Source: Pseudomonadota bacterium (GTDB lineage: Bacteria; Pseudomonadota; Gammaproteobacteria; Burkholderiales; Burkholderiaceae_C). From it: a stretch of DNA of 64,000 bases. Both the position numbers and the translations under genes were made by a program. Below, piece by piece: positions 1 through 64,000 of the stretch. The DNA is taken from the NCBI GenBank assembly GCA_040387435.1, contig JAZKDR010000019.1, positions 331-64,330 on the forward strand, written 5' to 3'. Position 1 is the stretch's first letter, and the number at the start of each line of letters is the position of its first letter. Under the pieces are notes generated by a model. The model saw only the letters and a program-made list of their open reading frames with translations. It was not told where the DNA came from and did not search any database.

Positions 1-71
1 TCGTAGCCCATTTCGGCCACGGCACGTGCCAGCGGTTCGGCCAGCGAAAGATTGGAAAAGGATGAGGTCAT
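1..71 (-). CDS. DEAD-box ATP-dependent RNA helicase, first ~23 codons only (gene runs off the left edge)
   Basis: Reverse-strand ATG at 71..69 translates to MTSSFSNLSLAEPLARAVAEMGY. This F..L.L...L..A....GY opening resembles RhlE-type helicases. It is absent from the ORF track because it is truncated. Confidence 0.45.
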   Translation of the reverse strand, partial: MTSSFSNLSLAEPLARAVAEMGY

Positions 72-364
72 AAGAAGGCTCTGCGTGACGATGACAATGT
101 GACTGGCGTTTGACTTGCGGTTTGTGGCGCGCGGATCAGAGGTCGAGGGCCGGGGCGCTTGGGGAGTCAACAGCACAGCCATGGGCCAGCTCTTGACAGA
201 AAGGCAACGCCGCAAACCAGGGGGTGATGCAGTGCGTCCTTAGCCCTCTATTGTCGCACTTTGGGCTTACGAAGCCCATGGTCGCGACCCTGCCGCCGTC
301 CGGGGCTATCCAGAAACAGCGGCATAAGCGGATTTTACCCGGTTTTGCTACTTAATTTATAGCT

Positions 365-390
365 AAAAATCCATGGTCAGCATGGATTTT
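365..390 (-). terminator. Rho-independent terminator downstream of the metallopeptidase gene
   Basis: Perfect 9-bp stem aaatccatg/catggattt with a 5-nt loop, flanked by A/T runs on both sides, directly after the stop at 401. Confidence 0.6.
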
Positions 391-400
391 GGGGATTCAG

Positions 401-1288
401 CTACAGATTTCGGGCGCTGAAAGTGTCACAGGCCTTGACACTGCCCGTGGTCACGCCGGTATTGAACCAGCGCTGGCGCTGGGCGCTGGTGCCGTGGGTG
501 AAGCTTTCCGGCACGATGGCCCCTCCGCTGGAGCGCTGCAGCGCATCGTCGCCAATCTTGGCTGCCGCATTCATCGCCGCAGAAATATCGCCGCCTTCCA
601 GGATTTGCCGCGCGTTGTTGGCGTGATAGGCCCAGACGCCCGCAAAACAGTCGGCCTGCAGCTCCAGCTTGACGCTGAGGGCGTTGTATTCAACCTTGCT
701 GACCCGGCCCCGCATCTGGTCCATCTTGCCGCTGATGCCGAGCAGGTTCTGCACGTGGTGGCCGACCTCGTGCGCAATCACATAGGCCTGCGCAAACTCG
801 CCGGGCGCACCGAGACGGTTTTTCAGGGTTTCGTAAAAATCGAGGTCGATGTAGACCTTCTGGTCGCCCGGGCAATAAAACGGGCCCATGGCCGACTGCC
901 CCTGGCCGCAGGCGGTTTGCGTGGCACCGCGAAACAGCACCAGGCGCGGCTTGACGTAACTGGCACCGCCTTTTGTAAACACATCGGTCCACACATCTTC
1001 GGTGTCGGCCAGCACGGTCGATACAAATTTCGCCATGCGGTCATCGGCCGGGGGGCGATGTGCGGGTGCCTGCTGCTGTTGCACCTGTGCGGGTGAACCG
1101 CCACTGAGCAGGTTCAGGATGGTGAGCGGGTTCACGCCGAACACCATGCCGCCCACCAGCGCAATCACGATGGAGCCTATGCCTATGCTGCGGCCGCCAA
1201 AACCGAAGCCGCCACCCCCACCCCCACCACCACCGTCATCGCGGCGGTCTTCCACATTGTCGGATTCCCGGTTGCCTTCCCACTTCAT
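401..1288 (-). CDS. YpfJ-family neutral zinc metallopeptidase (membrane-anchored, Gly-rich N-terminus)
   Basis: 295-aa ORF opening [16 protein letters not shown], then a poly-Gly tract and one TM segment. It has an HEVGHH zinc motif (HExxH). Confidence 0.85.
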
Positions 1289-1457
1289 GATGGCCCCTGT
1301 TGTATGCGTTTGTAAGGTGTACGTTGTGCGCTATTTTGCGCCGCCTGCAGGTGACAACCCTGTCAGACAAAAACACGTCTGCACCGACTTTACCCGCGAG
1401 AGATAAAAACACCGGCCTGCGGCGGAACAAAATGCCATCGCACACTGTCCATCTGTC

Positions 1458-2159
1458 ATGACACCCCAGACTCTTGCCTCCCAGTTCGCAAACTACTGCC
1501 GTCTCTGCCTGCTGCTTGCCGCCACCGCCCTGCTGACCGCCTGCGCCAGTCCCATCACCGCCAAGGTCACCAGCTTCAACCAGTGGCCCGGCAACGTTGC
1601 CGGGTCGACGTTCAGCTATATCCGGCCAACCGACGGCATCAACGACCTCGAACAACAGGCCTACGAGGGCTACGTCCAGGTTGAACTCGAACGCCTGGGC
1701 CTCAAACGCGCGCCACCCGGCCAGGTCGGCCGCATTGAAGTGGACATCGTCACCGGCAACGGCACGCGTGACCGCAAGGTGCGCGAGGCGGTTTACCAGG
1801 ACAGCTACGTCTTTCACCCGCCCTACCGCAACGCCGCCGGCAACGTCTTCCCGGGTTACTGGGGGCCTGACTCGTTCGGTGCACGCTACGTTGGTGACCG
1901 GGAGGTGATCCGGACCCTGCAGGTCAGCAACCTGCGCATACGCCTGCTCGACACCCAGGGCAACCCGCCCGGCCGGCCGCGTGCGGTGTTCGAGTCACGC
2001 GCCGCGTATGAAGGCGACAACGAGGACCTGCCCGACCTGGTGCCCTACCTGGTACGCGCGGTGTTCGACGGCTTTCCAGGCCAGAACGGACGGGTCAAGC
2101 TGGTGAAATTTGACGGACGGGCTGACAACACGGCCAAGCTGAAGTCCCCTTATCCCTGA
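1458..2159 (+). CDS. Lipoprotein, DUF4136-like
   Basis: ATG at 1458. The signal peptide ends in the lipobox LLTAC. The family assignment is from memory of similar small outer-membrane lipoproteins. Confidence 0.55.
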   Translation: MTPQTLASQFANYCRLCLLLAATALLTACASPITAKVTSFNQWPGNVAGSTFSYIRPTDGINDLEQQAYEGYVQVELERLGLKRAPPGQVGRIEVDIVTGNGTRDRKVREAVYQDSYVFHPPYRNAAGNVFPGYWGPDSFGARYVGDREVIRTLQVSNLRIRLLDTQGNPPGRPRAVFESRAAYEGDNEDLPDLVPYLVRAVFDGFPGQNGRVKLVKFDGRADNTAKLKSPYP

Positions 2160-2208
2160 ACCGGCAGCGAGCCAGCACTTGTTCAGCCCGGCGCTGCAAA
2201 ATAGCGGC

Positions 2209-2856
2209 ATGACCAAGCTCCCCAACGTTCTTTTGACAGGGTTTGACGCCTTTGGCGGTGCGTCGGTCAACCCGAGCTGGCTGGCTGTGCAGGCGCTCAA
2301 TGGCGAGATTCTTCAAGGTCACCGGCTTGTCGCCGCTGCACTGCCCACCACGTTTGCAGGTTCAACCACAGAGCTGTCGCGGCTGCTCAAGGCTCATCGA
2401 CCGGCCCTGGTCATCTGCGTTGGCCAGGCGGGCGGGCGCAGCGCCATCTCTCTGGAGCGCATCGCCATCAATGTGGCCGATGCCAGCATGGCGGACAACG
2501 ACGGTGCGCAGCCGCTGGACGTGCCCGTGAAAACTGCAGGTCCCGCAGGCTACTTCAGCACCCTTCCCATCAAGGCCATGCTGCTGGCCCTGCAAGACTC
2601 ACGCATTCCCGCAGAGGTGTCACAGACCGCTGGCACCTTTGTCTGCAACCAGGTTTTTTATGCGCTGATGTACACGCTCGCAAGGCAACGCGGCAGTTCG
2701 CGCGCAAGAGGCGGTTTCATCCATGTCCCGTGGCTGCCGGAGCAAGGCAGTCCGGCGATGGCACTGGACATGATGGTGAAGGGTTTGCGCATCGCCACTG
2801 ATTGCGCGCTGATGACGTCTGCGGATCTGGCGCATGGGGCGGGCCGTGTCAGTTGA
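2209..2856 (+). CDS. pcp: Pyroglutamyl-peptidase I (pyrrolidone-carboxylate peptidase)
   Basis: N-terminus is VLLTGFDAFGG..VNPSW, with the Cys-containing motif GTFVCN downstream. I moved the start to the ATG at 2209 (MTKLPNVLLTGFD); the track ORF starts at 2179. Confidence 0.88.
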   Translation: MTKLPNVLLTGFDAFGGASVNPSWLAVQALNGEILQGHRLVAAALPTTFAGSTTELSRLLKAHRPALVICVGQAGGRSAISLERIAINVADASMADNDGAQPLDVPVKTAGPAGYFSTLPIKAMLLALQDSRIPAEVSQTAGTFVCNQVFYALMYTLARQRGSSRARGGFIHVPWLPEQGSPAMALDMMVKGLRIATDCALMTSADLAHGAGRVS

Positions 2857-2876
2857 CCGGCCTTTGAATCAGGTGA

Positions 2877-3260
2877 TCAGTTCGCCGCGAACGACACACC
2901 CATCACGCTGGCCTGCATGCCCGATGACGATCCGCGTGTGAAGTCGGTGTAGCTGGCAGACTCGCGTGGCAACGAGTCCTGGCGACTGTTGCTGGTAACG
3001 ACCTGCGTGGTACCCAAGGAGAGATTCCTGGCCTGCACCATGCAGTCCTGGCGTTCGGCCCGGGTGTTGCCGTCAAAACATTTTGCAATAGCAGCGCGCT
3101 GCGCCAGCATCTGCGAGTCCCGGATCTCCGCTTTTTTGACCTGCTCACCGGCGACCAGCGTCATGGCGACCAGCTGGCAGGCAATGACCAGCCCGCCTGC
3201 CATCAGGAAGAGGCTGCGGCCACTGATGCGATCTATCTTCGGCAGGTGATCTGAAAACAT
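2877..3260 (-). CDS. Hypothetical membrane-anchored protein
   Basis: 127-aa ORF with one N-terminal TM helix (LFLMAGGLVIACQLVAMTLVAG). I recognise no family. Confidence 0.45.
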   Translation of the reverse strand: MFSDHLPKIDRISGRSLFLMAGGLVIACQLVAMTLVAGEQVKKAEIRDSQMLAQRAAIAKCFDGNTRAERQDCMVQARNLSLGTTQVVTSNSRQDSLPRESASYTDFTRGSSSGMQASVMGVSFAAN

Positions 3261-3385
3261 GGCGGAACTCCTCAGGCGGGATGGTTGGTTGTTGGCTCCA
3301 TGCTAGGAGGCAGACCTTGCCCGACCATTCGGTGTGCAGCGCTTGAAGATGTAGGATAAAAGCCTCACACCCCGTTCTATCCCGT

Positions 3386-4306
3386 ATGGAAAACCCCAAC
3401 CCGGACACCCTGCTCAACGCCAGCCAGACGTCGGCCCGCCTTCCGTGGAACCCACTGGTCGACGAGATCGATGCGCTGCTGCGTGACGACAGCGTGCAGG
3501 TGCCACCGCGCCTGGTGCAGGCACTGCCCGGCGGCGGCAGCCTGTTTGTGATGCCCGCTCTCGACGGACAGGTGGCCATCACCAAACTGATCACCTTCAC
3601 ACCCGCCAACGCAGGCACCGGAAGGCCGGCCATTCAGGGGGATGTGGTCGTCTTCGACGTGGCGACGGGCCAGCGCAGGCTGGTGCTGGACGGCCCGACA
3701 GTCACCGCCCGGCGGACGGCGGCGGTGTCTGCTTCGGCTGCAAAAAGGCTGGCGCCTGACCCAACGGGACCCTTACTTATTGTTGGCGCTGGCGTGCAGG
3801 GCAAAGCGCATCTGGAAGCGTTTGCAGAGGTGCTCGGTGTGACGGAGTTCCTGATTTCCTCACGGAGTCCGGCGAGCGCCGAAGCATTGGCAGCTCACGC
3901 TCACGCCATGGGCCTGAAAGCCAGAACGGTGCAAAACTCCAATGCCGCGCTGGCCGACTGCTCCATGGCCGTCACATGCACGCCCGCCAGTGGCGTGGTG
4001 CTGAGCGCCCTGCCCGGCACAAACACCTTCATCAGCGCCGTCGGTGCCTTCACGCCAAAGATGGTCGAGCTGTCACCAGCGCTGTGCCGTCACGTCGCTG
4101 ATGACGGCCACATTTTTGTAGACACCTCGGACGCATTGCATGAGGCCGGCGATCTTCTACAGGCTGGACTCGACGTCGGCCGCTTCGCCACCCTGGCAGA
4201 CGTGGTGCGGCAAGACATGAAAAAACCCGCCGGACCGGTGCTTTTTAAAAGCTGCGGCTGGGCGGGTTGGGATTTGGCGGCTGCGAGGACAGCTATCAAG
4301 GGCTGA
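3386..4306 (+). CDS. Ornithine cyclodeaminase / mu-crystallin family oxidoreductase
   Basis: 306 aa with TARRTAAVSA and a Rossmann motif IVGAGVQGKAHLEAF, typical of the OCD/mu-crystallin family. Confidence 0.8.
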   Translation: MENPNPDTLLNASQTSARLPWNPLVDEIDALLRDDSVQVPPRLVQALPGGGSLFVMPALDGQVAITKLITFTPANAGTGRPAIQGDVVVFDVATGQRRLVLDGPTVTARRTAAVSASAAKRLAPDPTGPLLIVGAGVQGKAHLEAFAEVLGVTEFLISSRSPASAEALAAHAHAMGLKARTVQNSNAALADCSMAVTCTPASGVVLSALPGTNTFISAVGAFTPKMVELSPALCRHVADDGHIFVDTSDALHEAGDLLQAGLDVGRFATLADVVRQDMKKPAGPVLFKSCGWAGWDLAAARTAIKG

Positions 4307-4330
4307 CAGGCCCCGCTTTCCCCATGAACC

Positions 4331-4903
4331 TCAGGCCTTGGGCAGCGTCACGCCCACCTGGCCCTGGTATTTGCCGCCGCGGTCCTTGTAGCTGACTTCG
4401 CAGACGTCGTCCTTGTCGCTTTCGAAGAAGAGAACCTGAGCGCAGCCCTCACCAGCGTAAATTTTGGCTGGCAGTGGTGTGGTGTTGGAGAACTCCAGCG
4501 TCACATAACCTTCCCACTCGGGCTCGAAGGGCGTGACGTTGACGATGATGCCGCAGCGCGCGTAGGTGCTTTTGCCCAGGCAGATGGTCAGCACGTTGCG
4601 GGGGATGCGAAAGTACTCGACCGTCCGGGCCAGCGCAAAGCTGTTGGGCGGGATGATGCAGCTGTCGCCCTGCATGTCGACAAAACTCTTTTCATCGAAG
4701 TTTTTCGGGTCGACCACGGTGCTGTGGATGTTGGTGAAGACCTTGAACTCGGGTGCGCAGCGAATGTCGTAGCCGTAGCTGCTGGTGCCGTAGCTGATGA
4801 TTTTTTTGCCGTCGGTCTCACGGATCTGGCCAGGCTCGAAAGGCTCGATCATGCCTGTGGACTCGGCCATGTGGCGTATCCATTTGTCGCTTTTGATGCT
4901 CAT
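4331..4903 (-). CDS. dcd: dCTP deaminase
   Basis: 190 aa, [14 protein letters not shown]...SSYGYD.R....F, with typical Dcd length and N-terminus. Confidence 0.92.
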
Positions 4904-4985
4904 TGGGAAATTTCCTCAGCTTTTTCTCGGTTCACCCGATTGTAGGCAAGCGCGGCCGCCTGAAAGCCAGCCCTTCAAGCGGGCA

Positions 4986-6278
4986 TCAATCCGCGAGCGC
5001 TTCGGAAATCACGGTTCTTTCGATCAGCCGGTCATCGCCCAGCACGATCAGGGCGAACAGCAGTTCGTCCAGCGTGGCGGATTGCGCGGTTTTGCGGGCC
5101 AGCAAAGGCGTCGCTTTGGGGTTGAGCACCACAAAATCGGCTTCACATCCCGGCAGCAGGTTGCCGATGACGCCCTCCAGGCCCAAGGCCCGCGCAGCAC
5201 CTGCTGTGTGCTGCCACCAGAGCTGGCCGGGCGTGAGTGAAACTCCAATTTTTGTCTGCCCTTCGCGCCCGACGTAGTAGGCGGCCAGCATGGTGCTGAA
5301 AGGGCTGAAGCTGGTGCCACCACCCACGTCGCTAGCGAGGCCATACAGAAAGCCGGTACGCTCCGCCGCCACATAGTCAAAAAAACCGCTGCCCAGGAAG
5401 AGGTTGCTGGTCGGGCTGATTGCTGCCGCTGTCCCTGTGTCGTGCATGAGCGCACGGTCTTCATCGTCGATGTGGATGCAGTGTGCATAAACGGCGCGTG
5501 GCCTGAGCAAACCGAACTCGCCATACACCGAAAGATAGCTACGTGATTGAGGGTACAGCTGCTTCACCCAGGCCACCTCGTCGAGGTTTTCCGCCACATG
5601 GGACTGCACCCAGACATCGGCGTACTTCGCGGCCAGCTCGCCCGCGCCGCGCAGTTGCGCTTCGCTGCAGCTGGGCACAAAACGCGGCGTGATGGCGTAG
5701 CCTAGTCGGTCCACGCCGTGCCACTTGTTGATCAAGGCTTCTGTATCGATGAGGCTTTGTGCTGTCTGGTCGCGCACGCCATCGGGGGAGTTCTGGTCCT
5801 GCAGCACCTTGCCGGCAATCATGCGCAGTTTTCTGTTCTGCGCTTCGCCCAGCAAGGCATCGACAGACGCCGGGTGCGAAGTCGCAAATGCCAGCGCCGT
5901 CGTCACCCCATTGCGCAGCAACTCATCGACAAAAAACACGGCCGACTCGCTGCCGTAACCGGCCTCGGCAAAACGCGATTCGTGCGGGAATGTGTAGTTC
6001 TCCAGCCAGGGCAGCAGTCCCTCAGCGGGTGAGCCGATGACGTCCAGCTGCGGGTAGTGAATGTGCATGTCCACAAAGCCCGGAGCGATGATGCGGCCCG
6101 GCAGGTGCTCAATGTTCAAGAGCGGCCACTTGGCCTTCAGGGCCTGGTAGCTGCCAATCGCCTGCACGACATGACGCCCGTCCGCATGGGGGCCAACCAC
6201 CAGCAGGCCGTCCTCCTCGAAGACGGCCTGAGCAGAATGCGCTGCAAAGTACAGAAGGGAAGCCCGATACGCTTTCAT
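4986..6278 (-). CDS. guaD: Guanine deaminase (amidohydrolase superfamily)
   Basis: 430 aa with the FVDMHIHYPQ metal-binding motif and overall guanine-deaminase-like sequence and length. Confidence 0.85.
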   Translation of the reverse strand: MKAYRASLLYFAAHSAQAVFEEDGLLVVGPHADGRHVVQAIGSYQALKAKWPLLNIEHLPGRIIAPGFVDMHIHYPQLDVIGSPAEGLLPWLENYTFPHESRFAEAGYGSESAVFFVDELLRNGVTTALAFATSHPASVDALLGEAQNRKLRMIAGKVLQDQNSPDGVRDQTAQSLIDTEALINKWHGVDRLGYAITPRFVPSCSEAQLRGAGELAAKYADVWVQSHVAENLDEVAWVKQLYPQSRSYLSVYGEFGLLRPRAVYAHCIHIDDEDRALMHDTGTAAAISPTSNLFLGSGFFDYVAAERTGFLYGLASDVGGGTSFSPFSTMLAAYYVGREGQTKIGVSLTPGQLWWQHTAGAARALGLEGVIGNLLPGCEADFVVLNPKATPLLARKTAQSATLDELLFALIVLGDDRLIERTVISEALAD

Positions 6279-6341
6279 GACCCTAGGTTAACGCAGGATG
6301 CGCCGCGCGACATACGCGGCTGCGAATGACGCCTATCTGCT

Positions 6342-6704
6342 TCAGGCGCGCAGCGTGCAGCTGTCCCCCACCGAATCACGCCAGACCCGTACGGCGGACA
6401 GTTGTGGCACTGACGGTGTGAGTTCGCGCCAGATAAAGGTGCAGAGGTTTTCCAGCGTCGCCGGGCCCAGGCCAGGAACGTCGTCCAGCATGTGGTGGTC
6501 CAGTTTTGAACGCAGCTGTGCAATCGCTTCCCGCACCAGCCCGAGATCACGCACCATGCCGGTGGCAGCGTCGGGCTGGCCCGACAGCGAGACTTCCGCG
6601 TGGTAGGTGTGCCCATGCACCCGCAGGCTGCTGTCGGCTTCGACTTCACGCTTCAAGGTATGCGCCGCATCGAAGAAAAATTTCTGGCTGATTTCGTAGT
6701 TCAT
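6342..6704 (-). CDS. queD: 6-carboxy-5,6,7,8-tetrahydropterin synthase
   Basis: 120 aa, MNYEISQKFFFDAAHTL...HGHTY, the QueD/PTPS signature. Confidence 0.9.
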   Translation of the reverse strand: MNYEISQKFFFDAAHTLKREVEADSSLRVHGHTYHAEVSLSGQPDAATGMVRDLGLVREAIAQLRSKLDHHMLDDVPGLGPATLENLCTFIWRELTPSVPQLSAVRVWRDSVGDSCTLRA

Positions 6705-6875
6705 AACGTGCTTTTGATAGTTAACTGCCTTGGTGAGCTTTCAGAAATTCGATTACCGGGATGCAGGGCAAGGCGCACGGCGCACAGGACACCGGAATGC
6801 ACTTGCGTGCATGAGGATTCCGAGCACCGCGCAACGCCGACATGCGCCCGGAAATCGGATTTATGGAGGCTCACC

Positions 6876-7508
6876 TCATCGGATTCCGGTGATCTTGTGG
6901 GTCTGCAGGCTTAATCGCCACGCCGGTCGCTGCATGCACAGCGCGATGCACGCCTCGGTGTTGTCGGCTCGCAGCACGTTGTCCATGGGCTGTAAATAGC
7001 GGTGCTCGAACTGCGCTGCCTCGAGTTCCGTCAGGTCAAACGGCTGTGGCCACACCAGTTTGAGCTCATGGCCCTGGCGCTGCACCCACGGCGCACCCGC
7101 CTTGGGGCTGACGCAAATCCAGTCAATGCCGGCCGGGGCGGCAATCGTGCCGTTGGTCTCCACCGCGATCTGGAAGCCCCGGTCATGCAACGCCGCAATC
7201 AGGGCGGCGTCGACCTGCAACAAAGGTTCGCCGCCCGTCATCACGACAAAACGGTTGTCACGGTCACCCTCAGGCCACTGGACCTCTATGCGGTCGGCCA
7301 GTTCTTCGGCATCGCGAAACTTGCCGCCCAGCGTGCCGTCGGTGCCCACGAAGTCGGTGTCGCAGAACTGGCAGACAGCAGTGGCACGGTCCTGCTCACG
7401 TCCCGTCCATAAATTGCAGCCTGCGAAACGGCAGAAAACGGCGGGCCGCCCCGCATTGGCGCCTTCGCCCTGCAGGGTGTAAAAAATTTCCTTGACCTGG
7501 TAAGTCAT
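6876..7508 (-). CDS. queE: 7-carboxy-7-deazaguanine synthase (radical SAM)
   Basis: 210 aa, YTLQGEGANAGRPAVFCRFAGCNLW, the QueE-type radical-SAM cluster motif. Confidence 0.9.
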   Translation of the reverse strand: MTYQVKEIFYTLQGEGANAGRPAVFCRFAGCNLWTGREQDRATAVCQFCDTDFVGTDGTLGGKFRDAEELADRIEVQWPEGDRDNRFVVMTGGEPLLQVDAALIAALHDRGFQIAVETNGTIAAPAGIDWICVSPKAGAPWVQRQGHELKLVWPQPFDLTELEAAQFEHRYLQPMDNVLRADNTEACIALCMQRPAWRLSLQTHKITGIR

Positions 7509-7748
7509 GCCGGCCCCCGCAAGAGGGCAGCAGGCCGAAAATATGAAGAAAAGCTGGCAGCGCCGTGAGCAAAAAAGTGCGTACCCATGGCCGGGGCTGC
7601 GAGGTTTTTATACATGGTAGTCCTCTACATGGCCCCGAAAGAATAAATACCGGCGCGTCGGGACAGCGCGTTGCCGGGCGGCTATTTTAGCCCGGGAGCC
7701 GTTTGACGCCCCACGCATAGAATCGGCGTCCGCTTCCCCTGAACCCGA

Positions 7749-8531
7749 ATGTCACCTCACTACGGCACACAACTCCCCGAAAACCTGGAAGCCATCCAGC
7801 GGATGACGCCCGCAGAATGGAAGGCCATCCTCAAGGGTGATGCCCTGCGCGCACGCCAGTGGATTCAGGCCGCGGCACGCCTGGGCCATGACGAAGCGCA
7901 GGTTGTCCTGGGACAGTGGTTGCTCGACGGGCATGGCGGCCCACGCGATGCGGCGCAGGCGCTTTTGTGGTTTTTAAAGGCTGCGGAACAGAAGCACGCC
8001 ATGGGCATCAACATGGCGGGTCGCTGTTATGAAAACGCATGGGGCACCGCAGCAGATCCCGCCAAGGCAGTCGCCATGTACGAAGAGGCGGCGGCCTTGG
8101 GCCTGGATGCCGGCTTTTACAACCTTGCCAACCAGCTCGCATCAGGCAAATCCGTGCAGCAGGATCACCTCAAGGCACTCGAGCTGTACAGCAAGGCTGC
8201 GAGGCTGGGCCATGTCAAATCGCTGACCAAGGTCGGTCGTTACCTGGAAGACGGCGTGGTGGTTGAGAAGAACCTGCCCATGGCGCTGGATTTTTACCGG
8301 CTGGGTGCAGAAGGTGGCGATTTTCGCGGCCAGTTCAGTTACGCAGGCATGCTGGCCGCCGAAGGCAAAGACGAAGAAGCGCTGCACTGGTTGCGCAAGG
8401 TTGAAGAGACGGCAACACCGTCCTATCTTCTTGAAGCCGGCGGCCTGCTGCAGGACTCGCGCAGCGAAGCGTACCGCCGCATTGGTCTCAACATGCTGGC
8501 AGTGGCGGCGCGCCGCGAACGCGCTGGCTGA
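7749..8531 (+). CDS. Sel1-repeat (TPR-like) protein
   Basis: 260 aa with repeated ~36-aa units of the pattern A..W..KAA..G...A...LG..Y..G.GV..D...A, characteristic of SEL1 repeats. Confidence 0.75.
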   Translation: MSPHYGTQLPENLEAIQRMTPAEWKAILKGDALRARQWIQAAARLGHDEAQVVLGQWLLDGHGGPRDAAQALLWFLKAAEQKHAMGINMAGRCYENAWGTAADPAKAVAMYEEAAALGLDAGFYNLANQLASGKSVQQDHLKALELYSKAARLGHVKSLTKVGRYLEDGVVVEKNLPMALDFYRLGAEGGDFRGQFSYAGMLAAEGKDEEALHWLRKVEETATPSYLLEAGGLLQDSRSEAYRRIGLNMLAVAARRERAG

Positions 8532-8551
8532 ACCGCCCGGTCAACGCTGAC

Positions 8552-9739
8552 TCAAGCCTGAGCCGACACCCTCAGGTCCTGAACCCAGACCACGGCGGCT
8601 GCAAGAGACAGCACCACCCCAAGCGCACAAACACCCAGCCAGCCACCGCGCTGCCACGCCAGTGAGCCGAGCGCCGAACCGGCTGCGGCGCCAACGAAAA
8701 AGCTGGTCATGTAAACGGCGTTGATTCGCGACCGCGCTTCTGGCATCAGCTTGTAGACGATGTTCTGGTTGCTCACGTGAACGCCCTGCACGGCCAGATC
8801 AATCAAAAGCATGCCCGCAACAAAGCAGGCCAGGCTGCTGCCGCCTGCCCAGAGTACCGGCCAACTCAACACAGTCAGCGCGGCGCAAACGCCGGTGGTC
8901 ATCTGCACCCTGCCACGGTCTGCCATGCGGCCAGCCACATTGGCCATCAGCGCCCCTGCGACACCTGCCAGGCCCACCAGACCGATTTGCGCATCGTTCA
9001 GGCCGTGCGCCGGACCGCCCAGCAGCAGTGCCATGGTCGAAAACAGCGCACTGACCGAGGCAAACGACAGTGCACCCAGCAACGCGCGGCGGCGCAGGCG
9101 GGGGTATGTCAGCACCAACGTCCCGAGCGAGGCCAGCACTTCGCCATAACCCGGCCGTGCGGGATTGCGGGAGGCCGGCAAGGCGCGCCACAAGGCGAAT
9201 GCCACCAACACCATCACGACCCCGGCACAACGGTAAACTAGTGTCCAGCCGCCCAGAGCCGACAGGAAACCCGCGACACTGCGTGCCGCAAGAATCCCGG
9301 TGAGCATGCCACTCATCACCAAGCCCACCGCACGACCGCTGCGTGCCGGGTCGGACAGCGCTGCGGCCAAGGGCACCAGCACCTGCGCAGACACCGAAAA
9401 AAGCCCGGCCATGATGGTGCCGATGGCCAGCATGCCGATGTTGCCGGCAAAGCCAGTGATGAATAGTCCCATTGCCGCCAGAAACATCAGCGTGACCACC
9501 AGTGCGCGCCGCTCCAGCATGTCTCCCAGAGGCACCAGCAACAGCAGGCCGACGGCATACGAGACCTGCGCCATCGTCACGGTCAGCGAGGCGGTGGCTT
9601 CGCTCACCTGCAGGCTGATGGCGATGGAATGCAGCAAGGGCTGGTTGAAATAATTGCCACCCACGGACAGCCCGCAGGCGAGCGCCATGAGGAGAAGCGT
9701 GGGCGTGCCTAGCGGGCGCGAAGCGGGCGTTGAACTCAT
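8552..9739 (-). CDS. MFS transporter
   Basis: Polytopic hydrophobic protein with about 12 predicted TM segments. I trimmed the start to the ATG at 9739 (MSSTPASRPLG), just downstream of the stop (9741-9743) of the deaminase gene above it. The track ORF extends into that gene. Confidence 0.8.
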   Translation of the reverse strand: MSSTPASRPLGTPTLLLMALACGLSVGGNYFNQPLLHSIAISLQVSEATASLTVTMAQVSYAVGLLLLVPLGDMLERRALVVTLMFLAAMGLFITGFAGNIGMLAIGTIMAGLFSVSAQVLVPLAAALSDPARSGRAVGLVMSGMLTGILAARSVAGFLSALGGWTLVYRCAGVVMVLVAFALWRALPASRNPARPGYGEVLASLGTLVLTYPRLRRRALLGALSFASVSALFSTMALLLGGPAHGLNDAQIGLVGLAGVAGALMANVAGRMADRGRVQMTTGVCAALTVLSWPVLWAGGSSLACFVAGMLLIDLAVQGVHVSNQNIVYKLMPEARSRINAVYMTSFFVGAAAGSALGSLAWQRGGWLGVCALGVVLSLAAAVVWVQDLRVSAQA

Positions 9740-9740
9740 C

Positions 9741-10847
<1,107 letters not shown>

Positions 10848-10872
10848 TTAAAAGGAAATCGGCGTCCGGCAA

Positions 10873-12024
10873 TCAGTTGCCCGGCACCTTGCCTTCGACA
10901 CCCTTGACATAGGTCTTCAGGCCGCCGAGGAACTTGTCATCTGCAACCACGTCCTTGGCGATCAGCTCCTTGCCGGTGTTGTCCATGATGGGGCCTTTCC
11001 AGATCGAGAAGCTGCCGTCCTTCAGGCCGGCCTTGACCTCATCAATCCTCTTTTTGGTGTCATCTGGAACGTCACCGGCAATGGAGACCAGGTCAATCGC
11101 GCCTTCCTTCACGCCCCACCAGACACCGCTGTTGCCAGTCCATTTGCCTTCCAGCGCATCACCCACGGTCTTCACGTAGTACGGGCCCCAGTTGATGATG
11201 GCCGATGCCAGGTGGGCCTTGGGACCATAGGCGGTCATGTCCGAATCCCAGCCGAAAGCGCGTTTGCCCATTTTTTCGGCAGTCTGCAGCACGGCCGAAG
11301 AATCGGTGTTCTGGAACAGCACGTCGGCGCCGCCGTTGATGAGCGCCGTGGCGGCTTCTGTTTCTTTCGGGGGGTTGAACCACTCGTTGACCCAGACCAC
11401 CTTGGTCCTGATCTTGGGGTTGACCGACTGCGCGCCCAGCGTGAAGCTGTTGATGTTGCGCACGACTTCGGGAATCGGCACCGAGCCCACCACACCCACG
11501 GTGCCGGACTTGCTCATCTTGCCCGCCACCACACCGGCCATGTAGGCGCCTTCATATGTGCGGCTGTCGTAGGTGCGCATGTTGTCGGCGGTCTTGTAGC
11601 CGGTGGCGTGTTCGAACTTCACGTCCTTCTTGTCGGCAGCAACCTTGAGCATGGGCTCCATGTAGCCAAAGGTGGTGCCGAAAATCAGCTTGGCACCCTG
11701 GTCGGCCATGTCGCGAATCACGCGTTCCGCGTCTGCCGACTCTGGCACCTTTTCGACGAAGCTGGTGACCACCTTGTCACCAAAGGCTTTTTCAACAGCC
11801 TTCCTGCCGTTGTCATGTGCATAGGTCCAGCCGCCATCGCCGACCGGGCCGACGTAGGCAAAGGCAATCTTGAGCGGCTCGACCTTGGCAGGTGCGGAAG
11901 CCACGGGTGCCGGCGCTGGTGCAGGTGCGGGCTCTTCCTTCTTGCCGCAGCCCATGAGGGCGGCCGAAGCCACGGCAGACAGCGCCGCGAGCTTGAGCAG
12001 GGAACGTTTTTGCAGGTCAGTCAT
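10873..12024 (-). CDS. BMP-family (PnrA/Med-like) ABC transporter substrate-binding lipoprotein, probable purine nucleoside binding
   Basis: 383 aa with lipobox LMGCG, a Pro/Ala linker, then a BMP-family body (KIAFAYVGPVGDGGW..HDNG). Confidence 0.85.
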   Translation of the reverse strand: MTDLQKRSLLKLAALSAVASAALMGCGKKEEPAPAPAPAPVASAPAKVEPLKIAFAYVGPVGDGGWTYAHDNGRKAVEKAFGDKVVTSFVEKVPESADAERVIRDMADQGAKLIFGTTFGYMEPMLKVAADKKDVKFEHATGYKTADNMRTYDSRTYEGAYMAGVVAGKMSKSGTVGVVGSVPIPEVVRNINSFTLGAQSVNPKIRTKVVWVNEWFNPPKETEAATALINGGADVLFQNTDSSAVLQTAEKMGKRAFGWDSDMTAYGPKAHLASAIINWGPYYVKTVGDALEGKWTGNSGVWWGVKEGAIDLVSIAGDVPDDTKKRIDEVKAGLKDGSFSIWKGPIMDNTGKELIAKDVVADDKFLGGLKTYVKGVEGKVPGN

Positions 12025-12113
12025 GTCGTCTCGCTTTCGTTCATGAAATGGAAAAGAGAAATGAAAAAAGTAAATCCGGGTTCGTTACAACAGATCATTA
12101 TGGGCTGAAAACA

Positions 12114-13034
12114 TCAGGCGCCCGGGTAAAACGGCTTGCCTATCGAGGTCGGCATGTTCACACGTATCCACAGCGGGTTGCGCGAGATCAGCACCAGAAC
12201 CACGATGGTCGACAGGTAAGGCAGCATGGTCAAAAACTGGCTGGGCACATTCACGCCCAGACCCTGAAGGTGAAACTGCAGCATGGTCACACCGCCGAAC
12301 AGGTAAGCCCCAAGCAACACCCGTGCCGGACGCCAGGTCGCAAAGGTGGTCAGCGCCAGCGCAATCCAGCCCTTGCCGGCAATCATGCCCTCGACCCAGA
12401 GCGGCGTGTAGACCACGGACACATAGGCCCCGGCCAGGCCGCAAAGCGCCCCACCCGCCACAACGGCCATCAGGCGAATGCCGCGCACGGGGTAGCCCAG
12501 CGCATGCGCCGATTCAGGGCTTTCCCCCACGGAACGCAGCACCAGACCGGCGCGCGTACGGTATAAAAACCAGATCAGCCCCACCGTCAGCGCCATGGCG
12601 ATGTAGACCATGGGATGGTGGCGGAACAGGGCCGGGCCGATGAAGGGAATGTCGCCAAGCAGCGGTATCCGGTACTGCGACTGCTCGGGCAGTTTTTCCT
12701 GCACATATTTGATGCCCGCAAAAGCCGAGAAGCCCGCACCGAACAGGCTGAGCGCCAGCCCGGTCGCGTACTGGTTGGTGTTGAGCCAGATCACCAGCAC
12801 ACCAAACAGGGCAGCGAGCGCCGCGCCAGCCAACATGCCGGCTGCAAAACCCAGCCACGTGTTGCCGGTGTGCACCACGGTGGCAAAACCGGCAATGGCG
12901 GCGCACAGCATCATGCCCTCGGCGCCGAGGTTGACGATGCCTGCTTTCTCGTTGATGAGCAGCCCCAGCGCGGCAATCGCCAGGATGGTGCCGGCGCTGA
13001 GCGTGGCCGCGATGAGCAATGCGGTCGATTCCAT
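12114..13034 (-). CDS. ABC transporter permease (nucleoside/simple-sugar type)
   Basis: Hydrophobic polytopic protein. Start trimmed to MESTALLIAATL at 13034, which forms an ATGA overlap with the upstream permease stop. Confidence 0.85.
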   Translation of the reverse strand: MESTALLIAATLSAGTILAIAALGLLINEKAGIVNLGAEGMMLCAAIAGFATVVHTGNTWLGFAAGMLAGAALAALFGVLVIWLNTNQYATGLALSLFGAGFSAFAGIKYVQEKLPEQSQYRIPLLGDIPFIGPALFRHHPMVYIAMALTVGLIWFLYRTRAGLVLRSVGESPESAHALGYPVRGIRLMAVVAGGALCGLAGAYVSVVYTPLWVEGMIAGKGWIALALTTFATWRPARVLLGAYLFGGVTMLQFHLQGLGVNVPSQFLTMLPYLSTIVVLVLISRNPLWIRVNMPTSIGKPFYPGA

Positions 13035-14149
13035 CAGTCGGCTCCTTTCAGCACTTCTGTGGACGGCGGGTTGGCCACCGGCATGGTGATGGGTTTGGCC
13101 AGCCGCAGGCGGTAGGCGATCAGCGTGTCGCAAGCAAGCAGGCTGAACAGCAGCAGGCCCTGGAAGACGCCAGTGATGGACTTGGGCAGGCCCAGGCGCG
13201 ACTGCGCCAGTTCACCACCGATGTAAAACATGCTCATCAGGATGGCGGAGAACACCACACCCACCGGATGCAGGCGACCGACAAAGGCCACGATGATGGC
13301 GGCAAAACCGTAACCTGCCGGCACATAAGGCGTGAGCTGGCCAATCGGCCCGGCGACTTCAAGGGCACCGGCCAGCCCCGCCGCACCGCCCGAAGTCAGC
13401 AGCGCCAGCCAGAGCGCCCGGCGCGACGAGAAGCCCGCATAGCGCGCAGCAGCAGGCGCGAGGCCGCTGACCTCATGCCTGAAGCCTGCAAAGGTGCGAA
13501 ACAGAAAAAGCCACAAGCCGGCCACGCCGATCAGCGCCAGGATGATGCCGATGTTGACGCGCGAGCCTGCCATCAGGCGCGGTATCTGCGTCACCGCTTC
13601 GAAAGTCTTGGTTTGCGGAAAGTTGTAGCCGTTGGGGTCTTTCCATGGGCCGAAGACCAGATAGTTAAGCACCATGTCGGCCACATAGACCAGCATCAGG
13701 CTGACCAGGATTTCATTGGCATTGAAGCGGTCGCGCAGCAAGGCTGTGATACCGGCCCAGACCATGCCGCCCGCAATGCCGGCCAGCAGGATGGCCGGAA
13801 TAATCCACGGGCCGGTTGTTTTTTCAGCCAGCAGCGCAACGCCACCCGCAGCCACTGCACCGATCACGAACTGGCCTTCTGCCCCGATGTTCCAGACGTT
13901 GGAGCGAAAACACACCGAAAGCCCCAGCGCAATGATGAGCAGCGGCGTGGCCTTGACCAGCAGTTCACTGATGGCGCGCACCGAGCGTATCGGCTCCCAG
14001 AAAAACACCTGCAGGCCGCGCACCGGGTCCTTGCCCAGGGCGATGAAAAGAATCACACCGATGACCACGGTGATCAGCAAAGCCAGCAGCGGCGAGGCGT
14101 AACTCCAGAACGACGAGGGCTGTGGACGGACTTCGAGCTTCATGTTCAT
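13034..14149 (-). CDS. ABC transporter permease (nucleoside/simple-sugar type)
   Basis: Polytopic protein. Start trimmed to MNMKLEVRPQP at 14149, which forms an ATGA overlap with the ATPase stop at 14146-14148. Confidence 0.85.
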   Translation of the reverse strand: MNMKLEVRPQPSSFWSYASPLLALLITVVIGVILFIALGKDPVRGLQVFFWEPIRSVRAISELLVKATPLLIIALGLSVCFRSNVWNIGAEGQFVIGAVAAGGVALLAEKTTGPWIIPAILLAGIAGGMVWAGITALLRDRFNANEILVSLMLVYVADMVLNYLVFGPWKDPNGYNFPQTKTFEAVTQIPRLMAGSRVNIGIILALIGVAGLWLFLFRTFAGFRHEVSGLAPAAARYAGFSSRRALWLALLTSGGAAGLAGALEVAGPIGQLTPYVPAGYGFAAIIVAFVGRLHPVGVVFSAILMSMFYIGGELAQSRLGLPKSITGVFQGLLLFSLLACDTLIAYRLRLAKPITMPVANPPSTEVLKGAD

Positions 14150-15699
14150 GCTGCGGCCCCTTGCGGTGCCTGGTTCCACAAGCCGCTCATCCACTGGCCC
14201 ACGAGCTCCGTCGTCGCGTCAGCGCGAGGCAACGACGGCGACAGCTGCCCTTTGGCCATCACATAAAGGCGATCAGAAATCTCGAACAACTCTTCCAGCT
14301 CTTCACTCACCACCAGCACAGCGCAGCCAGCATCACGCAACTTGAGCAGCTCACCGCGAATTTGCGATGCCGCACCCACGTCCACACCCCAGGTCGGCTG
14401 CGACACGATGAGGAGCAGAGGCTTCGCATCAATCTCGCGGCCCATGATGAATTTCTGCAGGTTGCCGCCCGACAGCGACTTGGCCACGGCCTGCGGCCCA
14501 CCCGCCTTGACCTTGAAAGCCGAAATGATGCGCGTGGCCTGCGCCTGCAACACGTTACGGTGCAGCCAGCCGCTTTTGCCGATGGCCTCCTTGCGGGTCA
14601 ACATGAGGTTGCGCGCTAGTGACAGCGAGGGCACGGCGCCGCGGCCCAGGCGTTCTTCTGGCACGAAATGCAGGCCCAGCTCGCGCCGCCTGCGCGGGCT
14701 CAGTTTGCCCGCCGGTTTGCCCCTGACGACAATGGCATCAGCCGCCGCACGCGTGTCTTCACCTGACAGCGCGTAGAGCAGCTCTTTCTGGCCGTTGCCC
14801 GATACACCGGCGATGCCCACGACTTCACCGGCGCGCACATTCAGCGCCACCTGCTGCAGGCTCACGCCGAACTGGCCATCACCTGGCAGGTCCATCTGCC
14901 GCACATCCAGCACGATGTCACCCACCTTCGCCGCACGGTGCTCCAGCGCCGGCGGCTCGGCGCCAATCATCAGCCGGCTCAGGGAAGCGTTGGACTCCTG
15001 CCGCGGGTCACACACGCCTGTCACGCGGCCGCCGCGCAACACCGTGCAGGCCGTGCACAGCGCACGTATTTCATGCAGCTTGTGGCTGATGTAGAGAATG
15101 CTGCAACCCTGCGCGGCCAGCTTGCGCAGGGTGACAAACAGGTTTTCAACCGCCTGCGGCGTCAGCACCGAGGTCGGCTCATCCAGAATCAGCAGGCGCG
15201 GGTTGGTGAGCAGCGCGCGCACGATCTCGACCCGCTGGCGCTCACCCACGCCCAGTGTGTGAACCGGCCGCACCGGGTCCAGCTGCAGGCCATAGGCTTC
15301 GGTGGTTTCGCGTATGCGCTTTGACACGTCTGCCAGGCTCAGTTTTTTGTCCAGCCCCAGCCAGACGTTTTCGGCCACCGTCAGCGTGTCGAACAGGCTG
15401 AAATGCTGGAACACCATGCTGATGCCCAGCGCGCGCGCTTCGTGCGGATTGCGCACCTGCACCGCCTTGCCATCGACCATCATGCTGCCAGCATCAGGCT
15501 TGACAGCGCCGTAGATGATTTTCATCAGCGTGGACTTGCCGGCGCCGTTCTCGCCCAGCACGGCATGAATCTCACCCGGCAACACCGTGAGCGAAATGTC
15601 GCTGTTGGCCACCACACCGGGATAGGCCTTGGTGATGCCCGCCAGTTGCAGGCGGGTCGCATCGTTTGTCGACAGGGAAACTGGAGGCGCCATCGTCAC
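14146..15699 (-). CDS. ABC transporter ATP-binding protein with duplicated ATPase domains
   Basis: 517 aa with two Walker A sites (GENGAGKST, GVSGNGQKE), two LSGG signature motifs and two Walker B sites. Confidence 0.92.
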   Translation of the reverse strand: MTMAPPVSLSTNDATRLQLAGITKAYPGVVANSDISLTVLPGEIHAVLGENGAGKSTLMKIIYGAVKPDAGSMMVDGKAVQVRNPHEARALGISMVFQHFSLFDTLTVAENVWLGLDKKLSLADVSKRIRETTEAYGLQLDPVRPVHTLGVGERQRVEIVRALLTNPRLLILDEPTSVLTPQAVENLFVTLRKLAAQGCSILYISHKLHEIRALCTACTVLRGGRVTGVCDPRQESNASLSRLMIGAEPPALEHRAAKVGDIVLDVRQMDLPGDGQFGVSLQQVALNVRAGEVVGIAGVSGNGQKELLYALSGEDTRAAADAIVVRGKPAGKLSPRRRRELGLHFVPEERLGRGAVPSLSLARNLMLTRKEAIGKSGWLHRNVLQAQATRIISAFKVKAGGPQAVAKSLSGGNLQKFIMGREIDAKPLLLIVSQPTWGVDVGAASQIRGELLKLRDAGCAVLVVSEELEELFEISDRLYVMAKGQLSPSLPRADATTELVGQWMSGLWNQAPQGAAA

Positions 15700-16649
15700 T
15701 GTTTTCGCAAGGCCGTGGCGACCGCCTTCACCCGGTCACGCAGCCACTTGGCCGATGCCGACGAATGGGTGCGTTCATGCCACAACTGGTAATACATCAT
15801 GCGTGGAAATTCTATGGGGCTGGGCAATATCTTCACCGGCAGCAGGTCCGCAAAACGCTCGCAATACTGGCGGCCCGTGGTCATGACCAGCAGGCTGGAG
15901 GCCACCATGGACGGCATCAGGCCAAAGTGCGGGCAGCGCACGGTGATGTTGCGCGACAGGCCCAGTTGGGCCAGATGCTCGTCGATGATGCCCTTGGCAC
16001 CCGGGTGTGTAGCAGTCGGCGCGATGTGCTCGGCCTCCAGCCAGCTCGCGGGGTTGGCGGCGTCCCACTTGCGGCGCACCGCAGGGTGATTTTTGGCGAC
16101 CAGGCACACCACCTCATCGCCAAACAGCCGGCCCATGTGCAGGTCGTCGGGCGGTGACGACCAGTTGCCGATCACGATGTCGACATCACCCTGCGCCAGG
16201 TGGTTGCGGTAGTCTGCATCCGGCGACAGCGGCTGTATCTCTATATGGCAGCGCGGCGCCTGGGTCTTGATCTGCGCCACCAGCTGCGGCAAAAAAAGCG
16301 GGTCGAGGTAGTCGCTGGCAGCAATGCGGAAAGTGGAATCTGCCGTGGCGGGGTCGAACCCTTTGGCGTCGCTGAACAGCATGCCCGCGGCGCGCAGGAT
16401 GCTGGCCGAAGGCTCGATCATGCGCAGGCCGGCATCGGTGGGCACCATGCCCGCGCCGGAGCGGACGAGGATGGGGTCACCCGCCAGCTCGCGCAGGCGC
16501 TTGAGCGAGGCGCTGACGGCAGGCTGGTACATGCCCAGGCGGATGGCGGCGCGCGAGACGCTGCGTTCTGTAAGCACAGTATTCAGGACCCTGATGAGGT
16601 GAAGATCGATCTTGCCCCACATCATCTGGTTTTTGTCCTGCCCCGTCAT
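15696..16649 (-). CDS. LysR-family transcriptional regulator
   Basis: 317 aa with an N-terminal HTH (LIRVLNTVLTERSVSRAAIRLGMYQPAVSASLKRLRE). Its stop overlaps the ATPase start codon (ATGA). Confidence 0.88.
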   Translation of the reverse strand: MTGQDKNQMMWGKIDLHLIRVLNTVLTERSVSRAAIRLGMYQPAVSASLKRLRELAGDPILVRSGAGMVPTDAGLRMIEPSASILRAAGMLFSDAKGFDPATADSTFRIAASDYLDPLFLPQLVAQIKTQAPRCHIEIQPLSPDADYRNHLAQGDVDIVIGNWSSPPDDLHMGRLFGDEVVCLVAKNHPAVRRKWDAANPASWLEAEHIAPTATHPGAKGIIDEHLAQLGLSRNITVRCPHFGLMPSMVASSLLVMTTGRQYCERFADLLPVKILPSPIEFPRMMYYQLWHERTHSSASAKWLRDRVKAVATALRKQ

Positions 16650-16721
16650 ACCCGGTCGCCCATGCGCCTGATATGGGCTTTTATATGATGGTGTGTATGC
16701 GGCTGCGCTACCCTGACGCGC

Positions 16722-18221
16722 ATGACGTCATCAGCCGCAACGCAAGAACCCATGGCAACCATTCGCAAAACCATCAAATTTGTCCGGCGTGGTGAAGTTG
16801 TTTCCCTGAGCAATGTACCACCCGAGCGCACCCTGCTGGAGGTGCTGCGCGAGGACCTGGCCTGCACCGGCACCAAGGAAGGCTGCGGCGAAGGCGACTG
16901 CGGTGCCTGCACCGTGGTGCTGGGCGAGGCCGAGGGTGGCAACGTGCGTTACCGCGCCATCAACAGCTGCATCCGGCTGGCGCATTCCGTCGATGGCATG
17001 GCGCTGTGGACGGTCGAGGATATTGCTTCTGCCGACGGCGCCCTGCATCCCGCGCAGGAGGCCATGGTGCAGGCACACGGAAGCCAGTGCGGTTTCTGCA
17101 CCCCAGGCTTCGTCATGAGCCTGTTCGGCATGTACCAGAATCACGTCTGCAAAGGCAAGGCGGTGAGCCGCGAACTGGCGCAGGAAGAACTCTCCGGCAA
17201 CCTTTGCCGCTGCACAGGCTACCGGCCCATCTTGGACGCTGCGCAGGCCATGGCCGCCCTGCCTGCAGTGAAAATCGATGAACCCGCCCTGCTGCAGGCC
17301 CTCAAAGAAATAGCCCCGGCGCCCGAAGCCACCTCGAGCTATCTCTCTCCCCGCACGCTGGCGGCCCTGCTCAAAGCCCGCGCGACTCACCCCGATGCCC
17401 AGATCGTGGCCGGCTGCACCGATGTCGGTCTCTGGGTGACCAAAATGCACATGCAGTTCGGCCGCGTGCTGGACGTGACGCAGGTCGCCGAGCTACGCCG
17501 CGTCGAGCACTACCCCCACCACATCGCCATAGGCGCTGCCGTCAGCCTGACCGATGCGTTTGCTGCGCTGGTCGATGGCAGGCCGCAGCTCAAGACCTTC
17601 GCCAACCGTTTCGCCGGCCTCCCGGTGCGCAACTCCGGCACGCTGGGCGGCAATGTCGCCAATGGCTCGCCCATCGGCGACTCGATGCCGCTGTTGATTG
17701 CGATGGGCGCACAGGTAGTGCTCATCAGTGCCCGTGGTCACCGCACCCTGCCGCTTGAAAAGCTCTACACCGGCTACCGCAAGAACGTGATGGCGGCCGA
17801 CGAGGTGCTGGCGTGGATCCTGGTGCCCAGGGCATTGCCCAAAGAAAACCTCAAGGCCTACAAAATATCCAAACGCTACGACGACGATATTTCTGCTGTG
17901 TGCCTGGTCATCAACCTCCAGATTGAAAACGGCCACGTCGCCAGCGCGTCCATAGGCGCGGGCGGCGTCGCCGCCACACCGGTCCGCGCCACCAGAACCG
18001 AAATCGCCCTGTCCGGAAAACCCTGGACGCAGGCCACCGTGCAGCAGGCCATGGCGGTGCTGCGTGAAGAGTTCTCGCCGATCTCGGACATGCGAGCATC
18101 GGGCGCCCACCGGGTCCAGGTGCTGGGCAATTTGCTGCAGCGTTACTGGCTGGAAAGCCAGGGCATGCAGCAGATCAACCTGGAGTCGTTCCGGCTTGAC
18201 GGCGAGACGGAGGCCGCATGA
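16722..18221 (+). CDS. xdhA: Xanthine dehydrogenase small subunit (2Fe-2S + FAD-binding)
   Basis: 499 aa with CGEGDCGACTV and CGFCTPG iron-sulfur motifs followed by an FAD-binding domain. It is translationally coupled to xdhB. Confidence 0.93.
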   Translation: MTSSAATQEPMATIRKTIKFVRRGEVVSLSNVPPERTLLEVLREDLACTGTKEGCGEGDCGACTVVLGEAEGGNVRYRAINSCIRLAHSVDGMALWTVEDIASADGALHPAQEAMVQAHGSQCGFCTPGFVMSLFGMYQNHVCKGKAVSRELAQEELSGNLCRCTGYRPILDAAQAMAALPAVKIDEPALLQALKEIAPAPEATSSYLSPRTLAALLKARATHPDAQIVAGCTDVGLWVTKMHMQFGRVLDVTQVAELRRVEHYPHHIAIGAAVSLTDAFAALVDGRPQLKTFANRFAGLPVRNSGTLGGNVANGSPIGDSMPLLIAMGAQVVLISARGHRTLPLEKLYTGYRKNVMAADEVLAWILVPRALPKENLKAYKISKRYDDDISAVCLVINLQIENGHVASASIGAGGVAATPVRATRTEIALSGKPWTQATVQQAMAVLREEFSPISDMRASGAHRVQVLGNLLQRYWLESQGMQQINLESFRLDGETEAA

Positions 18222-20617
18222 ACAAGGATGCAGACACCCTCACCAGCCGCGACGCAGGCGCTGACCCGCAAATGAACGCGGCCAACCGCCAGGCGGCGAC
18301 CCCACCCGCGCACGTCGCGGTGTCCCACAGATCGCACCACCAGGCCGCCGGCCAATCGCGTTTTCATGAAAGCGCACGCGCGCAGGTCGCGGGCGCTGCC
18401 ACCTATGTCGATGACATTCCTGAAATAAAGGGAACGCTGTTCGCCGCGCCCATTCTGTCGACTGTGGCGCATGGCAGGCTGCTGGGCGTGGACGGCACAG
18501 CCGCGCTGGCCATGCCGGGTGTACGCGGCATGGTGCTGGCGTCCGACATTCCCGGCGACAGCACGCTTGCCAGCTTCGCCCAGGACGAACCCGTTTTCGC
18601 CAAAGACACCGTGCAGCATGTCGGCCAGGTCATCGGCCTGGTGGTGGCAGACACCGTCATGCAGGCGCGGCGCGCGGCGCGCAAGGTGGTGTGCGACATC
18701 GAGGCGCTGCCGGCCATCCTCAACGTGCACGATGCGATGGCGGCTGAAAGTTATGTGCTGCCGCCGGTGTTTGTCCGGCGCGGGGATGCCGCACAGGCGC
18801 TGGAAAACGCCGAACACACACTGACCGGCACGCTGGAAGTCGGCGGGCAGGAGCATTTCTACCTCGAAGGCCAGGTCGCCTACGCGGTGCCGCTGGAGCA
18901 GCACCAATGGCTGGTTTATTCCAGCACCCAGCACCCGGGCGAGGTGCAGCACTGGGTCTCGCACGCGCTGGGCCTCGACAACCATGCCGTGCGCGTCGAA
19001 TGCAGGCGCATGGGCGGCGGATTCGGCGGCAAGGAGACGCAGGCGGGCCACCTCGCCGTGTGGGCGGCCATCGCCGCCCACAAGCTGAAGTGCCCCGTCA
19101 AGCTGCGCATGGACCGCGACGACGACTTCATGGTCACCGGCAAGCGCCACCCCTTTGCCTACGACTACACCGTGGGTTTTGACCGCGAGGGCCGCCTGAG
19201 CGGGCTCAAACTCACCATGCTGGCCAACTGCGGCTTCAGCGCCGACCTCTCCGGCCCGGTGGCCGACCGCGCCGTCTTCCATGCCGACAACGCCTACTTT
19301 CTCGAAGACGTGGAGATCGCCTCCTACCGCCTGAAAACCAACACACAAAGCCATACGGCGTTTCGTGGTTTCGGCGGGCCACAGGGCGTGATCGTGATCG
19401 AGGCCATCATGGGCGACATCGCGCGTACCCTGGGGCTCGACCCGCTCGACGTGCGCGGGCACAACCTGTACGGCGTGACCGAGCGCAACGTCACCCACTA
19501 CCAGATGAAGGTGGAGGACAACATCCTCGCGCCGTTGCTCGCCACGCTGGAGCACAGCTCGAACTACCGCGAGCGCCGCAGCGCGATCGCGCAGTGGAAC
19601 GTCAGCAGCCCTGTCATCAAGCGCGGCATCGCCATCACGCCGGTGAAGTTTGGCATCTCATTCACGGCCACCCTTTTCAACCAGGCCGGTGCGCTGGTGC
19701 ATGTCTACACCGACGGCAGCGTGCAGGTGAACCACGGCGGCACCGAGATGGGCCAGGGCCTGAACACCAAGGTCTGCCAGATCGTGGCCGACGAGCTGGG
19801 CGTGCCTTTTGAAGCGGTGCTGGCGACGGCCAGCGACACCAGCAAGATTCCCAACGCCTCTGCCACCGCCGCATCGGCAGGCACCGACCTCAACGCCCGG
19901 GCCGCGCAATACGCCGCACGCAATGTGCGCGATAACCTGGCCGCTTTCGTGGCAGGGCTGGACCGCTGCGGCGCAGGTGCCGTGCAGTTCAACTGCGGCG
20001 AGGTCATCACACCGACGGGCCGCCGACCCTTTAACGAGGTCGTGAAGCTGGCGTATGCCAACCGCATCCAGCTCTGGAGCGACGGCTTTTACCGGACGCC
20101 CAAAATCCACTACGACAAGACCACCCTCACCGGCCGGCCGTTTTATTACTTTGCCTACGGCGCAGCGTGCACCGAGGTGGCCATCGACACACTGACCGGC
20201 GAGAGCCGTGTGCTCAAGGTCGACATCCTGCATGACGTGGGCACCTCCATCAACCCGGCCATCGATGTCGGTCAGATCGAAGGCGGTTTTGTGCAGGGCA
20301 TGGGCTGGCTCACGACCGAGCAGCTGGTCTGGAACGACAAGGGCTATCTCTCGACCCACGCGCCCAGCACCTACAAGATCCCGGCGACCGGCGACATCCC
20401 CGAACACTTCAAGGTCGACCTGTGGCCGGAGCCCAACCGCGAAGACAACGTGTTCGGCAGCAAGGCCGTCGGCGAGCCGCCCTTCATGCTGGCCATCAGC
20501 GTGTACGAGGCGCTGCGCGATGCGGTGAGCTATGCCACAACGGCAGGCGCGACGCAACCTGTCAGGCTGGCTGCACCCGCCACTGCCGAGAACGTGCTCA
20601 GGGCATTGAGCAGTTGA
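18218..20617 (+). CDS. xdhB: Xanthine dehydrogenase molybdopterin-binding subunit
   Basis: 799 aa with RRMGGGFGGKE, FRGFGGPQG and GEPP motifs typical of XdhB. Confidence 0.93.
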   Translation: MNKDADTLTSRDAGADPQMNAANRQAATPPAHVAVSHRSHHQAAGQSRFHESARAQVAGAATYVDDIPEIKGTLFAAPILSTVAHGRLLGVDGTAALAMPGVRGMVLASDIPGDSTLASFAQDEPVFAKDTVQHVGQVIGLVVADTVMQARRAARKVVCDIEALPAILNVHDAMAAESYVLPPVFVRRGDAAQALENAEHTLTGTLEVGGQEHFYLEGQVAYAVPLEQHQWLVYSSTQHPGEVQHWVSHALGLDNHAVRVECRRMGGGFGGKETQAGHLAVWAAIAAHKLKCPVKLRMDRDDDFMVTGKRHPFAYDYTVGFDREGRLSGLKLTMLANCGFSADLSGPVADRAVFHADNAYFLEDVEIASYRLKTNTQSHTAFRGFGGPQGVIVIEAIMGDIARTLGLDPLDVRGHNLYGVTERNVTHYQMKVEDNILAPLLATLEHSSNYRERRSAIAQWNVSSPVIKRGIAITPVKFGISFTATLFNQAGALVHVYTDGSVQVNHGGTEMGQGLNTKVCQIVADELGVPFEAVLATASDTSKIPNASATAASAGTDLNARAAQYAARNVRDNLAAFVAGLDRCGAGAVQFNCGEVITPTGRRPFNEVVKLAYANRIQLWSDGFYRTPKIHYDKTTLTGRPFYYFAYGAACTEVAIDTLTGESRVLKVDILHDVGTSINPAIDVGQIEGGFVQGMGWLTTEQLVWNDKGYLSTHAPSTYKIPATGDIPEHFKVDLWPEPNREDNVFGSKAVGEPPFMLAISVYEALRDAVSYATTAGATQPVRLAAPATAENVLRALSS

Positions 20618-20620
20618 AGT

Positions 20621-21253
20621 TCATTTCGAGAAGAAAAACTTGACCTGTTCCGCCGGGTTGCCTCTTGCGGTCACGGTCATGCCACCGGCCGAACCCGCAT
20701 AAGTCGGCGTCGATGGCGCTACGGAAAACTCGCCTTTTTTCATAAAGTTGGAGTGAAAATAGAACTTGTTGGGACGGTCAGCCGCCAGCATGTACACCAC
20801 CTGATTGGCATTTCCATTGTCATAAAGGATCATGGCCGTGGCATAGCCGCTGTTCGCCACCTGTGTCGCCAGATCCGTCCGCAAGCGCTGGACCTCGTCT
20901 TTCGCCATGTCACCAAACTCTATGGTTTCCGCAAACGCTTCAAGCGGGAGGATCGGATACTTCCGGTCGGACATCCGGACACAGAATATCTTTCCATTGG
21001 ACACGGCCAGATAGGCAAGGCTTCTGTCCGAGGGGCGTACCACCGTCGTGGTCCGCTGCGCCGTGTCAGACACCATTCTCATCAGTGTCTCCGGGGTCAC
21101 GGTTGCAACACATTGCTTCGCAAATTCGATGGAATTTGGCGCTCCAGCGACTACCGCTTCAAACACTTCAGGAATTTTTTGGGCAGTGGCTGACTGGCAG
21201 GAAATGGCCAGGAAAACTGCCGCCATGGCCACGTCTCTACGAATGGTCTTCAT
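20621..21253 (-). CDS. Hypothetical secreted protein (orphan, AT-richer than the surroundings)
   Basis: Start trimmed to MKTIRRDVAMAAVFLAISCQSATAQ, a signal peptide. I recognise no family. Its base composition is visibly lower in GC than neighbouring genes. Confidence 0.5.
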   Translation of the reverse strand: MKTIRRDVAMAAVFLAISCQSATAQKIPEVFEAVVAGAPNSIEFAKQCVATVTPETLMRMVSDTAQRTTTVVRPSDRSLAYLAVSNGKIFCVRMSDRKYPILPLEAFAETIEFGDMAKDEVQRLRTDLATQVANSGYATAMILYDNGNANQVVYMLAADRPNKFYFHSNFMKKGEFSVAPSTPTYAGSAGGMTVTARGNPAEQVKFFFSK

Positions 21254-21491
21254 CGAATCTCTCTCCCTTGGTTTTAATGATTTGTTGCCAACAACGGCCA
21301 ATTGGCCGCTGCTCGCCAAATCATTTTAAGGGGCGGAAACCGGATGTTCCAGGCGAGGCCGGCCGTATCGGCAGCAGGCCGCTTCCACCAGGACTACGGC
21401 TATGTGAACTGTTGCAGACGAGTAGCCCGGGCCGAAAAATCCTTGTCGACTGGCGATTCGGGTTGAATGTCGAGCACGCACGGCTGAAGTA

Positions 21492-21655
21492 CTGCTATTG
21501 ATTAAATAGCTGCTCACGCTCGTCTTTATTGGTCTGCAGCCTGATTTGGCACTTGAAAATGGCCTTTAGCAGGCCTTTTTCCGCTTTTTTTTTGGGCTTT
21601 TGGTCGCCCCGCAGGGTCGTAAAAGATTCAAAATGTAAAGCTGACTTTACATTTT
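21492..21655 (+). repeat. Intergenic repeat family, copy A (divergent, with an internal terminator-like hairpin)
   Basis: Aligns with 36811-36957 and 40204-40350 through tagctgctcacgctcgt.t.tattgg.ctgcagcctgatttggca. It ends in the perfect palindrome aaaatgtaaag-ctga-ctttacatttt (21630-21655). Confidence 0.75.
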
Positions 21656-21678
21656 GAGCAAGAAGGAAAACTAGCGAT

Positions 21679-22548
21679 TCAGACGGGCTCCGCCACGACC
21701 ACGTTTTCAATGTGGCCGATGCCCTCAATCTCCACACGCATCACATCGCCGATCTTCAGCCACTGCGGCGGGGTCATCGCCACGCCGACGCCCGATGGCG
21801 TGCCGGTGGCCAGCAGGTCGCCGGGCTCCAGCGTCATCACGGTCGATAGATACGCGATCTGTTCATAGATGTTGTGCACCATCTCACCGGTGTTCACTTC
21901 CTGCTTGACCTGGCCATTGACCAGCATGCGCAGGTTCAGCTTGTGCGGATCGGCGACATCGTCGTCCGTCACGATCCACGGGCCGATGGGGCCGGTGGTG
22001 TTGAAGGACTTGCCCAGCGTCATGGTGGCCGAGCGTTTTTGCCAGTCGCGCACCGAGACATCGTTGCAGGCCATGTAGCCGGCAATCACCGAGCGCGCAT
22101 CAGCGGCGCTCACATGGCGGCAGCGCTTGCCGATCACCACGCAAAGCTCGGCTTCGTAGTCGAGGTTGTCAGACACTTTGGGCATGTGCACCGGATCAAA
22201 CGGGCCGTTGACGCACGACACCTGCTTGTTGAACCAGACCTGGGTGTCGGGCACCTGCACGCCGAGCTGGCGCGCCTCGGCGGCGTGCTTGGCGTAGTTC
22301 ATGCCGATGGCGAGGAACTTGCTCGGGTTGGGCACCGGCGCTTCCAGGCGCACATCGGCCAGCGGATACGTCACGCCCGTGTCGGCGCTGACCTCACGCG
22401 CGCGCTGCATCAGGGCAGCGCCGCCAGCCAGCAGCTCGCGCATGGTGGCTGGAATGGACGCGTCGGAGGCCGGCAGGTCGACAACCTGGTCGCCCACGAT
22501 CTTGCCGATGGAGAGGTGCCCGCGGCAGGAAAAAGTAACGAGTTTCAT
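21679..22548 (-). CDS. Fumarylacetoacetate hydrolase (FAH) family hydrolase/isomerase
   Basis: Start trimmed to MKLVTFSCRGHLSIGKIV (ATG at 22548); the track ORF runs into the upstream gene. The C-terminal FAH fold shows YEAELCVVIGK and GDLLATGTPSGVG. Confidence 0.85.
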   Translation of the reverse strand: MKLVTFSCRGHLSIGKIVGDQVVDLPASDASIPATMRELLAGGAALMQRAREVSADTGVTYPLADVRLEAPVPNPSKFLAIGMNYAKHAAEARQLGVQVPDTQVWFNKQVSCVNGPFDPVHMPKVSDNLDYEAELCVVIGKRCRHVSAADARSVIAGYMACNDVSVRDWQKRSATMTLGKSFNTTGPIGPWIVTDDDVADPHKLNLRMLVNGQVKQEVNTGEMVHNIYEQIAYLSTVMTLEPGDLLATGTPSGVGVAMTPPQWLKIGDVMRVEIEGIGHIENVVVAEPV

Positions 22549-22576
22549 AGATCTGTTTTCTGGTTGATGGAGAAGT

Positions 22577-23539
22577 TCAGGCCACTTCAGCGATGGGCGC
22601 AACGGGTGCCGCAGCAGCCGGTGCAAGACCCTGCATCTGCGCAAACACGGCGGGTGGCTGGTGGCCCCAGATGCTGATGCGGTTGTATTCGCGCACGTCG
22701 TCCCAGTTGTCGGTGATCTGGCGGCCGGTGGCGCCGACTTCGACCTGCCAGCCATCAGGGCCGACGCTGTAGAAGCTGACCATGCCGTCGTTCTCATGCT
22801 GGCCCAGCATGTTGGCCAGCGGCGTGCCGGCAGCCAGCGCACGTTCGTAGGCTGCGCCCACATCGGCGACCTGTTTCACCTCGAAGTTGATGTGATGCAG
22901 TTTCTGCGGCACTTCGGGCGCGGGGATTTGTGCAATCGCCAGCGAGTGGTGGCGCGCATTGCAGTGAAAGAACGAGACATTAAGCTCGACCGGTCCCATG
23001 GGCAGGCGCAGGGTATCAGAGAGCTTTAGGCCCAGGCCTTCCAGCGCAAATTTGCGTGACGCCTGGTAAGCATCTTCACCAGCCACACCAAAAACGAAGT
23101 GACCGAAACCCTGGTTGCCGGTGACAAATCCGTTGGGGTACATCGCGCTGGCAAAAGGCTTGCCGGCATCCTCAAGGCCCAGCACAAGCTCGACCTCCAC
23201 GCCCCAGGGGGCACGCACACGAACCATGTCCTTCACGCGGCGTTCGCTATTTTGCGCGGCCGTACCAGGAACAGGCTCAAGCCCAAGCTTACGCAGCCTG
23301 GCCACACCAGCGTCGAAAGCTTCGCGGCTGGTAGCCTCAAAACCGATGCAGGTGGCGTCGTTGGCCTGGCCCTGCTTCAGCACCACGCGCTGGGCCTTGC
23401 CGTCGGCACGCCAGGTGAAGGCGCCGGACGCCGTAGGCTCGCCAGGCATCAGGCCTATGACCTCGCCCAGGTAGGTGTTGACGGCCGACGGGTTGCGGCT
23501 TTCCAGAACGATGTAGGCGGATTGAATATCGATTTTCAT
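22577..23539 (-). CDS. Two-domain VOC-superfamily extradiol ring-cleavage dioxygenase
   Basis: 320 aa. It has the glyoxalase/bleomycin-resistance/dioxygenase architecture with an H..F.V type motif (GFGHFVFGV) and HHINFEV. Confidence 0.7.
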   Translation of the reverse strand: MKIDIQSAYIVLESRNPSAVNTYLGEVIGLMPGEPTASGAFTWRADGKAQRVVLKQGQANDATCIGFEATSREAFDAGVARLRKLGLEPVPGTAAQNSERRVKDMVRVRAPWGVEVELVLGLEDAGKPFASAMYPNGFVTGNQGFGHFVFGVAGEDAYQASRKFALEGLGLKLSDTLRLPMGPVELNVSFFHCNARHHSLAIAQIPAPEVPQKLHHINFEVKQVADVGAAYERALAAGTPLANMLGQHENDGMVSFYSVGPDGWQVEVGATGRQITDNWDDVREYNRISIWGHQPPAVFAQMQGLAPAAAAPVAPIAEVA

Positions 23540-23620
23540 GAGGTGTGTTTCCTGTTTATCCCCGTCGTGGCCGTTCGCCGCAACGCTGGCCGGCAGCTTG
23601 CCGACGGGGCGAGCGCTTTT

Positions 23621-24619
23621 TTATTGAGGCTTGGCGCCGACATCCTGCAATACCTTCTCCCAGCGCGTACGGTCGTCGTTCCAATACTTGCCGAACTGGA
23701 CTGGTGTCATGCTTTTGGCGTAGACACCCAGGCTGTCAAAACGCTCCGTCAGTTCGGGCGTCTTGACGACGACGGCGACATCACGGTTCACGCGGTCGAT
23801 GGCCTGGGCGCTGGTGCCCTTGGGCGCCACAACCCCGAACCAGCCATTGATGACCATGCCGGGGAAGCTTTCGGTCGCAGCGGGCGTCTGGGCCCGATTG
23901 GGCAAACGTCCGTCGGAGAACACGGCAATCGCTTTCAGCTTGCCGCCCTTGACCATGGGTTCAATCGGCGGAATGCCGTCGATGATGACCTGCGCATCGT
24001 TGTTCATCACCGCAGCAATCGCCGCGCCGCTGTTGGCATATGGCACGGCGCGCATCGGAATACCGGCCGCCTTCGACAACACCTCTCCAGCCAGGTGCGG
24101 CACCGAATAGATGAAAGGTGAGGTCACCACGAAATTTGAAGGGTCCTTCTTCGCGATGGCCAGCACATCGGCCAGAGAGTTGGCCGGTGAAGAGGCGCTG
24201 ACCGCCAGCACCATCGGGCTCTCGCCCACCAGCGCCACCGGCACAAAGTCCCGTGTCACATCGCCCTGCGACGTCTTGAACATGTAGGGTGACAGCGTCA
24301 GGACCGAGGCCGCTACAAAGGCAAAGGTATGGTCATCCTGCGGGCCGTTCTTGATCGCGGCCAGTCCAATCATGCCGCCAGCACCGGGCCGGTTCTCGAT
24401 GATGACGGGCTGGCTCCAGGCCTTGGACAGTTTGTCACCCATGACGCGCGCAATGATGTCGGGTGCGGTGCCTGCAGGGGATGGCACCCAGATGCGCACG
24501 GGCTTGGTCGGCCACGCGCCCGCGGCTGGGGCCTGGGCTTGTGCGGCACCCATGCCGAAAGTTGCAGCGATGAGGCAGGCCACGAGGCTGCGGCGGCCGA
24601 GCGTGTTGAGGGTGTTCAT
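23621..24619 (-). CDS. Bug-family (TctC-like) tripartite tricarboxylate transporter substrate-binding protein
   Basis: 332 aa with a signal peptide then WPTKPVRIWVPSPAGTAPDIIAR...ENRPGAGG, the Bug-family signature. Confidence 0.88.
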   Translation of the reverse strand: MNTLNTLGRRSLVACLIAATFGMGAAQAQAPAAGAWPTKPVRIWVPSPAGTAPDIIARVMGDKLSKAWSQPVIIENRPGAGGMIGLAAIKNGPQDDHTFAFVAASVLTLSPYMFKTSQGDVTRDFVPVALVGESPMVLAVSASSPANSLADVLAIAKKDPSNFVVTSPFIYSVPHLAGEVLSKAAGIPMRAVPYANSGAAIAAVMNNDAQVIIDGIPPIEPMVKGGKLKAIAVFSDGRLPNRAQTPAATESFPGMVINGWFGVVAPKGTSAQAIDRVNRDVAVVVKTPELTERFDSLGVYAKSMTPVQFGKYWNDDRTRWEKVLQDVGAKPQ

Positions 24620-24689
24620 ATATGTCTCCTTCTATTAATAAATCGAAATCAAAACGGGGGCAATGCGGAATCAAAAAAACAGGCAGGTG

Positions 24690-26348
24690 TCAGGCCACGG
24701 CCTCCAGCGATTTGCCGGTCACCCGGGCCAGCAGGTCGAAAGCGTCGCCAATGCTGTTGCCGCACCAGGCGATGTACTGGTCTGGCCGTATCAATGCGTA
24801 GTCGCATCCATAAAGCTCGCGCAGTGCGGGCCGGTCGGGCGACAGCAGCTTCAGCGGAATACCCTGCGCAGAGGCCGCGTCGATCATCGCCTCTGCAGCG
24901 GCAGCTGCCTCCTTGCGGGTGACCAGCAGCGTGAAACCGCGCGACTCGAAATGGTCGTACAGCGACACGCCGTGTGAACGGTCGTCGGTGTTGTCATTGA
25001 GCCAGGCATGCGGTGCCAGGCAGCCGGGCCGGGCCATCGGCGTGTAGTCGGTCGAGTCTGGGGCATCGCCGGGCATTTCAGTCTCGCCTGCCAGCACGGG
25101 TGATTCGCGGTAGCGGCTGCCCAGGGTCACGCCCAGCGTATAGAACTCACGGTGCTTGGTATCGGCCAGCATGTGCGCCAGCTCGCTGCGGATCGCGTCA
25201 CCGGCGGCACCGTCTTCCTCCATGCCGGGCACCACCAGTTTGCGCGACGTGTGCGCGTGGTTGGCGACCGACTCGGCGATGACACGCTCATGCACCTGGC
25301 GGCGCTCGATCTCGTAGCTCGACAGCAACTGCTCGCCGCCCCAGCCTGAAAGCACGGCAGCGAGTTTCCAGCCCAGGTCCAGGCCATCGCCTATGCCCAT
25401 GTTCATGCCGTAACCCCCGTAGGGTGGGTGCAGGTGGCAGGCATCGCCGATCAGGAAGGTGCGGCCGACACCATACCTTTCGGCGATCAGCTGGTGCGCC
25501 GTCCACTCGTCGCGGCTGAGGATTTCAATGTCGATGTCGAAGCCGATGGCCAGGCGAATCAGCGTGGCCGGGTCAGATGACGCATCAAGCAGCTTGGGAC
25601 AGCCGAAGGTCCAGCGGTCGCCCACATCCAGCGGCGAAATCACCGCCGGCACTTCTTCGTTGACCAGCCAGTACATGACGGCCGGGCCGAGCTTGTGGCG
25701 CTGGGCCAGGCCGGGCGCACGGAAGACGATGTTGTGGTTGTGGGACAGCGGCGAGGTGCCGCTCATCTTGATGCCGAGCTTTTCACGTACCGTGCTGCGA
25801 GCGCCGTCTGCACCGACGAGGTAAGCGGCGTTGACGGTCGTTTCAACACCCGTCGTCACATCGCGCAGCGTTGCGACCACATGGTCGCCGCGGTCTTCGA
25901 ATTCCTTCAGTTCGGTGCTGAAGCGGATGTCCACCGACGGCATCTCCTGCGCTCGGCTTTTCAGAACCGCCTCGACCTTGTATTGCGGAATCCACTGCGC
26001 GTGCTCTGAGTACCGGTCATCGCGCGCGGGGTTGCAGTTGAAACCGTTGGGAAAGCGGTGCAGTTCGCGCCCGCCCAGTCTGGTAGCAAACACGACGTTC
26101 GAGGGGTAGTCCACGCCGAACGGCGATTCAGCCGCCAGCCGCCCGGCAATGCCCCAGCGCCGCATCAACTCACGCGTGCGCACGTTGGTGGTTTTGGCAC
26201 GCGGGGCATACCCCACGCGGTCATGCCGCTCGACCACGATGCAGCGGTGGCCCTGGCTGCCGAGTTCGACGGCCAGCGACAGGCCCGCAGGGCCCGCGCC
26301 GATGATGAGTACAGCCGCGTCTTCAGCGGCCTGGTTTGGTGTTTTCAT
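24690..26348 (-). CDS. FAD-dependent aromatic-ring monooxygenase (PheA/TfdB/MhpA class)
   Basis: GxGxxG motif at VLIIGAGPAGLSLA, plus GDACH and a C-terminal thioredoxin-like extension. Start moved to the ATG at 26348 (MKTPNQ), preceded by GGAGAC. Confidence 0.82.
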   Translation of the reverse strand: MKTPNQAAEDAAVLIIGAGPAGLSLAVELGSQGHRCIVVERHDRVGYAPRAKTTNVRTRELMRRWGIAGRLAAESPFGVDYPSNVVFATRLGGRELHRFPNGFNCNPARDDRYSEHAQWIPQYKVEAVLKSRAQEMPSVDIRFSTELKEFEDRGDHVVATLRDVTTGVETTVNAAYLVGADGARSTVREKLGIKMSGTSPLSHNHNIVFRAPGLAQRHKLGPAVMYWLVNEEVPAVISPLDVGDRWTFGCPKLLDASSDPATLIRLAIGFDIDIEILSRDEWTAHQLIAERYGVGRTFLIGDACHLHPPYGGYGMNMGIGDGLDLGWKLAAVLSGWGGEQLLSSYEIERRQVHERVIAESVANHAHTSRKLVVPGMEEDGAAGDAIRSELAHMLADTKHREFYTLGVTLGSRYRESPVLAGETEMPGDAPDSTDYTPMARPGCLAPHAWLNDNTDDRSHGVSLYDHFESRGFTLLVTRKEAAAAAEAMIDAASAQGIPLKLLSPDRPALRELYGCDYALIRPDQYIAWCGNSIGDAFDLLARVTGKSLEAVA

Positions 26349-26456
26349 TGTCTCCGTCCGGGCGAGGCAGATAGCCTGCACCATTCATGTCGTTAGATGA
26401 GACGGACTTTAAGCAGCTGGCACATAATTGGAAAGATCATTAGCTGGATACAGGTT

Positions 26457-27386
26457 ATGAATAAATTTGATGACCCACAACCGGAGCTGTCTGACCTGAA
26501 GGCGGTGCTCGCATTGATGGCGCACGGCACGGTGACGCGCGCTGCCCCTGCCCTGGGCACCACGCAGTCGGCCCTGAGCTACCACCTTGACCGCATGCGC
26601 AAGCGCTTCGGTGACCCGCTGTTTGTACGCATCGGCAACCGCATGGCGGCCACACCGTTCACGCAGCGCCTGGCCGAGCCGGCAGCGCGCGTGCTGCGCA
26701 TCATGGAAACCGAAATCGGCGGCCTGCAGAGCTTCGACCCCGCCACCAGCACCCGCGAGTTCCGCATCGGCATGAACGAGCTGGGCGCCATCACGCTGGT
26801 GCCCAAGCTGGTCAAGCGGCTCCACGAACTGGCCCCCAATGCCGTCCTGTCACCGATACAGACCAATTCAGACAACCTCAGTTCGGCGCTGGAGTCCGGC
26901 GAGCTCGACATCGCCGCCGGATTTTTTGCGACCTCCGACACGCGCCTCTTCCAGCAGCGGCTTTACCAGCGCGACTACGTGTGTATTGCGCGCAGGGACC
27001 ACCCGACGGTCGGGCAGACGATGTCATGGAAGGAGTTCAGTCTGGCGCGCAAGGTGCATACCGGCTCCATCCCCGTCACCACGGGCTGGCTGGAGGCGCA
27101 GTTACGCAAGGCCAGCTTCTCGGCCAGCGTGACCATGAGCACGCAGCACATCGCCGCCATTCCTTTTATCGTGGCGGCGAGTGACATGGTGGCGGTGATC
27201 CCGCGTGAGCTGCACGACCTGCTCTCACCTATCGTTTCACTGAAGATCGTGCGCCTGCCGAAAACCATTCCGGCCATCACCATCCGCCAGTACTGGCATC
27301 CGCGGATTGCCAGCGACCCGTCGGTGAAGTTTTTGCGTGAGCTGGTGTATGAAGTCGCACGCGAGCCTGAACACACACGCCGCTGA
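26457..27386 (+). CDS. LysR-family transcriptional regulator, divergent from the monooxygenase operon
   Basis: Start trimmed to MNKFDDPQPELSDLKAVLALMAHGTVTRAAPALGTTQSALSYHLDRMR, which carries the HTH. Confidence 0.85.
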   Translation: MNKFDDPQPELSDLKAVLALMAHGTVTRAAPALGTTQSALSYHLDRMRKRFGDPLFVRIGNRMAATPFTQRLAEPAARVLRIMETEIGGLQSFDPATSTREFRIGMNELGAITLVPKLVKRLHELAPNAVLSPIQTNSDNLSSALESGELDIAAGFFATSDTRLFQQRLYQRDYVCIARRDHPTVGQTMSWKEFSLARKVHTGSIPVTTGWLEAQLRKASFSASVTMSTQHIAAIPFIVAASDMVAVIPRELHDLLSPIVSLKIVRLPKTIPAITIRQYWHPRIASDPSVKFLRELVYEVAREPEHTRR

Positions 27387-27397
27387 AGCCAACAAGG

Positions 27398-28618
27398 TCA
27401 GCTCGGCAGCGCCCGGTAATTGCGCCACAGACGCCAGCAGCACCAGGACATGGGCAGCGCCAGCGCGAGATAACCCGCGCGGTAGGTGCCCGCTGTGCTG
27501 GCGAGCAAGGCAAAGATGGGCGGGCCGACCACCACGCCAAAAAAGGTGAAGGCCGAGACACCGCCGGTGGCCAGACTGGCGAAACCCGGTGGTGCCTGCC
27601 GGGCGACCTCGGCCAGAAAAACACCGTTCCAGCCAATGGCCGTGGCACCGAAAGCCGTGAGCAATATCAGCACCACCGCCATCGGCGTGTCGGGCCTCAG
27701 CAAGGCCGTACCCAGGCTACACAGCACCACGCCCAGTGCAAGCATGGCCAGCGTGCGCAAGGCACCAAAGCCGCTGTCGGCAATATGGCCCCAGACCACA
27801 CGGCCGATCACGCCGGCCATCTGTGAAACCGACAGGGCCAGCCCGGCAGCCACCAGGCCAAAGCCCAGTTCGGTATGCAGGTACACCACGGCATAAGTCG
27901 TGAGGCAGAGCTGCGATGCCGACAAGAAGAAAGAACAGATCGCCAGCGCCCTGAGATTGGCGTGGCCCGACACCATGCGCGCAGGTTCAGCGAGTTTGCC
28001 AAGATCAAGCACCGAAGCAGCATCGCGCTGCGCATCGAGTCGGGCACGCAGGGGCTGGGCCAGCAAGGCACACAGCACGCAGGCAATGGCCACGGCAGCA
28101 ATGCCCCAGCGCCAGCCAATCACGAACATCAACCCTGGCACGATGGCACCCGCGAGAATGCCGCCCAGCGGAACCCCCGTCTGCTTGATGGAAAAAATCA
28201 GCGACATGCGATGCGGCGGCGTGCTGCGCGCCAACAGGTGCGAGCTGGCCGGCGTGATGGGGCCATACCCAAAGCCCATCAGCAGCGCACCCGCCGCCAT
28301 GAGGGGCAGCCAGCCGCTGCAAAACATCGCCAGCCCCAGCCCGCATAAAACCAGCCCACCCTGGCTGACACGCACAGGGCCCCAACGCTGAACCGCACCC
28401 CCGGCAGCCAGGCTGCCGGTCATCGCGCCGATGTACACCACGCCGATGTAAATGCCGGCAAACACCGGCGAGATGCCCAACGCAGCGGCAATCACGGGCG
28501 CCACCACCGGCGGGCTCAGCACGGCCATTGATGCGATGGCCTGGATGGCGAGCGTGATGAGGAGTTCTGTCCAGCCGCCGGTCTTGGGGCTGTTGGGTGC
28601 TGATGGGGTCTGGGTCAT
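27398..28618 (-). CDS. MFS transporter
   Basis: 406 aa, polytopic, with roughly 12 TM segments. Confidence 0.8.
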   Translation of the reverse strand: MTQTPSAPNSPKTGGWTELLITLAIQAIASMAVLSPPVVAPVIAAALGISPVFAGIYIGVVYIGAMTGSLAAGGAVQRWGPVRVSQGGLVLCGLGLAMFCSGWLPLMAAGALLMGFGYGPITPASSHLLARSTPPHRMSLIFSIKQTGVPLGGILAGAIVPGLMFVIGWRWGIAAVAIACVLCALLAQPLRARLDAQRDAASVLDLGKLAEPARMVSGHANLRALAICSFFLSASQLCLTTYAVVYLHTELGFGLVAAGLALSVSQMAGVIGRVVWGHIADSGFGALRTLAMLALGVVLCSLGTALLRPDTPMAVVLILLTAFGATAIGWNGVFLAEVARQAPPGFASLATGGVSAFTFFGVVVGPPIFALLASTAGTYRAGYLALALPMSWCCWRLWRNYRALPS

Positions 28619-28713
28619 GGGATCTGTCAGGCATTTATTGTCGCCTGAGCGGGGGACTTTTGCAGGCGCTTGTCCCGCGTATAGAGATAGCGGTCATTGA
28701 ACGAGCGTCGGGT

Positions 28714-29222
28714 GCCGGGGGTTGCCCGGCGGCAACTCACTTTCTTTTGCTTCGCCAAAAGAAAGTAAGCAAAGAAAAGGCGACCCTGTTCGTCGTCCCC
28801 TCCGCTTCGCTGCGGGGCACCCTGCGATGCTCGCGTCAGCCGGGGTCTGAAACAACTCGCCTGCGGCTCAAACAAGTTTCAGCCCTGATCCGTCTGCCCC
28901 TGCGCTTCTCGGCTCCTCTCCAAGGGTTTTGAAGAGAAAGCCGGGGACGAAGTCCGCCTTCAAGCGCTTCGCGCTTGAAGCCTCCCCGAATTAATTCCCC
29001 CAAACCCCTGCTGGCCGCGCCGAGGAGCGCAGATGGAGTCGGCATAAAGGGGAAAAACTTGTTTGAGCCGAAGGCGAGTTGTTTTTCCCGCCGACGTAAT
29101 CGAGCACCGCAGGTTGCCCGTAACGAAGTGAAGGGACGCGGACTGGGGGTCGCCTTTTCTTTTCGTTAGTTTTCTTTTGGCGAAGCAAAAGAAAAGTGAC
29201 TTGCTGCCGGGCAACCCCCGGC
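28714..29222. repeat. 509-bp giant imperfect palindrome: two inverted ~250-bp repeat units abutting at a central palindrome
   Basis: Left end gccgggggttgcccggcggcaactcactttcttttgcttcgccaaaagaaag... mirrors right end ...ctttcttttggcgaagcaaaagaaaagtgacttgctgccgggcaacccccggc. The centre is cttcaagcgc-ttc-gcgcttgaag at 28958-28980. Each arm has its own sub-hairpins. Confidence 0.85.
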
Positions 29223-29254
29223 CTGGTCGTGAAGGGCACAACAAACAACACCCC

Positions 29255-30511
29255 TCACAAGCCAACCACATCCTTAAACATCATCAAAACAGCCACCCCC
29301 ATCACCACAACCCCACCCCACCCAAACAAGGTCGTTTTGCGCCCAGAAGTGAAACTACCCATCACCTCACGACGTCCGGCCAGCAGCATCATGCCGGCCA
29401 TGATGGGCACCGCCACCACGCCGTTGATGACCGCGCTCCAGTACAGCGCCTTCATCGGGTCTATGGGCGTGAAGTCCAGGCCAGTACCGATGATGGTGGC
29501 AATCGCGATGATGGCGTAGAAGCGTTTGGCCTCGAACCAGTGGCGCTCAAGCCCTTCAGGCCAGCCGAAGGCCTCGGCCACCGCATAGGCGGCAGATGAC
29601 GCCAGCACCGGTACCGCAAGCAGGCCGGTGGCGATGATGCCGCCGGCAAAAAGTGCGAATGCAAAATCGCCCGCCAACGGCCGCAGGGCCTGCGCGGCTT
29701 GCGCGGCCGAGCTCACGTCATGAATGCCCGCTGCATACAACACGGCGGCGCCCAGCACCATGATAAAAAACGCAATCGCGTTGGAAAAGAACATGCCGAT
29801 GTAGGTGTCGCGCTTCACGCGCTTGAGGTCTTCGCGCACTTCCTCGTCGCTACCTCGCTGGCCGCCTTTTTGCCGCAACTCTTCCACCTCCTGCGAGGCC
29901 TGCCAGAAGAACAGGTAGGGAGAGATGGTGGTGCCCAGCAGGGCCACGATCATCATCCAGTAATCAGATGTCCACTGCAGTTTGGGAATGACGAGGTCAT
30001 GCAATACCTGCGCCCAAGGTACCTGCACCAGAAAAACGGCGATGACATAGGCAAATAAAAACAGCGTGAGCCACTTCAGGATGGGCGCCAGCTTGCGGTA
30101 AGGCACAAATACCTGAAGCAGCACCGTGACGATGCCGAACACCACCGCATGAAAGTGCTGGCCGCCGCCGACCACCAGTTGAAGCGCTTCGCCCATGGCC
30201 GCAATATCCGCGGCGATGTTGATGGTGTTGGCAATCACCAGCAACAGCACCATGGCCATCAGGAAGGTGCGCGGCATGTGCTCGCGCAGGTTGGCGGCCA
30301 CGCCCTTGCCGGTCACGCGGCCGATTCGCGCACTGACCAGCTGGATGGCAATCATGAAAGGCAGCGACAGGAACACCGTCCACAGCAGGCCGGTGCCAAA
30401 CTGCGCGCCAGCTTGTGTGTAGGTCGCAATGCCCGATGGGTCGTCATCGGCCGCACCGGTGACCACGCCGGGCCCCACATGACGAAGAAAAGACGGGAAT
30501 CTCTTGAACAT
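29255..30511 (-). CDS. mntH: NRAMP-family divalent metal (Mn2+/Fe2+) transporter
   Basis: 418 aa with GPGVVTGAADDDPSGIATYTQAGAQFG, the conserved NRAMP N-terminal motif. Polytopic. Confidence 0.85.
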   Translation of the reverse strand: MFKRFPSFLRHVGPGVVTGAADDDPSGIATYTQAGAQFGTGLLWTVFLSLPFMIAIQLVSARIGRVTGKGVAANLREHMPRTFLMAMVLLLVIANTINIAADIAAMGEALQLVVGGGQHFHAVVFGIVTVLLQVFVPYRKLAPILKWLTLFLFAYVIAVFLVQVPWAQVLHDLVIPKLQWTSDYWMMIVALLGTTISPYLFFWQASQEVEELRQKGGQRGSDEEVREDLKRVKRDTYIGMFFSNAIAFFIMVLGAAVLYAAGIHDVSSAAQAAQALRPLAGDFAFALFAGGIIATGLLAVPVLASSAAYAVAEAFGWPEGLERHWFEAKRFYAIIAIATIIGTGLDFTPIDPMKALYWSAVINGVVAVPIMAGMMLLAGRREVMGSFTSGRKTTLFGWGGVVVMGVAVLMMFKDVVGL

Positions 30512-30578
30512 GCGGCCAGCCTAACAGCGCCGACCTGACGCGAACCCGACCCGGCTGACCGGACAGGCAAAAACGGCG

Positions 30579-31934
30579 TTACAAAACCAGGATTGCCCTG
30601 AAATCGTTGACGTTGGTGTGCGTGGGCCCGGTGATGACCAGGCCGCCCAGCGGCTCGAAGTAACCGTAAGCGTCATTGCGGTCCAGGTACTGGTCGAGCT
30701 TCATGCCTTTGTCGCGCGCACGTTGCAGGGTGTCGGGCGCAACAAAAGCACCGGCGTTGTCTTCCACACCGTCGATACCGTCGGTGTCTGCCGCCAGTGC
30801 ATACACGCCGGGCTGGCCCTGCAGCGCCAGTGCCAGGCCCATGCAAAACTCGCCGGCACGACCGCCACGGCCACGCGGTGTGCCTTCGGGCTGCTTGCGG
30901 ATGGTGACCGTTGTTTCACCACCACTCAAAATCACGCAAGGCGTGCTGAAGGGCTGGCCCCGGTGCGCCACGGCGCGGGCCAGTGCCGCATGCACCTTGC
31001 CGACTTCGCGCGACTCGCCTTCGATCTCGTCGCTGAGGATGTGCGCCTGTACACCTGCCGCACGCGCTGCCGCGGCAGCCGCCTCCAGGCTCTGCTGGGG
31101 GGTGGCGATCATGTGGACTTCATGCCCGTCGAACAACCTGTCGCCTGGCTTGGGCGTTTCAAGTGCGCCACTTTCAAGTTGCGCCCGCAACGCCGGGGGC
31201 ACATCGATGTTGTAGCGCTTGAGAATCGCCAGTGCATCGGCGCAGGTCCCCGCATCGGGCACTGTCGGGCCACTCGCAATGATGGACGGGTCGTCGCCAG
31301 GCACATCGCTGATGGTGAGCGTCACCACACGCGCAGGCGCACAGGCAGCAGCGAGGCGGCCGCCCTTGATGCGCGAGAGGTGTTTGCGCACGCAGTTCAT
31401 TTCGGCAATATTGGCGCCGCTGTTGAGCAGGGCCTTGTTGATGCGCTGCTTTTCTTCCAGCGTCAGCCCCTCTGCAGGCAGCGTCAGCAGCGCAGAGCCC
31501 CCCCCTGAAATCAGGCACAGCACCAGGTCGTTTTTGCTCAAGCCCTGCACCATGGCCAGAATGCGTTCTGCAGCTGCCAGGCCTGCCGCATCGGGCACCG
31601 GGTGTGCCGCTTCAACCAGTTCGATGCGCCGCTTCAGGCCTTCGGGGCGCGGCGGAATGTGGTGGTAACGCGTGACGACCAGACCTTCGAGCGGGGAATC
31701 GGCGGGCCAGAGTGCCTCGACGGCCTGGGCCATGGAACCGCCGGCCTTGCCGGCACCTATGACGATGGTGCGGCCACCGCTTTCGGGTGTCGGCGGGGCG
31801 GGCAGGAAAGCGGCCGTGTTCTCTAGCGGCAGGGCGCGGGTCACTGCGGCGCGGTAAAGGTATTCGAGGAAGGCGCGCGGCGCTGTGGCGGCAGCGGGAA
31901 TCGAAGCGGTCTGGCTGGTCGGGTTCTTGTGCAT
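30579..31934 (-). CDS. Glycerate 2-kinase / hydroxypyruvate reductase-like protein (DUF4147 + MOFRL domains)
   Basis: Start trimmed to MHKNPTSQ (ATG at 31934). Shows VIGAGKAGGSMAQA and ISGGGSALL, with a C-terminal MOFRL-like region. Confidence 0.8.
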   Translation of the reverse strand: MHKNPTSQTASIPAAATAPRAFLEYLYRAAVTRALPLENTAAFLPAPPTPESGGRTIVIGAGKAGGSMAQAVEALWPADSPLEGLVVTRYHHIPPRPEGLKRRIELVEAAHPVPDAAGLAAAERILAMVQGLSKNDLVLCLISGGGSALLTLPAEGLTLEEKQRINKALLNSGANIAEMNCVRKHLSRIKGGRLAAACAPARVVTLTISDVPGDDPSIIASGPTVPDAGTCADALAILKRYNIDVPPALRAQLESGALETPKPGDRLFDGHEVHMIATPQQSLEAAAAAARAAGVQAHILSDEIEGESREVGKVHAALARAVAHRGQPFSTPCVILSGGETTVTIRKQPEGTPRGRGGRAGEFCMGLALALQGQPGVYALAADTDGIDGVEDNAGAFVAPDTLQRARDKGMKLDQYLDRNDAYGYFEPLGGLVITGPTHTNVNDFRAILVL

Positions 31935-32056
31935 AAATGTCTCCACCCCGGATTGTGCCGTTGTAACCGGCCAGTAACCCGGCACCGGGCAGGTCTTTTG
32001 GGCATCAAAAGACCCTGCGCTCCCTAGAATCGCCGCACACTTCACAAGGAACACGG

Positions 32057-32389
32057 ATGAACGCTTACCTGGCCCTGGGCATTGCCATCGTTGCCGAGGT
32101 CATCGCCACCACTGCGCTCAAGTCCAGCGACAGCTTCAGCAAACTGGTGCCATCCATCATCACCGTGGCGGGCTACGGCACCGCGCTTTATTTTCTGACG
32201 GTGACCATGAAATCGATCCCGACCGGTGTGACCTACGCCATCTGGTCCGGCCTGGGCATCGTGCTGATCAGCATCACCAGTTTTTTCTTTCACCACCAGA
32301 AGATTGACCTGGCCGGGATGATCGGCATGGCGCTGATCATTGCGGGTGTGGTGGTGCTCAACCTGTTCTCAAATTCCACCATGCACTAA
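32057..32389 (+). CDS. SMR-family small multidrug efflux protein (EmrE/Qac-like)
   Basis: 110 aa with four TM segments. Has the conserved membrane Glu in AIVAEVIATTALK and PTGVTYAIWSGLGIV, closely resembling EmrE. Confidence 0.88.
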   Translation: MNAYLALGIAIVAEVIATTALKSSDSFSKLVPSIITVAGYGTALYFLTVTMKSIPTGVTYAIWSGLGIVLISITSFFFHHQKIDLAGMIGMALIIAGVVVLNLFSNSTMH

Positions 32390-32573
32390 CCATGTTCTGC
32401 CTTGCGGAACACGCCGTAACAACCACATACATTTCGGTATAAGACCTGGAAGGCAAATAGCCGGAAATACTGCCTCATTTCCGGGGAAACCCGCCCCCTT
32501 GCCCCGCTATGATGTCCAGCGACACAAACCTGCCCGAGCAGGTCCAGCAAATTCCAAATTCGAGGAGACAAGC

Positions 32574-33698
32574 GTGAAATCAATCAACCGGATTTTTTCT
32601 GCAGGCGCCATTGCGCTTGCGGCATTGGCAGCGCCCACAGCGCATGCGGTACAGATCGTCGTCGGCGAGGTTTGCCCTCTGTCGGGGCTTGAGGCCAACC
32701 AGGGACGCGCTTACGGCGCAGGCATGCAGCTGTATTTCGACACCGTCAACAAGGGCGGCGGCGTCAACGGCCACACGTTCGCGCTGGTCCGCAAGGATGA
32801 CCGCGGCCTGCCCGAAGAAACCGTCGCAGCCACAAAAAAAATGCTGGATGAAGACAAACCCATGGTGCTTGCCGGCTTTTTCGGCAACAGCAACATCGAC
32901 GACCTCGTGGCATCTGGCCTGCTCGAAAAAGCGCAGATCCCGCTGATCGGTTATCGGGTCACGCAAATCCGCGCCGAAACCCCCTACCTCTACACCGTGC
33001 GCGCGGGCCTGCAGGACGAGCTGGACAAGTTCACCGAGCACATCTCCACGGTGGGCATCAAGCGCATCGGCCTTTTTTATGAAGACGGTCCAGGTGCACC
33101 CGCGCTGATCGCCGCCGCAGACGCGGCGGCCAAGAAAGCCAACCTGACCATCGTGGCCAAGGCCAGCTATCCTGCGCGCACCGTGCAGGTCGCCAAGGCT
33201 GTGGCAGCCATGACTTCAGCGGCCCCGCAAGCCATCTTCATGGTGGCGACGGGCGCTGCAGCGGCAGGCTTCATCGAAAACTACGGCCGCGGCGGCGCAC
33301 AGCTGTTTGCGCATTCCGGTGTCGACATCGAGCAGTTGACCAAGCGCCTGGCTGAAGAGCAGATGCAGGGCGTGTCCATCGCCCAGGTGACGCCCAACCC
33401 CTACAAGATTTCCAGCCGCCTGAGCAAGGAATTCCAGGACGCCGTGACGGCCAAGAAAGACCTGGAGGTACCAGTCAGCTACGCCATGATGGAAGGCTTC
33501 ATCACCGCCAAGGTCATCGTTGAAGCGGTGCGCCGCCAGGGCGGCCGCCCAAGCCGTGAAGGCATGGTCAGCGCACTCGGCTCCATGGACCGTTTTGACA
33601 TGGGCGGTTATTCCGTCGGCTACAAACCCAACAGCCGCATGGGCTCGAAGTTTGTGGAGCTGAGCATCATCAGCGGCACCGGCAAGATCCGTCAATAA
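32574..33698 (+). CDS. ABC transporter substrate-binding protein, Leu/Ile/Val-binding (LivK) family, orphan
   Basis: GTG start at 32574 sits 5 nt after GAGGAGA and gives VKSINRIFSAGAIALAALAAPTAHA, a signal peptide. The track ORF is extended upstream. No cognate permease or ATPase is adjacent. Confidence 0.75.
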   Translation: MKSINRIFSAGAIALAALAAPTAHAVQIVVGEVCPLSGLEANQGRAYGAGMQLYFDTVNKGGGVNGHTFALVRKDDRGLPEETVAATKKMLDEDKPMVLAGFFGNSNIDDLVASGLLEKAQIPLIGYRVTQIRAETPYLYTVRAGLQDELDKFTEHISTVGIKRIGLFYEDGPGAPALIAAADAAAKKANLTIVAKASYPARTVQVAKAVAAMTSAAPQAIFMVATGAAAAGFIENYGRGGAQLFAHSGVDIEQLTKRLAEEQMQGVSIAQVTPNPYKISSRLSKEFQDAVTAKKDLEVPVSYAMMEGFITAKVIVEAVRRQGGRPSREGMVSALGSMDRFDMGGYSVGYKPNSRMGSKFVELSIISGTGKIRQ

Positions 33699-33716
33699 CG
33701 TTTCGAAGCCCCAACA

Positions 33717-33743
33717 AAAAGGCCCGTCACAGGGCCTTTTTTT
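33717..33743. terminator. Bidirectional rho-independent terminator between convergent genes
   Basis: aaaa-ggccc-gtcaca-gggcc-ttttttt between the SBP gene (+) and puuD (-). Confidence 0.65.
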
Positions 33744-33771
33744 ATTCCACCTGACAAATTCGGGCGGCAGA

Positions 33772-35001
33772 CTACTCGGTGGCAGCCCCGGCCTCAAACC
33801 ACTGTTTGACCAGCAGGCGCTCTGCGTCCGTGATGCCGGTGGCATTGTTCATGGGCATGAGTTTGGTCACCACCACCTGCTGGTACATGGCTTGCGCATG
33901 CTGCTTGACCAGTGCGGGCGAATCCAGACGCACATTTTTCATTTGCAGTTGCGCGCCGTGGCACATGTAGCAGCGCTGCTCGATCACCTTTTGCACCGAC
34001 GCAAAGGATGATGCGGCGGCCGGGGGGCTTCCCACAGCCACGCCCGCAACCGGTGCCGCAATCACGGGCGCAGGCAAGGGTTTGAGCCAGACAATCACCC
34101 CCACGATCACCGCCACGCCCACCAGCGCGTAGGCCAGCGGGTGACGGTTGCGTCCCAGCTTGTAGCCGTGGCGCAGCACGAAGAACTGGCGTATCGCCGC
34201 GCCGGCCAGCATCATCAGAATCAGCACCAGCCAGTTCTGCGGGTGGCTCCAGGTGAAGCTGTAGTGGTTGCTCAGCATCGCAAAAAGCACGGGCAGCGTG
34301 AAGTAGGTGTTGTGCACGCTGCGCTGCTTGCCGCGCATGCCGTGAATGGCATCGACTGGCTGCCCGGCCTTGATGGCGGCGACCACGGTGCGCTGGCCGG
34401 GAATGATCCAGAAAAAGACGTTGGCGCTCATGGCGGTCGCCATCATGGCGCCGACCAGCAGGAAGGCAGCGCGCCCCGCAAACCAGTGGCAGGCAAGCCA
34501 CGACGCCGCGCACACCAGCACGGCCACCAAAGCCCCAACGATGGCATCGCCGTTTTTCTTCTGGCCAAAGAACTGGCAGATCGCGTCGTACAGCATCCAG
34601 AAGACGACAAAGAACGACAGTGCCACCGCCGCCGCCGCGCCGGGCGACCAGTTCATCAGCGACTTGTCGACGAGGTAGGTGCCGGCATTCCAGAGGTAGG
34701 AGACGGTGAACAGCGCAAAGCCCGACAGCCAGGTGCTGTAGCTTTCCCAGTAAAACCAGTGCAGGTGGGCCGGCATCTCCGGCGGCTTGACCGCAAACTT
34801 GACGGGGTGGTAGAAACCGCCGCCATGCACGGCCCAGAGCTCGCCGCTCACGCCCTGTTTTTTGAGATCGTCATCGACCGGCGGCGTCAGGCTCGAATCG
34901 AGAAAGACAAAATAAAAAGAGGAGCCCACCCAGGCAATGGCGGTGATGACATGGACCCAGCGCAGCAGCAGGTTGGCCCAGTCGAGAAGGTAACTTTCCA
35001 T
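33772..35001 (-). CDS. puuD: Urate hydroxylase PuuD (integral-membrane, C-terminal cytochrome c)
   Basis: MESYLLDWANLLLRWVHVITAIAWVGSSFYFVFLD opening, multiple TM segments and a C-terminal CYMCHG heme-c motif. Start taken at the ATG at 35001. Confidence 0.85.
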   Translation of the reverse strand: MESYLLDWANLLLRWVHVITAIAWVGSSFYFVFLDSSLTPPVDDDLKKQGVSGELWAVHGGGFYHPVKFAVKPPEMPAHLHWFYWESYSTWLSGFALFTVSYLWNAGTYLVDKSLMNWSPGAAAAVALSFFVVFWMLYDAICQFFGQKKNGDAIVGALVAVLVCAASWLACHWFAGRAAFLLVGAMMATAMSANVFFWIIPGQRTVVAAIKAGQPVDAIHGMRGKQRSVHNTYFTLPVLFAMLSNHYSFTWSHPQNWLVLILMMLAGAAIRQFFVLRHGYKLGRNRHPLAYALVGVAVIVGVIVWLKPLPAPVIAAPVAGVAVGSPPAAASSFASVQKVIEQRCYMCHGAQLQMKNVRLDSPALVKQHAQAMYQQVVVTKLMPMNNATGITDAERLLVKQWFEAGAATE

Positions 35002-35037
35002 AGCTCTCAACCTATGCAGTTTTCAGGAAACTGCGTG

Positions 35038-35054
35038 ATGCAACCTGCTCACCA
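35038..35054 (-). promoter_or_regulatory. Possible sigma54 (-24/-12) promoter for puuD
   Basis: Minus-strand TGGTGAGCAGGTTGCAT has GG-N10-GC spacing and a good TTGCA -12 element, but a poor -24 flank. It lies ~37 nt upstream of the ATG. A 7-bp hairpin gcagttt/aaactgc (35016-35034) follows. Confidence 0.3.
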
Positions 35055-35231
35055 CTGCGGGCGCTGTGAACAGTAAAGAGGCCGCGAACAAAAGAAGTTG
35101 CCTCGAGGCATGACTTCCCGGCTCCGCTGCGGCCTGGACTGCGAGTTTACCGAACTGGACCCAGCCCGCCCGTCAAACCCTGCCGGTCAACCAAGCAAAA
35201 GGCTTGCCAGCGCCGACTTCTTCACCGTGCG

Positions 35232-36104
35232 TCAGAGGGTTTGCAACAGCTGCGCGGCCACGGCCACGCCGATGACGGCGGGTTCCTTGCCGGTGATGCC
35301 GGGCACGCCTATCGGGCTGGTCACGTGTGAAAGTTCATCGGCGGTGAAACCCCGCGCCTCCAGCCGCTGGCGGAAGGTCGCCCACTTGGTCTTGCTGCCG
35401 ATCAGGCCCACAAATGGCAGGTCACCCTTCTCGCGCTGGCGCTGCAGGCAGGCAGACACGACGTCGAGGTCTTCCGCATGGCTGAAGCTCATGATGAGCA
35501 CACGCGAGCCGGGCGCAAGGTCGCGCACGGCGGCCTGCACCGGCTCCGAATGCTCGCAGCGCACACCCGCCGGGGCGGGCTCGGGGAAAACGCCATCTCG
35601 GCTGTCTATCCATGTCAGAGAAAACGGCAACGTCGCCAGCACCTGCGCCAGCGCGTGGCCAACGTGGCCGCCGCCAAACAGCGCGACCGGCGTCCCTGCC
35701 GGTCGCAGGCGTTCGGCCAGAACTGTGCGCATGCCGGCATCCACCCGCTCAAACGCCAGATGAACGATGCCGCCGCAACACTGGCCCAGGGACGGCCCCA
35801 AAGGCACGCGCAGCGACACCACGCCCTCACCCGCATCCACGCCTGTGGCCAGCATGGCGCGAGCGCGCGACATGGCGTCATGTTCAAGGTGCCCGCCGCC
35901 TATGGTGCCTATGGCCGCATCGCGAAACACGGCCATCCAGGTACCAGCCTCGCGCGGCACTGAACCCTGCGTGGAAGTGACGGTCACCAGCACTGCGGGC
36001 TCGATCGCCAGCTTTTGCAGAAACGACGGCAACGGGAGCGTCAGGCCAAAGCCCGAGCTGGAGGGAGAAAACGGGGCAAAATGGCCGGACATGGTGATAT
36101 CCAT
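35232..36104 (-). CDS. xdhC: Xanthine dehydrogenase accessory (Mo-cofactor insertion) protein
   Basis: 290 aa with VLVTVTSTQGSVPREAGTWMAV...GTIGGGHLE and a C-terminal Rossmann-like LFGGGHVG, typical of XdhC. Confidence 0.85.
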   Translation of the reverse strand: MDITMSGHFAPFSPSSSGFGLTLPLPSFLQKLAIEPAVLVTVTSTQGSVPREAGTWMAVFRDAAIGTIGGGHLEHDAMSRARAMLATGVDAGEGVVSLRVPLGPSLGQCCGGIVHLAFERVDAGMRTVLAERLRPAGTPVALFGGGHVGHALAQVLATLPFSLTWIDSRDGVFPEPAPAGVRCEHSEPVQAAVRDLAPGSRVLIMSFSHAEDLDVVSACLQRQREKGDLPFVGLIGSKTKWATFRQRLEARGFTADELSHVTSPIGVPGITGKEPAVIGVAVAAQLLQTL

Positions 36105-36251
36105 GAAGTATGCCGTCCGGGCTACGCCAGGTCGGGTTCAAACCCTACTTTCCCACAAATCCCGGCGGGCGTGAAATAAGGTTTAGACCGTGCGGCGCCG
36201 GGCAGACTCCAGGTCAGGGCAGCCAGTGACGGTCGAAGAACAGGTTCATCC

Positions 36252-36782
36252 ATGAGACAAGAACAAGCCAGCAATACCACTCCACGCCGCTTCTGGCTGC
36301 TGGCCCTGCTGTCCGGCGCCACCGCCGCCATCATCAGCGCGTGCAAGAGTGCGCCCGAGCCAGCCCCGGCCCCGTCTCCGGGCGCTGCGCCGCAGCCCAC
36401 AGTTGTCGGCCCCATCCCCGCCGAACAGGGGTCCGCACGCAGTTCACCCGCCACCACGCCTCGCGCCTACCGGCAGGATGGCGCCAGCCACATCTATGGC
36501 CTGAATTCCGACCGCATCTTCAAGGGCCGCATGCCGCCGCTGCTGTACGCCATCGGCGTCATGAACGTGGAAATCGACCGTGTCGGCCGGGTCACCAAAC
36601 TGGACTGGATGCGCGCGCCGCGCCACGCGCCAGAGGTGATGGCAGAAATCGAACGCACCATCAAGGCGGCCTCACCCTTCCCTGCGCCTACCCGGCTCGG
36701 CAGGGTGGTCTACACCGACACCTGGCTGTGGCACAAGAGCGGGAAGTTCCAGCTCGACACCCTGACCGAAGGCCAGAACTAA
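36252..36782 (+). CDS. Lipoprotein with possible TonB-C-terminal-like domain
   Basis: 176 aa with lipobox IISAC and a Pro/Ala-rich linker. The C-terminal region weakly resembles the TonB_C fold; this part is low certainty. Confidence 0.5.
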   Translation: MRQEQASNTTPRRFWLLALLSGATAAIISACKSAPEPAPAPSPGAAPQPTVVGPIPAEQGSARSSPATTPRAYRQDGASHIYGLNSDRIFKGRMPPLLYAIGVMNVEIDRVGRVTKLDWMRAPRHAPEVMAEIERTIKAASPFPAPTRLGRVVYTDTWLWHKSGKFQLDTLTEGQN

Positions 36783-36810
36783 CATCAGCCTGGGCCGCAC
36801 GGGTAGCCGC

Positions 36811-36957
36811 TTGCTACGCTTTTAGTAGCTGCTCACGCTCGTATCTATTGGCCTGCAGCCTTATTTGGCAGTCAAAAATGGCCTTTTTTTGCTATTTTTT
36901 GACAAATCCCGCTTTGCCGGACGGCCTCAAGCCCCAAAATGTAAAGCTTACTTTACA
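36811..36957 (+). repeat. Intergenic repeat family, copy B
   Basis: ttgctacgcttttagtagctgctcacgctcgtatctattggcctgcagccttatttggcagtcaaaaatggcc...aaaatgtaaag-ctta-ctttaca. The first ~75 nt are near-identical to copy C. Confidence 0.85.
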
Positions 36958-36993
36958 CCTCCGCAAAGACAAGCGGGCGGGTAGCGACAACTC

Positions 36994-37971
36994 CTATTTG
37001 GCATTCCCCGCCTTCATGAATTTGGCCCACTTCAGCTTTTCGGCGCTGTCGAAGGCCGGAAAATCCTCCTGGCGGCTGCTCGTCAAATCCATGCCCATGT
37101 CCATGATCTGCTTTTGTACGGCGGGGTTGGCCAGTGCCACGCGAACGGCGACGACAACTTTGGCCTGAATGCTTTTTGGCAATGCGACCGGCGCGTAAAG
37201 CGCGTACCACTGGGTGACGTCGTAGTCCTTGAAACCGCTCTCCGCCATGGTGGGCACATCAGGCAGCATGCTGGAACGCCGCGCACCCGTCACGGCCAGC
37301 GGCGTCAGCGCACCGGCTTTCACATGGGGCAGCGCTACCGGCATGCCTGCGGCCATGAAGTCGAAGTGCCCTCCGCGCAGGTCGGTGATGGCCAGCGACT
37401 CGCCCTTGTAGGCCACTTCAACGATCTTGATGCCCGTCTGGCGAACCAGCATGTCCCCGGAGATTTGCCCGGTGGAACCCGCCCCCATCGACGCCACGCT
37501 CAACCCCTCAGTCGCCTTTTTTGCGGTCTGCACCAGCGCCTTCATCGACTTCACAGGCGAGCTTGAATTCACCACGAACACATTGGACAACGACGCAAGA
37601 TGGATCAGTGGCACAAACTCGGCGGGCGAATAAGGAAGCTTGTTCTGCATGGCAGGGGCGATGCTCATGATGCCCGCGCTGCCGACAAACAGGGTGTAAC
37701 CGTCAGCCGGTGATTTGGCCACGTACTCGGCAGCAATGCTGCCTGCCGCACCCAGCTTGTTTTCGACAATGACGGGCTGCTTCCATTGCGTGTTCAGCTC
37801 CTGCGCCACCAGACGCGCCAGCAAATCGGGGCCACCGCCTGCGGCTTGCGCCACCACGATGCGGACGGGGCGCGACGGGTAGGCATCCTGCGCAGCAACG
37901 GCCAGCGGCCCGACGACAAGCGCGGCGGCCAGTGCAGCGCCTGAAAAGCGGGTGAGGTGTTTGTTCAGCAT
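36994..37971 (-). CDS. Bug-family (TctC-like) substrate-binding protein
   Basis: 325 aa with a signal peptide then YPSRPVRIVVAQAAGGGPDLLAR...ENKLGAAG. Confidence 0.88.
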   Translation of the reverse strand: MLNKHLTRFSGAALAAALVVGPLAVAAQDAYPSRPVRIVVAQAAGGGPDLLARLVAQELNTQWKQPVIVENKLGAAGSIAAEYVAKSPADGYTLFVGSAGIMSIAPAMQNKLPYSPAEFVPLIHLASLSNVFVVNSSSPVKSMKALVQTAKKATEGLSVASMGAGSTGQISGDMLVRQTGIKIVEVAYKGESLAITDLRGGHFDFMAAGMPVALPHVKAGALTPLAVTGARRSSMLPDVPTMAESGFKDYDVTQWYALYAPVALPKSIQAKVVVAVRVALANPAVQKQIMDMGMDLTSSRQEDFPAFDSAEKLKWAKFMKAGNAK

Positions 37972-38032
37972 GGTTTGTCTCTTTCTCTTTATTGGTGACC
38001 TTGCACGGTGCGGCCTTCAATGCCGCGACAGG

Positions 38033-39085
38033 CTATTTGTTCAGTACAAAAATCGACGTGCTGCTGGTGTCCGACTCTGCCTTCATCAATTCCTTCATCA
38101 TGCGGCGTACGCGCACGGCCGCAGCATCGGACGACAGCAACACCGGTTGCAGCGCATCCAGGTCGGTCGTTCCCATCATGTCCTGCACCGCCTCAAGCAT
38201 GGGTTTGTCCTGCTCGTGAAAACCCAGTTGCTGCCAGTTCTGCGTTTCAAGGTCGGCTTTCGGGTCGTCGATGAGGTAGTTGCGCGAGCTGGCGTAAAAG
38301 TAGTGCGTGGTAGTCGCGGTTTCGGGCGTCACGATGTGTGTGCCCTGCCGCCGGATGCCTTCTTCACGCGCACGACCCACCGGCACGACACCGACCTCCA
38401 GAAGGCAGGCGCCGGGCGCATACCAGCGGATGTTGAGCCAGTAGTCGACGGGCGCAGCCGGGTCGTCCAGGAAAGGCGTGAACGACTGCGGCGCCAGCGT
38501 GGACGGTATCGAGCGCAGGCTGTCCAGCGTCCGCCCCTTGTGCACGACCTCATGTTTGGCCGCCAGGAAGTCGTCGTTCTTCTGGTAGGGCGCATGCAGG
38601 TAGTTCACGTGCGTCAAATCCATCAGGTTGTCGACGACGAGCTCGTAGTTGGCCTTTTGCAGCATGACGTCGCCAATCGTCTTGAGCTTCGGATCGACGA
38701 GATGGCTGTAATCGGGAATCTCCGCCGGGTCTGCCAGATCGGGCTGGCCCATCCAGATCCAGACCAGTCCATGCTGTTCCACCAACGGGTAAGACTTGAC
38801 CCTGGCTGCCGACGGGATTTTGTGGTCGCCGTGGGGGTTGTCGACACAGGCGCCCGAGCAGTCGAACTTCAGGCCGTGGTAGCCGCATTCGACAACATCG
38901 CCCACCAGCTTGCCCAGATGCAGGGGCGCAAAGCGGTGCGGGCAGCGGTTGCCGATGGCCGTGGCCTCGCCGTTTTCCTTGCGATAAAAAAGCACGGGCT
39001 CGCCGAGCAGCTTGCGCGGCATGAGTTCACGTTTGACTTCATGGGCCCAGGCACCGACGTACCAGGTATTGCGGAGAAATGCCAT
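38033..39085 (-). CDS. Rieske [2Fe-2S] non-heme-iron oxygenase, VanA/phthalate-dioxygenase class
   Basis: 350 aa opening MAFLRNTWYVGAWAHEV, with the Rieske motif CPHRFAPL...CGYHGLKF. No reductase gene is adjacent. Confidence 0.85.
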   Translation of the reverse strand: MAFLRNTWYVGAWAHEVKRELMPRKLLGEPVLFYRKENGEATAIGNRCPHRFAPLHLGKLVGDVVECGYHGLKFDCSGACVDNPHGDHKIPSAARVKSYPLVEQHGLVWIWMGQPDLADPAEIPDYSHLVDPKLKTIGDVMLQKANYELVVDNLMDLTHVNYLHAPYQKNDDFLAAKHEVVHKGRTLDSLRSIPSTLAPQSFTPFLDDPAAPVDYWLNIRWYAPGACLLEVGVVPVGRAREEGIRRQGTHIVTPETATTTHYFYASSRNYLIDDPKADLETQNWQQLGFHEQDKPMLEAVQDMMGTTDLDALQPVLLSSDAAAVRVRRMMKELMKAESDTSSTSIFVLNK

Positions 39086-39195
39086 CTGTTTCCTTCGTGG
39101 GGCACGGCCTTGGTGGCCGCTGTAAATGCCCAGATCTTAGGAAGCAGCAGCCACCAGCACAAACGAAAGCTCGGCAGGTCAGAGTTGAGAAAAAC

Positions 39196-40113
39196 TCAGG
39201 TCCCGTTGCGGCCCGACGGAGCTGACTGGCCTGGTGCGAACTCTCCCAGCAGCCAGTCCCGAAAGGCCAGCACCTTGCCGGACAGAACCCTTTCCTCCGG
39301 ATAGACCAGGTAATAGGCACCGGGGCCTTTCGCAGTCAGTGGCCACGGCTGCACCAGCCGGCCGGATTCCAGTTCCTTGACCACCATCTCGGGGTCGACC
39401 ACCGCCAGCCCCAGCCCGGCTTCAGCGGCCTCGATCACCAGGTTACGGCTCTCCAGCGTCAGCAGCCGCGGCGTGGCGTCCGGTGTCACGCCGGCTTTTT
39501 GCAGCCACAACTCCCAATCCTGCGGCCGCTGTTTGGCTTCCAGCAACTGATAGCCGTACACATCGTCATAACGCGCCAGTGGCCGTTGTGCGAGCACCGC
39601 AGGCGCGCACACCAGCACCAGGTATTCGTCACGCAAAAAATCTGCTGCCAGACCGCGCCACTGGCCATCACCATAAAACACGGCGCAGTCAACGTTGTCG
39701 TGGTCAAAATTGGCGTCCACGCGGGACACGCGGATTTCGGTGTTGGCGACCTGCGCCGGAAAGCGCGTGAAGCGCGGCAGCAACCAGCGTGAGGCGAACG
39801 TATGCAGCGCACTCACCACCAGCGCCTTGTCTTGCGCCGGGCCTGCGGCCTCACGCAGGGCCGCCGCAAGCGCGATGAGGCTTTCGTCCACGCGTGCGTG
39901 CAGCTTGCGGCCCACATCGGTGAACTGCAAACCCCGGCCGTTGCGCGCGAACAGCTTGGTGCCCAGCCGATCCTCCAGCTGACCCAGCTGGTGGCTGAGG
40001 GCCGATGCCGTCAGGTGCAGCTCTTCAGCCGCCCGCGCCAGGCTCAGATGTTTGCCGATGACCTGGAAGCTGCGCAGGTGGTTCAGCGGCGGTGTCGGCG
40101 TGCGGAAGGTCAT
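39196..40113 (-). CDS. LysR-family transcriptional regulator (GcvA-like)
   Basis: Start trimmed to the ATG at 40113: MTFRTPTPPLNHLRSFQVIGKHLSLARAAEELHLTASALSHQLGQLE. Confidence 0.85.
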   Translation of the reverse strand: MTFRTPTPPLNHLRSFQVIGKHLSLARAAEELHLTASALSHQLGQLEDRLGTKLFARNGRGLQFTDVGRKLHARVDESLIALAAALREAAGPAQDKALVVSALHTFASRWLLPRFTRFPAQVANTEIRVSRVDANFDHDNVDCAVFYGDGQWRGLAADFLRDEYLVLVCAPAVLAQRPLARYDDVYGYQLLEAKQRPQDWELWLQKAGVTPDATPRLLTLESRNLVIEAAEAGLGLAVVDPEMVVKELESGRLVQPWPLTAKGPGAYYLVYPEERVLSGKVLAFRDWLLGEFAPGQSAPSGRNGT

Positions 40114-40203
40114 AGCGCTGGATGATAGTGATGTCTTCCAGGCGGGTCTCAAAATTTTCAACACGGTGCGCCGCCAGGCACGCGAGGTCGGCAACGCGCT
40201 GGA

Positions 40204-40350
40204 TTGCTACGCTTTTAGTAGCTGCTCACGCTCGTTTCTATTGGCCTGCAGCCTGATTTGGCAGTCAAAAACGGCCTTTTGGGGTCAATTTTTGACAACT
40301 CCGACAGTGCCGGAGCGCCGAAAGCGGCAAAATGTAAAGTCGACTTTACA
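40204..40350 (+). repeat. Intergenic repeat family, copy C
   Basis: ttgctacgcttttagtagctgctcacgctcgtttctattggcctgcagcctgatttggcagtcaaaaacggcc...aaaatgtaaag-tcga-ctttaca. Confidence 0.85.
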
Positions 40351-40356
40351 TCCAGC

Positions 40357-41205
40357 TTATTGCGCCGCCGGCATCGGGTACTCGTCTGCGTTGCGGACGA
40401 CGCCGGGCTGCAGCGAGAAATCCATGCGCGGCGGGCCGAAGATGTCGATCAGCCAGGCCACGCCTTCGCCCACGTCGCGTGTGGTGTGGATCAGGTTCGC
40501 CGGGATCACGACCGTCGAGGGGCTGTCGACATGCAGGTGCTCGTCGTCGCGCCAGGTCGTGGAATCCGGCGTCCACGGTGTGCGCAGGTGGTGGATAAAG
40601 CTGCCTTCCAGCGTCAGCGAAATCTGCTCGAAGTCGCCGTGCGAATGCGGCGTCATCTTGCGCGGGTCGCGCCTGTCGGTCTTGCGCTCGAACACATTGA
40701 TCATCAGGTTGGTGCTGCGAAACAGGCGGCCGAAAATTTTCGGGTCGGTGTACCCGGCCAGCGTGTAGTTGCGCAGCTTGAAGCCGCCGACGGGCATGGG
40801 CCAATCGACGAGCGGTGCCACACCGGGCGCGCCGTTGGCATAAACACCGGCGTTATCGGCCTGGGCGGCCAGGTCGGTCGCGCGAACGGTGAAGACACGC
40901 GTCACGGTGCCGCTGTCCAGCAGCTTGATGGCGCTGGCGCCTGGCGGCACGATGGTCAGTGACTCCGGTCCGGCCTCGACTGATTCCCCTTTGGCCGTGA
41001 CCTGCGCGCGCACGCCAGGCGGCAACAGCAGCAGGTACTCGTCAGGGTTGTCGCTGCGCGCGAGTTCCGTGCCAGCCGCCACCTGGCTGACCACGACCAC
41101 GACATTGGCGCTGCGTGTGATCCAGGTCTTCTGGCCTTCGGTGTTGACTTGCGGTTCGCTGGCGTAATACAGGCCGCGGCTGGGCTCGACGGTGACGGCT
41201 GACAT
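40357..41205 (-). CDS. Cupin-domain protein (apparently two cupin barrels), function unknown
   Basis: 282 aa. The C-terminal half has a cupin metal motif (PHSHGDFEQISLTLEG...H). The N-terminal half looks like a second degenerate barrel. Confidence 0.55.
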   Translation of the reverse strand: MSAVTVEPSRGLYYASEPQVNTEGQKTWITRSANVVVVVSQVAAGTELARSDNPDEYLLLLPPGVRAQVTAKGESVEAGPESLTIVPPGASAIKLLDSGTVTRVFTVRATDLAAQADNAGVYANGAPGVAPLVDWPMPVGGFKLRNYTLAGYTDPKIFGRLFRSTNLMINVFERKTDRRDPRKMTPHSHGDFEQISLTLEGSFIHHLRTPWTPDSTTWRDDEHLHVDSPSTVVIPANLIHTTRDVGEGVAWLIDIFGPPRMDFSLQPGVVRNADEYPMPAAQ

Positions 41206-41239
41206 GGGGAATCCTTTCGGCGTTAATCGTGGGGGAAAT

Positions 41240-42007
41240 TTAAACGGCGGATGCCTTGAACCGGGCCAGCTCGGCCGTGGCTGCCTGGCGCAACAGGCCC
41301 TGCTCTGAAGACATGATGAAGGTGTTGATGCCCAGTTCGCGCAGCGCAGGGATTTCAGCCGAGCTGTTGACGAAAGCGCACAGCGGTTTGCCGGCCGCCT
41401 TCACGGCGCTGACAAACCGCGCGATGGCCGCCTTCACGGGTGCGGCATCGGTCGCCGACTCACCGAGCGCCACCGTCAAATCGCCGCGCCCCAGAAAGAA
41501 GGCATCGATGCCATCGACGGCGACGATGTCCTCGATATGGTCAAGTGCTTCCGGGTCTTCCAGCATGGCGATGATGGTGGTGCGTGTGTCGTTGCCTTCG
41601 ATGTGCGCGGCCAGGCCCAGACGGCCGTAACCACCGGCGCGAGACGAGTTGGTGAACCCGCGCCGGCCCGGCCGGTAGCGGCAGGCCTCGACCACTTCCT
41701 TCGCCGTTTTAGCGCTGGAAACGTGGGGCACCATGACGCCCGTGGCGCCGCAATCCAGCGCCGTCAATATCGTGGCCGTGCTTTCAACCCGCACCAGCGC
41801 ATCAATGCCGCTGGCTCTCGCCGCCAGCAACGCGAGGTCAATCGCGTTGCGGTCCCAGGGCGCGTGTTCTGCATCGATCACCACGAAGTCGAGCCCGGCA
41901 TCGCCCAGCACTTCGATGGCCTGCACGCCGGGCGTCTTGATAAAGGTTCCCAGCAGGCTTTCGCGTTCGGCGAGACGTTGGCGAAAGCCTTTTTTCTGTT
42001 CTGTCAT
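41240..42007 (-). CDS. HpcH/HpaI-family 2-keto-3-deoxy-acid aldolase
   Basis: 255 aa with GTFIKTPGVQAIEVLGDAGLDFVVIDAEHAP and a PHV... motif, typical of class II pyruvate aldolases. Confidence 0.85.
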   Translation of the reverse strand: MTEQKKGFRQRLAERESLLGTFIKTPGVQAIEVLGDAGLDFVVIDAEHAPWDRNAIDLALLAARASGIDALVRVESTATILTALDCGATGVMVPHVSSAKTAKEVVEACRYRPGRRGFTNSSRAGGYGRLGLAAHIEGNDTRTTIIAMLEDPEALDHIEDIVAVDGIDAFFLGRGDLTVALGESATDAAPVKAAIARFVSAVKAAGKPLCAFVNSSAEIPALRELGINTFIMSSEQGLLRQAATAELARFKASAV

Positions 42008-42056
42008 GTGAAGTCCATTGAGTCGAAAAAAAGCGGGGGCAAGCCCCCGCCCTGCA

Positions 42057-43046
42057 TCAATCCAGCTTGGCGCCGGAGTCCTTGATCTTCTTCTCGGCCA
42101 GCGCGCGGTCTTTTACCAAAAAGGCAGCGAACTGTTCAGGCGTTTCACCGAGAGGGTCAAAGCCATAAGGGTCAAGTGTTTTTTCAACAAAGGACTGGTC
42201 TGCCAGCACCTTGCGCGTCGCGCTGGCAATTTCGTCAATCACGGGCTTGGGCACACCCTTGGGCACGGTGAGGCCGAGGAAGAAATACATCTCGGTGGCG
42301 GGGAAGCCTGCTTCTGTAAAGGTCGGCACATTGGGCAGGGACTTGGCGCGCTTGCTGCCATTGATGGCCAGCACCTTCAGCTTGCCCGACGCCACATAGG
42401 GCGTGGCGGCCGAGCTGCCGGCGACCATGATCTGCACCTGGCCGCCCAACAAATCCTGCACGGCAGGCGCGATGCCCTTGTAGGCGACGTGCGTGATGTC
42501 AAAGCCTTCGCGGCGCGCGAAAGCATCCACCGGCAAATGGGTCGGGCCGCCCGCACCGGCCGAGCCATAGTTGTACTTGCCGGGGTTGGCCTTCATCAGC
42601 GTCACAAACTCCTTGAGATTGTTGACGGGCAGGCTGCCGTTGACGATGAACACCTCATTGACAAAGGTCACGCGGGTCACCGGCACCAGGTCGGTCAGCG
42701 GGTTGTAGGGCAGCTTGCTGAACAGGAATCGGTTGCTCGAAAACGTCGTATCGGTGCCGAGAAGAATGGTGTAGCCGTCAGGTGCGGATTTTGCCGTGAG
42801 ATCGGCGGCAATGATTTCGTTGGCACCGCCCCGGTTGTCGACCAGCACGGGCTGGTTCCAGATCTTGGACAGGCGGTCGGCCAGGCCGCGCGCCACGCCG
42901 TCAATCGGGCCGCCGGCCGGATAAGGCACGATCAGCTTCACGGGCCTGGTCGGCCACGCATCTGCCGCCATGACGGGTGCGGCGAGTGCGAGGCAGGCGG
43001 CTGCCAATGCGGCGCGACGGCTGCTGGAAAATAGTGTGGTGGTCAT
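42057..43046 (-). CDS. Bug-family (TctC-like) substrate-binding protein
   Basis: Start trimmed to the ATG at 43046 (MTTTLFSSSRRAALAAACLALAAPVMAADAWPTRPVKLIVPYPAGGPIDGVAR), preceded by AGGAGA. Confidence 0.88.
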   Translation of the reverse strand: MTTTLFSSSRRAALAAACLALAAPVMAADAWPTRPVKLIVPYPAGGPIDGVARGLADRLSKIWNQPVLVDNRGGANEIIAADLTAKSAPDGYTILLGTDTTFSSNRFLFSKLPYNPLTDLVPVTRVTFVNEVFIVNGSLPVNNLKEFVTLMKANPGKYNYGSAGAGGPTHLPVDAFARREGFDITHVAYKGIAPAVQDLLGGQVQIMVAGSSAATPYVASGKLKVLAINGSKRAKSLPNVPTFTEAGFPATEMYFFLGLTVPKGVPKPVIDEIASATRKVLADQSFVEKTLDPYGFDPLGETPEQFAAFLVKDRALAEKKIKDSGAKLD

Positions 43047-43139
43047 CGTTATCTCCTGGTTCAAGTTTTGAAAAAATGCCCTCGTGGGCCTGTTACCGCG
43101 AAACTCCAAAACCTTGCAGGAACGACGACCCGGACGGGT

Positions 43140-43925
43140 CTATCGGCTCCTGCCCGGCCTGAAACCTATGCTTTCGGAAATACTGGCACCCGCACTGACC
43201 ATGGTGTCGATCTGCGCCTTGGTGGCCTTGCCGGGCATGAACTGCACGGCATCGACGATGGCCAGCGTGGCCACCAGTTTTCCTGCTGCATCAAAAATGG
43301 GAACGGCCAAAGCGTTGAGGCCGATGACCGCCTCGTTGGGCGCCATGGACCAGCCTTGCCGGCGAATCTGCTCGAGCTCTTTTTCGAGCTCTTTCTCGCT
43401 GGTGATGGTGTGCGGTGTGAGGGCCACGAGGCCGGCACCGACGATTTTTTTGACCTGCGCCGCGCTGCCGTAAGCCAGGGCAATCTTGCCTTGCGCAGAG
43501 TGGTGGTAACCCAGCACCGAGCCAGGCTTGACGGTGATCTCGATGGCCGAGGTGCCCGAGTGCACCGACACCACACGCACGCCGCCCTTGTCCAGCATGC
43601 CGAGGATGACCGAATGTTTGAGCGCGTTGCGCACCTTGCGCATCACCGGGTCGGCCTCACGCACGATGTCGACGCTGTCGTGCACCGCATGCCCCAGCGC
43701 CACCATGCGTGCGCCGACGCGGTAACGCTCGGAGGCTTCGTCCTGCACGACATAGCCCTGCTGCGCCAGCGTGCGCAGGTGCCGGAAGACCTTGCTTTTG
43801 TTGGTGCCGAAATGGTCGGCGATCGCCGTCACGCCTACCGGCTCGCGCTGCACGGCAACGTGCTCCAGTATTTCGAGGGCAAACAGGACGGCTTGAACGC
43901 CTGTGGTTTCCTTGGGCTCGGTCAT
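43140..43925 (-). CDS. IclR-family transcriptional regulator
   Basis: Start trimmed to the ATG at 43925. The HTH is VQAVLFALEILEHVA...VGVTAIADHFGTNKSKVFRHLRTLAQQGYV, followed by an IclR effector domain. Confidence 0.85.
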   Translation of the reverse strand: MTEPKETTGVQAVLFALEILEHVAVQREPVGVTAIADHFGTNKSKVFRHLRTLAQQGYVVQDEASERYRVGARMVALGHAVHDSVDIVREADPVMRKVRNALKHSVILGMLDKGGVRVVSVHSGTSAIEITVKPGSVLGYHHSAQGKIALAYGSAAQVKKIVGAGLVALTPHTITSEKELEKELEQIRRQGWSMAPNEAVIGLNALAVPIFDAAGKLVATLAIVDAVQFMPGKATKAQIDTMVSAGASISESIGFRPGRSR

Positions 43926-43971
43926 GGTCGTTACTTCGCGTTGAAAGCCGGGATATTCCGGCTCCGCGATG

Positions 43972-44712
43972 TTAGCTTTGCGTGACTTGTCCATCACCGC
44001 TGCTGGCCCAGTTCGTGTTTGCTGTCGCGGCCTGCACAAGCTGCTTGTCTATGGCGGGCCCGGATGCCATTTTTTCTGCCAGCGCGCCGAGTTTTGCCGA
44101 CCAGTCGCTCAGGTACTGCTCGCGCTCGGCCTGGCTCACGCGCGGCGAAGCGTAGGCGACAAAGCTGGGTGCGACTTCCAGCCCGAGGTACTCGAGCATG
44201 GTGCGGCGATGCGGGTAGAGCAGGTTTTCGATAGGGCCGTACACACCGCCTTCGGAAAACCGCTCGGGTGTGCCGCCTGTGGTCAGTGCCACCACACCAT
44301 GCCGGCCCTTGAAGAAGCCGCTGTCGAAACGCTTGCCATCGGCATACGCAAACCCATAGGCCAACACGCGGTCAAACCAGCCCTTGAGAATCGCCGGCAT
44401 GCCGCCCCACCACAGCGGGTAGACAAAAATGAAGAGGTCGGCATCGGCGACGCGCTGTTGCTCCCGCGCCAGCTCGCTTGAAAATCCCTGCTCCTGGCTG
44501 GCCTTGAGCTGTTCCTGCTGGTAGTGAAACCTGCCGGCATCGGCCACCGTGTTGAAGTCATGCCGCCCCGCGACAGGGTTGAAATTTTCTGCGTACAGGT
44601 CTGACACCACGACCTTGTAACCCTTTGCCGATAGCGTTTTGACGGCCGCGTCTTTCAGCGCCGCCGAGAAAGAGGTGGGTTCCGGATTCGCGTAGACGAT
44701 CAGGGTGTTCAT
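43972..44712 (-). CDS. Flavodoxin-like-fold NAD(P)H:quinone oxidoreductase (NQO1/MdaB/KefF-like)
   Basis: 246 aa with MNTLIVYANPEPTSFSAAL and ...FIFVYPLWWGGMPAILKGWFDRV. Confidence 0.82.
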   Translation of the reverse strand: MNTLIVYANPEPTSFSAALKDAAVKTLSAKGYKVVVSDLYAENFNPVAGRHDFNTVADAGRFHYQQEQLKASQEQGFSSELAREQQRVADADLFIFVYPLWWGGMPAILKGWFDRVLAYGFAYADGKRFDSGFFKGRHGVVALTTGGTPERFSEGGVYGPIENLLYPHRRTMLEYLGLEVAPSFVAYASPRVSQAEREQYLSDWSAKLGALAEKMASGPAIDKQLVQAATANTNWASSGDGQVTQS

Positions 44713-44755
44713 GGTGTGGTGTGCGATTGCGGGGTAGCGGACGGATGGTGAGGGC

Positions 44756-45703
44756 TCAGAGACCGACGAGCTTGGCCGCGTTGGTCGAGACCATCTTGCG
44801 CACGTCTGCCTCGCTGTAGCCGAGGTCCAGGCAGATCTCGATCACGCTGAGGAAGCCATCCACCAGGCGCGGGTTGCCGGCCTGGCCTAGGTCGGAGCCG
44901 AGGATGGTGCTGTCCACACCCGCCGCTTCAATCAGGCCGCGCAGAGTTTCCGGATCGAACATGCGGAACTTGGAGTCTTCGGCGAACATGCACATCGAAT
45001 GCTCGATGTAGACACCCATGCCCGCCAGACGCGTGATGTCGGCCAGCGAAGCGCCAATCACGAAGGTCGGGTGGTTGCAGATCATGCGTTTGATGCCGCG
45101 TTTTTTGGCCTCTTCAAACAGCGGCCAGATTTCGCTGATGTTCAGGTGGCCCGACGACAGCACGACATCGCGGTCGGCAATAACGTCAAGGATGGTCAGC
45201 ACGTCAGGCAAGAGCTGACCCTTGTCGTCGACCACATGCACCGGCGTGGGCGGCATCATGGGACGGCTTGAGTTCGGGAAGTTGGTGGTCTGGCCCTTCT
45301 TGTGCTGCTCGATGTGGTTCTTCGACGAGAAGGTCGGCATCCATACCAGCTTGGCGCCCAGCGCAATGCCGTGTTCCACCGCATAGATGTTCAGGCCGCC
45401 GCTCTGGTTGTTCAGGGGCACGCCCGACAGCAGCGTCACATTGAGGTGGCTGAAGTGCTTGTTGAGCATGACCGTCACAGGCGTGACGGAGTAGTAGTGG
45501 TCCTTGATCAGCAGCGCACGCACACCGGCTTCGGAGGCTTCCTGCATGGCTTCGTAATGGTCGAAGTAACGCGGCATGACCGAGGGGCCGCTGTGGCAGT
45601 GCAGGTCAATCGCGCCCTTGAGCAGGCTCTTCGCCAGCCCGGGCTGGTCCTTGCGCCATGCGCCTGGCGCGAGTTCGTAATTCTGTTCTTCGGTCTGCTG
45701 CAT
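44756..45703 (-). CDS. TIM-barrel metal-dependent hydrolase-fold protein (amidohydrolase-like, uncharacterised family)
   Basis: 315 aa with IDLHCHSGPS near the N-terminus and further His/Asp positions (GHLN, NHP, SDLGQ) consistent with an amidohydrolase/PHP-like metal site. Confidence 0.6.
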   Translation of the reverse strand: MQQTEEQNYELAPGAWRKDQPGLAKSLLKGAIDLHCHSGPSVMPRYFDHYEAMQEASEAGVRALLIKDHYYSVTPVTVMLNKHFSHLNVTLLSGVPLNNQSGGLNIYAVEHGIALGAKLVWMPTFSSKNHIEQHKKGQTTNFPNSSRPMMPPTPVHVVDDKGQLLPDVLTILDVIADRDVVLSSGHLNISEIWPLFEEAKKRGIKRMICNHPTFVIGASLADITRLAGMGVYIEHSMCMFAEDSKFRMFDPETLRGLIEAAGVDSTILGSDLGQAGNPRLVDGFLSVIEICLDLGYSEADVRKMVSTNAAKLVGL

Positions 45704-45812
45704 GGTGGGCCTTCTTTCGTCGTGGTCTGGTCGATTTCTGCAGAACTTTTTGTTTTATTCTGCAAAACATGGTATCTTCTGGTGTAACGCATCATAATCC
45801 AGCCGCCAACGC

Positions 45813-45837
45813 AAAAACCAGGGGGAAACCCTTGGTT
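45813..45837 (-). terminator. Possible terminator downstream of uraH
   Basis: On the minus strand, AACCAAGGG-UUUC-CCCCUGGUU is followed by UUUUGCG. The stem has one bulge. Confidence 0.35.
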
Positions 45838-46012
45838 GCACCCGCGTTGCCGCGCAGGCATGCCCTTTGCGCGAAGGAGAAATGACGCACAAGCCAAAGC
45901 GTCCGGCGGCCAGATCGGCAGCCGGAAGGCAGATGTGATTCACAAGGGTTGGGCGTTATGCCCGTGCAGGCGGCAGCCTGCAGCTCATGCAGCGCCGCTC
46001 AGGAAAAAAGGC

Positions 46013-46366
46013 TCAGCTGCCCCGGTAAGTGGAGTAGCTCCACGGGCTGACGAGCAGGGGCACGTGGTAATGCTGGGCGGTGTCGGCCACGCCGAAGTCG
46101 AGGCTGACCAGGTTGAGAAAAGCCGGCTCGGGCAAGGCGACACCGCAAGCGCGGAAATACGCAGCGACATCAAACACCAGCCGGTAATGGCCCGCCTTGA
46201 GGGTGGCGCTGTCGTAGAGCAGGCCGTCGGGGTTGCGGCCATCGGCGTTGAGCGTGAACTGTTTGACCAACGTGGCCTCGCCACCTTGTGTGGTGTACAG
46301 CGAGACCGCCATGCCGGCAGCAGGTTTGCCATGCATGGTGTCCAGTACGTGTGTGCTCAAGCCCAT
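46013..46366 (-). CDS. uraH: 5-hydroxyisourate hydrolase
   Basis: MGLSTHVLDTMHGKPAAG... with the C-terminal YRGS tetrapeptide diagnostic of HIU hydrolases. Start at 46366 sits 5 nt after AAGGA. Confidence 0.92.
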   Translation of the reverse strand: MGLSTHVLDTMHGKPAAGMAVSLYTTQGGEATLVKQFTLNADGRNPDGLLYDSATLKAGHYRLVFDVAAYFRACGVALPEPAFLNLVSLDFGVADTAQHYHVPLLVSPWSYSTYRGS

Positions 46367-46439
46367 GGCCATCCTTTTTGAAATGCTGCTGCGGCGGCGC
46401 GAGGTCCATCACCCCGAATGCCCCGTTTTCGGTTCACTG

Positions 46440-46455
46440 AAAGTGTATACAGTTT
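46440..46455. promoter_or_regulatory. Candidate GntR-family operator in the uraH / gntR-puuE divergent region
   Basis: aaagTGTATACAgttt is a near-perfect 16-bp palindrome with a perfect 8-bp core, placed 27 nt upstream of the GntR start. Confidence 0.35.
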
Positions 46456-46481
46456 TGGTGATTGAAGCTATCATCAAAGCC

Positions 46482-47174
46482 ATGCAATCTTCCGCCGCAG
46501 CCGTTGCCGCCTCCGCCAACCCCACCCATGCGATCGTCGAGGCCCTGACCAGGGCCATCGTCGAGCACCGGCTGCACCCCGGCACCAAGCTGGCAGAACA
46601 AAAACTGGCCGACCATTTCGGCGTCTCGCGCACGCTGGTCCGCCAGGCCCTTTTCCAGCTGTCGCAAAACCGCCTGATACGACTGGAGCCGGCACGCGGT
46701 GCCTTCGTCGCCGCGCCGTCGGTGATCGAGGCGCGCCAGGTGTTTGCGGTGCGCCGCATGCTGGAAGCGGAAATGACGCGCGCCTTTGTACGCGAGGTCA
46801 CCCCCGCGAAGATCAAGGCACTGAAAGACCATGTCGCCAAAGAAAAAGCTGCAGTGGCGCGCGACGATGCGGCCAGCCGTACCGAACTGCTTGGCGATTT
46901 CCATGTCCGCATGGCCGAGCTCATGGGCAATGAAGTGCTGGCGCAATTGCTGGGCGAGCTGATTTCGCGCTGCGCCCTCATTACCCTGATGTACCAGACC
47001 GCCAGCGCCGCAGAACATTCTGCCGACGAGCATTCCGGCATCATCCGCGCCATGGCTGCCAGGGACGAAGCCCTTGCCGTGCAACTGATGACCGAGCACC
47101 TGCTCAGCGTCGAAAAGAACCTTGCTTTTGACCGCAAGGTACCGAGCAACGATTTGTCGATGGCGCTGTCATGA
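46482..47174 (+). CDS. GntR-family (FadR/FCD subfamily) transcriptional regulator
   Basis: Start trimmed to the ATG at 46482. The wHTH is LAEQKLADHFGVSRTLVRQALFQLSQNRLIRLEPARGAFV, followed by an FCD-like C-terminal domain. An ATGA overlap couples it to puuE. Confidence 0.85.
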   Translation: MQSSAAAVAASANPTHAIVEALTRAIVEHRLHPGTKLAEQKLADHFGVSRTLVRQALFQLSQNRLIRLEPARGAFVAAPSVIEARQVFAVRRMLEAEMTRAFVREVTPAKIKALKDHVAKEKAAVARDDAASRTELLGDFHVRMAELMGNEVLAQLLGELISRCALITLMYQTASAAEHSADEHSGIIRAMAARDEALAVQLMTEHLLSVEKNLAFDRKVPSNDLSMALS

Positions 47175-48124
47175 GCTCAAGCTATCCACGGGATCTCGCA
47201 GGTTACGGCCGACATGTGCCACATGCGCAGTGGCCCGGCAAGGCACGCATCGCGGTGCAGTTCGTACTGAATTACGAAGAAGGCGGGGAGAACTCTGTGC
47301 TGCACGGCGATGCAGGATCGGAGCAGTTTCTCTCGGAGATGTTCAACCCGCCATCGTTTGCCGACCGCCACCTGAGCATGGAGAGCATTTACGAATACGG
47401 CTCGCGTGCCGGTGTCTGGCGCATCTTGCGCGAGTTCGAGAAACGCAAACTACCGCTGACGGTGTTTGGCGTCGGCATGGCCTTGCAACGCCAGCCCGAC
47501 GTGACGGCCGCCTTTGTCGAACTCGGCCATGAAATTGCCTGCCACGGCTGGCGCTGGATCAACTACCAGCAGATCGATGAAGCCACCGAGCGCGAACACA
47601 TGCGCCTGGGCCTGGACGCCATTGAGAAACTGACGGGCAACCGCCCGCTCGGCTGGTACACCGGTCGCGACAGCCCCAACACACGCCGGCTGGTCGCAGA
47701 TGACGGCCACCTGGTCTACGACAGTGATTACTACGGCGACGACCTGCCCTTCTGGACGGACGTGCAGCGCACCGACGGTGTGGTGGTGCCAAGGCTTATC
47801 GTGCCCTATGCGATGGACACCAACGACATGCGCTTCTCGCTGCCGCAGGGTTTCTCGCAGGGCGATGATTTCTTCACCTACCTGAAGGGCAGCTTTGACG
47901 CACTTTATGCGGAAGGCTCACCCGATGGCGAAGACAGGCCCAAAATGCTCAGCATAGGCATGCACTGCCGGCTGCTGGGCAGGCCCGGCCGCATCGTTGC
48001 GCTGCAGCGTTTTCTCGACCATGTCGAAAAACATTCCCACATTTGGGTATGCCGTCGTATCGAGATCGCCAGGCATTGGGAGAAAACACATCCCCCTTCA
48101 ACACCTGGCGGAGGCCGGACATGA
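47171..48124 (+). CDS. puuE: Allantoinase PuuE (polysaccharide-deacetylase fold)
   Basis: 317 aa with YPRDLAGYG...WPG.ARIAVQFVLNYEEGGENSVLHGD, the PuuE hallmark. Confidence 0.9.
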   Translation: MSSSYPRDLAGYGRHVPHAQWPGKARIAVQFVLNYEEGGENSVLHGDAGSEQFLSEMFNPPSFADRHLSMESIYEYGSRAGVWRILREFEKRKLPLTVFGVGMALQRQPDVTAAFVELGHEIACHGWRWINYQQIDEATEREHMRLGLDAIEKLTGNRPLGWYTGRDSPNTRRLVADDGHLVYDSDYYGDDLPFWTDVQRTDGVVVPRLIVPYAMDTNDMRFSLPQGFSQGDDFFTYLKGSFDALYAEGSPDGEDRPKMLSIGMHCRLLGRPGRIVALQRFLDHVEKHSHIWVCRRIEIARHWEKTHPPSTPGGGRT

Positions 48125-49905
48125 GCATCACCCTCGACCAGGTCAACCAGGCCTCTCATGCCGAAGCGCTGCAGTTGCTCGACGGCCTGTATGAACACTC
48201 GCCGTGGATTGCCGACAAGGCCTTGCACCAACGCCCCTTTGGTTCACTGGCCCAACTCAAACATGAAATGGTGCGGGTGCTCGGAGAAGCCGGCCGCGAT
48301 GCGCAGGTCGCGCTCATCCGGGTCCACCCCGAACTGGCCGGCAAGGCCATGGTCAGCCAGAGCCTGACGACGGAATCGACCCACGAGCAGAAAACCGCCG
48401 GCCTCACGCAGTGCTCGCCAGACGAGCTGGCTAAGATCCAGCGCCTGAACCGCGAATACGACGCGAAATTCGGCTTCCCTTTTGTGCTGGCTGTGCGCGG
48501 CACGCGCGGCAGCGGCCTGACCAAGCAGCAGATCATGGCCACTTTTGTGCGCCGCCTGAACAACCACCCCGACTTCGAATTGCAGGAATGCCTGCGCAAC
48601 ATTCACCGCATTGTCGAATTGCGCCTCAACGACAAGTTCGGCGTGCACCCGGACACGGGAAACGACGTGTGGGACTGGCACGAAGGCCTCGCGCAGTACA
48701 GCGACCCTGGCTACCTTGAGAAAGGCCAGCTCACGGTGACCTACCTGACGGACGCACACCGCGCCTGCGCCGCCTTCATTTCAAAGACTATGCACGAGTG
48801 CGGTTTTGATGAGGTGCGCATCGACGCCGTGGGCAATGTCGTCGGCATTTACATAGCCGAAAAAGCTGGCGCTAAAACCCTGCTCACCGGCAGCCATTAC
48901 GACACCGTGCGCAACGGCGGCAAATACGACGGCCGGCTGGGCATCTTCACACCCATGGCCTGCGTGCGCGAACTGCACCGCCAGGGCCGCCGCCTGCCCT
49001 TCAACCTGGAAGTGGTCGGCTTTGCCGAAGAAGAAGGCCAGCGTTACAAGGCGACCTTTCTCGGCTCGGGCGCACTGGTGGGCGACTTCAAACCCGAGTG
49101 GCTGGACCAGAAGGACGCTGACGGCATCACCATGCGTGACGCGATGGCCCATGCCGGCATGAACCCCGCGGACATTGCAGGCATCAAACGCGAGGCCGAC
49201 AACTATCTTGGTTTTGTCGAAGTGCACATCGAGCAGGGTCCGGTCCTCAACGAGCTGGGCTTGCCGCTCGGCATCGTGACCTCCATCAATGGCAGCGTGC
49301 GTTACCTGTGCGAGATCACCGGCGTCGCCAGCCACGCAGGCACCACACCCATGAACCGTCGGCGCGACGCGGCCAGCGCGGCCGCCGAACTGGCGCTCTA
49401 CCTCGAAAAACGCGCCGCACAGGACAGCGACTCTGTCGGCACCATGGGCATGCTGCAGGTGCCCAACGGCTCCATCAACGTGGTGCCGGGCCGTTGTCTG
49501 TTTTCACTCGACATGCGCGCGCCGCTCGACACACAGCGCGATGCCATGGCCGCCGATGTTCTCAGGGAACTGAATGCCATCTGCGAACGCCGCGGCGTGC
49601 AGCTCACACTGGAGCTGACCGAAAAGGCAGCCGCCGCGCCCAGCCACCCGGCCTGGCAGGCGCGCTGGGAAGCGGCCGTGCGTGCCCTCAACCTGCCGAT
49701 TTTTGCCATGCCCAGTGGCGCCGGCCACGACGCCATGAAGATCCACAAGATCATGCCGCAGTCCATGCTGTTTGTGCGCGGCCAGAACTCCGGCATCAGC
49801 CACAACCCGCTTGAAAGCACGACCAGCGACGACATCCAGCTCGCGGTCGATGCCTTCCGGTTTTTACTGGGCAGCCTCGCCACAGAAGTCAGCAAAGCTC
49901 AATGA
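48121..49905 (+). CDS. uraD-allC: Bifunctional OHCU decarboxylase / allantoate amidohydrolase (M20) fusion protein
   Basis: Start at the ATG at 48121 (MSITLDQVNQAS), with an ATGA overlap on puuE. The N-terminal ~175 aa are UraD-like (HPELAGK...FPFVLAVRG). The remaining ~415 aa are an M20 amidohydrolase (GSHYDTVRNGGKYDG, EEEG, HAGTTPM). Confidence 0.85.
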   Translation: MSITLDQVNQASHAEALQLLDGLYEHSPWIADKALHQRPFGSLAQLKHEMVRVLGEAGRDAQVALIRVHPELAGKAMVSQSLTTESTHEQKTAGLTQCSPDELAKIQRLNREYDAKFGFPFVLAVRGTRGSGLTKQQIMATFVRRLNNHPDFELQECLRNIHRIVELRLNDKFGVHPDTGNDVWDWHEGLAQYSDPGYLEKGQLTVTYLTDAHRACAAFISKTMHECGFDEVRIDAVGNVVGIYIAEKAGAKTLLTGSHYDTVRNGGKYDGRLGIFTPMACVRELHRQGRRLPFNLEVVGFAEEEGQRYKATFLGSGALVGDFKPEWLDQKDADGITMRDAMAHAGMNPADIAGIKREADNYLGFVEVHIEQGPVLNELGLPLGIVTSINGSVRYLCEITGVASHAGTTPMNRRRDAASAAAELALYLEKRAAQDSDSVGTMGMLQVPNGSINVVPGRCLFSLDMRAPLDTQRDAMAADVLRELNAICERRGVQLTLELTEKAAAAPSHPAWQARWEAAVRALNLPIFAMPSGAGHDAMKIHKIMPQSMLFVRGQNSGISHNPLESTTSDDIQLAVDAFRFLLGSLATEVSKAQ

Positions 49906-51137
49906 CCACCCCTTCAGATTACGACAAACTCGACAGCTGGATAGACGCGCACTTCGACGAGGAGGTGCGCTTCCTGCAGCAACTCGTCCAGGTGCCGACG
50001 GACACGCCGCCCGGCAACAACGCACCGCATGCAGACCGCACCGCAGAGTTGCTGGCCGGCTTCGGCTTCAAGGCTGAAAAGCACGCCGTGCCCGAAGCCG
50101 AGGTCAAGGCCTACGGCATGACGTCCATCACCAACCTGATCGTCAAGCGTCCTTACGCGCCAGGCGGCCGGACGATTGCCCTCAATGCACATGGCGATGT
50201 GGTGCCGCCCGGCGAAGGCTGGAGCCACGACCCCTACGGCGCAGAGATTGCAGATGGCAAGCTTTACGGCCGGGCATCAGCCGTCAGCAAATCGGATTTC
50301 GCGAGCTTCACGTTTGCCGTGCGGGCGCTGGAGTCGTTGGCCGCGCCGCTCAAGGGCGCGATCGAACTGCACTTCACCTACGACGAAGAGTTCGGCGGCG
50401 AAATGGGCCCGGGCTGGCTGCTGCGCAACAAGCTCACCAAACCCGACCTCATGATTGCGGCGGGTTTTTCATACGAAGTCGTGACAGCCCACAACGGCTG
50501 CCTGCAAATGGAGGTCACCCTGCACGGCAAGATGGCGCATGCGGCCATTCCCGAAAGCGGCATCGACGCGCTGCAGGGCGCGGTTCACGTCCTCAACGCG
50601 CTCTACGCACAAAACACGCTGTATAAAAAAGTGAGCTCGGGCGTGGCAGGCATCAACCACCCCTACCTGAATGTCGGCCGCATCGAAGGCGGCACCAACA
50701 CCAACGTGGTTCCGGGCAAGGTGAGCTTCAAGCTGGACCGCCGCATGATTCCCGAAGAAAACCCGGTGGAAGTCGAGGCCCGTATCCGCGAAGTCATCGC
50801 CTCGGCAGCTGCGGAATGTGCAGGCATCACGGTGGACATCAAACGCCTGCTGCTGGCGAATTCCATGCAGCCCCTGCCCGGCAACAAACCGCTGGTGGAC
50901 GCCATCCAGAAACACGGCGAGATATTGTTCGGCGCGCCCATCCCGGCCATGGGCACGCCGCTTTACACCGACGTGCGGCTCTACGCGGAAGCCGGCATCC
51001 CGGGCGTGATTTATGGCGCCGGCCCCCGGACCGTCCTTGAATCACATGCGAAACGTGCCGACGAGCGGCTGGAACTGGAAGACCTCAGGCGCGCCACAAA
51101 AGTGATTGCCCGCACCCTCAAAGACCTGCTGGCCTGA
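49902..51137 (+). CDS. M20-family metallohydrolase (ArgE/DapE/ACY1-like)
   Basis: 411 aa with LNAHGDVVPPGEGW, a GRASAVSKSD region and YDEEFGG. It is translationally coupled (ATGA) to the upstream fusion gene. Confidence 0.8.
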   Translation: MTTPSDYDKLDSWIDAHFDEEVRFLQQLVQVPTDTPPGNNAPHADRTAELLAGFGFKAEKHAVPEAEVKAYGMTSITNLIVKRPYAPGGRTIALNAHGDVVPPGEGWSHDPYGAEIADGKLYGRASAVSKSDFASFTFAVRALESLAAPLKGAIELHFTYDEEFGGEMGPGWLLRNKLTKPDLMIAAGFSYEVVTAHNGCLQMEVTLHGKMAHAAIPESGIDALQGAVHVLNALYAQNTLYKKVSSGVAGINHPYLNVGRIEGGTNTNVVPGKVSFKLDRRMIPEENPVEVEARIREVIASAAAECAGITVDIKRLLLANSMQPLPGNKPLVDAIQKHGEILFGAPIPAMGTPLYTDVRLYAEAGIPGVIYGAGPRTVLESHAKRADERLELEDLRRATKVIARTLKDLLA

Positions 51138-51182
51138 GGGACGTGATGACCCGCAAAAAGCACCCGCTTCGGGGGTAATCAC

Positions 51183-51220
51183 GGGGTCAAAAAACGTGTG
51201 TAGAAAGCTGACTTCACTCA
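51183..51220 (+). repeat. Partial/degenerate copy of the 3' end of the intergenic repeat family
   Basis: ggggtcaaaaaacgtgtgTAGAAAGCTGACTTCACtca resembles ggggtcaatttttgac...TGTAAAGCTGACTTTACA in copies A-C. Confidence 0.4.
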
Positions 51221-51286
51221 AAATAGGACGGCTTGGACGCCGACCTGTGCCGTATTACACGGCAAGCCCCTCTTTCAGAGAGGTTT

Positions 51287-51302
51287 TGGCACTGTTTTTG
51301 CT
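51287..51302 (+). promoter_or_regulatory. sigma54 (-24/-12) promoter of the NMT1-type ABC transporter operon
   Basis: TGGCAC-tgttt-TTGCT matches the TGGCAC-N5-TTGCW consensus exactly, including GG-N10-GC spacing. It lies 63 nt upstream of the ATG at 51365. Confidence 0.7.
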
Positions 51303-51364
51303 AGGTTTCACTTGTCCCTCCGGGGTTTATCAACGTCGATTTTTTCCTCCATCAGAGAGTCCTC

Positions 51365-52420
51365 ATGACCAAGACCACCGCATCCCCCTTTTCGCTGCTG
51401 CCTCTGGCCGCCAAGGTCGCCGGCGCATTCGTCGTCGCTGCCGCCTTCACCACGGCCCATGCGCAAAACACGCCCATCAAGTTCCAGCTCGACTGGCGCT
51501 TTGAAGGCCCCGCCGCGCTGTTCCTGACGCCGGTCGCCAAAGGCTATTTCAAGGACAACAAGCTCGACGTCACGGTGGATGCCGGCAACGGCTCCGGCGG
51601 CGCCGTCACGCGTGTGGCGTCCGGCACCTATGACATGGGTTTTGCCGACCTCGCGGCCCTGATGGAATTCCACGCCAACAACCCCGATGCGCCCAACAAG
51701 CCCGTCGCCGTGATGATGGTCTACAACAACACGCCCGCCTCCGTGATGGCGCTGAAGAAGTCCGGCATCACCAAGCCGTCCGACCTCAACGGCAAGAAGA
51801 TGGGGGCACCGGTGTTCGACGCCGGTCGCCGCGCTTTCCCGATCTTCGCCAAGGCCAACAAGATTTCCGGCTTCACCTGGACGGCCATGGACCCCCCGCT
51901 GCGCGAAACCATGCTGGCCCGCGGTGACATCGACGCCATCACCGGTTTCACCTTCACCTCGCTCCTCAACCTCGAAGCCCGCGGCGTCAAGGCCGAAGAC
52001 GTCGTGGTGCTGCCTTATGCAGACTTCGGCGTGAAGCACTACGGCAATGCCGTCATCGTGTCGCCCAAGCTCATCAAGGAAAATCCGGCCGCCATCAAGG
52101 CCTTCCTGCTGGCCTTCACCAAGGGCATGAAGGACGTCGTGACCGACCCGGCTGCCGTTATCGCCTACGTGAAAGAGCGTGACGGCATCATCAACGTGCC
52201 GCTCGAGACCCGCCGCCTGAAGCTGGCCATCGACACCGTCATCAACAGCCCTGATGCCCGCGCGGAAGGTTTTGGCCAGGTCAAGGGTCCGCGCCTGTCG
52301 CTCATGGCCTCGGAAGTGTCGGACGCCTTCAACACCAAGACCCGCGTGAACCCTGAAGCAGTCTGGAACGGTACCTTCCTGCCAACGACAGCCCAGCTCA
52401 ACGTCCTGCCAAAAAAATAA
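51365..52420 (+). CDS. ABC transporter substrate-binding protein, NMT1/THI5-like (NitT/TauT family)
   Basis: 351 aa with a signal peptide then IKFQLDWRFEGPAALFLTPVAKGYFKD, typical of NMT1-like SBPs. Confidence 0.85.
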   Translation: MTKTTASPFSLLPLAAKVAGAFVVAAAFTTAHAQNTPIKFQLDWRFEGPAALFLTPVAKGYFKDNKLDVTVDAGNGSGGAVTRVASGTYDMGFADLAALMEFHANNPDAPNKPVAVMMVYNNTPASVMALKKSGITKPSDLNGKKMGAPVFDAGRRAFPIFAKANKISGFTWTAMDPPLRETMLARGDIDAITGFTFTSLLNLEARGVKAEDVVVLPYADFGVKHYGNAVIVSPKLIKENPAAIKAFLLAFTKGMKDVVTDPAAVIAYVKERDGIINVPLETRRLKLAIDTVINSPDARAEGFGQVKGPRLSLMASEVSDAFNTKTRVNPEAVWNGTFLPTTAQLNVLPKK

Positions 52421-52454
52421 GCCGGGACATTTCACCTCTTCAGCCCCCCACTTC

Positions 52455-53282
52455 ATGACTACCCCCACTGACCTGCCGCTGTTCGTCGATTTTTCCGACG
52501 TCTGGCTCGCCTACAACGAAGAGCTGCTCGCGCAGCAGAAATTTGCGGTCGAAGCCATCGACATGAAAGTCCGGCAAGGCGAATTCATCGCCATCGTCGG
52601 GCCTTCAGGTTGCGGCAAGTCAACCTTCATGAAGCTGGCCACGGGCCTGAAGATGCCATCCAGGGGCCACATCATCATCGACGGGCGCGAAGTCAACGGC
52701 CCGCTCAAGATATCGGGCATGGCTTTCCAGGCCCCGTCGCTGCTGCCCTGGCGCACGACGCTGGACAACGTGCTGTTGCCGCTGGAAATCGTGGAACCCT
52801 ACCGCAGCAGTTTTCGCGAGAAGAAAAAGGAATACGCCGAGCGTGCCCGCAAACTTTTGCAGAGCGTCGGCCTGGGCGGCTACGAGGACAAGTTTCCCTG
52901 GCAGCTGTCGGGCGGCATGCAGCAGCGAGCCAGCATTTGCCGTGCGCTTATCCATGAACCCAAGATGCTGCTGCTGGACGAGCCCTTCGGCGCGCTGGAC
53001 GCCTTCACGCGTGAAGAACTCTGGTGCACGCTGCGCGACCTCTGGACGGTGCAGAAATTCAACGTCATCCTGGTCACGCACGACCTGCGCGAATCGGTCT
53101 TCCTGGCCGACACCGTGTATGTCATGAGCAAGAGCCCTGGCCGCTTCGTCGTCAAACGCCAGATCGAGTTGCCGCGCCCGCGTGACCTGGAAGTCACTTA
53201 CACCAAAGAATTCAGCGACATCGTGCATGAACTGCGGGGCCATATAGGCGCCATACGCCAGACCACTGCCGTACCAGCCTGA
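52455..53282 (+). CDS. ABC transporter ATP-binding protein (NitT/TauT family)
   Basis: 275 aa with Walker A GPSGCGKST, signature LSGGMQQR and Walker B LLLDEP. Confidence 0.92.
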   Translation: MTTPTDLPLFVDFSDVWLAYNEELLAQQKFAVEAIDMKVRQGEFIAIVGPSGCGKSTFMKLATGLKMPSRGHIIIDGREVNGPLKISGMAFQAPSLLPWRTTLDNVLLPLEIVEPYRSSFREKKKEYAERARKLLQSVGLGGYEDKFPWQLSGGMQQRASICRALIHEPKMLLLDEPFGALDAFTREELWCTLRDLWTVQKFNVILVTHDLRESVFLADTVYVMSKSPGRFVVKRQIELPRPRDLEVTYTKEFSDIVHELRGHIGAIRQTTAVPA

Positions 53283-53293
53283 AGAGCCTTCAC

Positions 53294-54061
53294 ATGAACA
53301 AAAAACAACTCGAACGCTGGGCGCCCTGGGCATTGCTGGTCGCCGTCATCGCCATCTGGCAATTCATCTGCGCGGCTTTCAGCGTCTCCGAATTCATCTT
53401 CCCCAGCCCATGGCGCATTGCCGAGCAGACCTGGGAGTTCAAATGGGTGATCCTGGGCCACGCCTGGCGCACGTACTGGGTCACCATGGCCGGCTTCGGC
53501 CTGGCCATCGTGATCGGGGTCATGCTGGGCTTTGTGGTGGGCTCGTCCCGCCTGGCTTATGCCGCCGTTTACCCCTTGATGACAGCCTTCAACGCCCTGC
53601 CCAAGGCGGCGTTTGTGCCCATTCTGGTGGTCTGGTTCGGCATCGGCATCGGTCCGGCCATCCTGACGGCTTTCCTGATCTCCTTCTTTCCCATCATGGT
53701 CAACATCGCCACCGGCCTGGCGACGCTGGAACCTGAACTCGAAGACGTGTTGCGCGTGCTGGGCGCCAAACGCTGGGACGTGCTCATCAAGGTGGGCCTG
53801 CCACGCTCGATGCCCTACTTTTACGGCTCGCTGAAGGTCGCCATCACGCTGGCGTTCGTCGGCACCACCGTGTCGGAGATGACGGCTGCCAATGAAGGTA
53901 TCGGCTACCTGCTGATCTCTGCAGGTTCTGCGATGCAGATGGGTCTGGCGTTCAGCGGTCTGGTCGTCGTGGGCGCCATGGCTATGGTGATGTACGAGCT
54001 CTTCAGCTACATCGAGAAGAACACCACCGCCTGGGCCCACCGCGGTTCGCAGGGCGAGTGA
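53294..54061 (+). CDS. ABC transporter permease (NitT/TauT family)
   Basis: 255 aa with about six TM segments and an EAA-like loop (LEDVLRVLGAKRWDVLIKVGLP). Confidence 0.9.
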   Translation: MNKKQLERWAPWALLVAVIAIWQFICAAFSVSEFIFPSPWRIAEQTWEFKWVILGHAWRTYWVTMAGFGLAIVIGVMLGFVVGSSRLAYAAVYPLMTAFNALPKAAFVPILVVWFGIGIGPAILTAFLISFFPIMVNIATGLATLEPELEDVLRVLGAKRWDVLIKVGLPRSMPYFYGSLKVAITLAFVGTTVSEMTAANEGIGYLLISAGSAMQMGLAFSGLVVVGAMAMVMYELFSYIEKNTTAWAHRGSQGE

Positions 54062-54128
54062 TCGGGCCAGGTGACCGCATCAACCGCATAAACCGCGCCA
54101 ACTGCATCGCTGCACCACAAGCACTGAC

Positions 54129-54159
54129 AAAAAAAGCGGCCTTTGAGGCCGCTTTTTTT
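54129..54159. terminator. Bidirectional rho-independent terminator
   Basis: aaaaaaa-gcggcc-tttga-ggccgc-ttttttt between the convergent permease (+) and Rieske oxygenase (-) genes. Confidence 0.75.
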
Positions 54160-54170
54160 ATGCCTGATTT

Positions 54171-55214
54171 CTAGCCGTGGATTTCCGATTCGCCGCTTCG
54201 GGCCAGCATCTCCATCAGCTTGCGCCGTATCAGGATGCCAGGCCTGTCCGAGTCCATTGAAAACTCGACGCCCCGCCGGCGCAGGTCGACCACGGCATCG
54301 GGGTCTGTGGATTCCAGGATGTCCTTGTCCTCGCGCGTGATCTCCGCATCGAAGTCGATCAGCATCTGCGCCGGGCAATCGGCTTCGGTGTCATTGCGAA
54401 ACAGCCACTGGCACAGCTGCATGTTGCCGTCGTCTATGGGCGTGAAGCAGTTGATGATGATGTGCCGTATGCCCGAGGGGTACTCGATGTCCAGCCGACG
54501 CGAGAAGGGCAGGAAATAGGCGTTGCGCATGTGGCGCGTGGTGATGGGCTCACGCACACCGCTGATGCGCTGGTAGCGCTCGGGGTTGGCCGCATCGATC
54601 ACGGTTTCCGCATAAAAGCCGGTGTCGTTTTCAACCAGTTCGTACTTGCTCGGTTTGGGACTGGCGGCCACACCAAAAGTGGCGCGATGCACAAAGCTGA
54701 AATGCGAGTTGTCGAATGAGTTCTCCAGCGCACGCATCGGGCTGGTCTGCCAGCGCTCGTAAAACTGGAAGATGGTGCGGTAGGCCGGGTCCGAAAATTC
54801 CGGAATGTCGGGGATGTCCGCTATCGGCTCTTCCAGTGCGACCCATGCGTAACCGTAACGTGCCATGCAGTGGTAGGACGTCGTCTTGTAGTCCGGCATG
54901 ATGGTCCTGCCGGCCTCGTATTGCGGAATCACAACGACCTGCCCACTGCGGTCATAGGTCCAGCCGTGGTAGCCGCACTGGATGCGGCCCTGCCCGCAAG
55001 CCTTGCCCTCCGTGTCGACACACCAGCCTTTGGAAAGACGGGCCGTGCGGTGGCAACAACGGTCGCGCAGTGCTGCGGGCTGCCCGTCGGCATCAAGGAA
55101 CAGTACGATGTTTTCACCGAGCAGGGTGAAGGGTTTGGGCCCCGCAGACAGGTCGGCCAGCGGCATGACGGCGTGCCAGTGTTTGCGAAGTACGGGTTGT
55201 TGGGTTACCAGCAT
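54171..55214 (-). CDS. Rieske [2Fe-2S] non-heme-iron oxygenase alpha subunit-like protein
   Basis: Start trimmed to the ATG at 55214 (MLVTQQPVLRKHWHAV). Rieske motif CCHRTARL...CGYHGWTY with a C-terminal catalytic domain. No reductase or ferredoxin gene is adjacent. Confidence 0.85.
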   Translation of the reverse strand: MLVTQQPVLRKHWHAVMPLADLSAGPKPFTLLGENIVLFLDADGQPAALRDRCCHRTARLSKGWCVDTEGKACGQGRIQCGYHGWTYDRSGQVVVIPQYEAGRTIMPDYKTTSYHCMARYGYAWVALEEPIADIPDIPEFSDPAYRTIFQFYERWQTSPMRALENSFDNSHFSFVHRATFGVAASPKPSKYELVENDTGFYAETVIDAANPERYQRISGVREPITTRHMRNAYFLPFSRRLDIEYPSGIRHIIINCFTPIDDGNMQLCQWLFRNDTEADCPAQMLIDFDAEITREDKDILESTDPDAVVDLRRRGVEFSMDSDRPGILIRRKLMEMLARSGESEIHG

Positions 55215-55239
55215 TGAAGCGCTCCTTGAGTGGAAATAA

Positions 55240-55295
55240 CAGGAGCAATTTCCGGCCGGCACTGTGCTTGTGCCGGCTGAACGCTTCTACTCCGC
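55240..55295 (-). promoter_or_regulatory. Structured leader copy 1, candidate NMT1-motif (xanthine/urate) riboswitch
   Basis: RNA sense: GGAG-UAGAAGCGUUCA-GCCGGCAC(aagcaca)GUGCCGGC-CGGAAAUUG-CUCC. The loop sequences are identical in all three copies while the helices differ but stay paired. Followed by AUUUCCACUCAAGGAGCGCUUCAAUG. Confidence 0.6.
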
Positions 55296-55333
55296 GGGGG
55301 GATTTTAACAATGAACATAAAAAATAGATGTCG

Positions 55334-56365
55334 TCAGTTTGAGGCGTGGGTTTTGAGATGCATGGCACGCAGGTGTTCACCCACCGTGCACGACTCAAAA
55401 GCCGATACGCCATCGGTGAGGCAGGTGGCCACCGGCTGCACCAGCGCCTCGTAATCGGGGTTGTAGAAAAAAGGGATGGAGTGCCTGGGTTTGCCGCCGC
55501 TGAACACATTGCGCACGCGGTGTGGATTGGAGTGGTAACGCCCATTGGTCCAGCGCGGAATCATGTCACCCAGATTGACCACCAGGCTTGCGGGAATGGG
55601 CGGTGCCGGGACCCAGCTCCCGTCAGGCATGCTGACCTCCAGCCCGCCATGGCTGTCCTGCGCAAGGATGGTGATGGCGCCCCAGTCTGTGTGCGCGCCC
55701 GCACCAAAGGTCTTGCCATCGGCATTCACGGGTTGTGGCGGGTAACGCAGGAAACGCAGCGTCACCATGGGTGAGTCATGCATGCCGTCGAAGTAGTCTT
55801 CCGGCAAGTCAAGGGACAAGGCCATCAGCTGCATCAGGCGCACCGCAAGCCGGGACATCAGCGCTATGTAGGACGACGAATTTTCCGCGAGTCCCGGCAA
55901 CCCATCCGGCCACTGGTTCATGCCGTAGGTGTGGTGCTTGCGAACGACGTAGGGGTGATGGGCCGGGTAGTCGATGCCGCAGTAAAAACTTTCCTTGAGG
56001 TCGGGCAGCGCATCGGCGTCGAGCGTTTGTGCACCCAGCGCCTCGTAGCCCCTTGAGCAGGAGGAGTGCCTGGTGGCAACAGCATCCTTAAGGTCTGCGG
56101 AGAGATCGAACAGCTGCGCCACCCCCTTGAACTGGCGGTCGATCACATCCTGGGCGATGCCATGGTGGGTGACATAGAAAAACCCAGCGGCTTGCGCAGC
56201 AGCACGCATGCCTGCTGCCACTTCTGCGCAGCGCGGCCCGCCGGGTTCCAGTGCGTCCGACAAGTCAATGACGGGAATTTTCAGGTCACTTCCGCTATCG
56301 GATAAGGCGACGGCGGATGGTGTTCGATTGAAAACAGGCTTTGTGGCCTGGGTGGCGGTCAGCAT
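55334..56365 (-). CDS. 2-oxoglutarate/Fe(II)-dependent oxygenase (isopenicillin-N-synthase-like family)
   Basis: 343 aa with an N-terminal DIOX_N-like IPVIDLS...GFFYVTHHGI and a C-terminal H.D...H facial triad region (GAHTDWGAITIL ... HRV). Confidence 0.82.
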   Translation of the reverse strand: MLTATQATKPVFNRTPSAVALSDSGSDLKIPVIDLSDALEPGGPRCAEVAAGMRAAAQAAGFFYVTHHGIAQDVIDRQFKGVAQLFDLSADLKDAVATRHSSCSRGYEALGAQTLDADALPDLKESFYCGIDYPAHHPYVVRKHHTYGMNQWPDGLPGLAENSSSYIALMSRLAVRLMQLMALSLDLPEDYFDGMHDSPMVTLRFLRYPPQPVNADGKTFGAGAHTDWGAITILAQDSHGGLEVSMPDGSWVPAPPIPASLVVNLGDMIPRWTNGRYHSNPHRVRNVFSGGKPRHSIPFFYNPDYEALVQPVATCLTDGVSAFESCTVGEHLRAMHLKTHASN

Positions 56366-56387
56366 GAAGCGCTCCTTGAGTGGAAAT

Positions 56388-56443
56388 CAAGAGCAATTTC
56401 CGACTTGCACCGTTGCGGTGCAGGTTGAACGCTTCTACCCTTG
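56388..56443 (-). promoter_or_regulatory. Structured leader copy 2, candidate NMT1-motif (xanthine/urate) riboswitch
   Basis: RNA sense: CAAGGG-UAGAAGCGUUCA-ACCUGCACCG(caa)CGGUGCAAGU-CGGAAAUUG-CUCUUG, followed by AUUUCCACUCAAGGAGCGCUUCAUG. Confidence 0.6.
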
Positions 56444-56456
56444 TCCATGGATCAGC

Positions 56457-56473
56457 AGCAAATTTCGCGCCAA
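56457..56473 (-). promoter_or_regulatory. sigma54 (-24/-12) promoter reading into leader copy 2 and the 2OG oxygenase
   Basis: Minus strand TTGGCGC-gaaat-TTGCT has GG-N10-GC spacing. The predicted start site falls at about 56446, just before the first helix of the leader (56443). Confidence 0.65.
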
Positions 56474-56577
56474 TTTGGCCACCAGTCCAACATGGAACAC
56501 CCACGCATCCCGACATTCGACATATGTATTTAGGCAATTTCCCTAGAAGCACCTCGACCATCGTGCGGCAGCAGGAA

Positions 56578-56594
56578 TTGGCACGCGAAATGCA
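56578..56594 (+). promoter_or_regulatory. sigma54 (-24/-12) promoter reading into leader copy 3 and the SBP-deaminase operon
   Basis: TTGGCAC-gcgaa-ATGCA has GG-N10-GC spacing. The predicted start site at about 56604 coincides with the first helix of the leader (56605). Confidence 0.6.
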
Positions 56595-56604
56595 TCACCT
56601 GTCG

Positions 56605-56663
56605 CAAGAGTAGAAGCGTTCAGCCCCCATGCACCAGCCTGGGTCGCCCGGAAATTGCTCTTG
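56605..56663 (+). promoter_or_regulatory. Structured leader copy 3, candidate NMT1-motif (xanthine/urate) riboswitch
   Basis: CAAGAG-UAGAAGCGUUCA-GC.CCCA(ugcaccagcc)UGGG..GC-CCGGAAAUUG-CUCUUG. The second helix is interrupted by a small internal loop. The SBP start codon lies 75 nt downstream. Confidence 0.55.
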
Positions 56664-56737
56664 AACCCGTCCTGCCTGTAGACGTTGCAACGCACGTTCA
56701 CTGGCCGGTGTTTTCAAGTGTTCTTACCGGAGTCGAC

Positions 56738-57775
56738 ATGAACCGTCTTCTTAAACGGCGAGTATTCCTCGCATCCCTCGCTTCCGCCTCCACCCTCGCC
56801 GCACCTGCCGTCTGGAGCCAGTCCACCCGCCTGACACCCGTCAAATTCACGCTGGACTTTCGCGTGACCGGCCAGACATCACCTTTCTTTCTCGCGCAAA
56901 GCAGGGGTTACTACAAGGACGAAGGCCTGGACGTCACCATTGATGTGGGTGCAGGCTCTGTCACCTCCATCACCCGCATTGCCAGCGGTGTCTACCAGAT
57001 GGGTCTGGGCGACATCAGCTCGCTCGTCGAGTTCAATGCACAGAACCCGGGGACACCCTTGGTGCAGGCGGTGTACCAGTACTACAACCGCGCACCCTTT
57101 GTCATCATCGGCCGCAAGGACCGCGGCATCACCAGCGATTTCCGTAGCCTGGAAGGCAAAAAGATTGCAGCCGCAGCGGTTGAATCGACACGCAGAAGCT
57201 GGCCGATGGTGGCACGCAAGCTGCGTCTGAAACCAGATCTTTTCGCCTGGTCTACCACCGATTTCAGCGCGCGTGACAACGTGGTGGTGCGCGGCGATGT
57301 TGATGGTGCAACTTACTTCCATGACTCCGCCGTCTCGCTCTTTGCGCGCATGAAGCAGGACGACCTCGCTGTGCTGCAGTACTCCGATGCAGGTGTCAAC
57401 CTCTATGGCAATGCAATTCTTGCCAGCAGCAACCTGATCGCGCAGAACCCCAAGGTCGTCGCGGCCTTCCTGCGGGCCACCAACCGCGCCATCGTCGAAA
57501 CATTTGCCAACCCTGCAGCGGCCATTGCGGCCACCCGCCAGCGCGAGCCCATCCTAGACGAAAAGGTGGAGCTGGAACGCTGGCGCGTGACGTCCCAGTA
57601 CGTAGGCGCAGCCGACACGCGCGGACATGGAATCGGCGACGTCCGCAAACTTCTCATCGAGCAGCAGGTCGACGAGGTGGTGGATGTGTATGGCCTGAAG
57701 ACGCGTCCCAGCGCAGATGGCCTCTTCAACCTGTCCATGCTGCCGGCAAAAGCAGACCGCATGCTGAAGGCCTGA
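56738..57775 (+). CDS. NMT1/THI5-like (NitT/TauT family) substrate-binding protein, orphan (no adjacent permease or ATPase)
   Basis: ATG at 56738 sits 5 nt after GGAG. MNRLLKRRVFLASLASASTLAAPAVWSQ is a signal peptide, possibly Tat-type (RR). Then VKFTLDFRVTGQTSPFFLAQSRGYYKDEGLD. Confidence 0.82.
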   Translation: MNRLLKRRVFLASLASASTLAAPAVWSQSTRLTPVKFTLDFRVTGQTSPFFLAQSRGYYKDEGLDVTIDVGAGSVTSITRIASGVYQMGLGDISSLVEFNAQNPGTPLVQAVYQYYNRAPFVIIGRKDRGITSDFRSLEGKKIAAAAVESTRRSWPMVARKLRLKPDLFAWSTTDFSARDNVVVRGDVDGATYFHDSAVSLFARMKQDDLAVLQYSDAGVNLYGNAILASSNLIAQNPKVVAAFLRATNRAIVETFANPAAAIAATRQREPILDEKVELERWRVTSQYVGAADTRGHGIGDVRKLLIEQQVDEVVDVYGLKTRPSADGLFNLSMLPAKADRMLKA

Positions 57776-57777
57776 GC

Positions 57778-58272
57778 ATGGACAGCACGACACAGCTCAA
57801 TGCGCGCGATGCCGGCTATATGGCCCAGGCCATTGCCTGGTCCCGTACGGCACGGGAACGCGGCAACCGGCCGTTTGGTGCCGTCATCGTTTCAGCCGAA
57901 GGCCAGCTCCTCACGGAGGCCTACGCCAACTCGGTCGAAACCGGCGACTGCACGGGCCATGCAGAGACCAATGCCGTACGGCAGGCCTCCAGCACGATAG
58001 GCCGGCAAACACTGCAGGCGGCGACGCTGTATTCATCGGCCGAGCCCTGCGTGATGTGCGCCGGTGCCATCTTCTGGTCGGGCATAGGCCGTGTGGTGTT
58101 CGGCATCGATGCAGTCAGCCTGCGTGTATTTCGCGGTGAGCCTGCCGAGCAGCGCGACGTTGAACTGTCATGCCGCGACGTGTTTGCCGCCTCACCACAC
58201 GCAATTGAATGCATAGGGCCGGTAATGGTGGCCGAGGCCAGCGAGCCGCACCTGGGCTTCTGGAAGAGCTGA
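57778..58272 (+). CDS. CDA-fold (CMP/dCMP-type zinc) nucleobase deaminase, small guanine-deaminase-like
   Basis: 164 aa with PFGAVIV, HAETNAV and EPCVMCAGAI zinc motifs. Its size and motifs resemble the small Bacillus-type guanine deaminase. It starts 3 nt after the SBP stop. Confidence 0.75.
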   Translation: MDSTTQLNARDAGYMAQAIAWSRTARERGNRPFGAVIVSAEGQLLTEAYANSVETGDCTGHAETNAVRQASSTIGRQTLQAATLYSSAEPCVMCAGAIFWSGIGRVVFGIDAVSLRVFRGEPAEQRDVELSCRDVFAASPHAIECIGPVMVAEASEPHLGFWKS

Positions 58273-58308
58273 TCACTGCCGGGCACGCGCGCCGCTTAAA
58301 CTGCCTGC

Positions 58309-59139
58309 ATGCCTTGGCACGCACAACTTGACCTTGACTACCGCATGGAAGCGGGCCGCAGCGTGGCCCGTCACAGCCACAATGGCCCCCTGCGCATACT
58401 GCAAAGCCTCTACCCCGAAGGTGACGCCATCTGCCACAACGTGTTGGTGCACCCGCCCGGAGGCTTGGTGGGCGGCGATACGCTGGACATCGGTGTGCGC
58501 GTGGGGAAAGACGCGCACGGCCTGCTCACCACGCCCGGGGCAGCGCGGTTTTACAGGTCAGACGGCGAACTGGCGCTACAGAGAACAGCCATCACCCTGG
58601 ATGCCGGCGCCCGGCTGGAATGGTTGCCGCTGGAGGCACTGTGTTACAGCAACTGCCTGGCCGAAAACCGGCTGAGCATGACGCTGGCACCGGGCGCGGA
58701 ATTGCTCGGCTGGGATGTCACGGCATTGGGTTTGCCGGCCGCCGATAAACCGTTCGACGCTGGCGTCTTCTCCCAGCACATCGAGGTACCCGGCCTGTGG
58801 CTGGAGCGCGCGCACATCAGGGCCACTGACGGGCTGTTGATGAACGGCCCGCTGGGTTTGGCCGGCCACCGTTGCGTGGCCACCCTGTTCTTCGTCAGCG
58901 GGACAAAGCTGGACCGCCAGCGCCGCCAGTCGGCACTCGACATTGCCCGGGGCGTGATTGAGGCCCATCCCCTGCGCGTAACCGCCGGGGCCACCAGCCC
59001 GGAAGGTCAGGTCGTCCTGGTACGTGCGCTGGCACCTGTGGTTGAACCGGCAATGGGCCTGTTGCGTGACATATGGCAGGCCTGGCGCACCGAACTCTGG
59101 GCGCTACCGCCCTCCAGCCCGCGCATCTGGTCAACCTAG
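58309..59139 (+). CDS. ureD: Urease accessory protein UreD
   Basis: 276 aa with LVHPPGGLVGGD, a TTPGAARFYRS region and a C-terminal PRIWST, typical of UreD. No ureABC/EFG genes follow. Confidence 0.88.
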   Translation: MPWHAQLDLDYRMEAGRSVARHSHNGPLRILQSLYPEGDAICHNVLVHPPGGLVGGDTLDIGVRVGKDAHGLLTTPGAARFYRSDGELALQRTAITLDAGARLEWLPLEALCYSNCLAENRLSMTLAPGAELLGWDVTALGLPAADKPFDAGVFSQHIEVPGLWLERAHIRATDGLLMNGPLGLAGHRCVATLFFVSGTKLDRQRRQSALDIARGVIEAHPLRVTAGATSPEGQVVLVRALAPVVEPAMGLLRDIWQAWRTELWALPPSSPRIWST

Positions 59140-59306
59140 GGCAACAAAACGTAAGGTGCTTTGTAAAGCGCAGGCGTTCAGCGGTTTCCTACAAGCACAC
59201 GGGCGCGCACAACCCCTGTGACCGTCTCTTTGGCTGTCACGTACCAAAAACCCGCCGACCTACATTGCATTCACAGGTCCACAAAGGACGAACCAAGGAG
59301 TTTCAA

Positions 59307-59795
59307 ATGAATGCAGGCAAACAGTTCAAGTTCAACAGCATCGCAAAGGGCGCTGCAGGGTTTGTTTTCACCGCCATGCTGGCCATGACCGCTGCCACCG
59401 CGCAAGTCGCCTCTGGCACCACCGGTATCGATGCCACCGGCAATGCGCAAAGCGAAGCGGCTGCTTGTAACTCGGGCCGCACCCAGCAGGATCGAGATAC
59501 GTGCTTGCGCGAAGTGCGCAATGCCAATGCAGAAAAACGTGCCGGCAAGCTTGACAATGCAGGCGCGCAGTTCAACGCCAATGCCGTGCAGCGTTGCAAT
59601 GCGCTGACGGGTGAAGACAAGATTGCCTGTGAAGCCCGCATCGTGGGCTATGGCAACACCCAGGGAAGTGTCGCCGGCGGCGGTGTGATCCGCGAAGTCG
59701 AGACAGTGGTCATGCCCAAGGACGCGACCAATGTGGTGATCAAGCCGCAGACCGCGACCGATGCAATTATTGTGATTCCTGCTAAAGAGCAGTGA
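59307..59795 (+). CDS. Hypothetical secreted Cys-containing protein
   Basis: ATG at 59307 sits 7 nt after AAGGAG, followed by a signal peptide (AAGFVFTAMLAMTAATAQV). Four Cys residues. I recognise no family. Confidence 0.6.
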   Translation: MNAGKQFKFNSIAKGAAGFVFTAMLAMTAATAQVASGTTGIDATGNAQSEAAACNSGRTQQDRDTCLREVRNANAEKRAGKLDNAGAQFNANAVQRCNALTGEDKIACEARIVGYGNTQGSVAGGGVIREVETVVMPKDATNVVIKPQTATDAIIVIPAKEQ

Positions 59796-59863
59796 TCATG
59801 CCGTCTGCTTAAAACCCCGCTTGCTGGCGTGATGAACGCTACAGATGGGGCTATGCAGTGAAG

Positions 59864-59891
59864 CCGCCAGGACCATCCTGGCGGTTTTTTT
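59864..59891 (+). terminator. Rho-independent terminator
   Basis: ccgccagga-cca-tcctggcgg followed by ttttttt. Confidence 0.8.
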
Positions 59892-60019
59892 ATGTGAATT
59901 TGGCTCCCCCTGTCCAGGCTCACTTCGTGTAGCCTGTTCTCCCCTCAGGGGACGGCTCCTGTGCCCCGGCGGAGCCGGTTGCACGGTGCCACTTGCAATT
60001 CGGGGACGGGTACGCCGGT

Positions 60020-60712
60020 TTAGATGGCTACCAGTTGGCGCACGCCGTTGGCTTCCATGTCTTTGCCCTGGCCGCGAGCGATGAATTCACCGCGTTCCAT
60101 GACGAGGTAATCGTCAGCCAGTTCCTGTGCGAAGTCGTAGTACTGCTCTACCAGCAGGATGGCCATGTCACCGCGGTCGGCGAGCATGCGGATGACGCGG
60201 CCTATGTCCTTGATGATGCTGGGCTGTATGCCCTCGGTGGGTTCGTCAAGGATCAGTAGTTTGGGTTTGGCGGCCAATGCACGCGCAATTGCCAGCTGTT
60301 GTTGCTGGCCGCCTGACAAGTCGCCGCCGCGCCGATTCAGCATCTGCTTGAGTACGGGGAACAACTCATAGAGCTCAGCAGGGATCGGTGTACTGGCACT
60401 TTTGTAAGCCAGCCCCATGCGGAGGTTTTCCTCGACGGTCAGGCGCGCAAAAATTTCCCTGCCTTGCGGCACGAATCCTATGCCCGCACGCGCACGTTCG
60501 TAAGGGGTTGCCCCCTGAATCTGCTTGCCGTCGAACTCGATGCTGCCTGTCTTGATGGGTACCAGCCCCATCAGGGACTTGAGCAGGGTAGTCTTGCCAA
60601 CGCCGTTTCGGCCCAGCAAAACCGTGACCTTGCCCAGTTGTGACGACATGCTCACATCCCGCAGTATGTGCGAGCCGCCGTAGTACTGGTTGACGTTTTT
60701 GACGTGCAGCAT
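60020..60712 (-). CDS. urtE: Urea ABC transporter ATP-binding subunit UrtE
   Basis: 230 aa with LGRNGVGKTT, LSGGQQQQLAIARAL and a LivF-like fold. It is last in the urtBCDE order. Confidence 0.9.
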   Translation of the reverse strand: MLHVKNVNQYYGGSHILRDVSMSSQLGKVTVLLGRNGVGKTTLLKSLMGLVPIKTGSIEFDGKQIQGATPYERARAGIGFVPQGREIFARLTVEENLRMGLAYKSASTPIPAELYELFPVLKQMLNRRGGDLSGGQQQQLAIARALAAKPKLLILDEPTEGIQPSIIKDIGRVIRMLADRGDMAILLVEQYYDFAQELADDYLVMERGEFIARGQGKDMEANGVRQLVAI

Positions 60713-60721
60713 GTTTGCTCC

Positions 60722-61599
<878 letters not shown>

Positions 61600-61603
<4 letters not shown>

Positions 61604-62721
61604 TCTGAACCTCCCTTGCGCAGCTTCTTCACCAGCCCAACGACACCGTTCGGCAGGAAAAGCGTGACACAGATAAACAGCGCACCCAGGAAGTACAACC
61701 AGAACTCGGGGTAAGCCACGGTCAGCCAGCTCTTGGCCCCGTTGACGATGAAGGCGCCGACGATGGGGCCAACAAGGCTGGCACGGCCGCCGACGGCCGC
61801 CCATATCGCAATTTCAATGGAGTTGGCCGGACTCATTTCACCCGGGTTGATGATGCCGACTTGCGGCACATACAGCGCACCGGCCACACCGCACATGATG
61901 GCGGAAATCACCCAGATGGTGAGCTTGTAGCCGAGGGGGTTGTAGCCCGAAAACATGACCCGTGTTTCCGCATCACGAATGGCTTGCAGTACCCGGCCGA
62001 ACTTGCTGCCCACCAGCCATTTGGCAAACAGGAAGAATCCCAGCAGGGTCAGCCCCGTCATGACAAACAGCGTCATGCGCATGGACGGCGTGGCCACGGG
62101 AATGTTCAGGATGCGCTTGAAATCGGTAAAACCGTTGTTGCCGCCGAAGCCGGTTTCGTTGCGGAAGAAAAGAAGCATCGCCGCAAAGGTCATGGCCTGC
62201 GTGATGATGGAGAAATACACACCCTTGATGCGCGAGCGGAAGGCGAAGTAGCCGAAGACAAAAGCCACGATGCCGGGCACCAGAACGATCAGAAGGAGCG
62301 TGGCAATAAAACTGTCGCTGAAGGTCCAGTGCCAGGGCAATGTCTTCCAGTCGAGAAAAACCATGAAATCCGGCAGGTCGCTTTTGTAATTGCCGTCGCG
62401 CCCAATCTGGCGCATCAGGTACATGCCCATCACATAGCCACCCAGCGCAAAAAACACGCCATGGCCCAGCGACAAAATGCCCGTGTAGCCCCAGATCAGG
62501 TCCATGGCCAGCGCGCAGATGGCGTAGCACATGATCTTGCCGAGCAGCGCCACCGCATAGGTGCTCATGTGAAACATGCTGGTCTCGGGCACCCAGAGGT
62601 TGAGCACCGGCGCCACCGCGCAGACCACGATGAGCGCCACCATGAAAGCACTCCACCCGCCGCGCGTCAGCAGCGGGCCTTTGGCGGGTAAAACGACAGG
62701 AGAAGTATTCAAGGCGCTCAT
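61600..62721 (-). CDS. urtC: Urea ABC transporter permease UrtC
   Basis: 373 aa, polytopic, LivM-like. Overlaps urtB by 4 nt. Confidence 0.9.
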
Positions 62722-64000
62722 GCTTCTGCGCTCCGGCCCTTCATCGCGAAAATGCCCTGCGGCCGCTTCTGGATGAACATGATGATGAGCACCAGCACCG
62801 CAATCTTGGCCAGCACGGCGCCGGTCCAGCCTTCGAGGAATTTATTCAGGATGCCCAGGCCCATGGCTGCGTACACGGTGCCCGCAAGCTGGCCCACACC
62901 GCCCAGCACCACGACCATGAAGGAGTCCACGATGTAACCCTGCCCCAGGTCTGGCCCCACATTGCCGACCTGGCTCAGCGCGCATCCCGCGAGACCCGCA
63001 ATGCCTGAGCCCAGCGCGAAGGCGTAGGTGTCTATACGCGCCGTGTTTACACCCATGCAGGATGCGATGGGCCGGTTCTGCGTGACGCCGCGCACGAACA
63101 AACCGAGGCGTGTCTTGCTGATCAGCCAGGCCATGCCCAGCAGCACCGCAATCGCAAAGCCGATGATGACCAGCCGGTTATAGGGCAACGACAGATTCCC
63201 CAATACCTGCACACCGCCGCTCATCCACACCGGGTTTTCAACGCCCACGTTCTGGGCGCCGAAGATGGAACGCACGAGTTGTTGAAGCATCAGGCTGATG
63301 CCCCATGTCGCCAGCAGGGTTTCGAGCGGACGGCCGTACAGGAAGCGGATAACGCTGCGTTCCAGCGCCGCACCCATGAGCGCCGACGCCATGAAGGCCA
63401 CCGGCACCGCCGCCAGCAGATACCAGTCGAACGCGCCGGGCAGGTATTTCTGGAACAACCCCTGCACGACATAAGTCGCGTAGGCGCCAATCATCATCAG
63501 CTCGCCGTGCGCCATGTTGATCACACCCATCAGACCGTAGGTGATCGCCAGGCCCAGCGCCACCAGCAGCAGGATGCTGCCCAGGCTGATGCCGCTGAAA
63601 ATCGCGCCCAGCCGGTTGCCCCATTCCAGCGAGGCTTCGACCCTGGTCAGTGCAGCTTGCAGGGCCACCTTCACATCGGCATCGGTTTCCTTGCCAATAC
63701 GTTCAATCAGCACGGTCTTGGTTGCGGGGTTCCTGCTGTTGGCCAGCTGCGCAGCGGCTTCAAGCCGTTTGGCCCTGTCCGGGCTGCTCAGGAAGATTGC
63801 GGCCCGTACCAGCTCCAGCTGGCTCTTCAGCGCGGGGACCGTTTCGGCGGCATAGGCTTTTTCGATCAGTGGCAGACGCGCTTCGTCGTTCTCGTCAGCC
63901 AGCGTCTTGATGGCATCACGGCGGACTTTTTCTTCCTTGCTGAAGAGCTTGAGGGCGGCCAGTGCGGTATCGAGTTCGCCGCGCATCATGTTGGGGTTGA
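62718..64000 (-). CDS. urtB: Urea ABC transporter permease UrtB with long N-terminal soluble extension (5' end probably beyond the window)
   Basis: The LivH-like polytopic C-terminal ~300 aa is preceded by a helical-repeat region (RRDAIKTLADENDEARLPLIEKAYAAE...). The frame stays open to position 64000. Confidence 0.85.
   Translation of the reverse strand, partial: NPNMMRGELDTALAALKLFSKEEKVRRDAIKTLADENDEARLPLIEKAYAAETVPALKSQLELVRAAIFLSSPDRAKRLEAAAQLANSRNPATKTVLIERIGKETDADVKVALQAALTRVEASLEWGNRLGAIFSGISLGSILLLVALGLAITYGLMGVINMAHGELMMIGAYATYVVQGLFQKYLPGAFDWYLLAAVPVAFMASALMGAALERSVIRFLYGRPLETLLATWGISLMLQQLVRSIFGAQNVGVENPVWMSGGVQVLGNLSLPYNRLVIIGFAIAVLLGMAWLISKTRLGLFVRGVTQNRPIASCMGVNTARIDTYAFALGSGIAGLAGCALSQVGNVGPDLGQGYIVDSFMVVVLGGVGQLAGTVYAAMGLGILNKFLEGWTGAVLAKIAVLVLIIMFIQKRPQGIFAMKGRSAEA

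Follow-up and report, generated by a model that had tools for sequence, protein, structure and literature searches.

The module described here, four genes under three xanthine riboswitches, represents in Comamonadaceae the regulon already published for the xanthine (NMT1) riboswitch. Our preferred explanation, held tentatively and at somewhat less than an even chance, is that it may act as an accessory feeder, importing non-canonical purines and converting them to xanthine or urate for a complete purine-to-urea catabolic island. The association of these genes and the purine-oxidation hypothesis were both published in 2020 and hence neither is new: Yu and Breaker listed pcbC-like 2OG dioxygenases, NMT1/tauA binding proteins, hcaE-like Rieske oxygenases and tadA-like deaminases as genes of the class, and, taking Klebsiella HpxDE as the analogue, suggested a role in purine oxidation (PMC7373994). 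The Hydrogenophaga intermedia S1 reporter locus of that study is orthologous to the window locus (L060). The original prediction had offered a candidate uncharacterised purine oxidation module as an inference, an idea thus already in print, reportedly after work by Weinberg in 2017 on the genes of this riboswitch class. Among precedents it named XanA and NdmA/NdmB but missed HpxDE, the published analogue. Its view that the physiological role of the riboswitch-associated dioxygenases is not established biochemically agrees with the searchable literature, where we found no characterisation of the module enzymes.

The locus, its leaders and its purine setting

The window is the whole stretch analysed, 64,000 nucleotides at positions 331-64,330 of the forward strand of contig JAZKDR010000019.1 (Pseudomonadota bacterium, GCA_040387435.1; GTDB lineage Gammaproteobacteria; Burkholderiales; Burkholderiaceae_C). 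Its relevant features are:

4986-6278, canonical guanine deaminase GuaD (TIGR02967, 471 bits; cutoff 375)
9741-10790, adenosine deaminase Add
16722-20617, XdhAB
33772-35010, PuuD
35232-36104, XdhC
46013-46372, HIUase
47171-48124, PuuE
48043-49905, OHCU decarboxylase fused to allantoate amidohydrolase
51365-52420, + strand, SBP2, NMT1-family periplasmic binding protein with Sec signal peptide (Pfam NMT1, 6.4e-30)
52455-53282, + strand, ABC transporter ATPase, taurine/nitrate/sulfonate type (Pfam ABC_tran, 2.2e-31)
53294-54061, + strand, ABC transporter permease (Pfam BPD_transp_1, 7e-24)
54171-55214, - strand, Rieske non-heme-iron monooxygenase, VanA-type alpha subunit only (Pfam Rieske and VanA_C)
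55238-55297, - strand, xanthine riboswitch aptamer 1, Rieske leader (RF03054, 55.1 bits, E 1.6e-9)
55334-56365, - strand, 2-oxoglutarate/Fe(II) oxygenase of the 'IPNS-like' family (Pfam DIOX_N and 2OG-FeII_Oxy)
56386-56445, - strand, xanthine riboswitch aptamer 2, 2OG oxygenase leader (RF03054, 45.2 bits, E 9e-7)
56603-56665, + strand, xanthine riboswitch aptamer 3, SBP1 leader (RF03054, 52.4 bits, E 9.1e-9)
56738-57775, + strand, SBP1, NMT1/ThiY-family periplasmic binding protein (Pfam NMT1, 1e-32)
57778-58272, + strand, CDA-fold zinc deaminase (Pfam dCMP_cyt_deam_1, 2.2e-23)
58309-59139, + strand, urease accessory gene ureD (Pfam UreD, 3e-45)
59860-59888, + strand, intrinsic-terminator-like hairpin, 13 bp followed by a T run (consensus scan only)

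Rfam and Pfam place the four genes and three leaders where they had been predicted, and window annotation puts the module within a purine-catabolism and urease island. The canonical route had been said to be fully encoded elsewhere in the window; this is borne out by XdhAB, XdhC, PuuD, HIUase, PuuE and the OHCU decarboxylase/allantoate amidohydrolase. Since canonical GuaD, Add and XdhAB are all encoded in the window, the four-gene module is accessory.

The aptamer scores compare with a gathering score of 36 bits for RF03054 (xanthine riboswitch, NMT1 RNA). Aptamers 2 and 3 are divergent. In the Rieske leader the expression platform extends from aptamer 1 to the ATG at 55214, and it is almost identical to the platform of the 2OG oxygenase leader, with the common sequence AUUUCCACUCAAGGAGCGCUUCA(A)UG. 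The starts at 55214 (Rieske) and 56738 (SBP1), each with a Shine-Dalgarno sequence (SD), are correct as predicted, because longer ORFs would overlap the aptamers. Across 115 leaders related to these, the NMT1 RNA fold covaries: 92.8% of cells are paired, and in none of 500 shuffles did the paired cells, the cells with both sides changed or the covariation score come up to the observed value. This class binds xanthine, urate and 8-azaxanthine in vitro, and rejects N1-, N3- and N7-methylxanthine as well as thiamin- and histidine-related compounds (PMC7373994). With leaders of a xanthine/urate-binding class and a location inside a purine island, the purine link of the module is solid.

Across genomes, an aptamer lies at most 200 nt upstream of 61 of 79 Rieske orthologues and within 250 nt upstream of 45 of 46 SBP1 orthologues. 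Neighbours of the SBP family (SBP1, SBP2 and SBP3 pooled) occur in 54 of 80 loci and of the CDA family (CDA and CDA') in 48; UreD is found in 46, close to the deaminase and on the same strand. The conserved Comamonadaceae core is riboswitch-SBP1-CDA(-ureD) with a divergent riboswitch-Rieske unit. The 2OG oxygenase is a variable add-on outside this core: it had been predicted as part of the module, but only some 6-7 of the 80 genome loci have it in the vicinity of the Rieske gene. In L081 the gene order is that of the window.

Binding proteins, importer and deaminase

SBP1 carries a twin-arginine-like signal (MNRLLKRRVFLA...) and SBP2 a Sec signal peptide, both read in translation. The PDB relatives of SBP1 are THI5/THI13 and 4nmy. 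SBP2 is the first gene of an ABC importer operon, with no riboswitch upstream; aligned over its whole length with SBP1 it shows 37% identity. SBP1 had been called an orphan binding protein, a description that does not survive the paralogue, ATPase and permease directly upstream (51365-54061). Importer neighbours recur in other loci (ATPase in 39/80, permease in 36/80), and SBP2 adjoins the module in 36-39/80. The permease is a probable common membrane component for SBP1 and SBP2. Among NCBIfam models the ATPase comes closest to TauB-like and SaoA-like ones, though none of these matches reaches its cutoff.

The deaminase, with its HAE...PCVMC motif intact, starts after a gap of 2 nt and is probably translationally coupled to SBP1; it is predicted to act on a free base. 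Its AF2 model (pLDDT 88) has Msd/Msmeg3575 as best Foldseek matches (TM 0.73-0.77), although identity to Msd, the structurally closest match, is only 25-30%. Msd deaminates isoguanine and aza-bases (5-azacytosine), not guanine. Deamination of isoguanine yields xanthine. We rejected the protein as a TadA equivalog (79 bits with the TadA NCBIfam model, against a cutoff of 150) and as the canonical guanine deaminase, which is the separate GuaD.

Among the units of a metagenome sample that begin with an SBP1-like gene, the next gene encodes the CDA deaminase in 22 and a PRK12393 amidohydrolase in 7. At least one of these 7, L088, begins with a distant tauA-like SBP (24% identical). Within NCBIfam, the nearest relative of 8-oxoguanine deaminase is PRK12393, whose substitution for the CDA deaminase is a non-orthologous replacement of one and the same step. 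Across loci, the SBP is thus paired with nucleobase-type deaminases of two unrelated folds. This pairing argues against a module unrelated to purines, in which the NMT1 protein would bind a thiamin-pyrimidine or sulfonate and the oxygenases would act on aromatics or sulfonates. The case for it lies only in family names, NMT1/THI5 and weak, sub-threshold SsuA/TauA NCBIfam matches. A riboswitch class that binds xanthine and urate while rejecting thiamin- and histidine-related compounds (PMC7373994), and the setting in a purine-catabolism and urease island, also weigh against this reading, which we regard as very improbable.

Two oxygenases and their possible substrates

The Rieske protein has intact CCH...CGYH and HFSFVH motifs plus the acidic ligand region. 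A PDB sequence search returned SxtT (7.9e-30), GxtA (3.2e-29) and NdmA/B (about 1e-27), all near full length. These closest solved relatives act on purine-like skeletons, saxitoxins for SxtT/GxtA and methylxanthines for NdmA/B, and the protein belongs to their subfamily, with only 25-30% identity to NdmA/B and SxtT. It has more than 516 close relatives in genomes; one of them (P0241), 59% identical over residues 1-336, bears a C-terminal Fer2 (reductase-type ferredoxin) domain, which points to a PDR/VanB-type reductase as partner. This reductase would be encoded elsewhere: as predicted, the gene has no adjacent reductase, and no FNR/PDR-type reductase was found among the window ORFs scanned. 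In the 2OG oxygenase the HTD...H and RHS motifs are intact; its PDB relatives (9ovh, 1.6e-60; 6jyv, 5.5e-53; thymine dioxygenase, 2e-35) include O-demethylases.

Kinship with NdmA and NdmB suggests a subtype of the feeder, methylpurine salvage. SBP1 would import N-methylated purines from RNA/DNA turnover or plants, the deaminase would turn methylguanines into methylxanthines, and the Ndm-like Rieske protein and the 2OG oxygenase would N-demethylate these oxidatively to xanthine, which the aptamer would sense because methylated xanthines are rejected. Rejection of N1-, N3- and N7-methylxanthine (PMC7373994) would indeed tell product from substrate, and the O-demethylases among the 2OG relatives and the presence of canonical GuaD and Xdh fit as well. 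However, identity to NdmA/B is under about 30%, the hydroxylases SxtT/GxtA score slightly better, and the conserved neighbours in the genome loci include neither an NdmD-like reductase nor an NdmE-like partner nor a gene for formaldehyde detoxification. Moreover, the closest structural match of the deaminase suggests isoguanine or aza-bases over methylguanines. We consider this subtype unlikely.

The module might instead duplicate the canonical route, with the deaminase as a second guanine deaminase and the Rieske protein as an HpxD-type hypoxanthine-to-xanthine hydroxylase, both product-feedback controlled and backing up GuaD and XDH, for instance under molybdenum limitation. Both reactions yield the riboswitch ligand, a search with the deaminase picks up the CDA-fold guanine deaminase of B. 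subtilis (1wkq, 1e-14), and Yu and Breaker reported BLAST similarity of riboswitch-associated dioxygenases to hpxD/hpxE (PMC7373994). Yet B. subtilis GuaD is absent from the top 50 structural matches of the deaminase model, where NE0047 ranks 47th, and the locus has no adjacent HpxE-like reductase. It would also be unparsimonious to keep two paralogues each of the SBP and the CDA protein, and two oxygenases, for substrates that the island already handles with dedicated enzymes, and we give this possibility little weight.

Sign of regulation and the feeder model

Whether the leaders are ON or OFF switches, a question left aside in the original prediction, decides between substrate and product. 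In the published work, the SBP leader of the orthologous H. intermedia locus gave an OFF response in a reporter, a call based on wild type versus a point mutant in E. coli, for one SBP-type leader and without ligand titration (PMC7373994). Our folding metric, the change in start-region opening cost (kcal/mol) upon locking the aptamer, favours what looks like an ON switch, contrary to that call, at least for the Rieske and 2OG leaders. Sequence complementarity specifically links the start regions of translation with the aptamer core: in the Rieske leader the J1-2a strand is complementary to SD, spacer and AUG (duplex -17.0 kcal/mol), the corresponding duplex in the 2OG leader reaches -18.6 kcal/mol, and the minimum-free-energy fold of both has the SD paired with J1-2a in a helix of 9 bp. 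Locking the aptamer takes the opening cost in Rieske leaders from 12.9 down to 7.5 kcal/mol. In 58 of 62 the decrease is greater than 2 kcal/mol, these leaders being largely orthologous and the counts not independent, and the effect is reproduced in 16 of 17 Rieske leaders of the metagenome sample. The window leaders change by -6.7, -6.9 and -8.3. Locking cuts the cost by 5-8 kcal/mol; with shuffled tails the reduction is 0-1 kcal/mol (-0.1 to -0.9, sd about 1.6). The two riboswitches used as controls, add (ON, -4.4) and thiM (OFF, +1.6), were correct in sign. Upon locking, SD-core accessibility rises in 28 and drops in 3 of 62 Rieske leaders, versus 1 and 7 of 43 SBP leaders.

Under such a logic, which we see as a possible but doubtful alternative, J1-2a (GUAGAAGCGUUC) and GGAAAU would pair with SD-spacer-AUG and an AUUUCC element when ligand is absent, and xanthine or urate would lock the aptamer and free the ribosome site. 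The oxygenases, induced by xanthine/urate and acting on them, would be molybdenum-independent xanthine (or urate) hydroxylases beside XDH, counterparts of fungal XanA and Klebsiella HpxDE; all three leaders could be ON, or the SBP1-CDA unit may remain feedback-repressed. There is a precedent in A. nidulans, which retains XanA beside its molybdenum hydroxylase. Against this, the metric gives only -1.2 to -1.6 for the experimentally tested SBP leader and does not predict the opening of its start region by the M4 mutation; the published OFF experiment therefore stands, and the metric is unvalidated on the NMT1 class. SD-only pairing probabilities of the window's own leaders are ambiguous, and the model puts the locked state 10-16 kcal/mol above the free ensemble in energy, which would require switching to be kinetic. 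The molybdenum-independent xanthine hydroxylation of the original prediction fits only with ON oxygenase leaders, as folding suggests and the class reporter contradicts.

The same start-region complementarity argues against the feeder model, at least for the Rieske and 2OG leaders, as would the similarity to HpxD, the Klebsiella hypoxanthine/xanthine hydroxylase, reported by Yu and Breaker, which would favour canonical substrates. A further difficulty is ureD, 36 nt downstream of the deaminase on the same strand and possibly co-transcribed with it; the hairpin at 59860-59888, the sole strong terminator-like site on the + strand in the consensus scan, would end an SBP1-CDA-ureD-orfX transcription unit. 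Since ureD is needed during purine degradation, its repression by xanthine is counter-intuitive, and induction would make better sense.

On the side of the feeder model are the export signals on both binding proteins. The modified-purine route via binding protein and deaminase, the other option originally proposed, gains indirect support from the presence of GuaD, Add and Xdh, the likeness to Msd, the PRK12393 replacement and the kinship with NdmA/B and SxtT. As guanine deaminase, adenosine deaminase and xanthine dehydrogenase are already in the window, the substrates are likely non-canonical: oxidised (for example isoguanine or 8-oxoguanine), N-methylated or aza-bases. In the feeder model, Tat-exported SBP1 would capture a periplasmic purine base and pass it to the neighbouring SBP2-ATPase-permease importer, and the co-translated deaminase would strip its exocyclic amino group. 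Oxidative steps, either ring hydroxylation or N-demethylation, would fall to the Rieske monooxygenase, working with a VanB/PDR-type reductase encoded at another site, and in this lineage to the 2OG/Fe(II) oxygenase as well. Each unit would have translation initiation controlled by its own xanthine/urate aptamer, through which, going by the single published reporter assay, the products would switch the feeders off in negative feedback. The xanthine and urate so produced would be degraded by XdhAB, PuuD, HIUase, OHCU decarboxylase, PuuE and allantoate amidohydrolase.

Xanthine aptamers and the layout of the locus

All three Rfam matches in the 64-kb window are to RF03054, the xanthine riboswitch or NMT1 RNA, and each scores above the curated gathering score of 36 bits. 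Each aptamer is followed, 20-72 nt downstream, by a start codon with a Shine-Dalgarno (SD) sequence. Together with the Pfam families and the intact catalytic motifs of the enzymes, these matches place the leaders and genes of the module where the original prediction had put them.

Aptamers, module genes and immediate neighbours
51365-54061: complete ABC importer directly upstream of the module, SBP2 (binding protein)-ATPase-permease
54171-55214, - strand: Rieske + VanA_C oxygenase (Pfam VanA_C 4.6e-19)
55238-55297, - strand: aptamer of the Rieske leader (RF03054, 55.1 bits)
55334-56365, - strand: 2OG/Fe(II) oxygenase, DIOX_N + 2OG-FeII_Oxy (PF14226 + PF03171; Pfam 5.9e-26, 6.3e-25)
56386-56445, - strand: aptamer of the 2OG leader (RF03054, 45.2 bits)
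56603-56665, + strand: aptamer of the SBP1 leader (RF03054, 52.4 bits)
56738-57775, + strand: SBP1, NMT1-family binding protein (Pfam NMT1 1e-32)
57778-58272, + strand: CDA-fold deaminase of 164 aa, starting two bases after the SBP1 gene
58309-59139, + strand: ureD, 36 nt after the deaminase, alone without ureABCEFG
59310-59795, + strand: orfX, small secreted protein with a signal peptide and no Pfam match, between ureD and the terminator
59860-59888, + strand: terminator-like hairpin, the first strong one on that strand

The J1-2a (GAAGCGU) and J2a-1 core of the P1/P2a/P2b fold is invariant in the three window copies. A covariance model made from these copies retrieved 115 aptamers from the window and 80 related loci combined. 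In these leaders the fold is backed by covariation, with pairing in 92.8% of cells and changes on both sides in all seven P2b pairs; none of 500 shuffles reached the covariation score. NMT1-motif RNAs bind xanthine (~4 uM), urate and 8-azaxanthine, and reject N-methylated xanthines as well as thiamin- and histidine-related compounds (Yu & Breaker, RNA 2020, PMC7373994). By analogy with these other members of the class, in which ligand binding was demonstrated, the window leaders are putative xanthine/urate binders and expression switches.

The association of these genes is already published, and in this respect we have found a known riboswitch regulon again. The class controls pcbC-like 2OG dioxygenases, NMT1/tauA binding proteins, hcaE-like Rieske oxygenases, amidohydrolases resembling 8-oxoguanine and guanine deaminases, Tsx and tadA-like deaminases (PMC7373994). 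Yu and Breaker drew on an analogy with Klebsiella HpxDE to propose purines as the probable substrates of the dioxygenases, and gave the exact functions of the enzymes as not established (PMC7373994); our literature searches retrieved no later paper with a biochemical characterisation of riboswitch-associated oxygenases. The description of the locus as an uncharacterised module therefore stands as regards the reactions of its enzymes, while the inference of purine oxidation had been made by Yu and Breaker in 2020. What is added here is a conserved core, SBP1-CDA(-ureD) divergent from Rieske, an adjacent ABC translocator and the place of the module as an accessory to a fully encoded canonical pathway; a deaminase resembling Msd, with its probable replacement elsewhere by a relative of 8-oxoguanine deaminase; a Rieske relative with a fused reductase-type ferredoxin domain; and a quantitative reason for re-testing the sign of the switch.

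The locus of Hydrogenophaga intermedia S1 that served for the published reporter is orthologous to that of the window (Rieske 78%, SBP1 75% and CDA deaminase 73% identical). The published regulon of Proteobacteria (Weinberg 2017; PMC7373994), and this locus in particular, shares with the window the aptamer family, the gene types (2OG dioxygenase, NMT1 binding protein, Rieske oxygenase, tadA-like deaminase) and a divergent riboswitch pair. Of the two, only the window has its 2OG gene between the divergent leaders, under a third aptamer of its own that copies the Rieske-type platform and without the usual partner SBP3, a further binding protein of the SBP family; it also lacks CDA', a second deaminase paralogue, after the permease.

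Searching genomes with the Rieske protein gave at least 516 relatives, of which we analysed the best 80 (76-88% identical, all Burkholderiales and mostly Comamonadaceae). The recurrent layout in these loci is ureD <- CDA <- SBP1 <- [aptamer] [aptamer] -> Rieske, often with CDA' <- permease <- ATPase <- SBP2 a few kb away. An aptamer lies within 200 nt upstream of 61 of 79 Rieske orthologues and within 250 nt upstream of 45 of 46 SBP1 orthologues. Within the family, no gene accompanies SBP1-CDA more constantly than the Rieske gene does, a point not highlighted in the figure legend of PMC7373994. Rieske genes that have no aptamer of their own are often located in an operon behind CDA' or behind an SBP3-2OG pair.

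Only about 6-7 of the 80 loci have a 2OG gene in the vicinity of the Rieske gene, in most cases within an [aptamer]-SBP3-2OG unit, and the window arrangement recurs in one close relative (L081). The 2OG platform (56365-56408, - strand) is almost base-for-base that of the Rieske gene (55214-55260, - strand), with the shared sequence AUUUCCACUCAAGGAGCGCUUCA(A)UG, which suggests that the 2OG gene was inserted along with a duplicated Rieske-type leader.

In most of the related genomes the SBP2-ATPase-permease operon ends with CDA' (~35% identical); in the window this gene is absent, the permease and Rieske genes ending 110 bp apart. Two Cupriavidus loci (L083 and L084, 5314-9445) have the arrangement 2OG <- [aptamer][aptamer] -> SBP-2OG-glyoxalase, the binding protein being a Tat-exported NMT1 protein, and neither purine genes nor ABC membrane components occur near this cluster.

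A pattern scan of metagenomes gave 99 aptamers, which were typed by their first downstream gene: SBP1-like in 32, Rieske in 17, 2OG in 14 and SBP2/3-like in nine. Several are followed by a tauA-like gene, and some of these are weak SBP1-like matches (24% identity in locus L088).

Purine catabolism and uptake around the module

The module sits within a purine-catabolism island of a Comamonadaceae genome most closely related to Polaromonas, Variovorax, Rhodoferax and Hydrogenophaga. Besides the genes listed below, the island encodes XdhC, the membrane urate oxidase PuuD, HIU hydrolase, the allantoinase PuuE and a second M20 hydrolase. This setting and the xanthine riboswitch class make the purine reading of the module a sound one. 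Because guanine deaminase (GuaD), adenosine deaminase (Add) and XdhAB are already present in the island, the riboswitch module would be accessory.

Purine-catabolism genes of the island
4986-6278, - strand: guanine deaminase of the canonical amidohydrolase type (TIGR02967, 471 bits against a cutoff of 375)
9741-15699: adenosine deaminase and Bmp-type nucleoside ABC importer
16722-20617: XdhAB
48043-49905, + strand: OHCU decarboxylase/allantoate amidohydrolase (M20) fusion in a single ORF (PRK13799 'fusion protein', 981 bits against a cutoff of 1087)

The OHCU decarboxylase/M20 fusion is conserved in related loci, its PRK13799 score being just below the cutoff. Away from the riboswitch module, queD-like (PTPS) and radical-SAM (queE-like) genes (6342-7508, - strand) adjoin the guanine deaminase gene. 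A second VanA-type Rieske oxygenase (38033-39085, - strand) is 28% identical to the riboswitch-linked one over the N-terminal half only; it has neither a riboswitch nor an adjacent reductase, and is flanked by genes for a TctC-family receptor and a LysR regulator (36994-37971 and 39196-40194, both - strand).

SBP1 carries a twin-arginine-like export signal (KRRVFLA). It had been taken for an orphan binding protein, which is incorrect: the SBP2-ATPase-permease importer lies 2.7 kb from SBP1, is syntenic in 36-39 of the 80 loci, and its SBP2 is 37% identical to SBP1. We infer that SBP1 is physically coupled to this importer. SBP1 shares its fold family, periplasmic site and ABC link with ThiY/THI5 of the NMT1 family and with binding proteins of the SsuA/TauA type, and differs from them in its control by a xanthine riboswitch and in the oxygenases or nucleobase deaminases with which it is paired. 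The ligand of ThiY is a pyrimidine heterocycle, that of SBP1 presumably a purine; we rejected a binder of thiamin or sulfonate in view of the riboswitch's specificity and the gene context.

On the other side of the deaminase gene, ureD lies close by on the same strand in 46 of the 80 related loci, and urease maturation may thus be tied to the xanthine riboswitch operon. Genes for a urea ABC transporter converge from the far side of the ureD unit. We rejected orfX as a part of the module, as it is poorly conserved and present in two of the 80 related loci.

The deaminase and the two oxygenases

The zinc/proton-shuttle motifs of the deaminase (GHAETN and EPCVMC) follow the pattern of the CDA superfamily and are invariant in 22 homologues. 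Assignment to TadA was rejected: the NCBIfam equivalog gives 79.4 bits against a cutoff of 150, and the C-terminal 50 residues do not align to TadA. In the sequence search, the match to 1wkq, the CDA-fold guanine deaminase GuaD of B. subtilis (1e-14), covers residues 30-108 only. With the AF2 model (pLDDT 88), the best Foldseek match is Msd of Mycobacterium smegmatis, which takes ranks 1-10 at full length with TM 0.73-0.77; the guanine deaminase NE0047 of N. europaea stands at rank 47, TadA and guanosine deaminase are also below Msd, and B. subtilis GuaD is not among the top 50 matches. The modelled fold thus argues that the deaminase is neither a TadA nor close to GuaD. Isoguanine and 5-azacytosine are substrates of Msd; guanine and cytosine are not (PMC11963756). 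The window deaminase has the same HAE/PCxxC zinc site as this enzyme (Msmeg3575, a deaminase of isoguanine, 5-azacytosine and ammeline that acts on free bases), at an identity of only 25-30%. Deamination of isoguanine yields xanthine.

In the metagenome sample, the SBP1-like first gene is followed by a CDA deaminase in 22 cases and in seven by an amidohydrolase of PRK12393, the NCBIfam family closest to 8-oxoguanine deaminase (L087, at 65-1462 on the - strand, L088, L092, L109, L117, L138 and L149). The binding protein of L087 is an SBP1 orthologue (77% identical); that of L088, and thus of at least one such locus, is a distant tauA-like protein. As judged from these gene neighbourhoods, the PRK12393 amidohydrolase is probably a non-orthologous replacement of the CDA deaminase step, and binding protein and deaminase would form a functional unit.

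The Rieske oxygenase has the ligands of its cluster (DRCCHRTA and CGYHGW, CxH...CxxH) and of the mononuclear iron (NSHFSFVHR, His-x4-His), and, for the carboxylate ligand, a conserved REDKDILES region that aligns with the corresponding segments of NdmA/B and SxtT. Its subfamily is small, comprising 154 clusters at E<=1e-30, and the solved members are NdmA/B and SxtT/GxtA (28-30% identity, E 1e-27 to 8e-30, near full length). The methylxanthine N-demethylases NdmA/NdmB of P. putida CBB5 and the cyanobacterial saxitoxin hydroxylases SxtT/GxtA have the same alpha-only VanA-type (class IA) architecture, and the substrates of these Ndm, Sxt and Gxt enzymes are purine-like. Unlike NdmA/B (E about 1e-27, roughly 28-30% identity over the full length), the window enzyme has no NdmCDE-type partners nearby, and it may catalyse either demethylation or hydroxylation. 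Ten representatives at 37-51% identity all have generic names.

Which reductase serves this enzyme? No FNR/PDR-type reductase occurs among the window ORFs scanned, as had been predicted for the immediate neighbourhood, and in the 80 loci neither an FNR-[2Fe-2S] reductase within 10 kb nor a beta (small) subunit gene near the Rieske gene is conserved. The clustered ORFs of these loci comprise malic enzyme, OsmC, TctC, Lrp and D-amino-acid dehydrogenase families and no FNR/PDR reductase; flavodoxin-like and creatininase families, neither of them such a reductase, are further conserved neighbours. One Rieske relative, P0241 (672 aa), has its Rieske + VanA_C part, which shares 59% identity with the window protein, at residues 1-336, then a stretch with no Pfam match, and a C-terminal plant-type 2Fe-2S (Fer2) domain. 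This domain points to a partner of the VanB/PDR type, and P0241 could be a self-sufficient enzyme if its sequence represents a complete reductase fusion, which would offer a possible way round the missing reductase.

Klebsiella HpxDE is, according to de la Riva 2008 as cited in PMC7373994, a two-component Rieske hypoxanthine/xanthine hydroxylase. Like HpxDE, the window enzyme is a Rieske oxygenase with a probable role in purine breakdown, either replacing or accompanying a molybdenum hydroxylase, and it presumably needs an FNR/ferredoxin-type reductase too. The window enzyme differs in having no adjacent reductase, a riboswitch rather than a protein regulator, and XDH in the same genome.

The 2OG enzyme has its iron triad (HxD...H) and the 2OG-binding RxS (GAHTDWG, PHRV and RHSIPFF). 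Its best solved relatives, 9ovh and 6jyv, are uncharacterised proteins, and thymine-7-hydroxylase, a nucleobase oxygenase, is of the same family. A xanthine dioxygenase of the XanA/TauD family was rejected, the matches being to DIOX_N and 2OG-FeII_Oxy only and not to TauD (PF02668). Both fungal XanA and the window enzyme are 2OG/Fe(II) enzymes in a purine-catabolism setting where a molybdenum hydroxylase is also present, but XanA is of the TauD family and the window enzyme of the IPNS/flavonoid-oxygenase type, so any resemblance is by analogy only.

From these relatives at 25-30% identity and from gene context, we favour a feeder module that would take up non-canonical purines and convert them, with xanthine and urate as end products. 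As a working explanation we retain the published model of feedback through an OFF switch.

Sign of regulation and its consequences

The class was called OFF since an A-to-U pocket mutant of the SBP-type leader of H. intermedia gave more lacZ expression in E. coli than the wild type, with no ligand titration (PMC7373994). Is this sign compatible with the leaders of the window? The SD, spacer and AUG of the Rieske and 2OG genes can form duplexes of 9-13 bp, at -17.0 and -18.6 kcal/mol, with the invariant pocket strand J1-2a (GUAGAAGCGUUC). The aptamer's GGAAAU has a further partner in an AUUUCC element, and the minimum-free-energy fold of both leaders is an alternative structure that sequesters the SD.

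Start regions complementary to the invariant core (J1-2a GAAGCGUUC and GGAAAU) are seen in the three window leaders (55214-55305 and 56365-56453 on the - strand, 56595-56760 on the + strand) as well as in the related genome loci (L001-L080) and metagenome loci (L085-L164).

Neither the unpaired probability averaged over the start region nor the SD-only pairing probability gave a clear answer on sign, and both were replaced by an opening energy, with shuffled tails and known riboswitches as controls. Comparing duplex energies with natural control start regions is a weak test, because ureD dominates these controls and GC-rich sequences pair promiscuously.

Free energy (kcal/mol) for opening positions -15 to +10 around the start codon: unconstrained ensemble, aptamer locked, change
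62 Rieske leaders: 12.9, 7.5, mean -5.5 (more than 2 kcal/mol easier in 58/62)
44 SBP1 leaders: 12.3, 7.9, mean -4.4
Window Rieske leader: 14.2, 7.5, -6.7
Window 2OG leader: 12.9, 6.1, -6.9
Window SBP1 leader: 17.0, 8.7, -8.3
Metagenome Rieske leaders (same syntenic lineage, hence not independent evidence): 13.4, 7.5, mean -5.9 (below -2 in 16/17)
Dinucleotide-shuffled tails: change -0.1 to -0.9 (sd about 1.6)
E. coli thiM (known OFF): 11.1, 12.7, +1.6
V. vulnificus add (known ON): 8.2, 3.9, -4.4
Published H. intermedia leader/construct: 11.2-11.7, 10.0-10.1, -1.2 to -1.6

At face value, the folding model, in which locking makes the start region 5-8 kcal/mol cheaper to open, against 0-1 for shuffled tails, makes these leaders resemble ON switches such as add, opposite to the published label. 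Locking increases SD-core accessibility in 28 of the 62 Rieske leaders and decreases it in three; among 43 SBP leaders it does so in one and seven, respectively. These predictions hint at a split in sign between the two types. In many SBP leaders with the aptamer locked, the SD (CGAGG) can pair with codons 7-8 (CCUCG), and this predicted pairing can act as a three-element OFF design.

For the leaders of the two oxygenase genes, an ON or split model carries considerable weight in our view; in it the oxygenases would consume xanthine or urate rather than produce them; the lower opening energy of the locked Rieske and 2OG leaders and the split in SD-core accessibility both speak for it. The H. 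intermedia experiment speaks against it. One way to reconcile the two, a loss of alternative pairing in the M4 mutant under an ON model, is not supported by the folding model, in which the mutation is not predicted to open the start region. With this effect unpredicted and the change in the H. intermedia leader small, the experiment stands for that leader and the opening energy is a metric not validated within the class.

Oxygenases that consume xanthine or urate under ON control would provide the molybdenum-independent hydroxylation of the original prediction, analogous to XanA and HpxDE. Were both oxygenase leaders ON, the locus could work as a push-pull device, a rise in xanthine or urate throttling import and deamination by SBP1-CDA and turning on the Rieske and 2OG enzymes that consume these compounds. 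We regard this as rather unlikely; if true, the two enzymes would be the first molybdenum-independent xanthine/urate oxygenases in bacteria with induction by a riboswitch, and the published OFF label of the class would be incomplete.

The sign of regulation, which appears to be based on one mutant comparison, decides whether xanthine and urate are products of the oxygenases, as in the favoured feeder module, or their substrates. The locus is a clean test bed for this, with the canonical enzymes all beside the module and three units gated separately. To identify the reactions of the enzymes behind this validated riboswitch class, six years after the discovery of its ligand, would extend bacterial purine catabolism, either to damaged or modified purines or by a molybdenum-independent route.

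Follow-up and report, generated by a model that had tools for sequence, protein, structure and literature searches.

Three xanthine-I riboswitches in a purine-oxidation locus, with leaders of two oxygenase genes that resemble ligand-ON switches

The purine-oxidation locus and its three leaders

The 64-kb stretch of DNA analysed here (the window) carries three aptamer copies within 1.5 kb, each in the 5′ leader of, and in sense orientation to, purine-oxidation or purine-transport genes (Table 1). Repeated structured leaders had been proposed upstream of the start codons at 55214 (−), 56365 (−) and 56738 (+) in a sequence-only reading, and all three are found at these places. Copy 1 is intercistronic and starts 36 nt past the stop codon of the 2-oxoglutarate (2OG)/Fe(II) dioxygenase gene. 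The distance from the end of the Rfam match to the AUG is 23 nt for copy 1, 20 nt for copy 2 and 72 nt for copy 3.

Table 1. Positions in the window of the genes, aptamers, expression platforms and promoter-like boxes discussed in the text (leader sequences in RNA sense)
Feature	Position	Strand	Description
GntR/FCD regulator gene	46233–47174		
Second NMT1/ABC operon	51365–54061		
Rieske [2Fe-2S] / VanA_C-type oxygenase gene	54171–55214	−	under copy 1; Pfam Rieske and VanA_C
Copy 1 platform	55212–55237	−	AUUUCC, SD AAGGAG, anti-J1 box GAGCGCUUC (+ strand 55216–55224), AUG 55214–55212
Copy 1	55238–55297	−	GGAG-UAGAAGCGUUCA-GCCGGCAC...GUGCCGGC-CGGAAAUUG-CUCC; AUG 55214
Copy 1 J1 strand	55279–55287	−	GAAGCGUUC
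2OG/Fe(II) dioxygenase gene (pcbC / isopenicillin-N-synthase-like)	55334–56365	−	under copy 2; Pfam DIOX_N and 2OG-FeII_Oxy
Copy 2 platform	56363–56385	−	anti-J1 box GAGCGCUUC (+ strand 56366–56374), AUG 56365–56363
Copy 2	56386–56445	−	CAAGGG-UAGAAGCGUUCA-ACCUGCACCG...CGGUGCAAGU-CGGAAAUUG-CUCUUG; AUG 56365
Sigma-54-type −24/−12 promoter-like box	56457–56472	−	TGGCGCGAAATTTGCT; predicted TSS ~56446, base of copy 2 P1
Sigma-54-type −24/−12 promoter-like box	56579–56594	+	TGGCACGCGAAATGCA; predicted TSS ~56604–56606, first nucleotide of copy 3 P1
Copy 3	56603–56665	+	CAAGAG-UAGAAGCGUUCA-GCCCCCA...UGGGUCGC-CCGGAAAUUG-CUCUUG; AUG 56738
Copy 3 linker and platform	56666–56740	+	hairpin, UUCAAG (complementary to P1 3′ strand), SD CCGGAG, AUG 56738
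NMT1/THI5-like periplasmic binding protein gene	56738–57775	+	3′ of copy 3; Pfam NMT1
CDA-fold, TadA-like deaminase gene	57778–58272	+	3′ of copy 3; Pfam dCMP_cyt_deam_1; NCBIfam TadA below cutoff

The nearest solved relatives of the Rieske gene product are SxtT/SxtDIOX and the methylxanthine N-demethylases NdmA/NdmB, and the PDB relatives of the 2OG dioxygenase are 9ovh, 6jyv and the thymine dioxygenase 5c3p. The hpxDE system of Klebsiella pneumoniae (Riva et al. 2008, cited by PMC7373994) is one of the nearest known systems; an HpxE-like reductase gene was not found adjoining the Rieske gene of the window. Genes for XdhAB, OHCU decarboxylase, a PuuE-like allantoinase and M20 amidohydrolases bear out the purine-catabolic surroundings that had been claimed for the leaders; the window also encodes urease accessory genes, urea transport and a GntR/FCD regulator.

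Family membership of the leaders

Scanning the whole window with cmscan returned full-length matches (model positions 1–56) to RF03054 (Xanthine riboswitch, NMT1 RNA) at copy 1 (55.1 bits, E=1.6e-9), copy 2 (45.2 bits, E=9e-7) and copy 3 (52.4 bits, E=9.1e-9), exceeding the curated gathering score (36 bits) by 9 to 19 bits. The core of the copies, U5 A6 G7 A8 A9 G10 C11 G12 U13 U14 C15 A16 ... C34 G35 G36 A37 A38 A39 U40 U41 G42, is nucleotide for nucleotide that of the crystallised Ideonella xanthine aptamer when compared directly in the numbering of PMC8266621, and the pocket bases A6, G7, A8, A9, G10, C11, G12, G35, A38, A39, U40, U41 and G42 are present in 3/3 copies. The 64-kb window contains the 13-mer GTAGAAGCGTTCA three times, always at the copies, where just 0.84 matches would be expected even with two mismatches allowed. 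The aptamer fold is the minimum free energy (MFE) structure of the isolated copy 1 RNA, and copy 3 has a 3-nt J2 (CCG), as do the crystallised Ideonella RNA and the Hydrogenophaga intermedia reporter.

The leaders share with the published xanthine-I class (PMC7373994; Xu et al. 2021, PMC8266621) the P1, J1, P2a, J2, P2b fold and every pocket nucleotide, a proteobacterial host and translational platforms without terminators. Their gene partners (Rieske/hcaE-like, pcbC/DIOX_N, NMT1 and tadA-like) are published associations of the class, in agreement with the gene context argued for earlier, and the divergent aptamer pair has the layout drawn for H. intermedia S1 by Yu & Breaker 2020 (PMC7373994). 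Unlike the published examples, three copies lie close together here and one is intercistronic. When the RF03054 model and the J1 pattern were applied to the DNA before the second NMT1/ABC operon, a fourth copy was not found. Comparison of the window aptamers with the published Stockholm alignment gave no match, a weak negative given the gapped rows of that alignment.

The sequence-only reading had described helices that differ between copies yet stay complementary, which is true of outer P1 and P2b; P2 of copy 2 has one C·A mismatch. Its invariant internal loops stand in part: the strands are present, but some of their nucleotides belong to helices, with U5·G42 and A6–U41 extending P1 and UUC/GAA forming P2a in the crystal structure (PMC8266621). 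Covariation of the P1 and P2b pairs is seen in a set of 142 unique aptamers drawn from 120 other genomes; the P2a pair 13/38 is G–C in 86, U–A in 56 and G·A in 3 of all 145 instances. A same-strand downstream ORF was predicted for 140 aptamer instances, with start codons assigned heuristically, and in 115 of these it matched the window Rieske, pcbC or NMT1 product by BLAST or had an amidohydrolase-type N-terminal motif (the amidohydrolase-type ORFs are ~450 residues long). The motif is thus sense to the expected type of gene, where indifference to the direction of transcription had been named as the mark of a DNA site. In 18 related loci there are 30 RF03054 matches, mostly in divergent pairs.

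These data bear on two other accounts of the repeats. If they were DNA operators bound by a transcription factor such as the GntR/FCD regulator encoded nearby, their place in promoter-proximal intergenic DNA and the presence of a GntR-family gene would be accounted for. Against this, pairing is kept by covariation as the helix sequences change, the motif always reads in the sense of the gene that follows it, copy 1 lies between two cistrons, matches to the covariance model are strand-specific, and ligand-bound RNA structures of the class have been solved (PMC8266621). Covariation and strand specificity effectively refute this account, to which we give almost no credence. Slightly more credible, and still quite improbable, is that the copies are NMT1-fold aptamers with a changed ligand, since their J2 is CG or CCG rather than the consensus GG: Rfam shows an upper-case (highly conserved) G at the start of J2, where 3/3 copies have C, and the copy 2 ortholog of the closest relative does have this G. 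Against it, every ligand-contacting base is unchanged, C34 is the wild-type base of the Ideonella RNA, which bound xanthine at about 4 uM, and C34A, C34U and C34G shift affinity by at most 4-fold, the authors describing the position as not highly conserved (PMC8266621). We rejected altered specificity through the J2 C variant because the crystallised xanthine-binding RNA has C34 and mutation there is tolerated.

We conclude with near certainty that all three leaders belong, as ordinary examples, to the known xanthine-I (NMT1-motif, RF03054) riboswitch class, on the strength of the RF03054 matches, a core equal to that of the crystallised aptamer, canonical gene partners and the 30 matches in related loci. 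The identification of the leaders as xanthine/urate (NMT1-motif) riboswitches, first made as a candidate, is thereby upheld. The class itself is already known and its annotation routine: any Rfam-based pipeline would label the three sites. Family membership is directly established, as are the complementarity of J1 to a box at the start site and the conservation of that complementarity; selective binding of xanthine, urate and 8-azaxanthine by the three copies is probable from the identity of their core to an RNA that has been crystallised and measured by ITC.

Proposed start-site masking and promoter-like boxes

In copies 1 and 2, the J1 pocket strand GAAGCGUUC can form 9 bp (−14.3 kcal/mol) with the Shine–Dalgarno (SD)/spacer box GAGCGCUUC, and in copy 1 the platform has a further element, AUUUCC, that pairs with the aptamer segment GGAAAU. 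The last 25 nt 5′ of the AUG are the same in both copies save one additional A adjoining the start codon of copy 2. Because the pocket strand itself is complementary to the box, ligand binding and masking of the ribosome site are mutually exclusive. The add adenine riboswitch of Vibrio vulnificus, with another aptamer fold and ligand, is a translational ON switch of the kind proposed here: without ligand, one strand of the aptamer is paired to the SD/start region, and the ribosome site becomes free when ligand captures that strand; masking there is by the P1 3′ strand region, and in copies 1 and 2 by the J1 pocket strand.

When the full leaders of copies 1 and 2 are folded without constraint, both the MFE structure and the ensemble pair J1 with the SD–spacer box, whose unpaired probability is near 0, and the aptamer fold stays the MFE structure only as far as about nt 80, where transcription reaches the box. 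Measured against 400 unrelated start sites, the aptamer:start-site duplex ranks at 0.0225 for copy 1 and 0.0075 for copy 2; the 29 Rieske leaders have a median rank of 0.0225, with 69% at or below 0.05. Enforcing the aptamer raises start-site accessibility from 0.32 to 0.63 in copy 2 and from 0.25 to 0.55 in the Rieske leaders, whose gain exceeds that of the swapped-start-site control by 0.27 (Wilcoxon p=7e-9, p-values for these leaders being inflated because the 29 are phylogenetically related). For the pcbC-type leaders (n=6) the excess over swapped start sites is 0.18 (p=0.03). The segment AGGAGCGCUUC is kept in Polaromonas, Rhodoferax and Hydrogenophaga while the remaining linker diverges. 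In Variovorax, on manual inspection, the P1 3′ strand GCUCUUUC appears to pair with GAAGGAGU, a second masking solution that likewise appears to exclude the aptamer. A search for anti-J1 boxes by exact k-mers, for which upstream DNA served as control, was discarded as invalid, since the divergent partner aptamer gives a perfect upstream complement; it also misses helices with G·U pairs.

On these folding predictions copies 1 and 2 look built as ligand-ON switches, opposite to the OFF response published for the class, and masking of the SD by the pocket strand sets them apart from published xanthine-I examples. J1 is invariant, so the masking helix is unable to show compensatory covariation. 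The aptamer-enforced state is predicted to be 8.8–9.5 kcal/mol less stable than the free ensemble, a modelled cost larger than the binding energy of a micromolar ligand unless tertiary contacts or co-transcriptional kinetics compensate.

Copy 3 has a platform of another kind, common to Comamonadaceae NMT1-type leaders, in which the MFE structure switches from the aptamer to an alternative fold once UUCAAG is transcribed (length 128). NMT1-type and amidohydrolase-type leaders showed no excess over controls in duplex rank or start-site accessibility. The structure predictions point in neither direction for copy 3. We rejected any general assignment of ON or OFF to NMT1-type, amidohydrolase-type and enterobacterial leaders, for which the predictions were mixed or equal to controls. 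Terminator-like sites were absent from the leaders, and the four in coding DNA were not above shuffles; a platform based on transcription termination was rejected because the leaders are without such sites.

We also searched for promoters. Boxes of the sigma-54 type, defined by a −24 GG and a −12 GC in TGGCAC-N5-TTGCW with the TSS ~12 nt downstream, precede copies 2 and 3 with both elements at this spacing. There are just three matches in 64 kb, each 5′ of a purine operon, the third being a sigma-54-like box without an aptamer before the second NMT1/ABC operon; the −24 elements of copies 2 and 3 are the sole inverted repeat of the intergenic region. In other genomes such a box accompanies 50 of 144 aptamers, nearly always ending 14–19 nt before U5, compared with 1.2% of control windows. 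Transcription of copies 2 and 3 is therefore, as far as promoter motifs can indicate, probably sigma-54 dependent. A scan for the sigma-70 consensus found nothing, and no sigma-54 activator gene was recognised among the ~38 window ORFs scanned. The abutting sigma-54-type promoters are a further difference from published xanthine-I riboswitches: searching the literature for a link between sigma-54 and the xanthine riboswitch brought up nothing relevant, and the main text of PMC7373994 and PMC8266621 does not mention such promoters. A recurrent sigma-54 box at the first nucleotide of the aptamer suggests an AND gate of nitrogen limitation (transcription) and purine (translation), and supplies a precise, predicted 5′ end for constructs.

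Direction of control

We regard it as probable, with considerable room for doubt, that these are three xanthine-I riboswitches that each gate translation initiation of their own gene, copies 1 and 2 being ligand-ON and copies 2 and 3 having sigma-54 starts. Under nitrogen limitation, sigma-54 promoters would drive the two divergent transcripts, whose 5′ ends would coincide with the P1 base of copy 2 and of copy 3, and copy 1 would be transcribed within the minus-strand operon or from a weak promoter of its own. As long as copies 1 and 2 are ligand-free, G7–C15 would pair with the anti-J1 box, and GGAAAU with AUUUCC, hiding the ribosome site; bound xanthine or urate would lock J1, P2a and P1 in the aptamer and bar the 9-bp masking helix, so that both oxygenases would be translated. 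Copy 3, which serves the binding protein and the deaminase, would act through its different, long platform.

The class has been published as OFF (Yu & Breaker 2020, RNA 26:960, PMC7373994) on its sole direction experiment, which covered one leader and one mutant in a heterologous host without ligand titration: in the H. intermedia S1 reporter, the binding-dead M4 expresses above wild type in E. coli. It is possible, though we think it unlikely, that all three copies work in this way, with ligand turning translation OFF so that the product feeds back on the uptake, deamination and oxidation of purines. The H. intermedia reporter is a copy 3 ortholog with the same CCCGGAAAUUG J2, its leader moves slightly in the OFF direction under our accessibility method (0.53 to 0.46), a shift given by the same method that is also counted for the ON reading of copies 1 and 2, and the NMT1-type leaders as a group are without an ON signal. 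For copies 1 and 2, however, the SD–spacer box pairs with the ligand pocket itself, which makes the ligand-free state the masked one, and no SD-masking element was found once the aptamer had formed (aptamer-enforced accessibility 0.62–0.63). M4 (A8U), moreover, sits in the J1 strand that is able to pair with start regions and is an unclean read-out of direction, and the legend of Supplemental Figure S1 mentions architectures consistent with ‘ON’ (PMC7373994). Disruption of a J1:start-site helix by M4 as the cause of the published OFF result was not adopted, because folding of the reporter sequences gave a change (0.53 to 0.63) too small to decide. An OFF response is a property reported for one member, and not a criterion of the RF03054 family.

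More speculative than either of these readings is that one locus follows two logics, in which xanthine/urate would switch the oxygenase leaders of copies 1 and 2 ON and the transporter/deaminase leader of copy 3 OFF, the response reported for its H. intermedia ortholog, over sigma-54 transcription starting at the first base of the aptamer. In its weaker form, the xanthine-I class may be at least partly ON, and the published OFF call, from a single J1 mutant, may not be general.

Also in favour of the ON reading, a xanthine-sensing ON architecture on similar genes has been described for the xanthine-II riboswitch, a variant of the guanine riboswitch (PNAS 2022, PMC9295807). It resembles the window leaders in its ligand and in its association with dioxygenase, allantoinase and purine-catabolism genes, and differs from them in having an unrelated fold, the three-stem junction of purine riboswitches, and examples in which candidate terminator stems partly overlap the aptamer (PMC9295807), whereas the window leaders are without terminators.

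Yu & Breaker found it puzzling that the class seemed to lack members activating genes for the removal of oxidised purines (PMC7373994). Ligand-ON leaders before the Rieske and 2OG oxygenase genes would solve this puzzle. Xanthine-I would in that case be one more riboswitch class whose aptamer serves both polarities, and both uncharacterised oxygenases would become candidate consumers, rather than producers, of xanthine or urate. If the locus does follow two logics, high xanthine would shut off its own supply and switch on its own consumption.

Class identity and genomic setting

Three structured leaders lie within 55212–56740. Copies 1 and 2 are on the minus strand and copy 3 is on the plus strand, closed by start codons at 55214(−), 56365(−) and 56738(+), respectively. 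Sequence inspection recovered them as the sequence-only reading had described: the strands UAGAAGCGUUCA and (C)CGGAAAUUG are present in every leader, and the flanking helices vary between copies yet stay complementary. All three exact occurrences of the 13-mer GTAGAAGCGTTCA in the 64 kb fall within these leaders; the chance expectation is just 0.84 matches even when two mismatches are allowed. That reading had put forward xanthine/urate (NMT1) riboswitches as candidates, and a scan of the whole window with Rfam 15 bears this out, returning exactly three matches that exceed a gathering score, each of them to RF03054 (‘Xanthine riboswitch aptamer (NMT1 RNA)’; gathering score of 36 bits) and each spanning the full model. 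The three leaders belong to the xanthine-I riboswitch class, in a gene context and layout that are already published; the identification is correct and already known.

Leaders, aptamers, promoter-like boxes and selected genes in the window
Feature	Coordinates	Strand	Details
Copy 1 aptamer	55238–55297	−	RF03054, 55.1 bits, E = 1.6e-9, model positions 1–56
Copy 3 aptamer	56603–56665	+	RF03054, 52.4 bits, E = 9.1e-9, model positions 1–56
Copy 2 aptamer	56386–56445	−	RF03054, 45.2 bits, E = 9e-7, model positions 1–56
Copy 1 leader	55212–55297	−	
Copy 2 leader	56363–56445	−	
Sigma-54-type −24/−12 box	56457–56472	−	directly upstream of copy 2
Sigma-54-type −24/−12 box	56579–56594	+	directly upstream of copy 3
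Sigma-54-type −24/−12 box	51287–51302	+	upstream of second NMT1/ABC operon, no riboswitch
Spacer before copy 1	55298–55333	−	contains TGTTAAAAT (~55305–55313)
Rieske/VanA_C oxygenase gene	54171–55214	−	follows copy 1
Second NMT1/ABC operon	51365–54061	+	convergent with Rieske gene
OHCU decarboxylase/M20 ORF	48043–49905	+	620 aa

Among solved structures, the Rieske oxygenase after copy 1 is closest to the saxitoxin hydroxylases SxtT/SxtDIOX and to the methylxanthine N-demethylases NdmA/NdmB, enzymes whose substrates have purine-like scaffolds; no VanB/HpxE-like reductase gene adjoins it among the ORFs scanned in the window. Copy 2 precedes a DIOX_N/2OG-Fe(II) dioxygenase gene, and copy 3 a gene for an NMT1-type binding protein followed by one for a CDA-fold deaminase. 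The purine-catabolic neighbourhood proposed earlier is real and extends to urea genes (XdhA/XdhB, OHCU decarboxylase, PuuE-like deacetylase, UreD and UrtBCDE), and the window also encodes a GntR/FCD regulator, two M20 amidohydrolases and a second NMT1/ABC transporter. One ORF carries both OHCU decarboxylase and M20 peptidase domains, either as a fusion or because mechanical ORF calling joined two genes. A protein identical to the dioxygenase is encoded on one NCBI assembly contig (GCA_040384145.1) and in one raw-read assembly; the closest leaders among the loci listed are from Polaromonas-like Burkholderiales.

The core of all the window copies matches the Ideonella crystal aptamer base for base (PMC8266621). 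In that structure, P1 is extended by U5·G42 and A6–U41, G7-A8-A9-G10 stack along P1, C11 pairs with G35, C34 and G35 sandwich G12, P2a consists of U13-U14-C15 paired with G36-A37-A38, and A39 and U40 line the pocket (PMC8266621). Part of the ‘invariant loops’ described from sequence is therefore helix (the P1 extension and P2a). The sole departure from the Rfam consensus is the first position of junction strand J2, which is C instead of G in all three copies. An altered ligand was considered and rejected, because this base is the C34 of the crystal itself, and C34A, C34U and C34G alter affinity 4-fold or less at a position that the authors describe as not highly conserved (PMC8266621).

Relatives in other genomes

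At least 120 loci emerged when 185,579 species genomes were scanned with a pattern that demanded GG at J2, which the CG and CCG variants of the window itself would escape. A relaxed pattern applied to the listed loci and the window gave at least 145 instances (142 unique), among which P1 and P2b covary (second P2b pair: C-G 56, G-C 45, U-G 13, U-A 10, G-U 9 and A-U 6). Pair 13/38 is G-C in 86, U-A in 56 and G·A in 3 of the 145 listed instances, in agreement with the U13–A38 pair of the crystal. In 115 of the 140 listed instances with a predicted ORF downstream on the same strand, that ORF has a BLAST match to the Rieske, pcbC-like or NMT1 proteins of the window or shows the N-terminal motif of amidohydrolase-type ORFs of ~450 residues. 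This sense orientation upholds the earlier claim that the conserved element is RNA, and on it the reading as a DNA site fails. Re-scanning 18 related loci with Rfam gave 30 RF03054 matches, mostly in divergent pairs 100–250 bp apart; in Comamonadaceae the aptamers are thus as a rule arranged in divergent pairs, as drawn for Hydrogenophaga intermedia S1 by Yu & Breaker (PMC7373994).

Among the instances listed, the J2 variant (3 nt before G36) follows the downstream gene class. Comamonadaceae NMT1-type leaders mostly have a 3-nt CCG, like the crystallized Ideonella RNA and the H. intermedia reporter, and GG is the form in Rieske and pcbC-type leaders; copies 1 and 2 of the window carry CG, as against GG in the copy 2 ortholog of the closest relative among the loci listed (L054).

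Direction of control

Yu & Breaker (2020, PMC7373994) described the xanthine-I class as a genetic OFF switch, on the basis of one H. intermedia leader–lacZ fusion in Escherichia coli with no ligand titration; the mutant M4 (A8U in J1) was expressed above wild type (PMC7373994). The last 25 nt before the AUG are alike in copies 1 and 2 (UUUCCACUCAAGGAGCGCUUCA(A)UG, with one extra A beside the copy 1 start codon). Within this platform the box GAGCGCUUC, comprising the last three Shine–Dalgarno bases and the spacer, has a 9-bp complement (−14.3 kcal/mol) in aptamer G7–C15, a stretch made up of the ligand-pocket strand and the 5′ half of P2a. Because ligand binding and ribosome-site masking draw on these nucleotides alike, the two are mutually exclusive. 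The isolated aptamers are predicted to adopt the Rfam structure, the minimum-energy fold of the growing transcript flips to the alternative at ~nt 80, exactly when the box appears, and in the full-leader ensemble the paired box is predicted to be almost never unpaired. Enforcing the aptamer lifts mean accessibility from −14 to +3 around the AUG from 0.32–0.36 to 0.62–0.63; in this model, which takes no account of tertiary contacts, the enforced state lies 8.8–9.5 kcal/mol higher than the free ensemble. No element able to mask the Shine–Dalgarno sequence after aptamer formation was found in either leader. From this modelling we consider, with moderate confidence, that copies 1 and 2 are ON switches, opposite to the published class label: without ligand, the J1 strand would pair with the box and mask the ribosome site; with ligand, the pocket strand would be held in the aptamer, barring the masking helix and exposing the site. 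Xanthine-II riboswitches on similar genes read as ON, in agreement with such a platform (PMC9295807).

Aptamer-to-start-site duplex energies were ranked against those for 400 start regions belonging to other genes predicted at the same loci, giving 0.0075 for copy 2, 0.0225 for copy 1 and 0.85 for copy 3; 29 short Rieske leaders among the loci listed have a median rank of 0.0225, with 69% at or below 0.05. When each true start region was replaced by 12 unrelated ones and refolded, the accessibility gain on aptamer enforcement exceeded that of the swapped controls by 0.27 in Rieske leaders (Wilcoxon p = 7e-9) and by 0.18 in pcbC-type leaders (n = 6, p = 0.03), and no excess was seen in 21 NMT1-type (p = 0.17) or 16 amidohydrolase-type leaders; the leaders are related, such that p-values overstate independence, and start codons in other genomes are heuristic predictions. 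In the alignment, AGGAGCGCUUC is kept in Polaromonas, Rhodoferax and Hydrogenophaga while the surrounding linker varies in sequence and length; J1 is invariant, so compensatory change in the masking helix cannot show. Variovorax leaders lack the AGGAGCGCUUC box, and by manual inspection their P1 3′ strand GCUCUUUC appears to pair with GAAGGAGU, a second masking solution that also excludes the aptamer. Applied to the published H. intermedia reporter, the same folding method gives an accessibility of 0.53 for the free RNA, falling to 0.46 on aptamer enforcement, with M4 at 0.63, a slight shift in the same direction as the experimental OFF.

The copy 3 leader is long, its AUG lying 72 nt from the end of the Rfam match and 80 nt from G42. 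A GC-rich hairpin is flanked on one side by CUUGAA, which overlaps the P1 3′ strand, and on the other by UUCAAG, with (UU)CCGGAG next, an architecture common to other Comamonadaceae NMT1-type leaders in the alignment. The predicted fold departs from the aptamer state once UUCAAG is transcribed, and predicted accessibility rises weakly, from 0.35 to 0.46 (apo rank of 0.08), a shift towards ON that NMT1-type leaders as a class do not show. The H. intermedia ortholog of copy 3 is the published OFF case (PMC7373994).

In some leaders, mostly from Rhizobiales (L025, L031, L073, L077 and L103), a J1-complementary CCGCUUC(U) box occurs at a fixed +34/35 after the aptamer, >100 nt ahead of the predicted start codon and often directly after an AUG; these may use another kind of platform, for instance a three-element switch or a leader ORF.

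Promoter-like boxes upstream of the aptamers

The sigma-54-type pattern TGGCRC-N5-WTGCW has only three matches in the window, and given the usual ~12-nt spacing, transcripts of copies 2 and 3 are predicted to start at the first nucleotide of P1. The third match precedes the second NMT1/ABC operon (NMT1-type binding protein, ABC ATPase and permease), which lacks a riboswitch; of the two NMT1-type systems, one thus appears to be subject to nitrogen control alone. Among the 144 aptamers listed from other alpha-, beta- and gammaproteobacterial genomes, 50 have a sigma-54-type box within 90 nt upstream, nearly all ending 14–19 nt before U5; the background is 1.2% of 2,900 random windows. Sigma-54 is not mentioned in the main text of Yu & Breaker 2020 or Weinberg et al. 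2017, and a literature search for its coupling to the xanthine riboswitch returned nothing relevant.

The pattern scan found no such box upstream of copy 1, which begins 36 nt past the dioxygenase stop codon after an AT-rich spacer in an otherwise GC-rich region. The spacer contains TGTTAAAAT, which resembles an extended −10 element, and could act as an internal promoter; we infer from these features that copy 1 either is intercistronic or has a weak extended −10 promoter of its own. Copies 1 and 2 share the same platform but for the extra A, and, in a comparison that took in L113, L082 and L054, the P2b of copy 2 resembles that of Polaromonas Rieske-gene leaders. A duplication thus seems to have placed riboswitch and platform ahead of the dioxygenase gene, which would leave copy 1 intercistronic.

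Two leads open to test emerge from the analysis: the ON-type platform of the leaders before the oxygenase genes, at odds with the class-wide OFF label, and the recurrent coupling of aptamers to sigma-54-type promoters.
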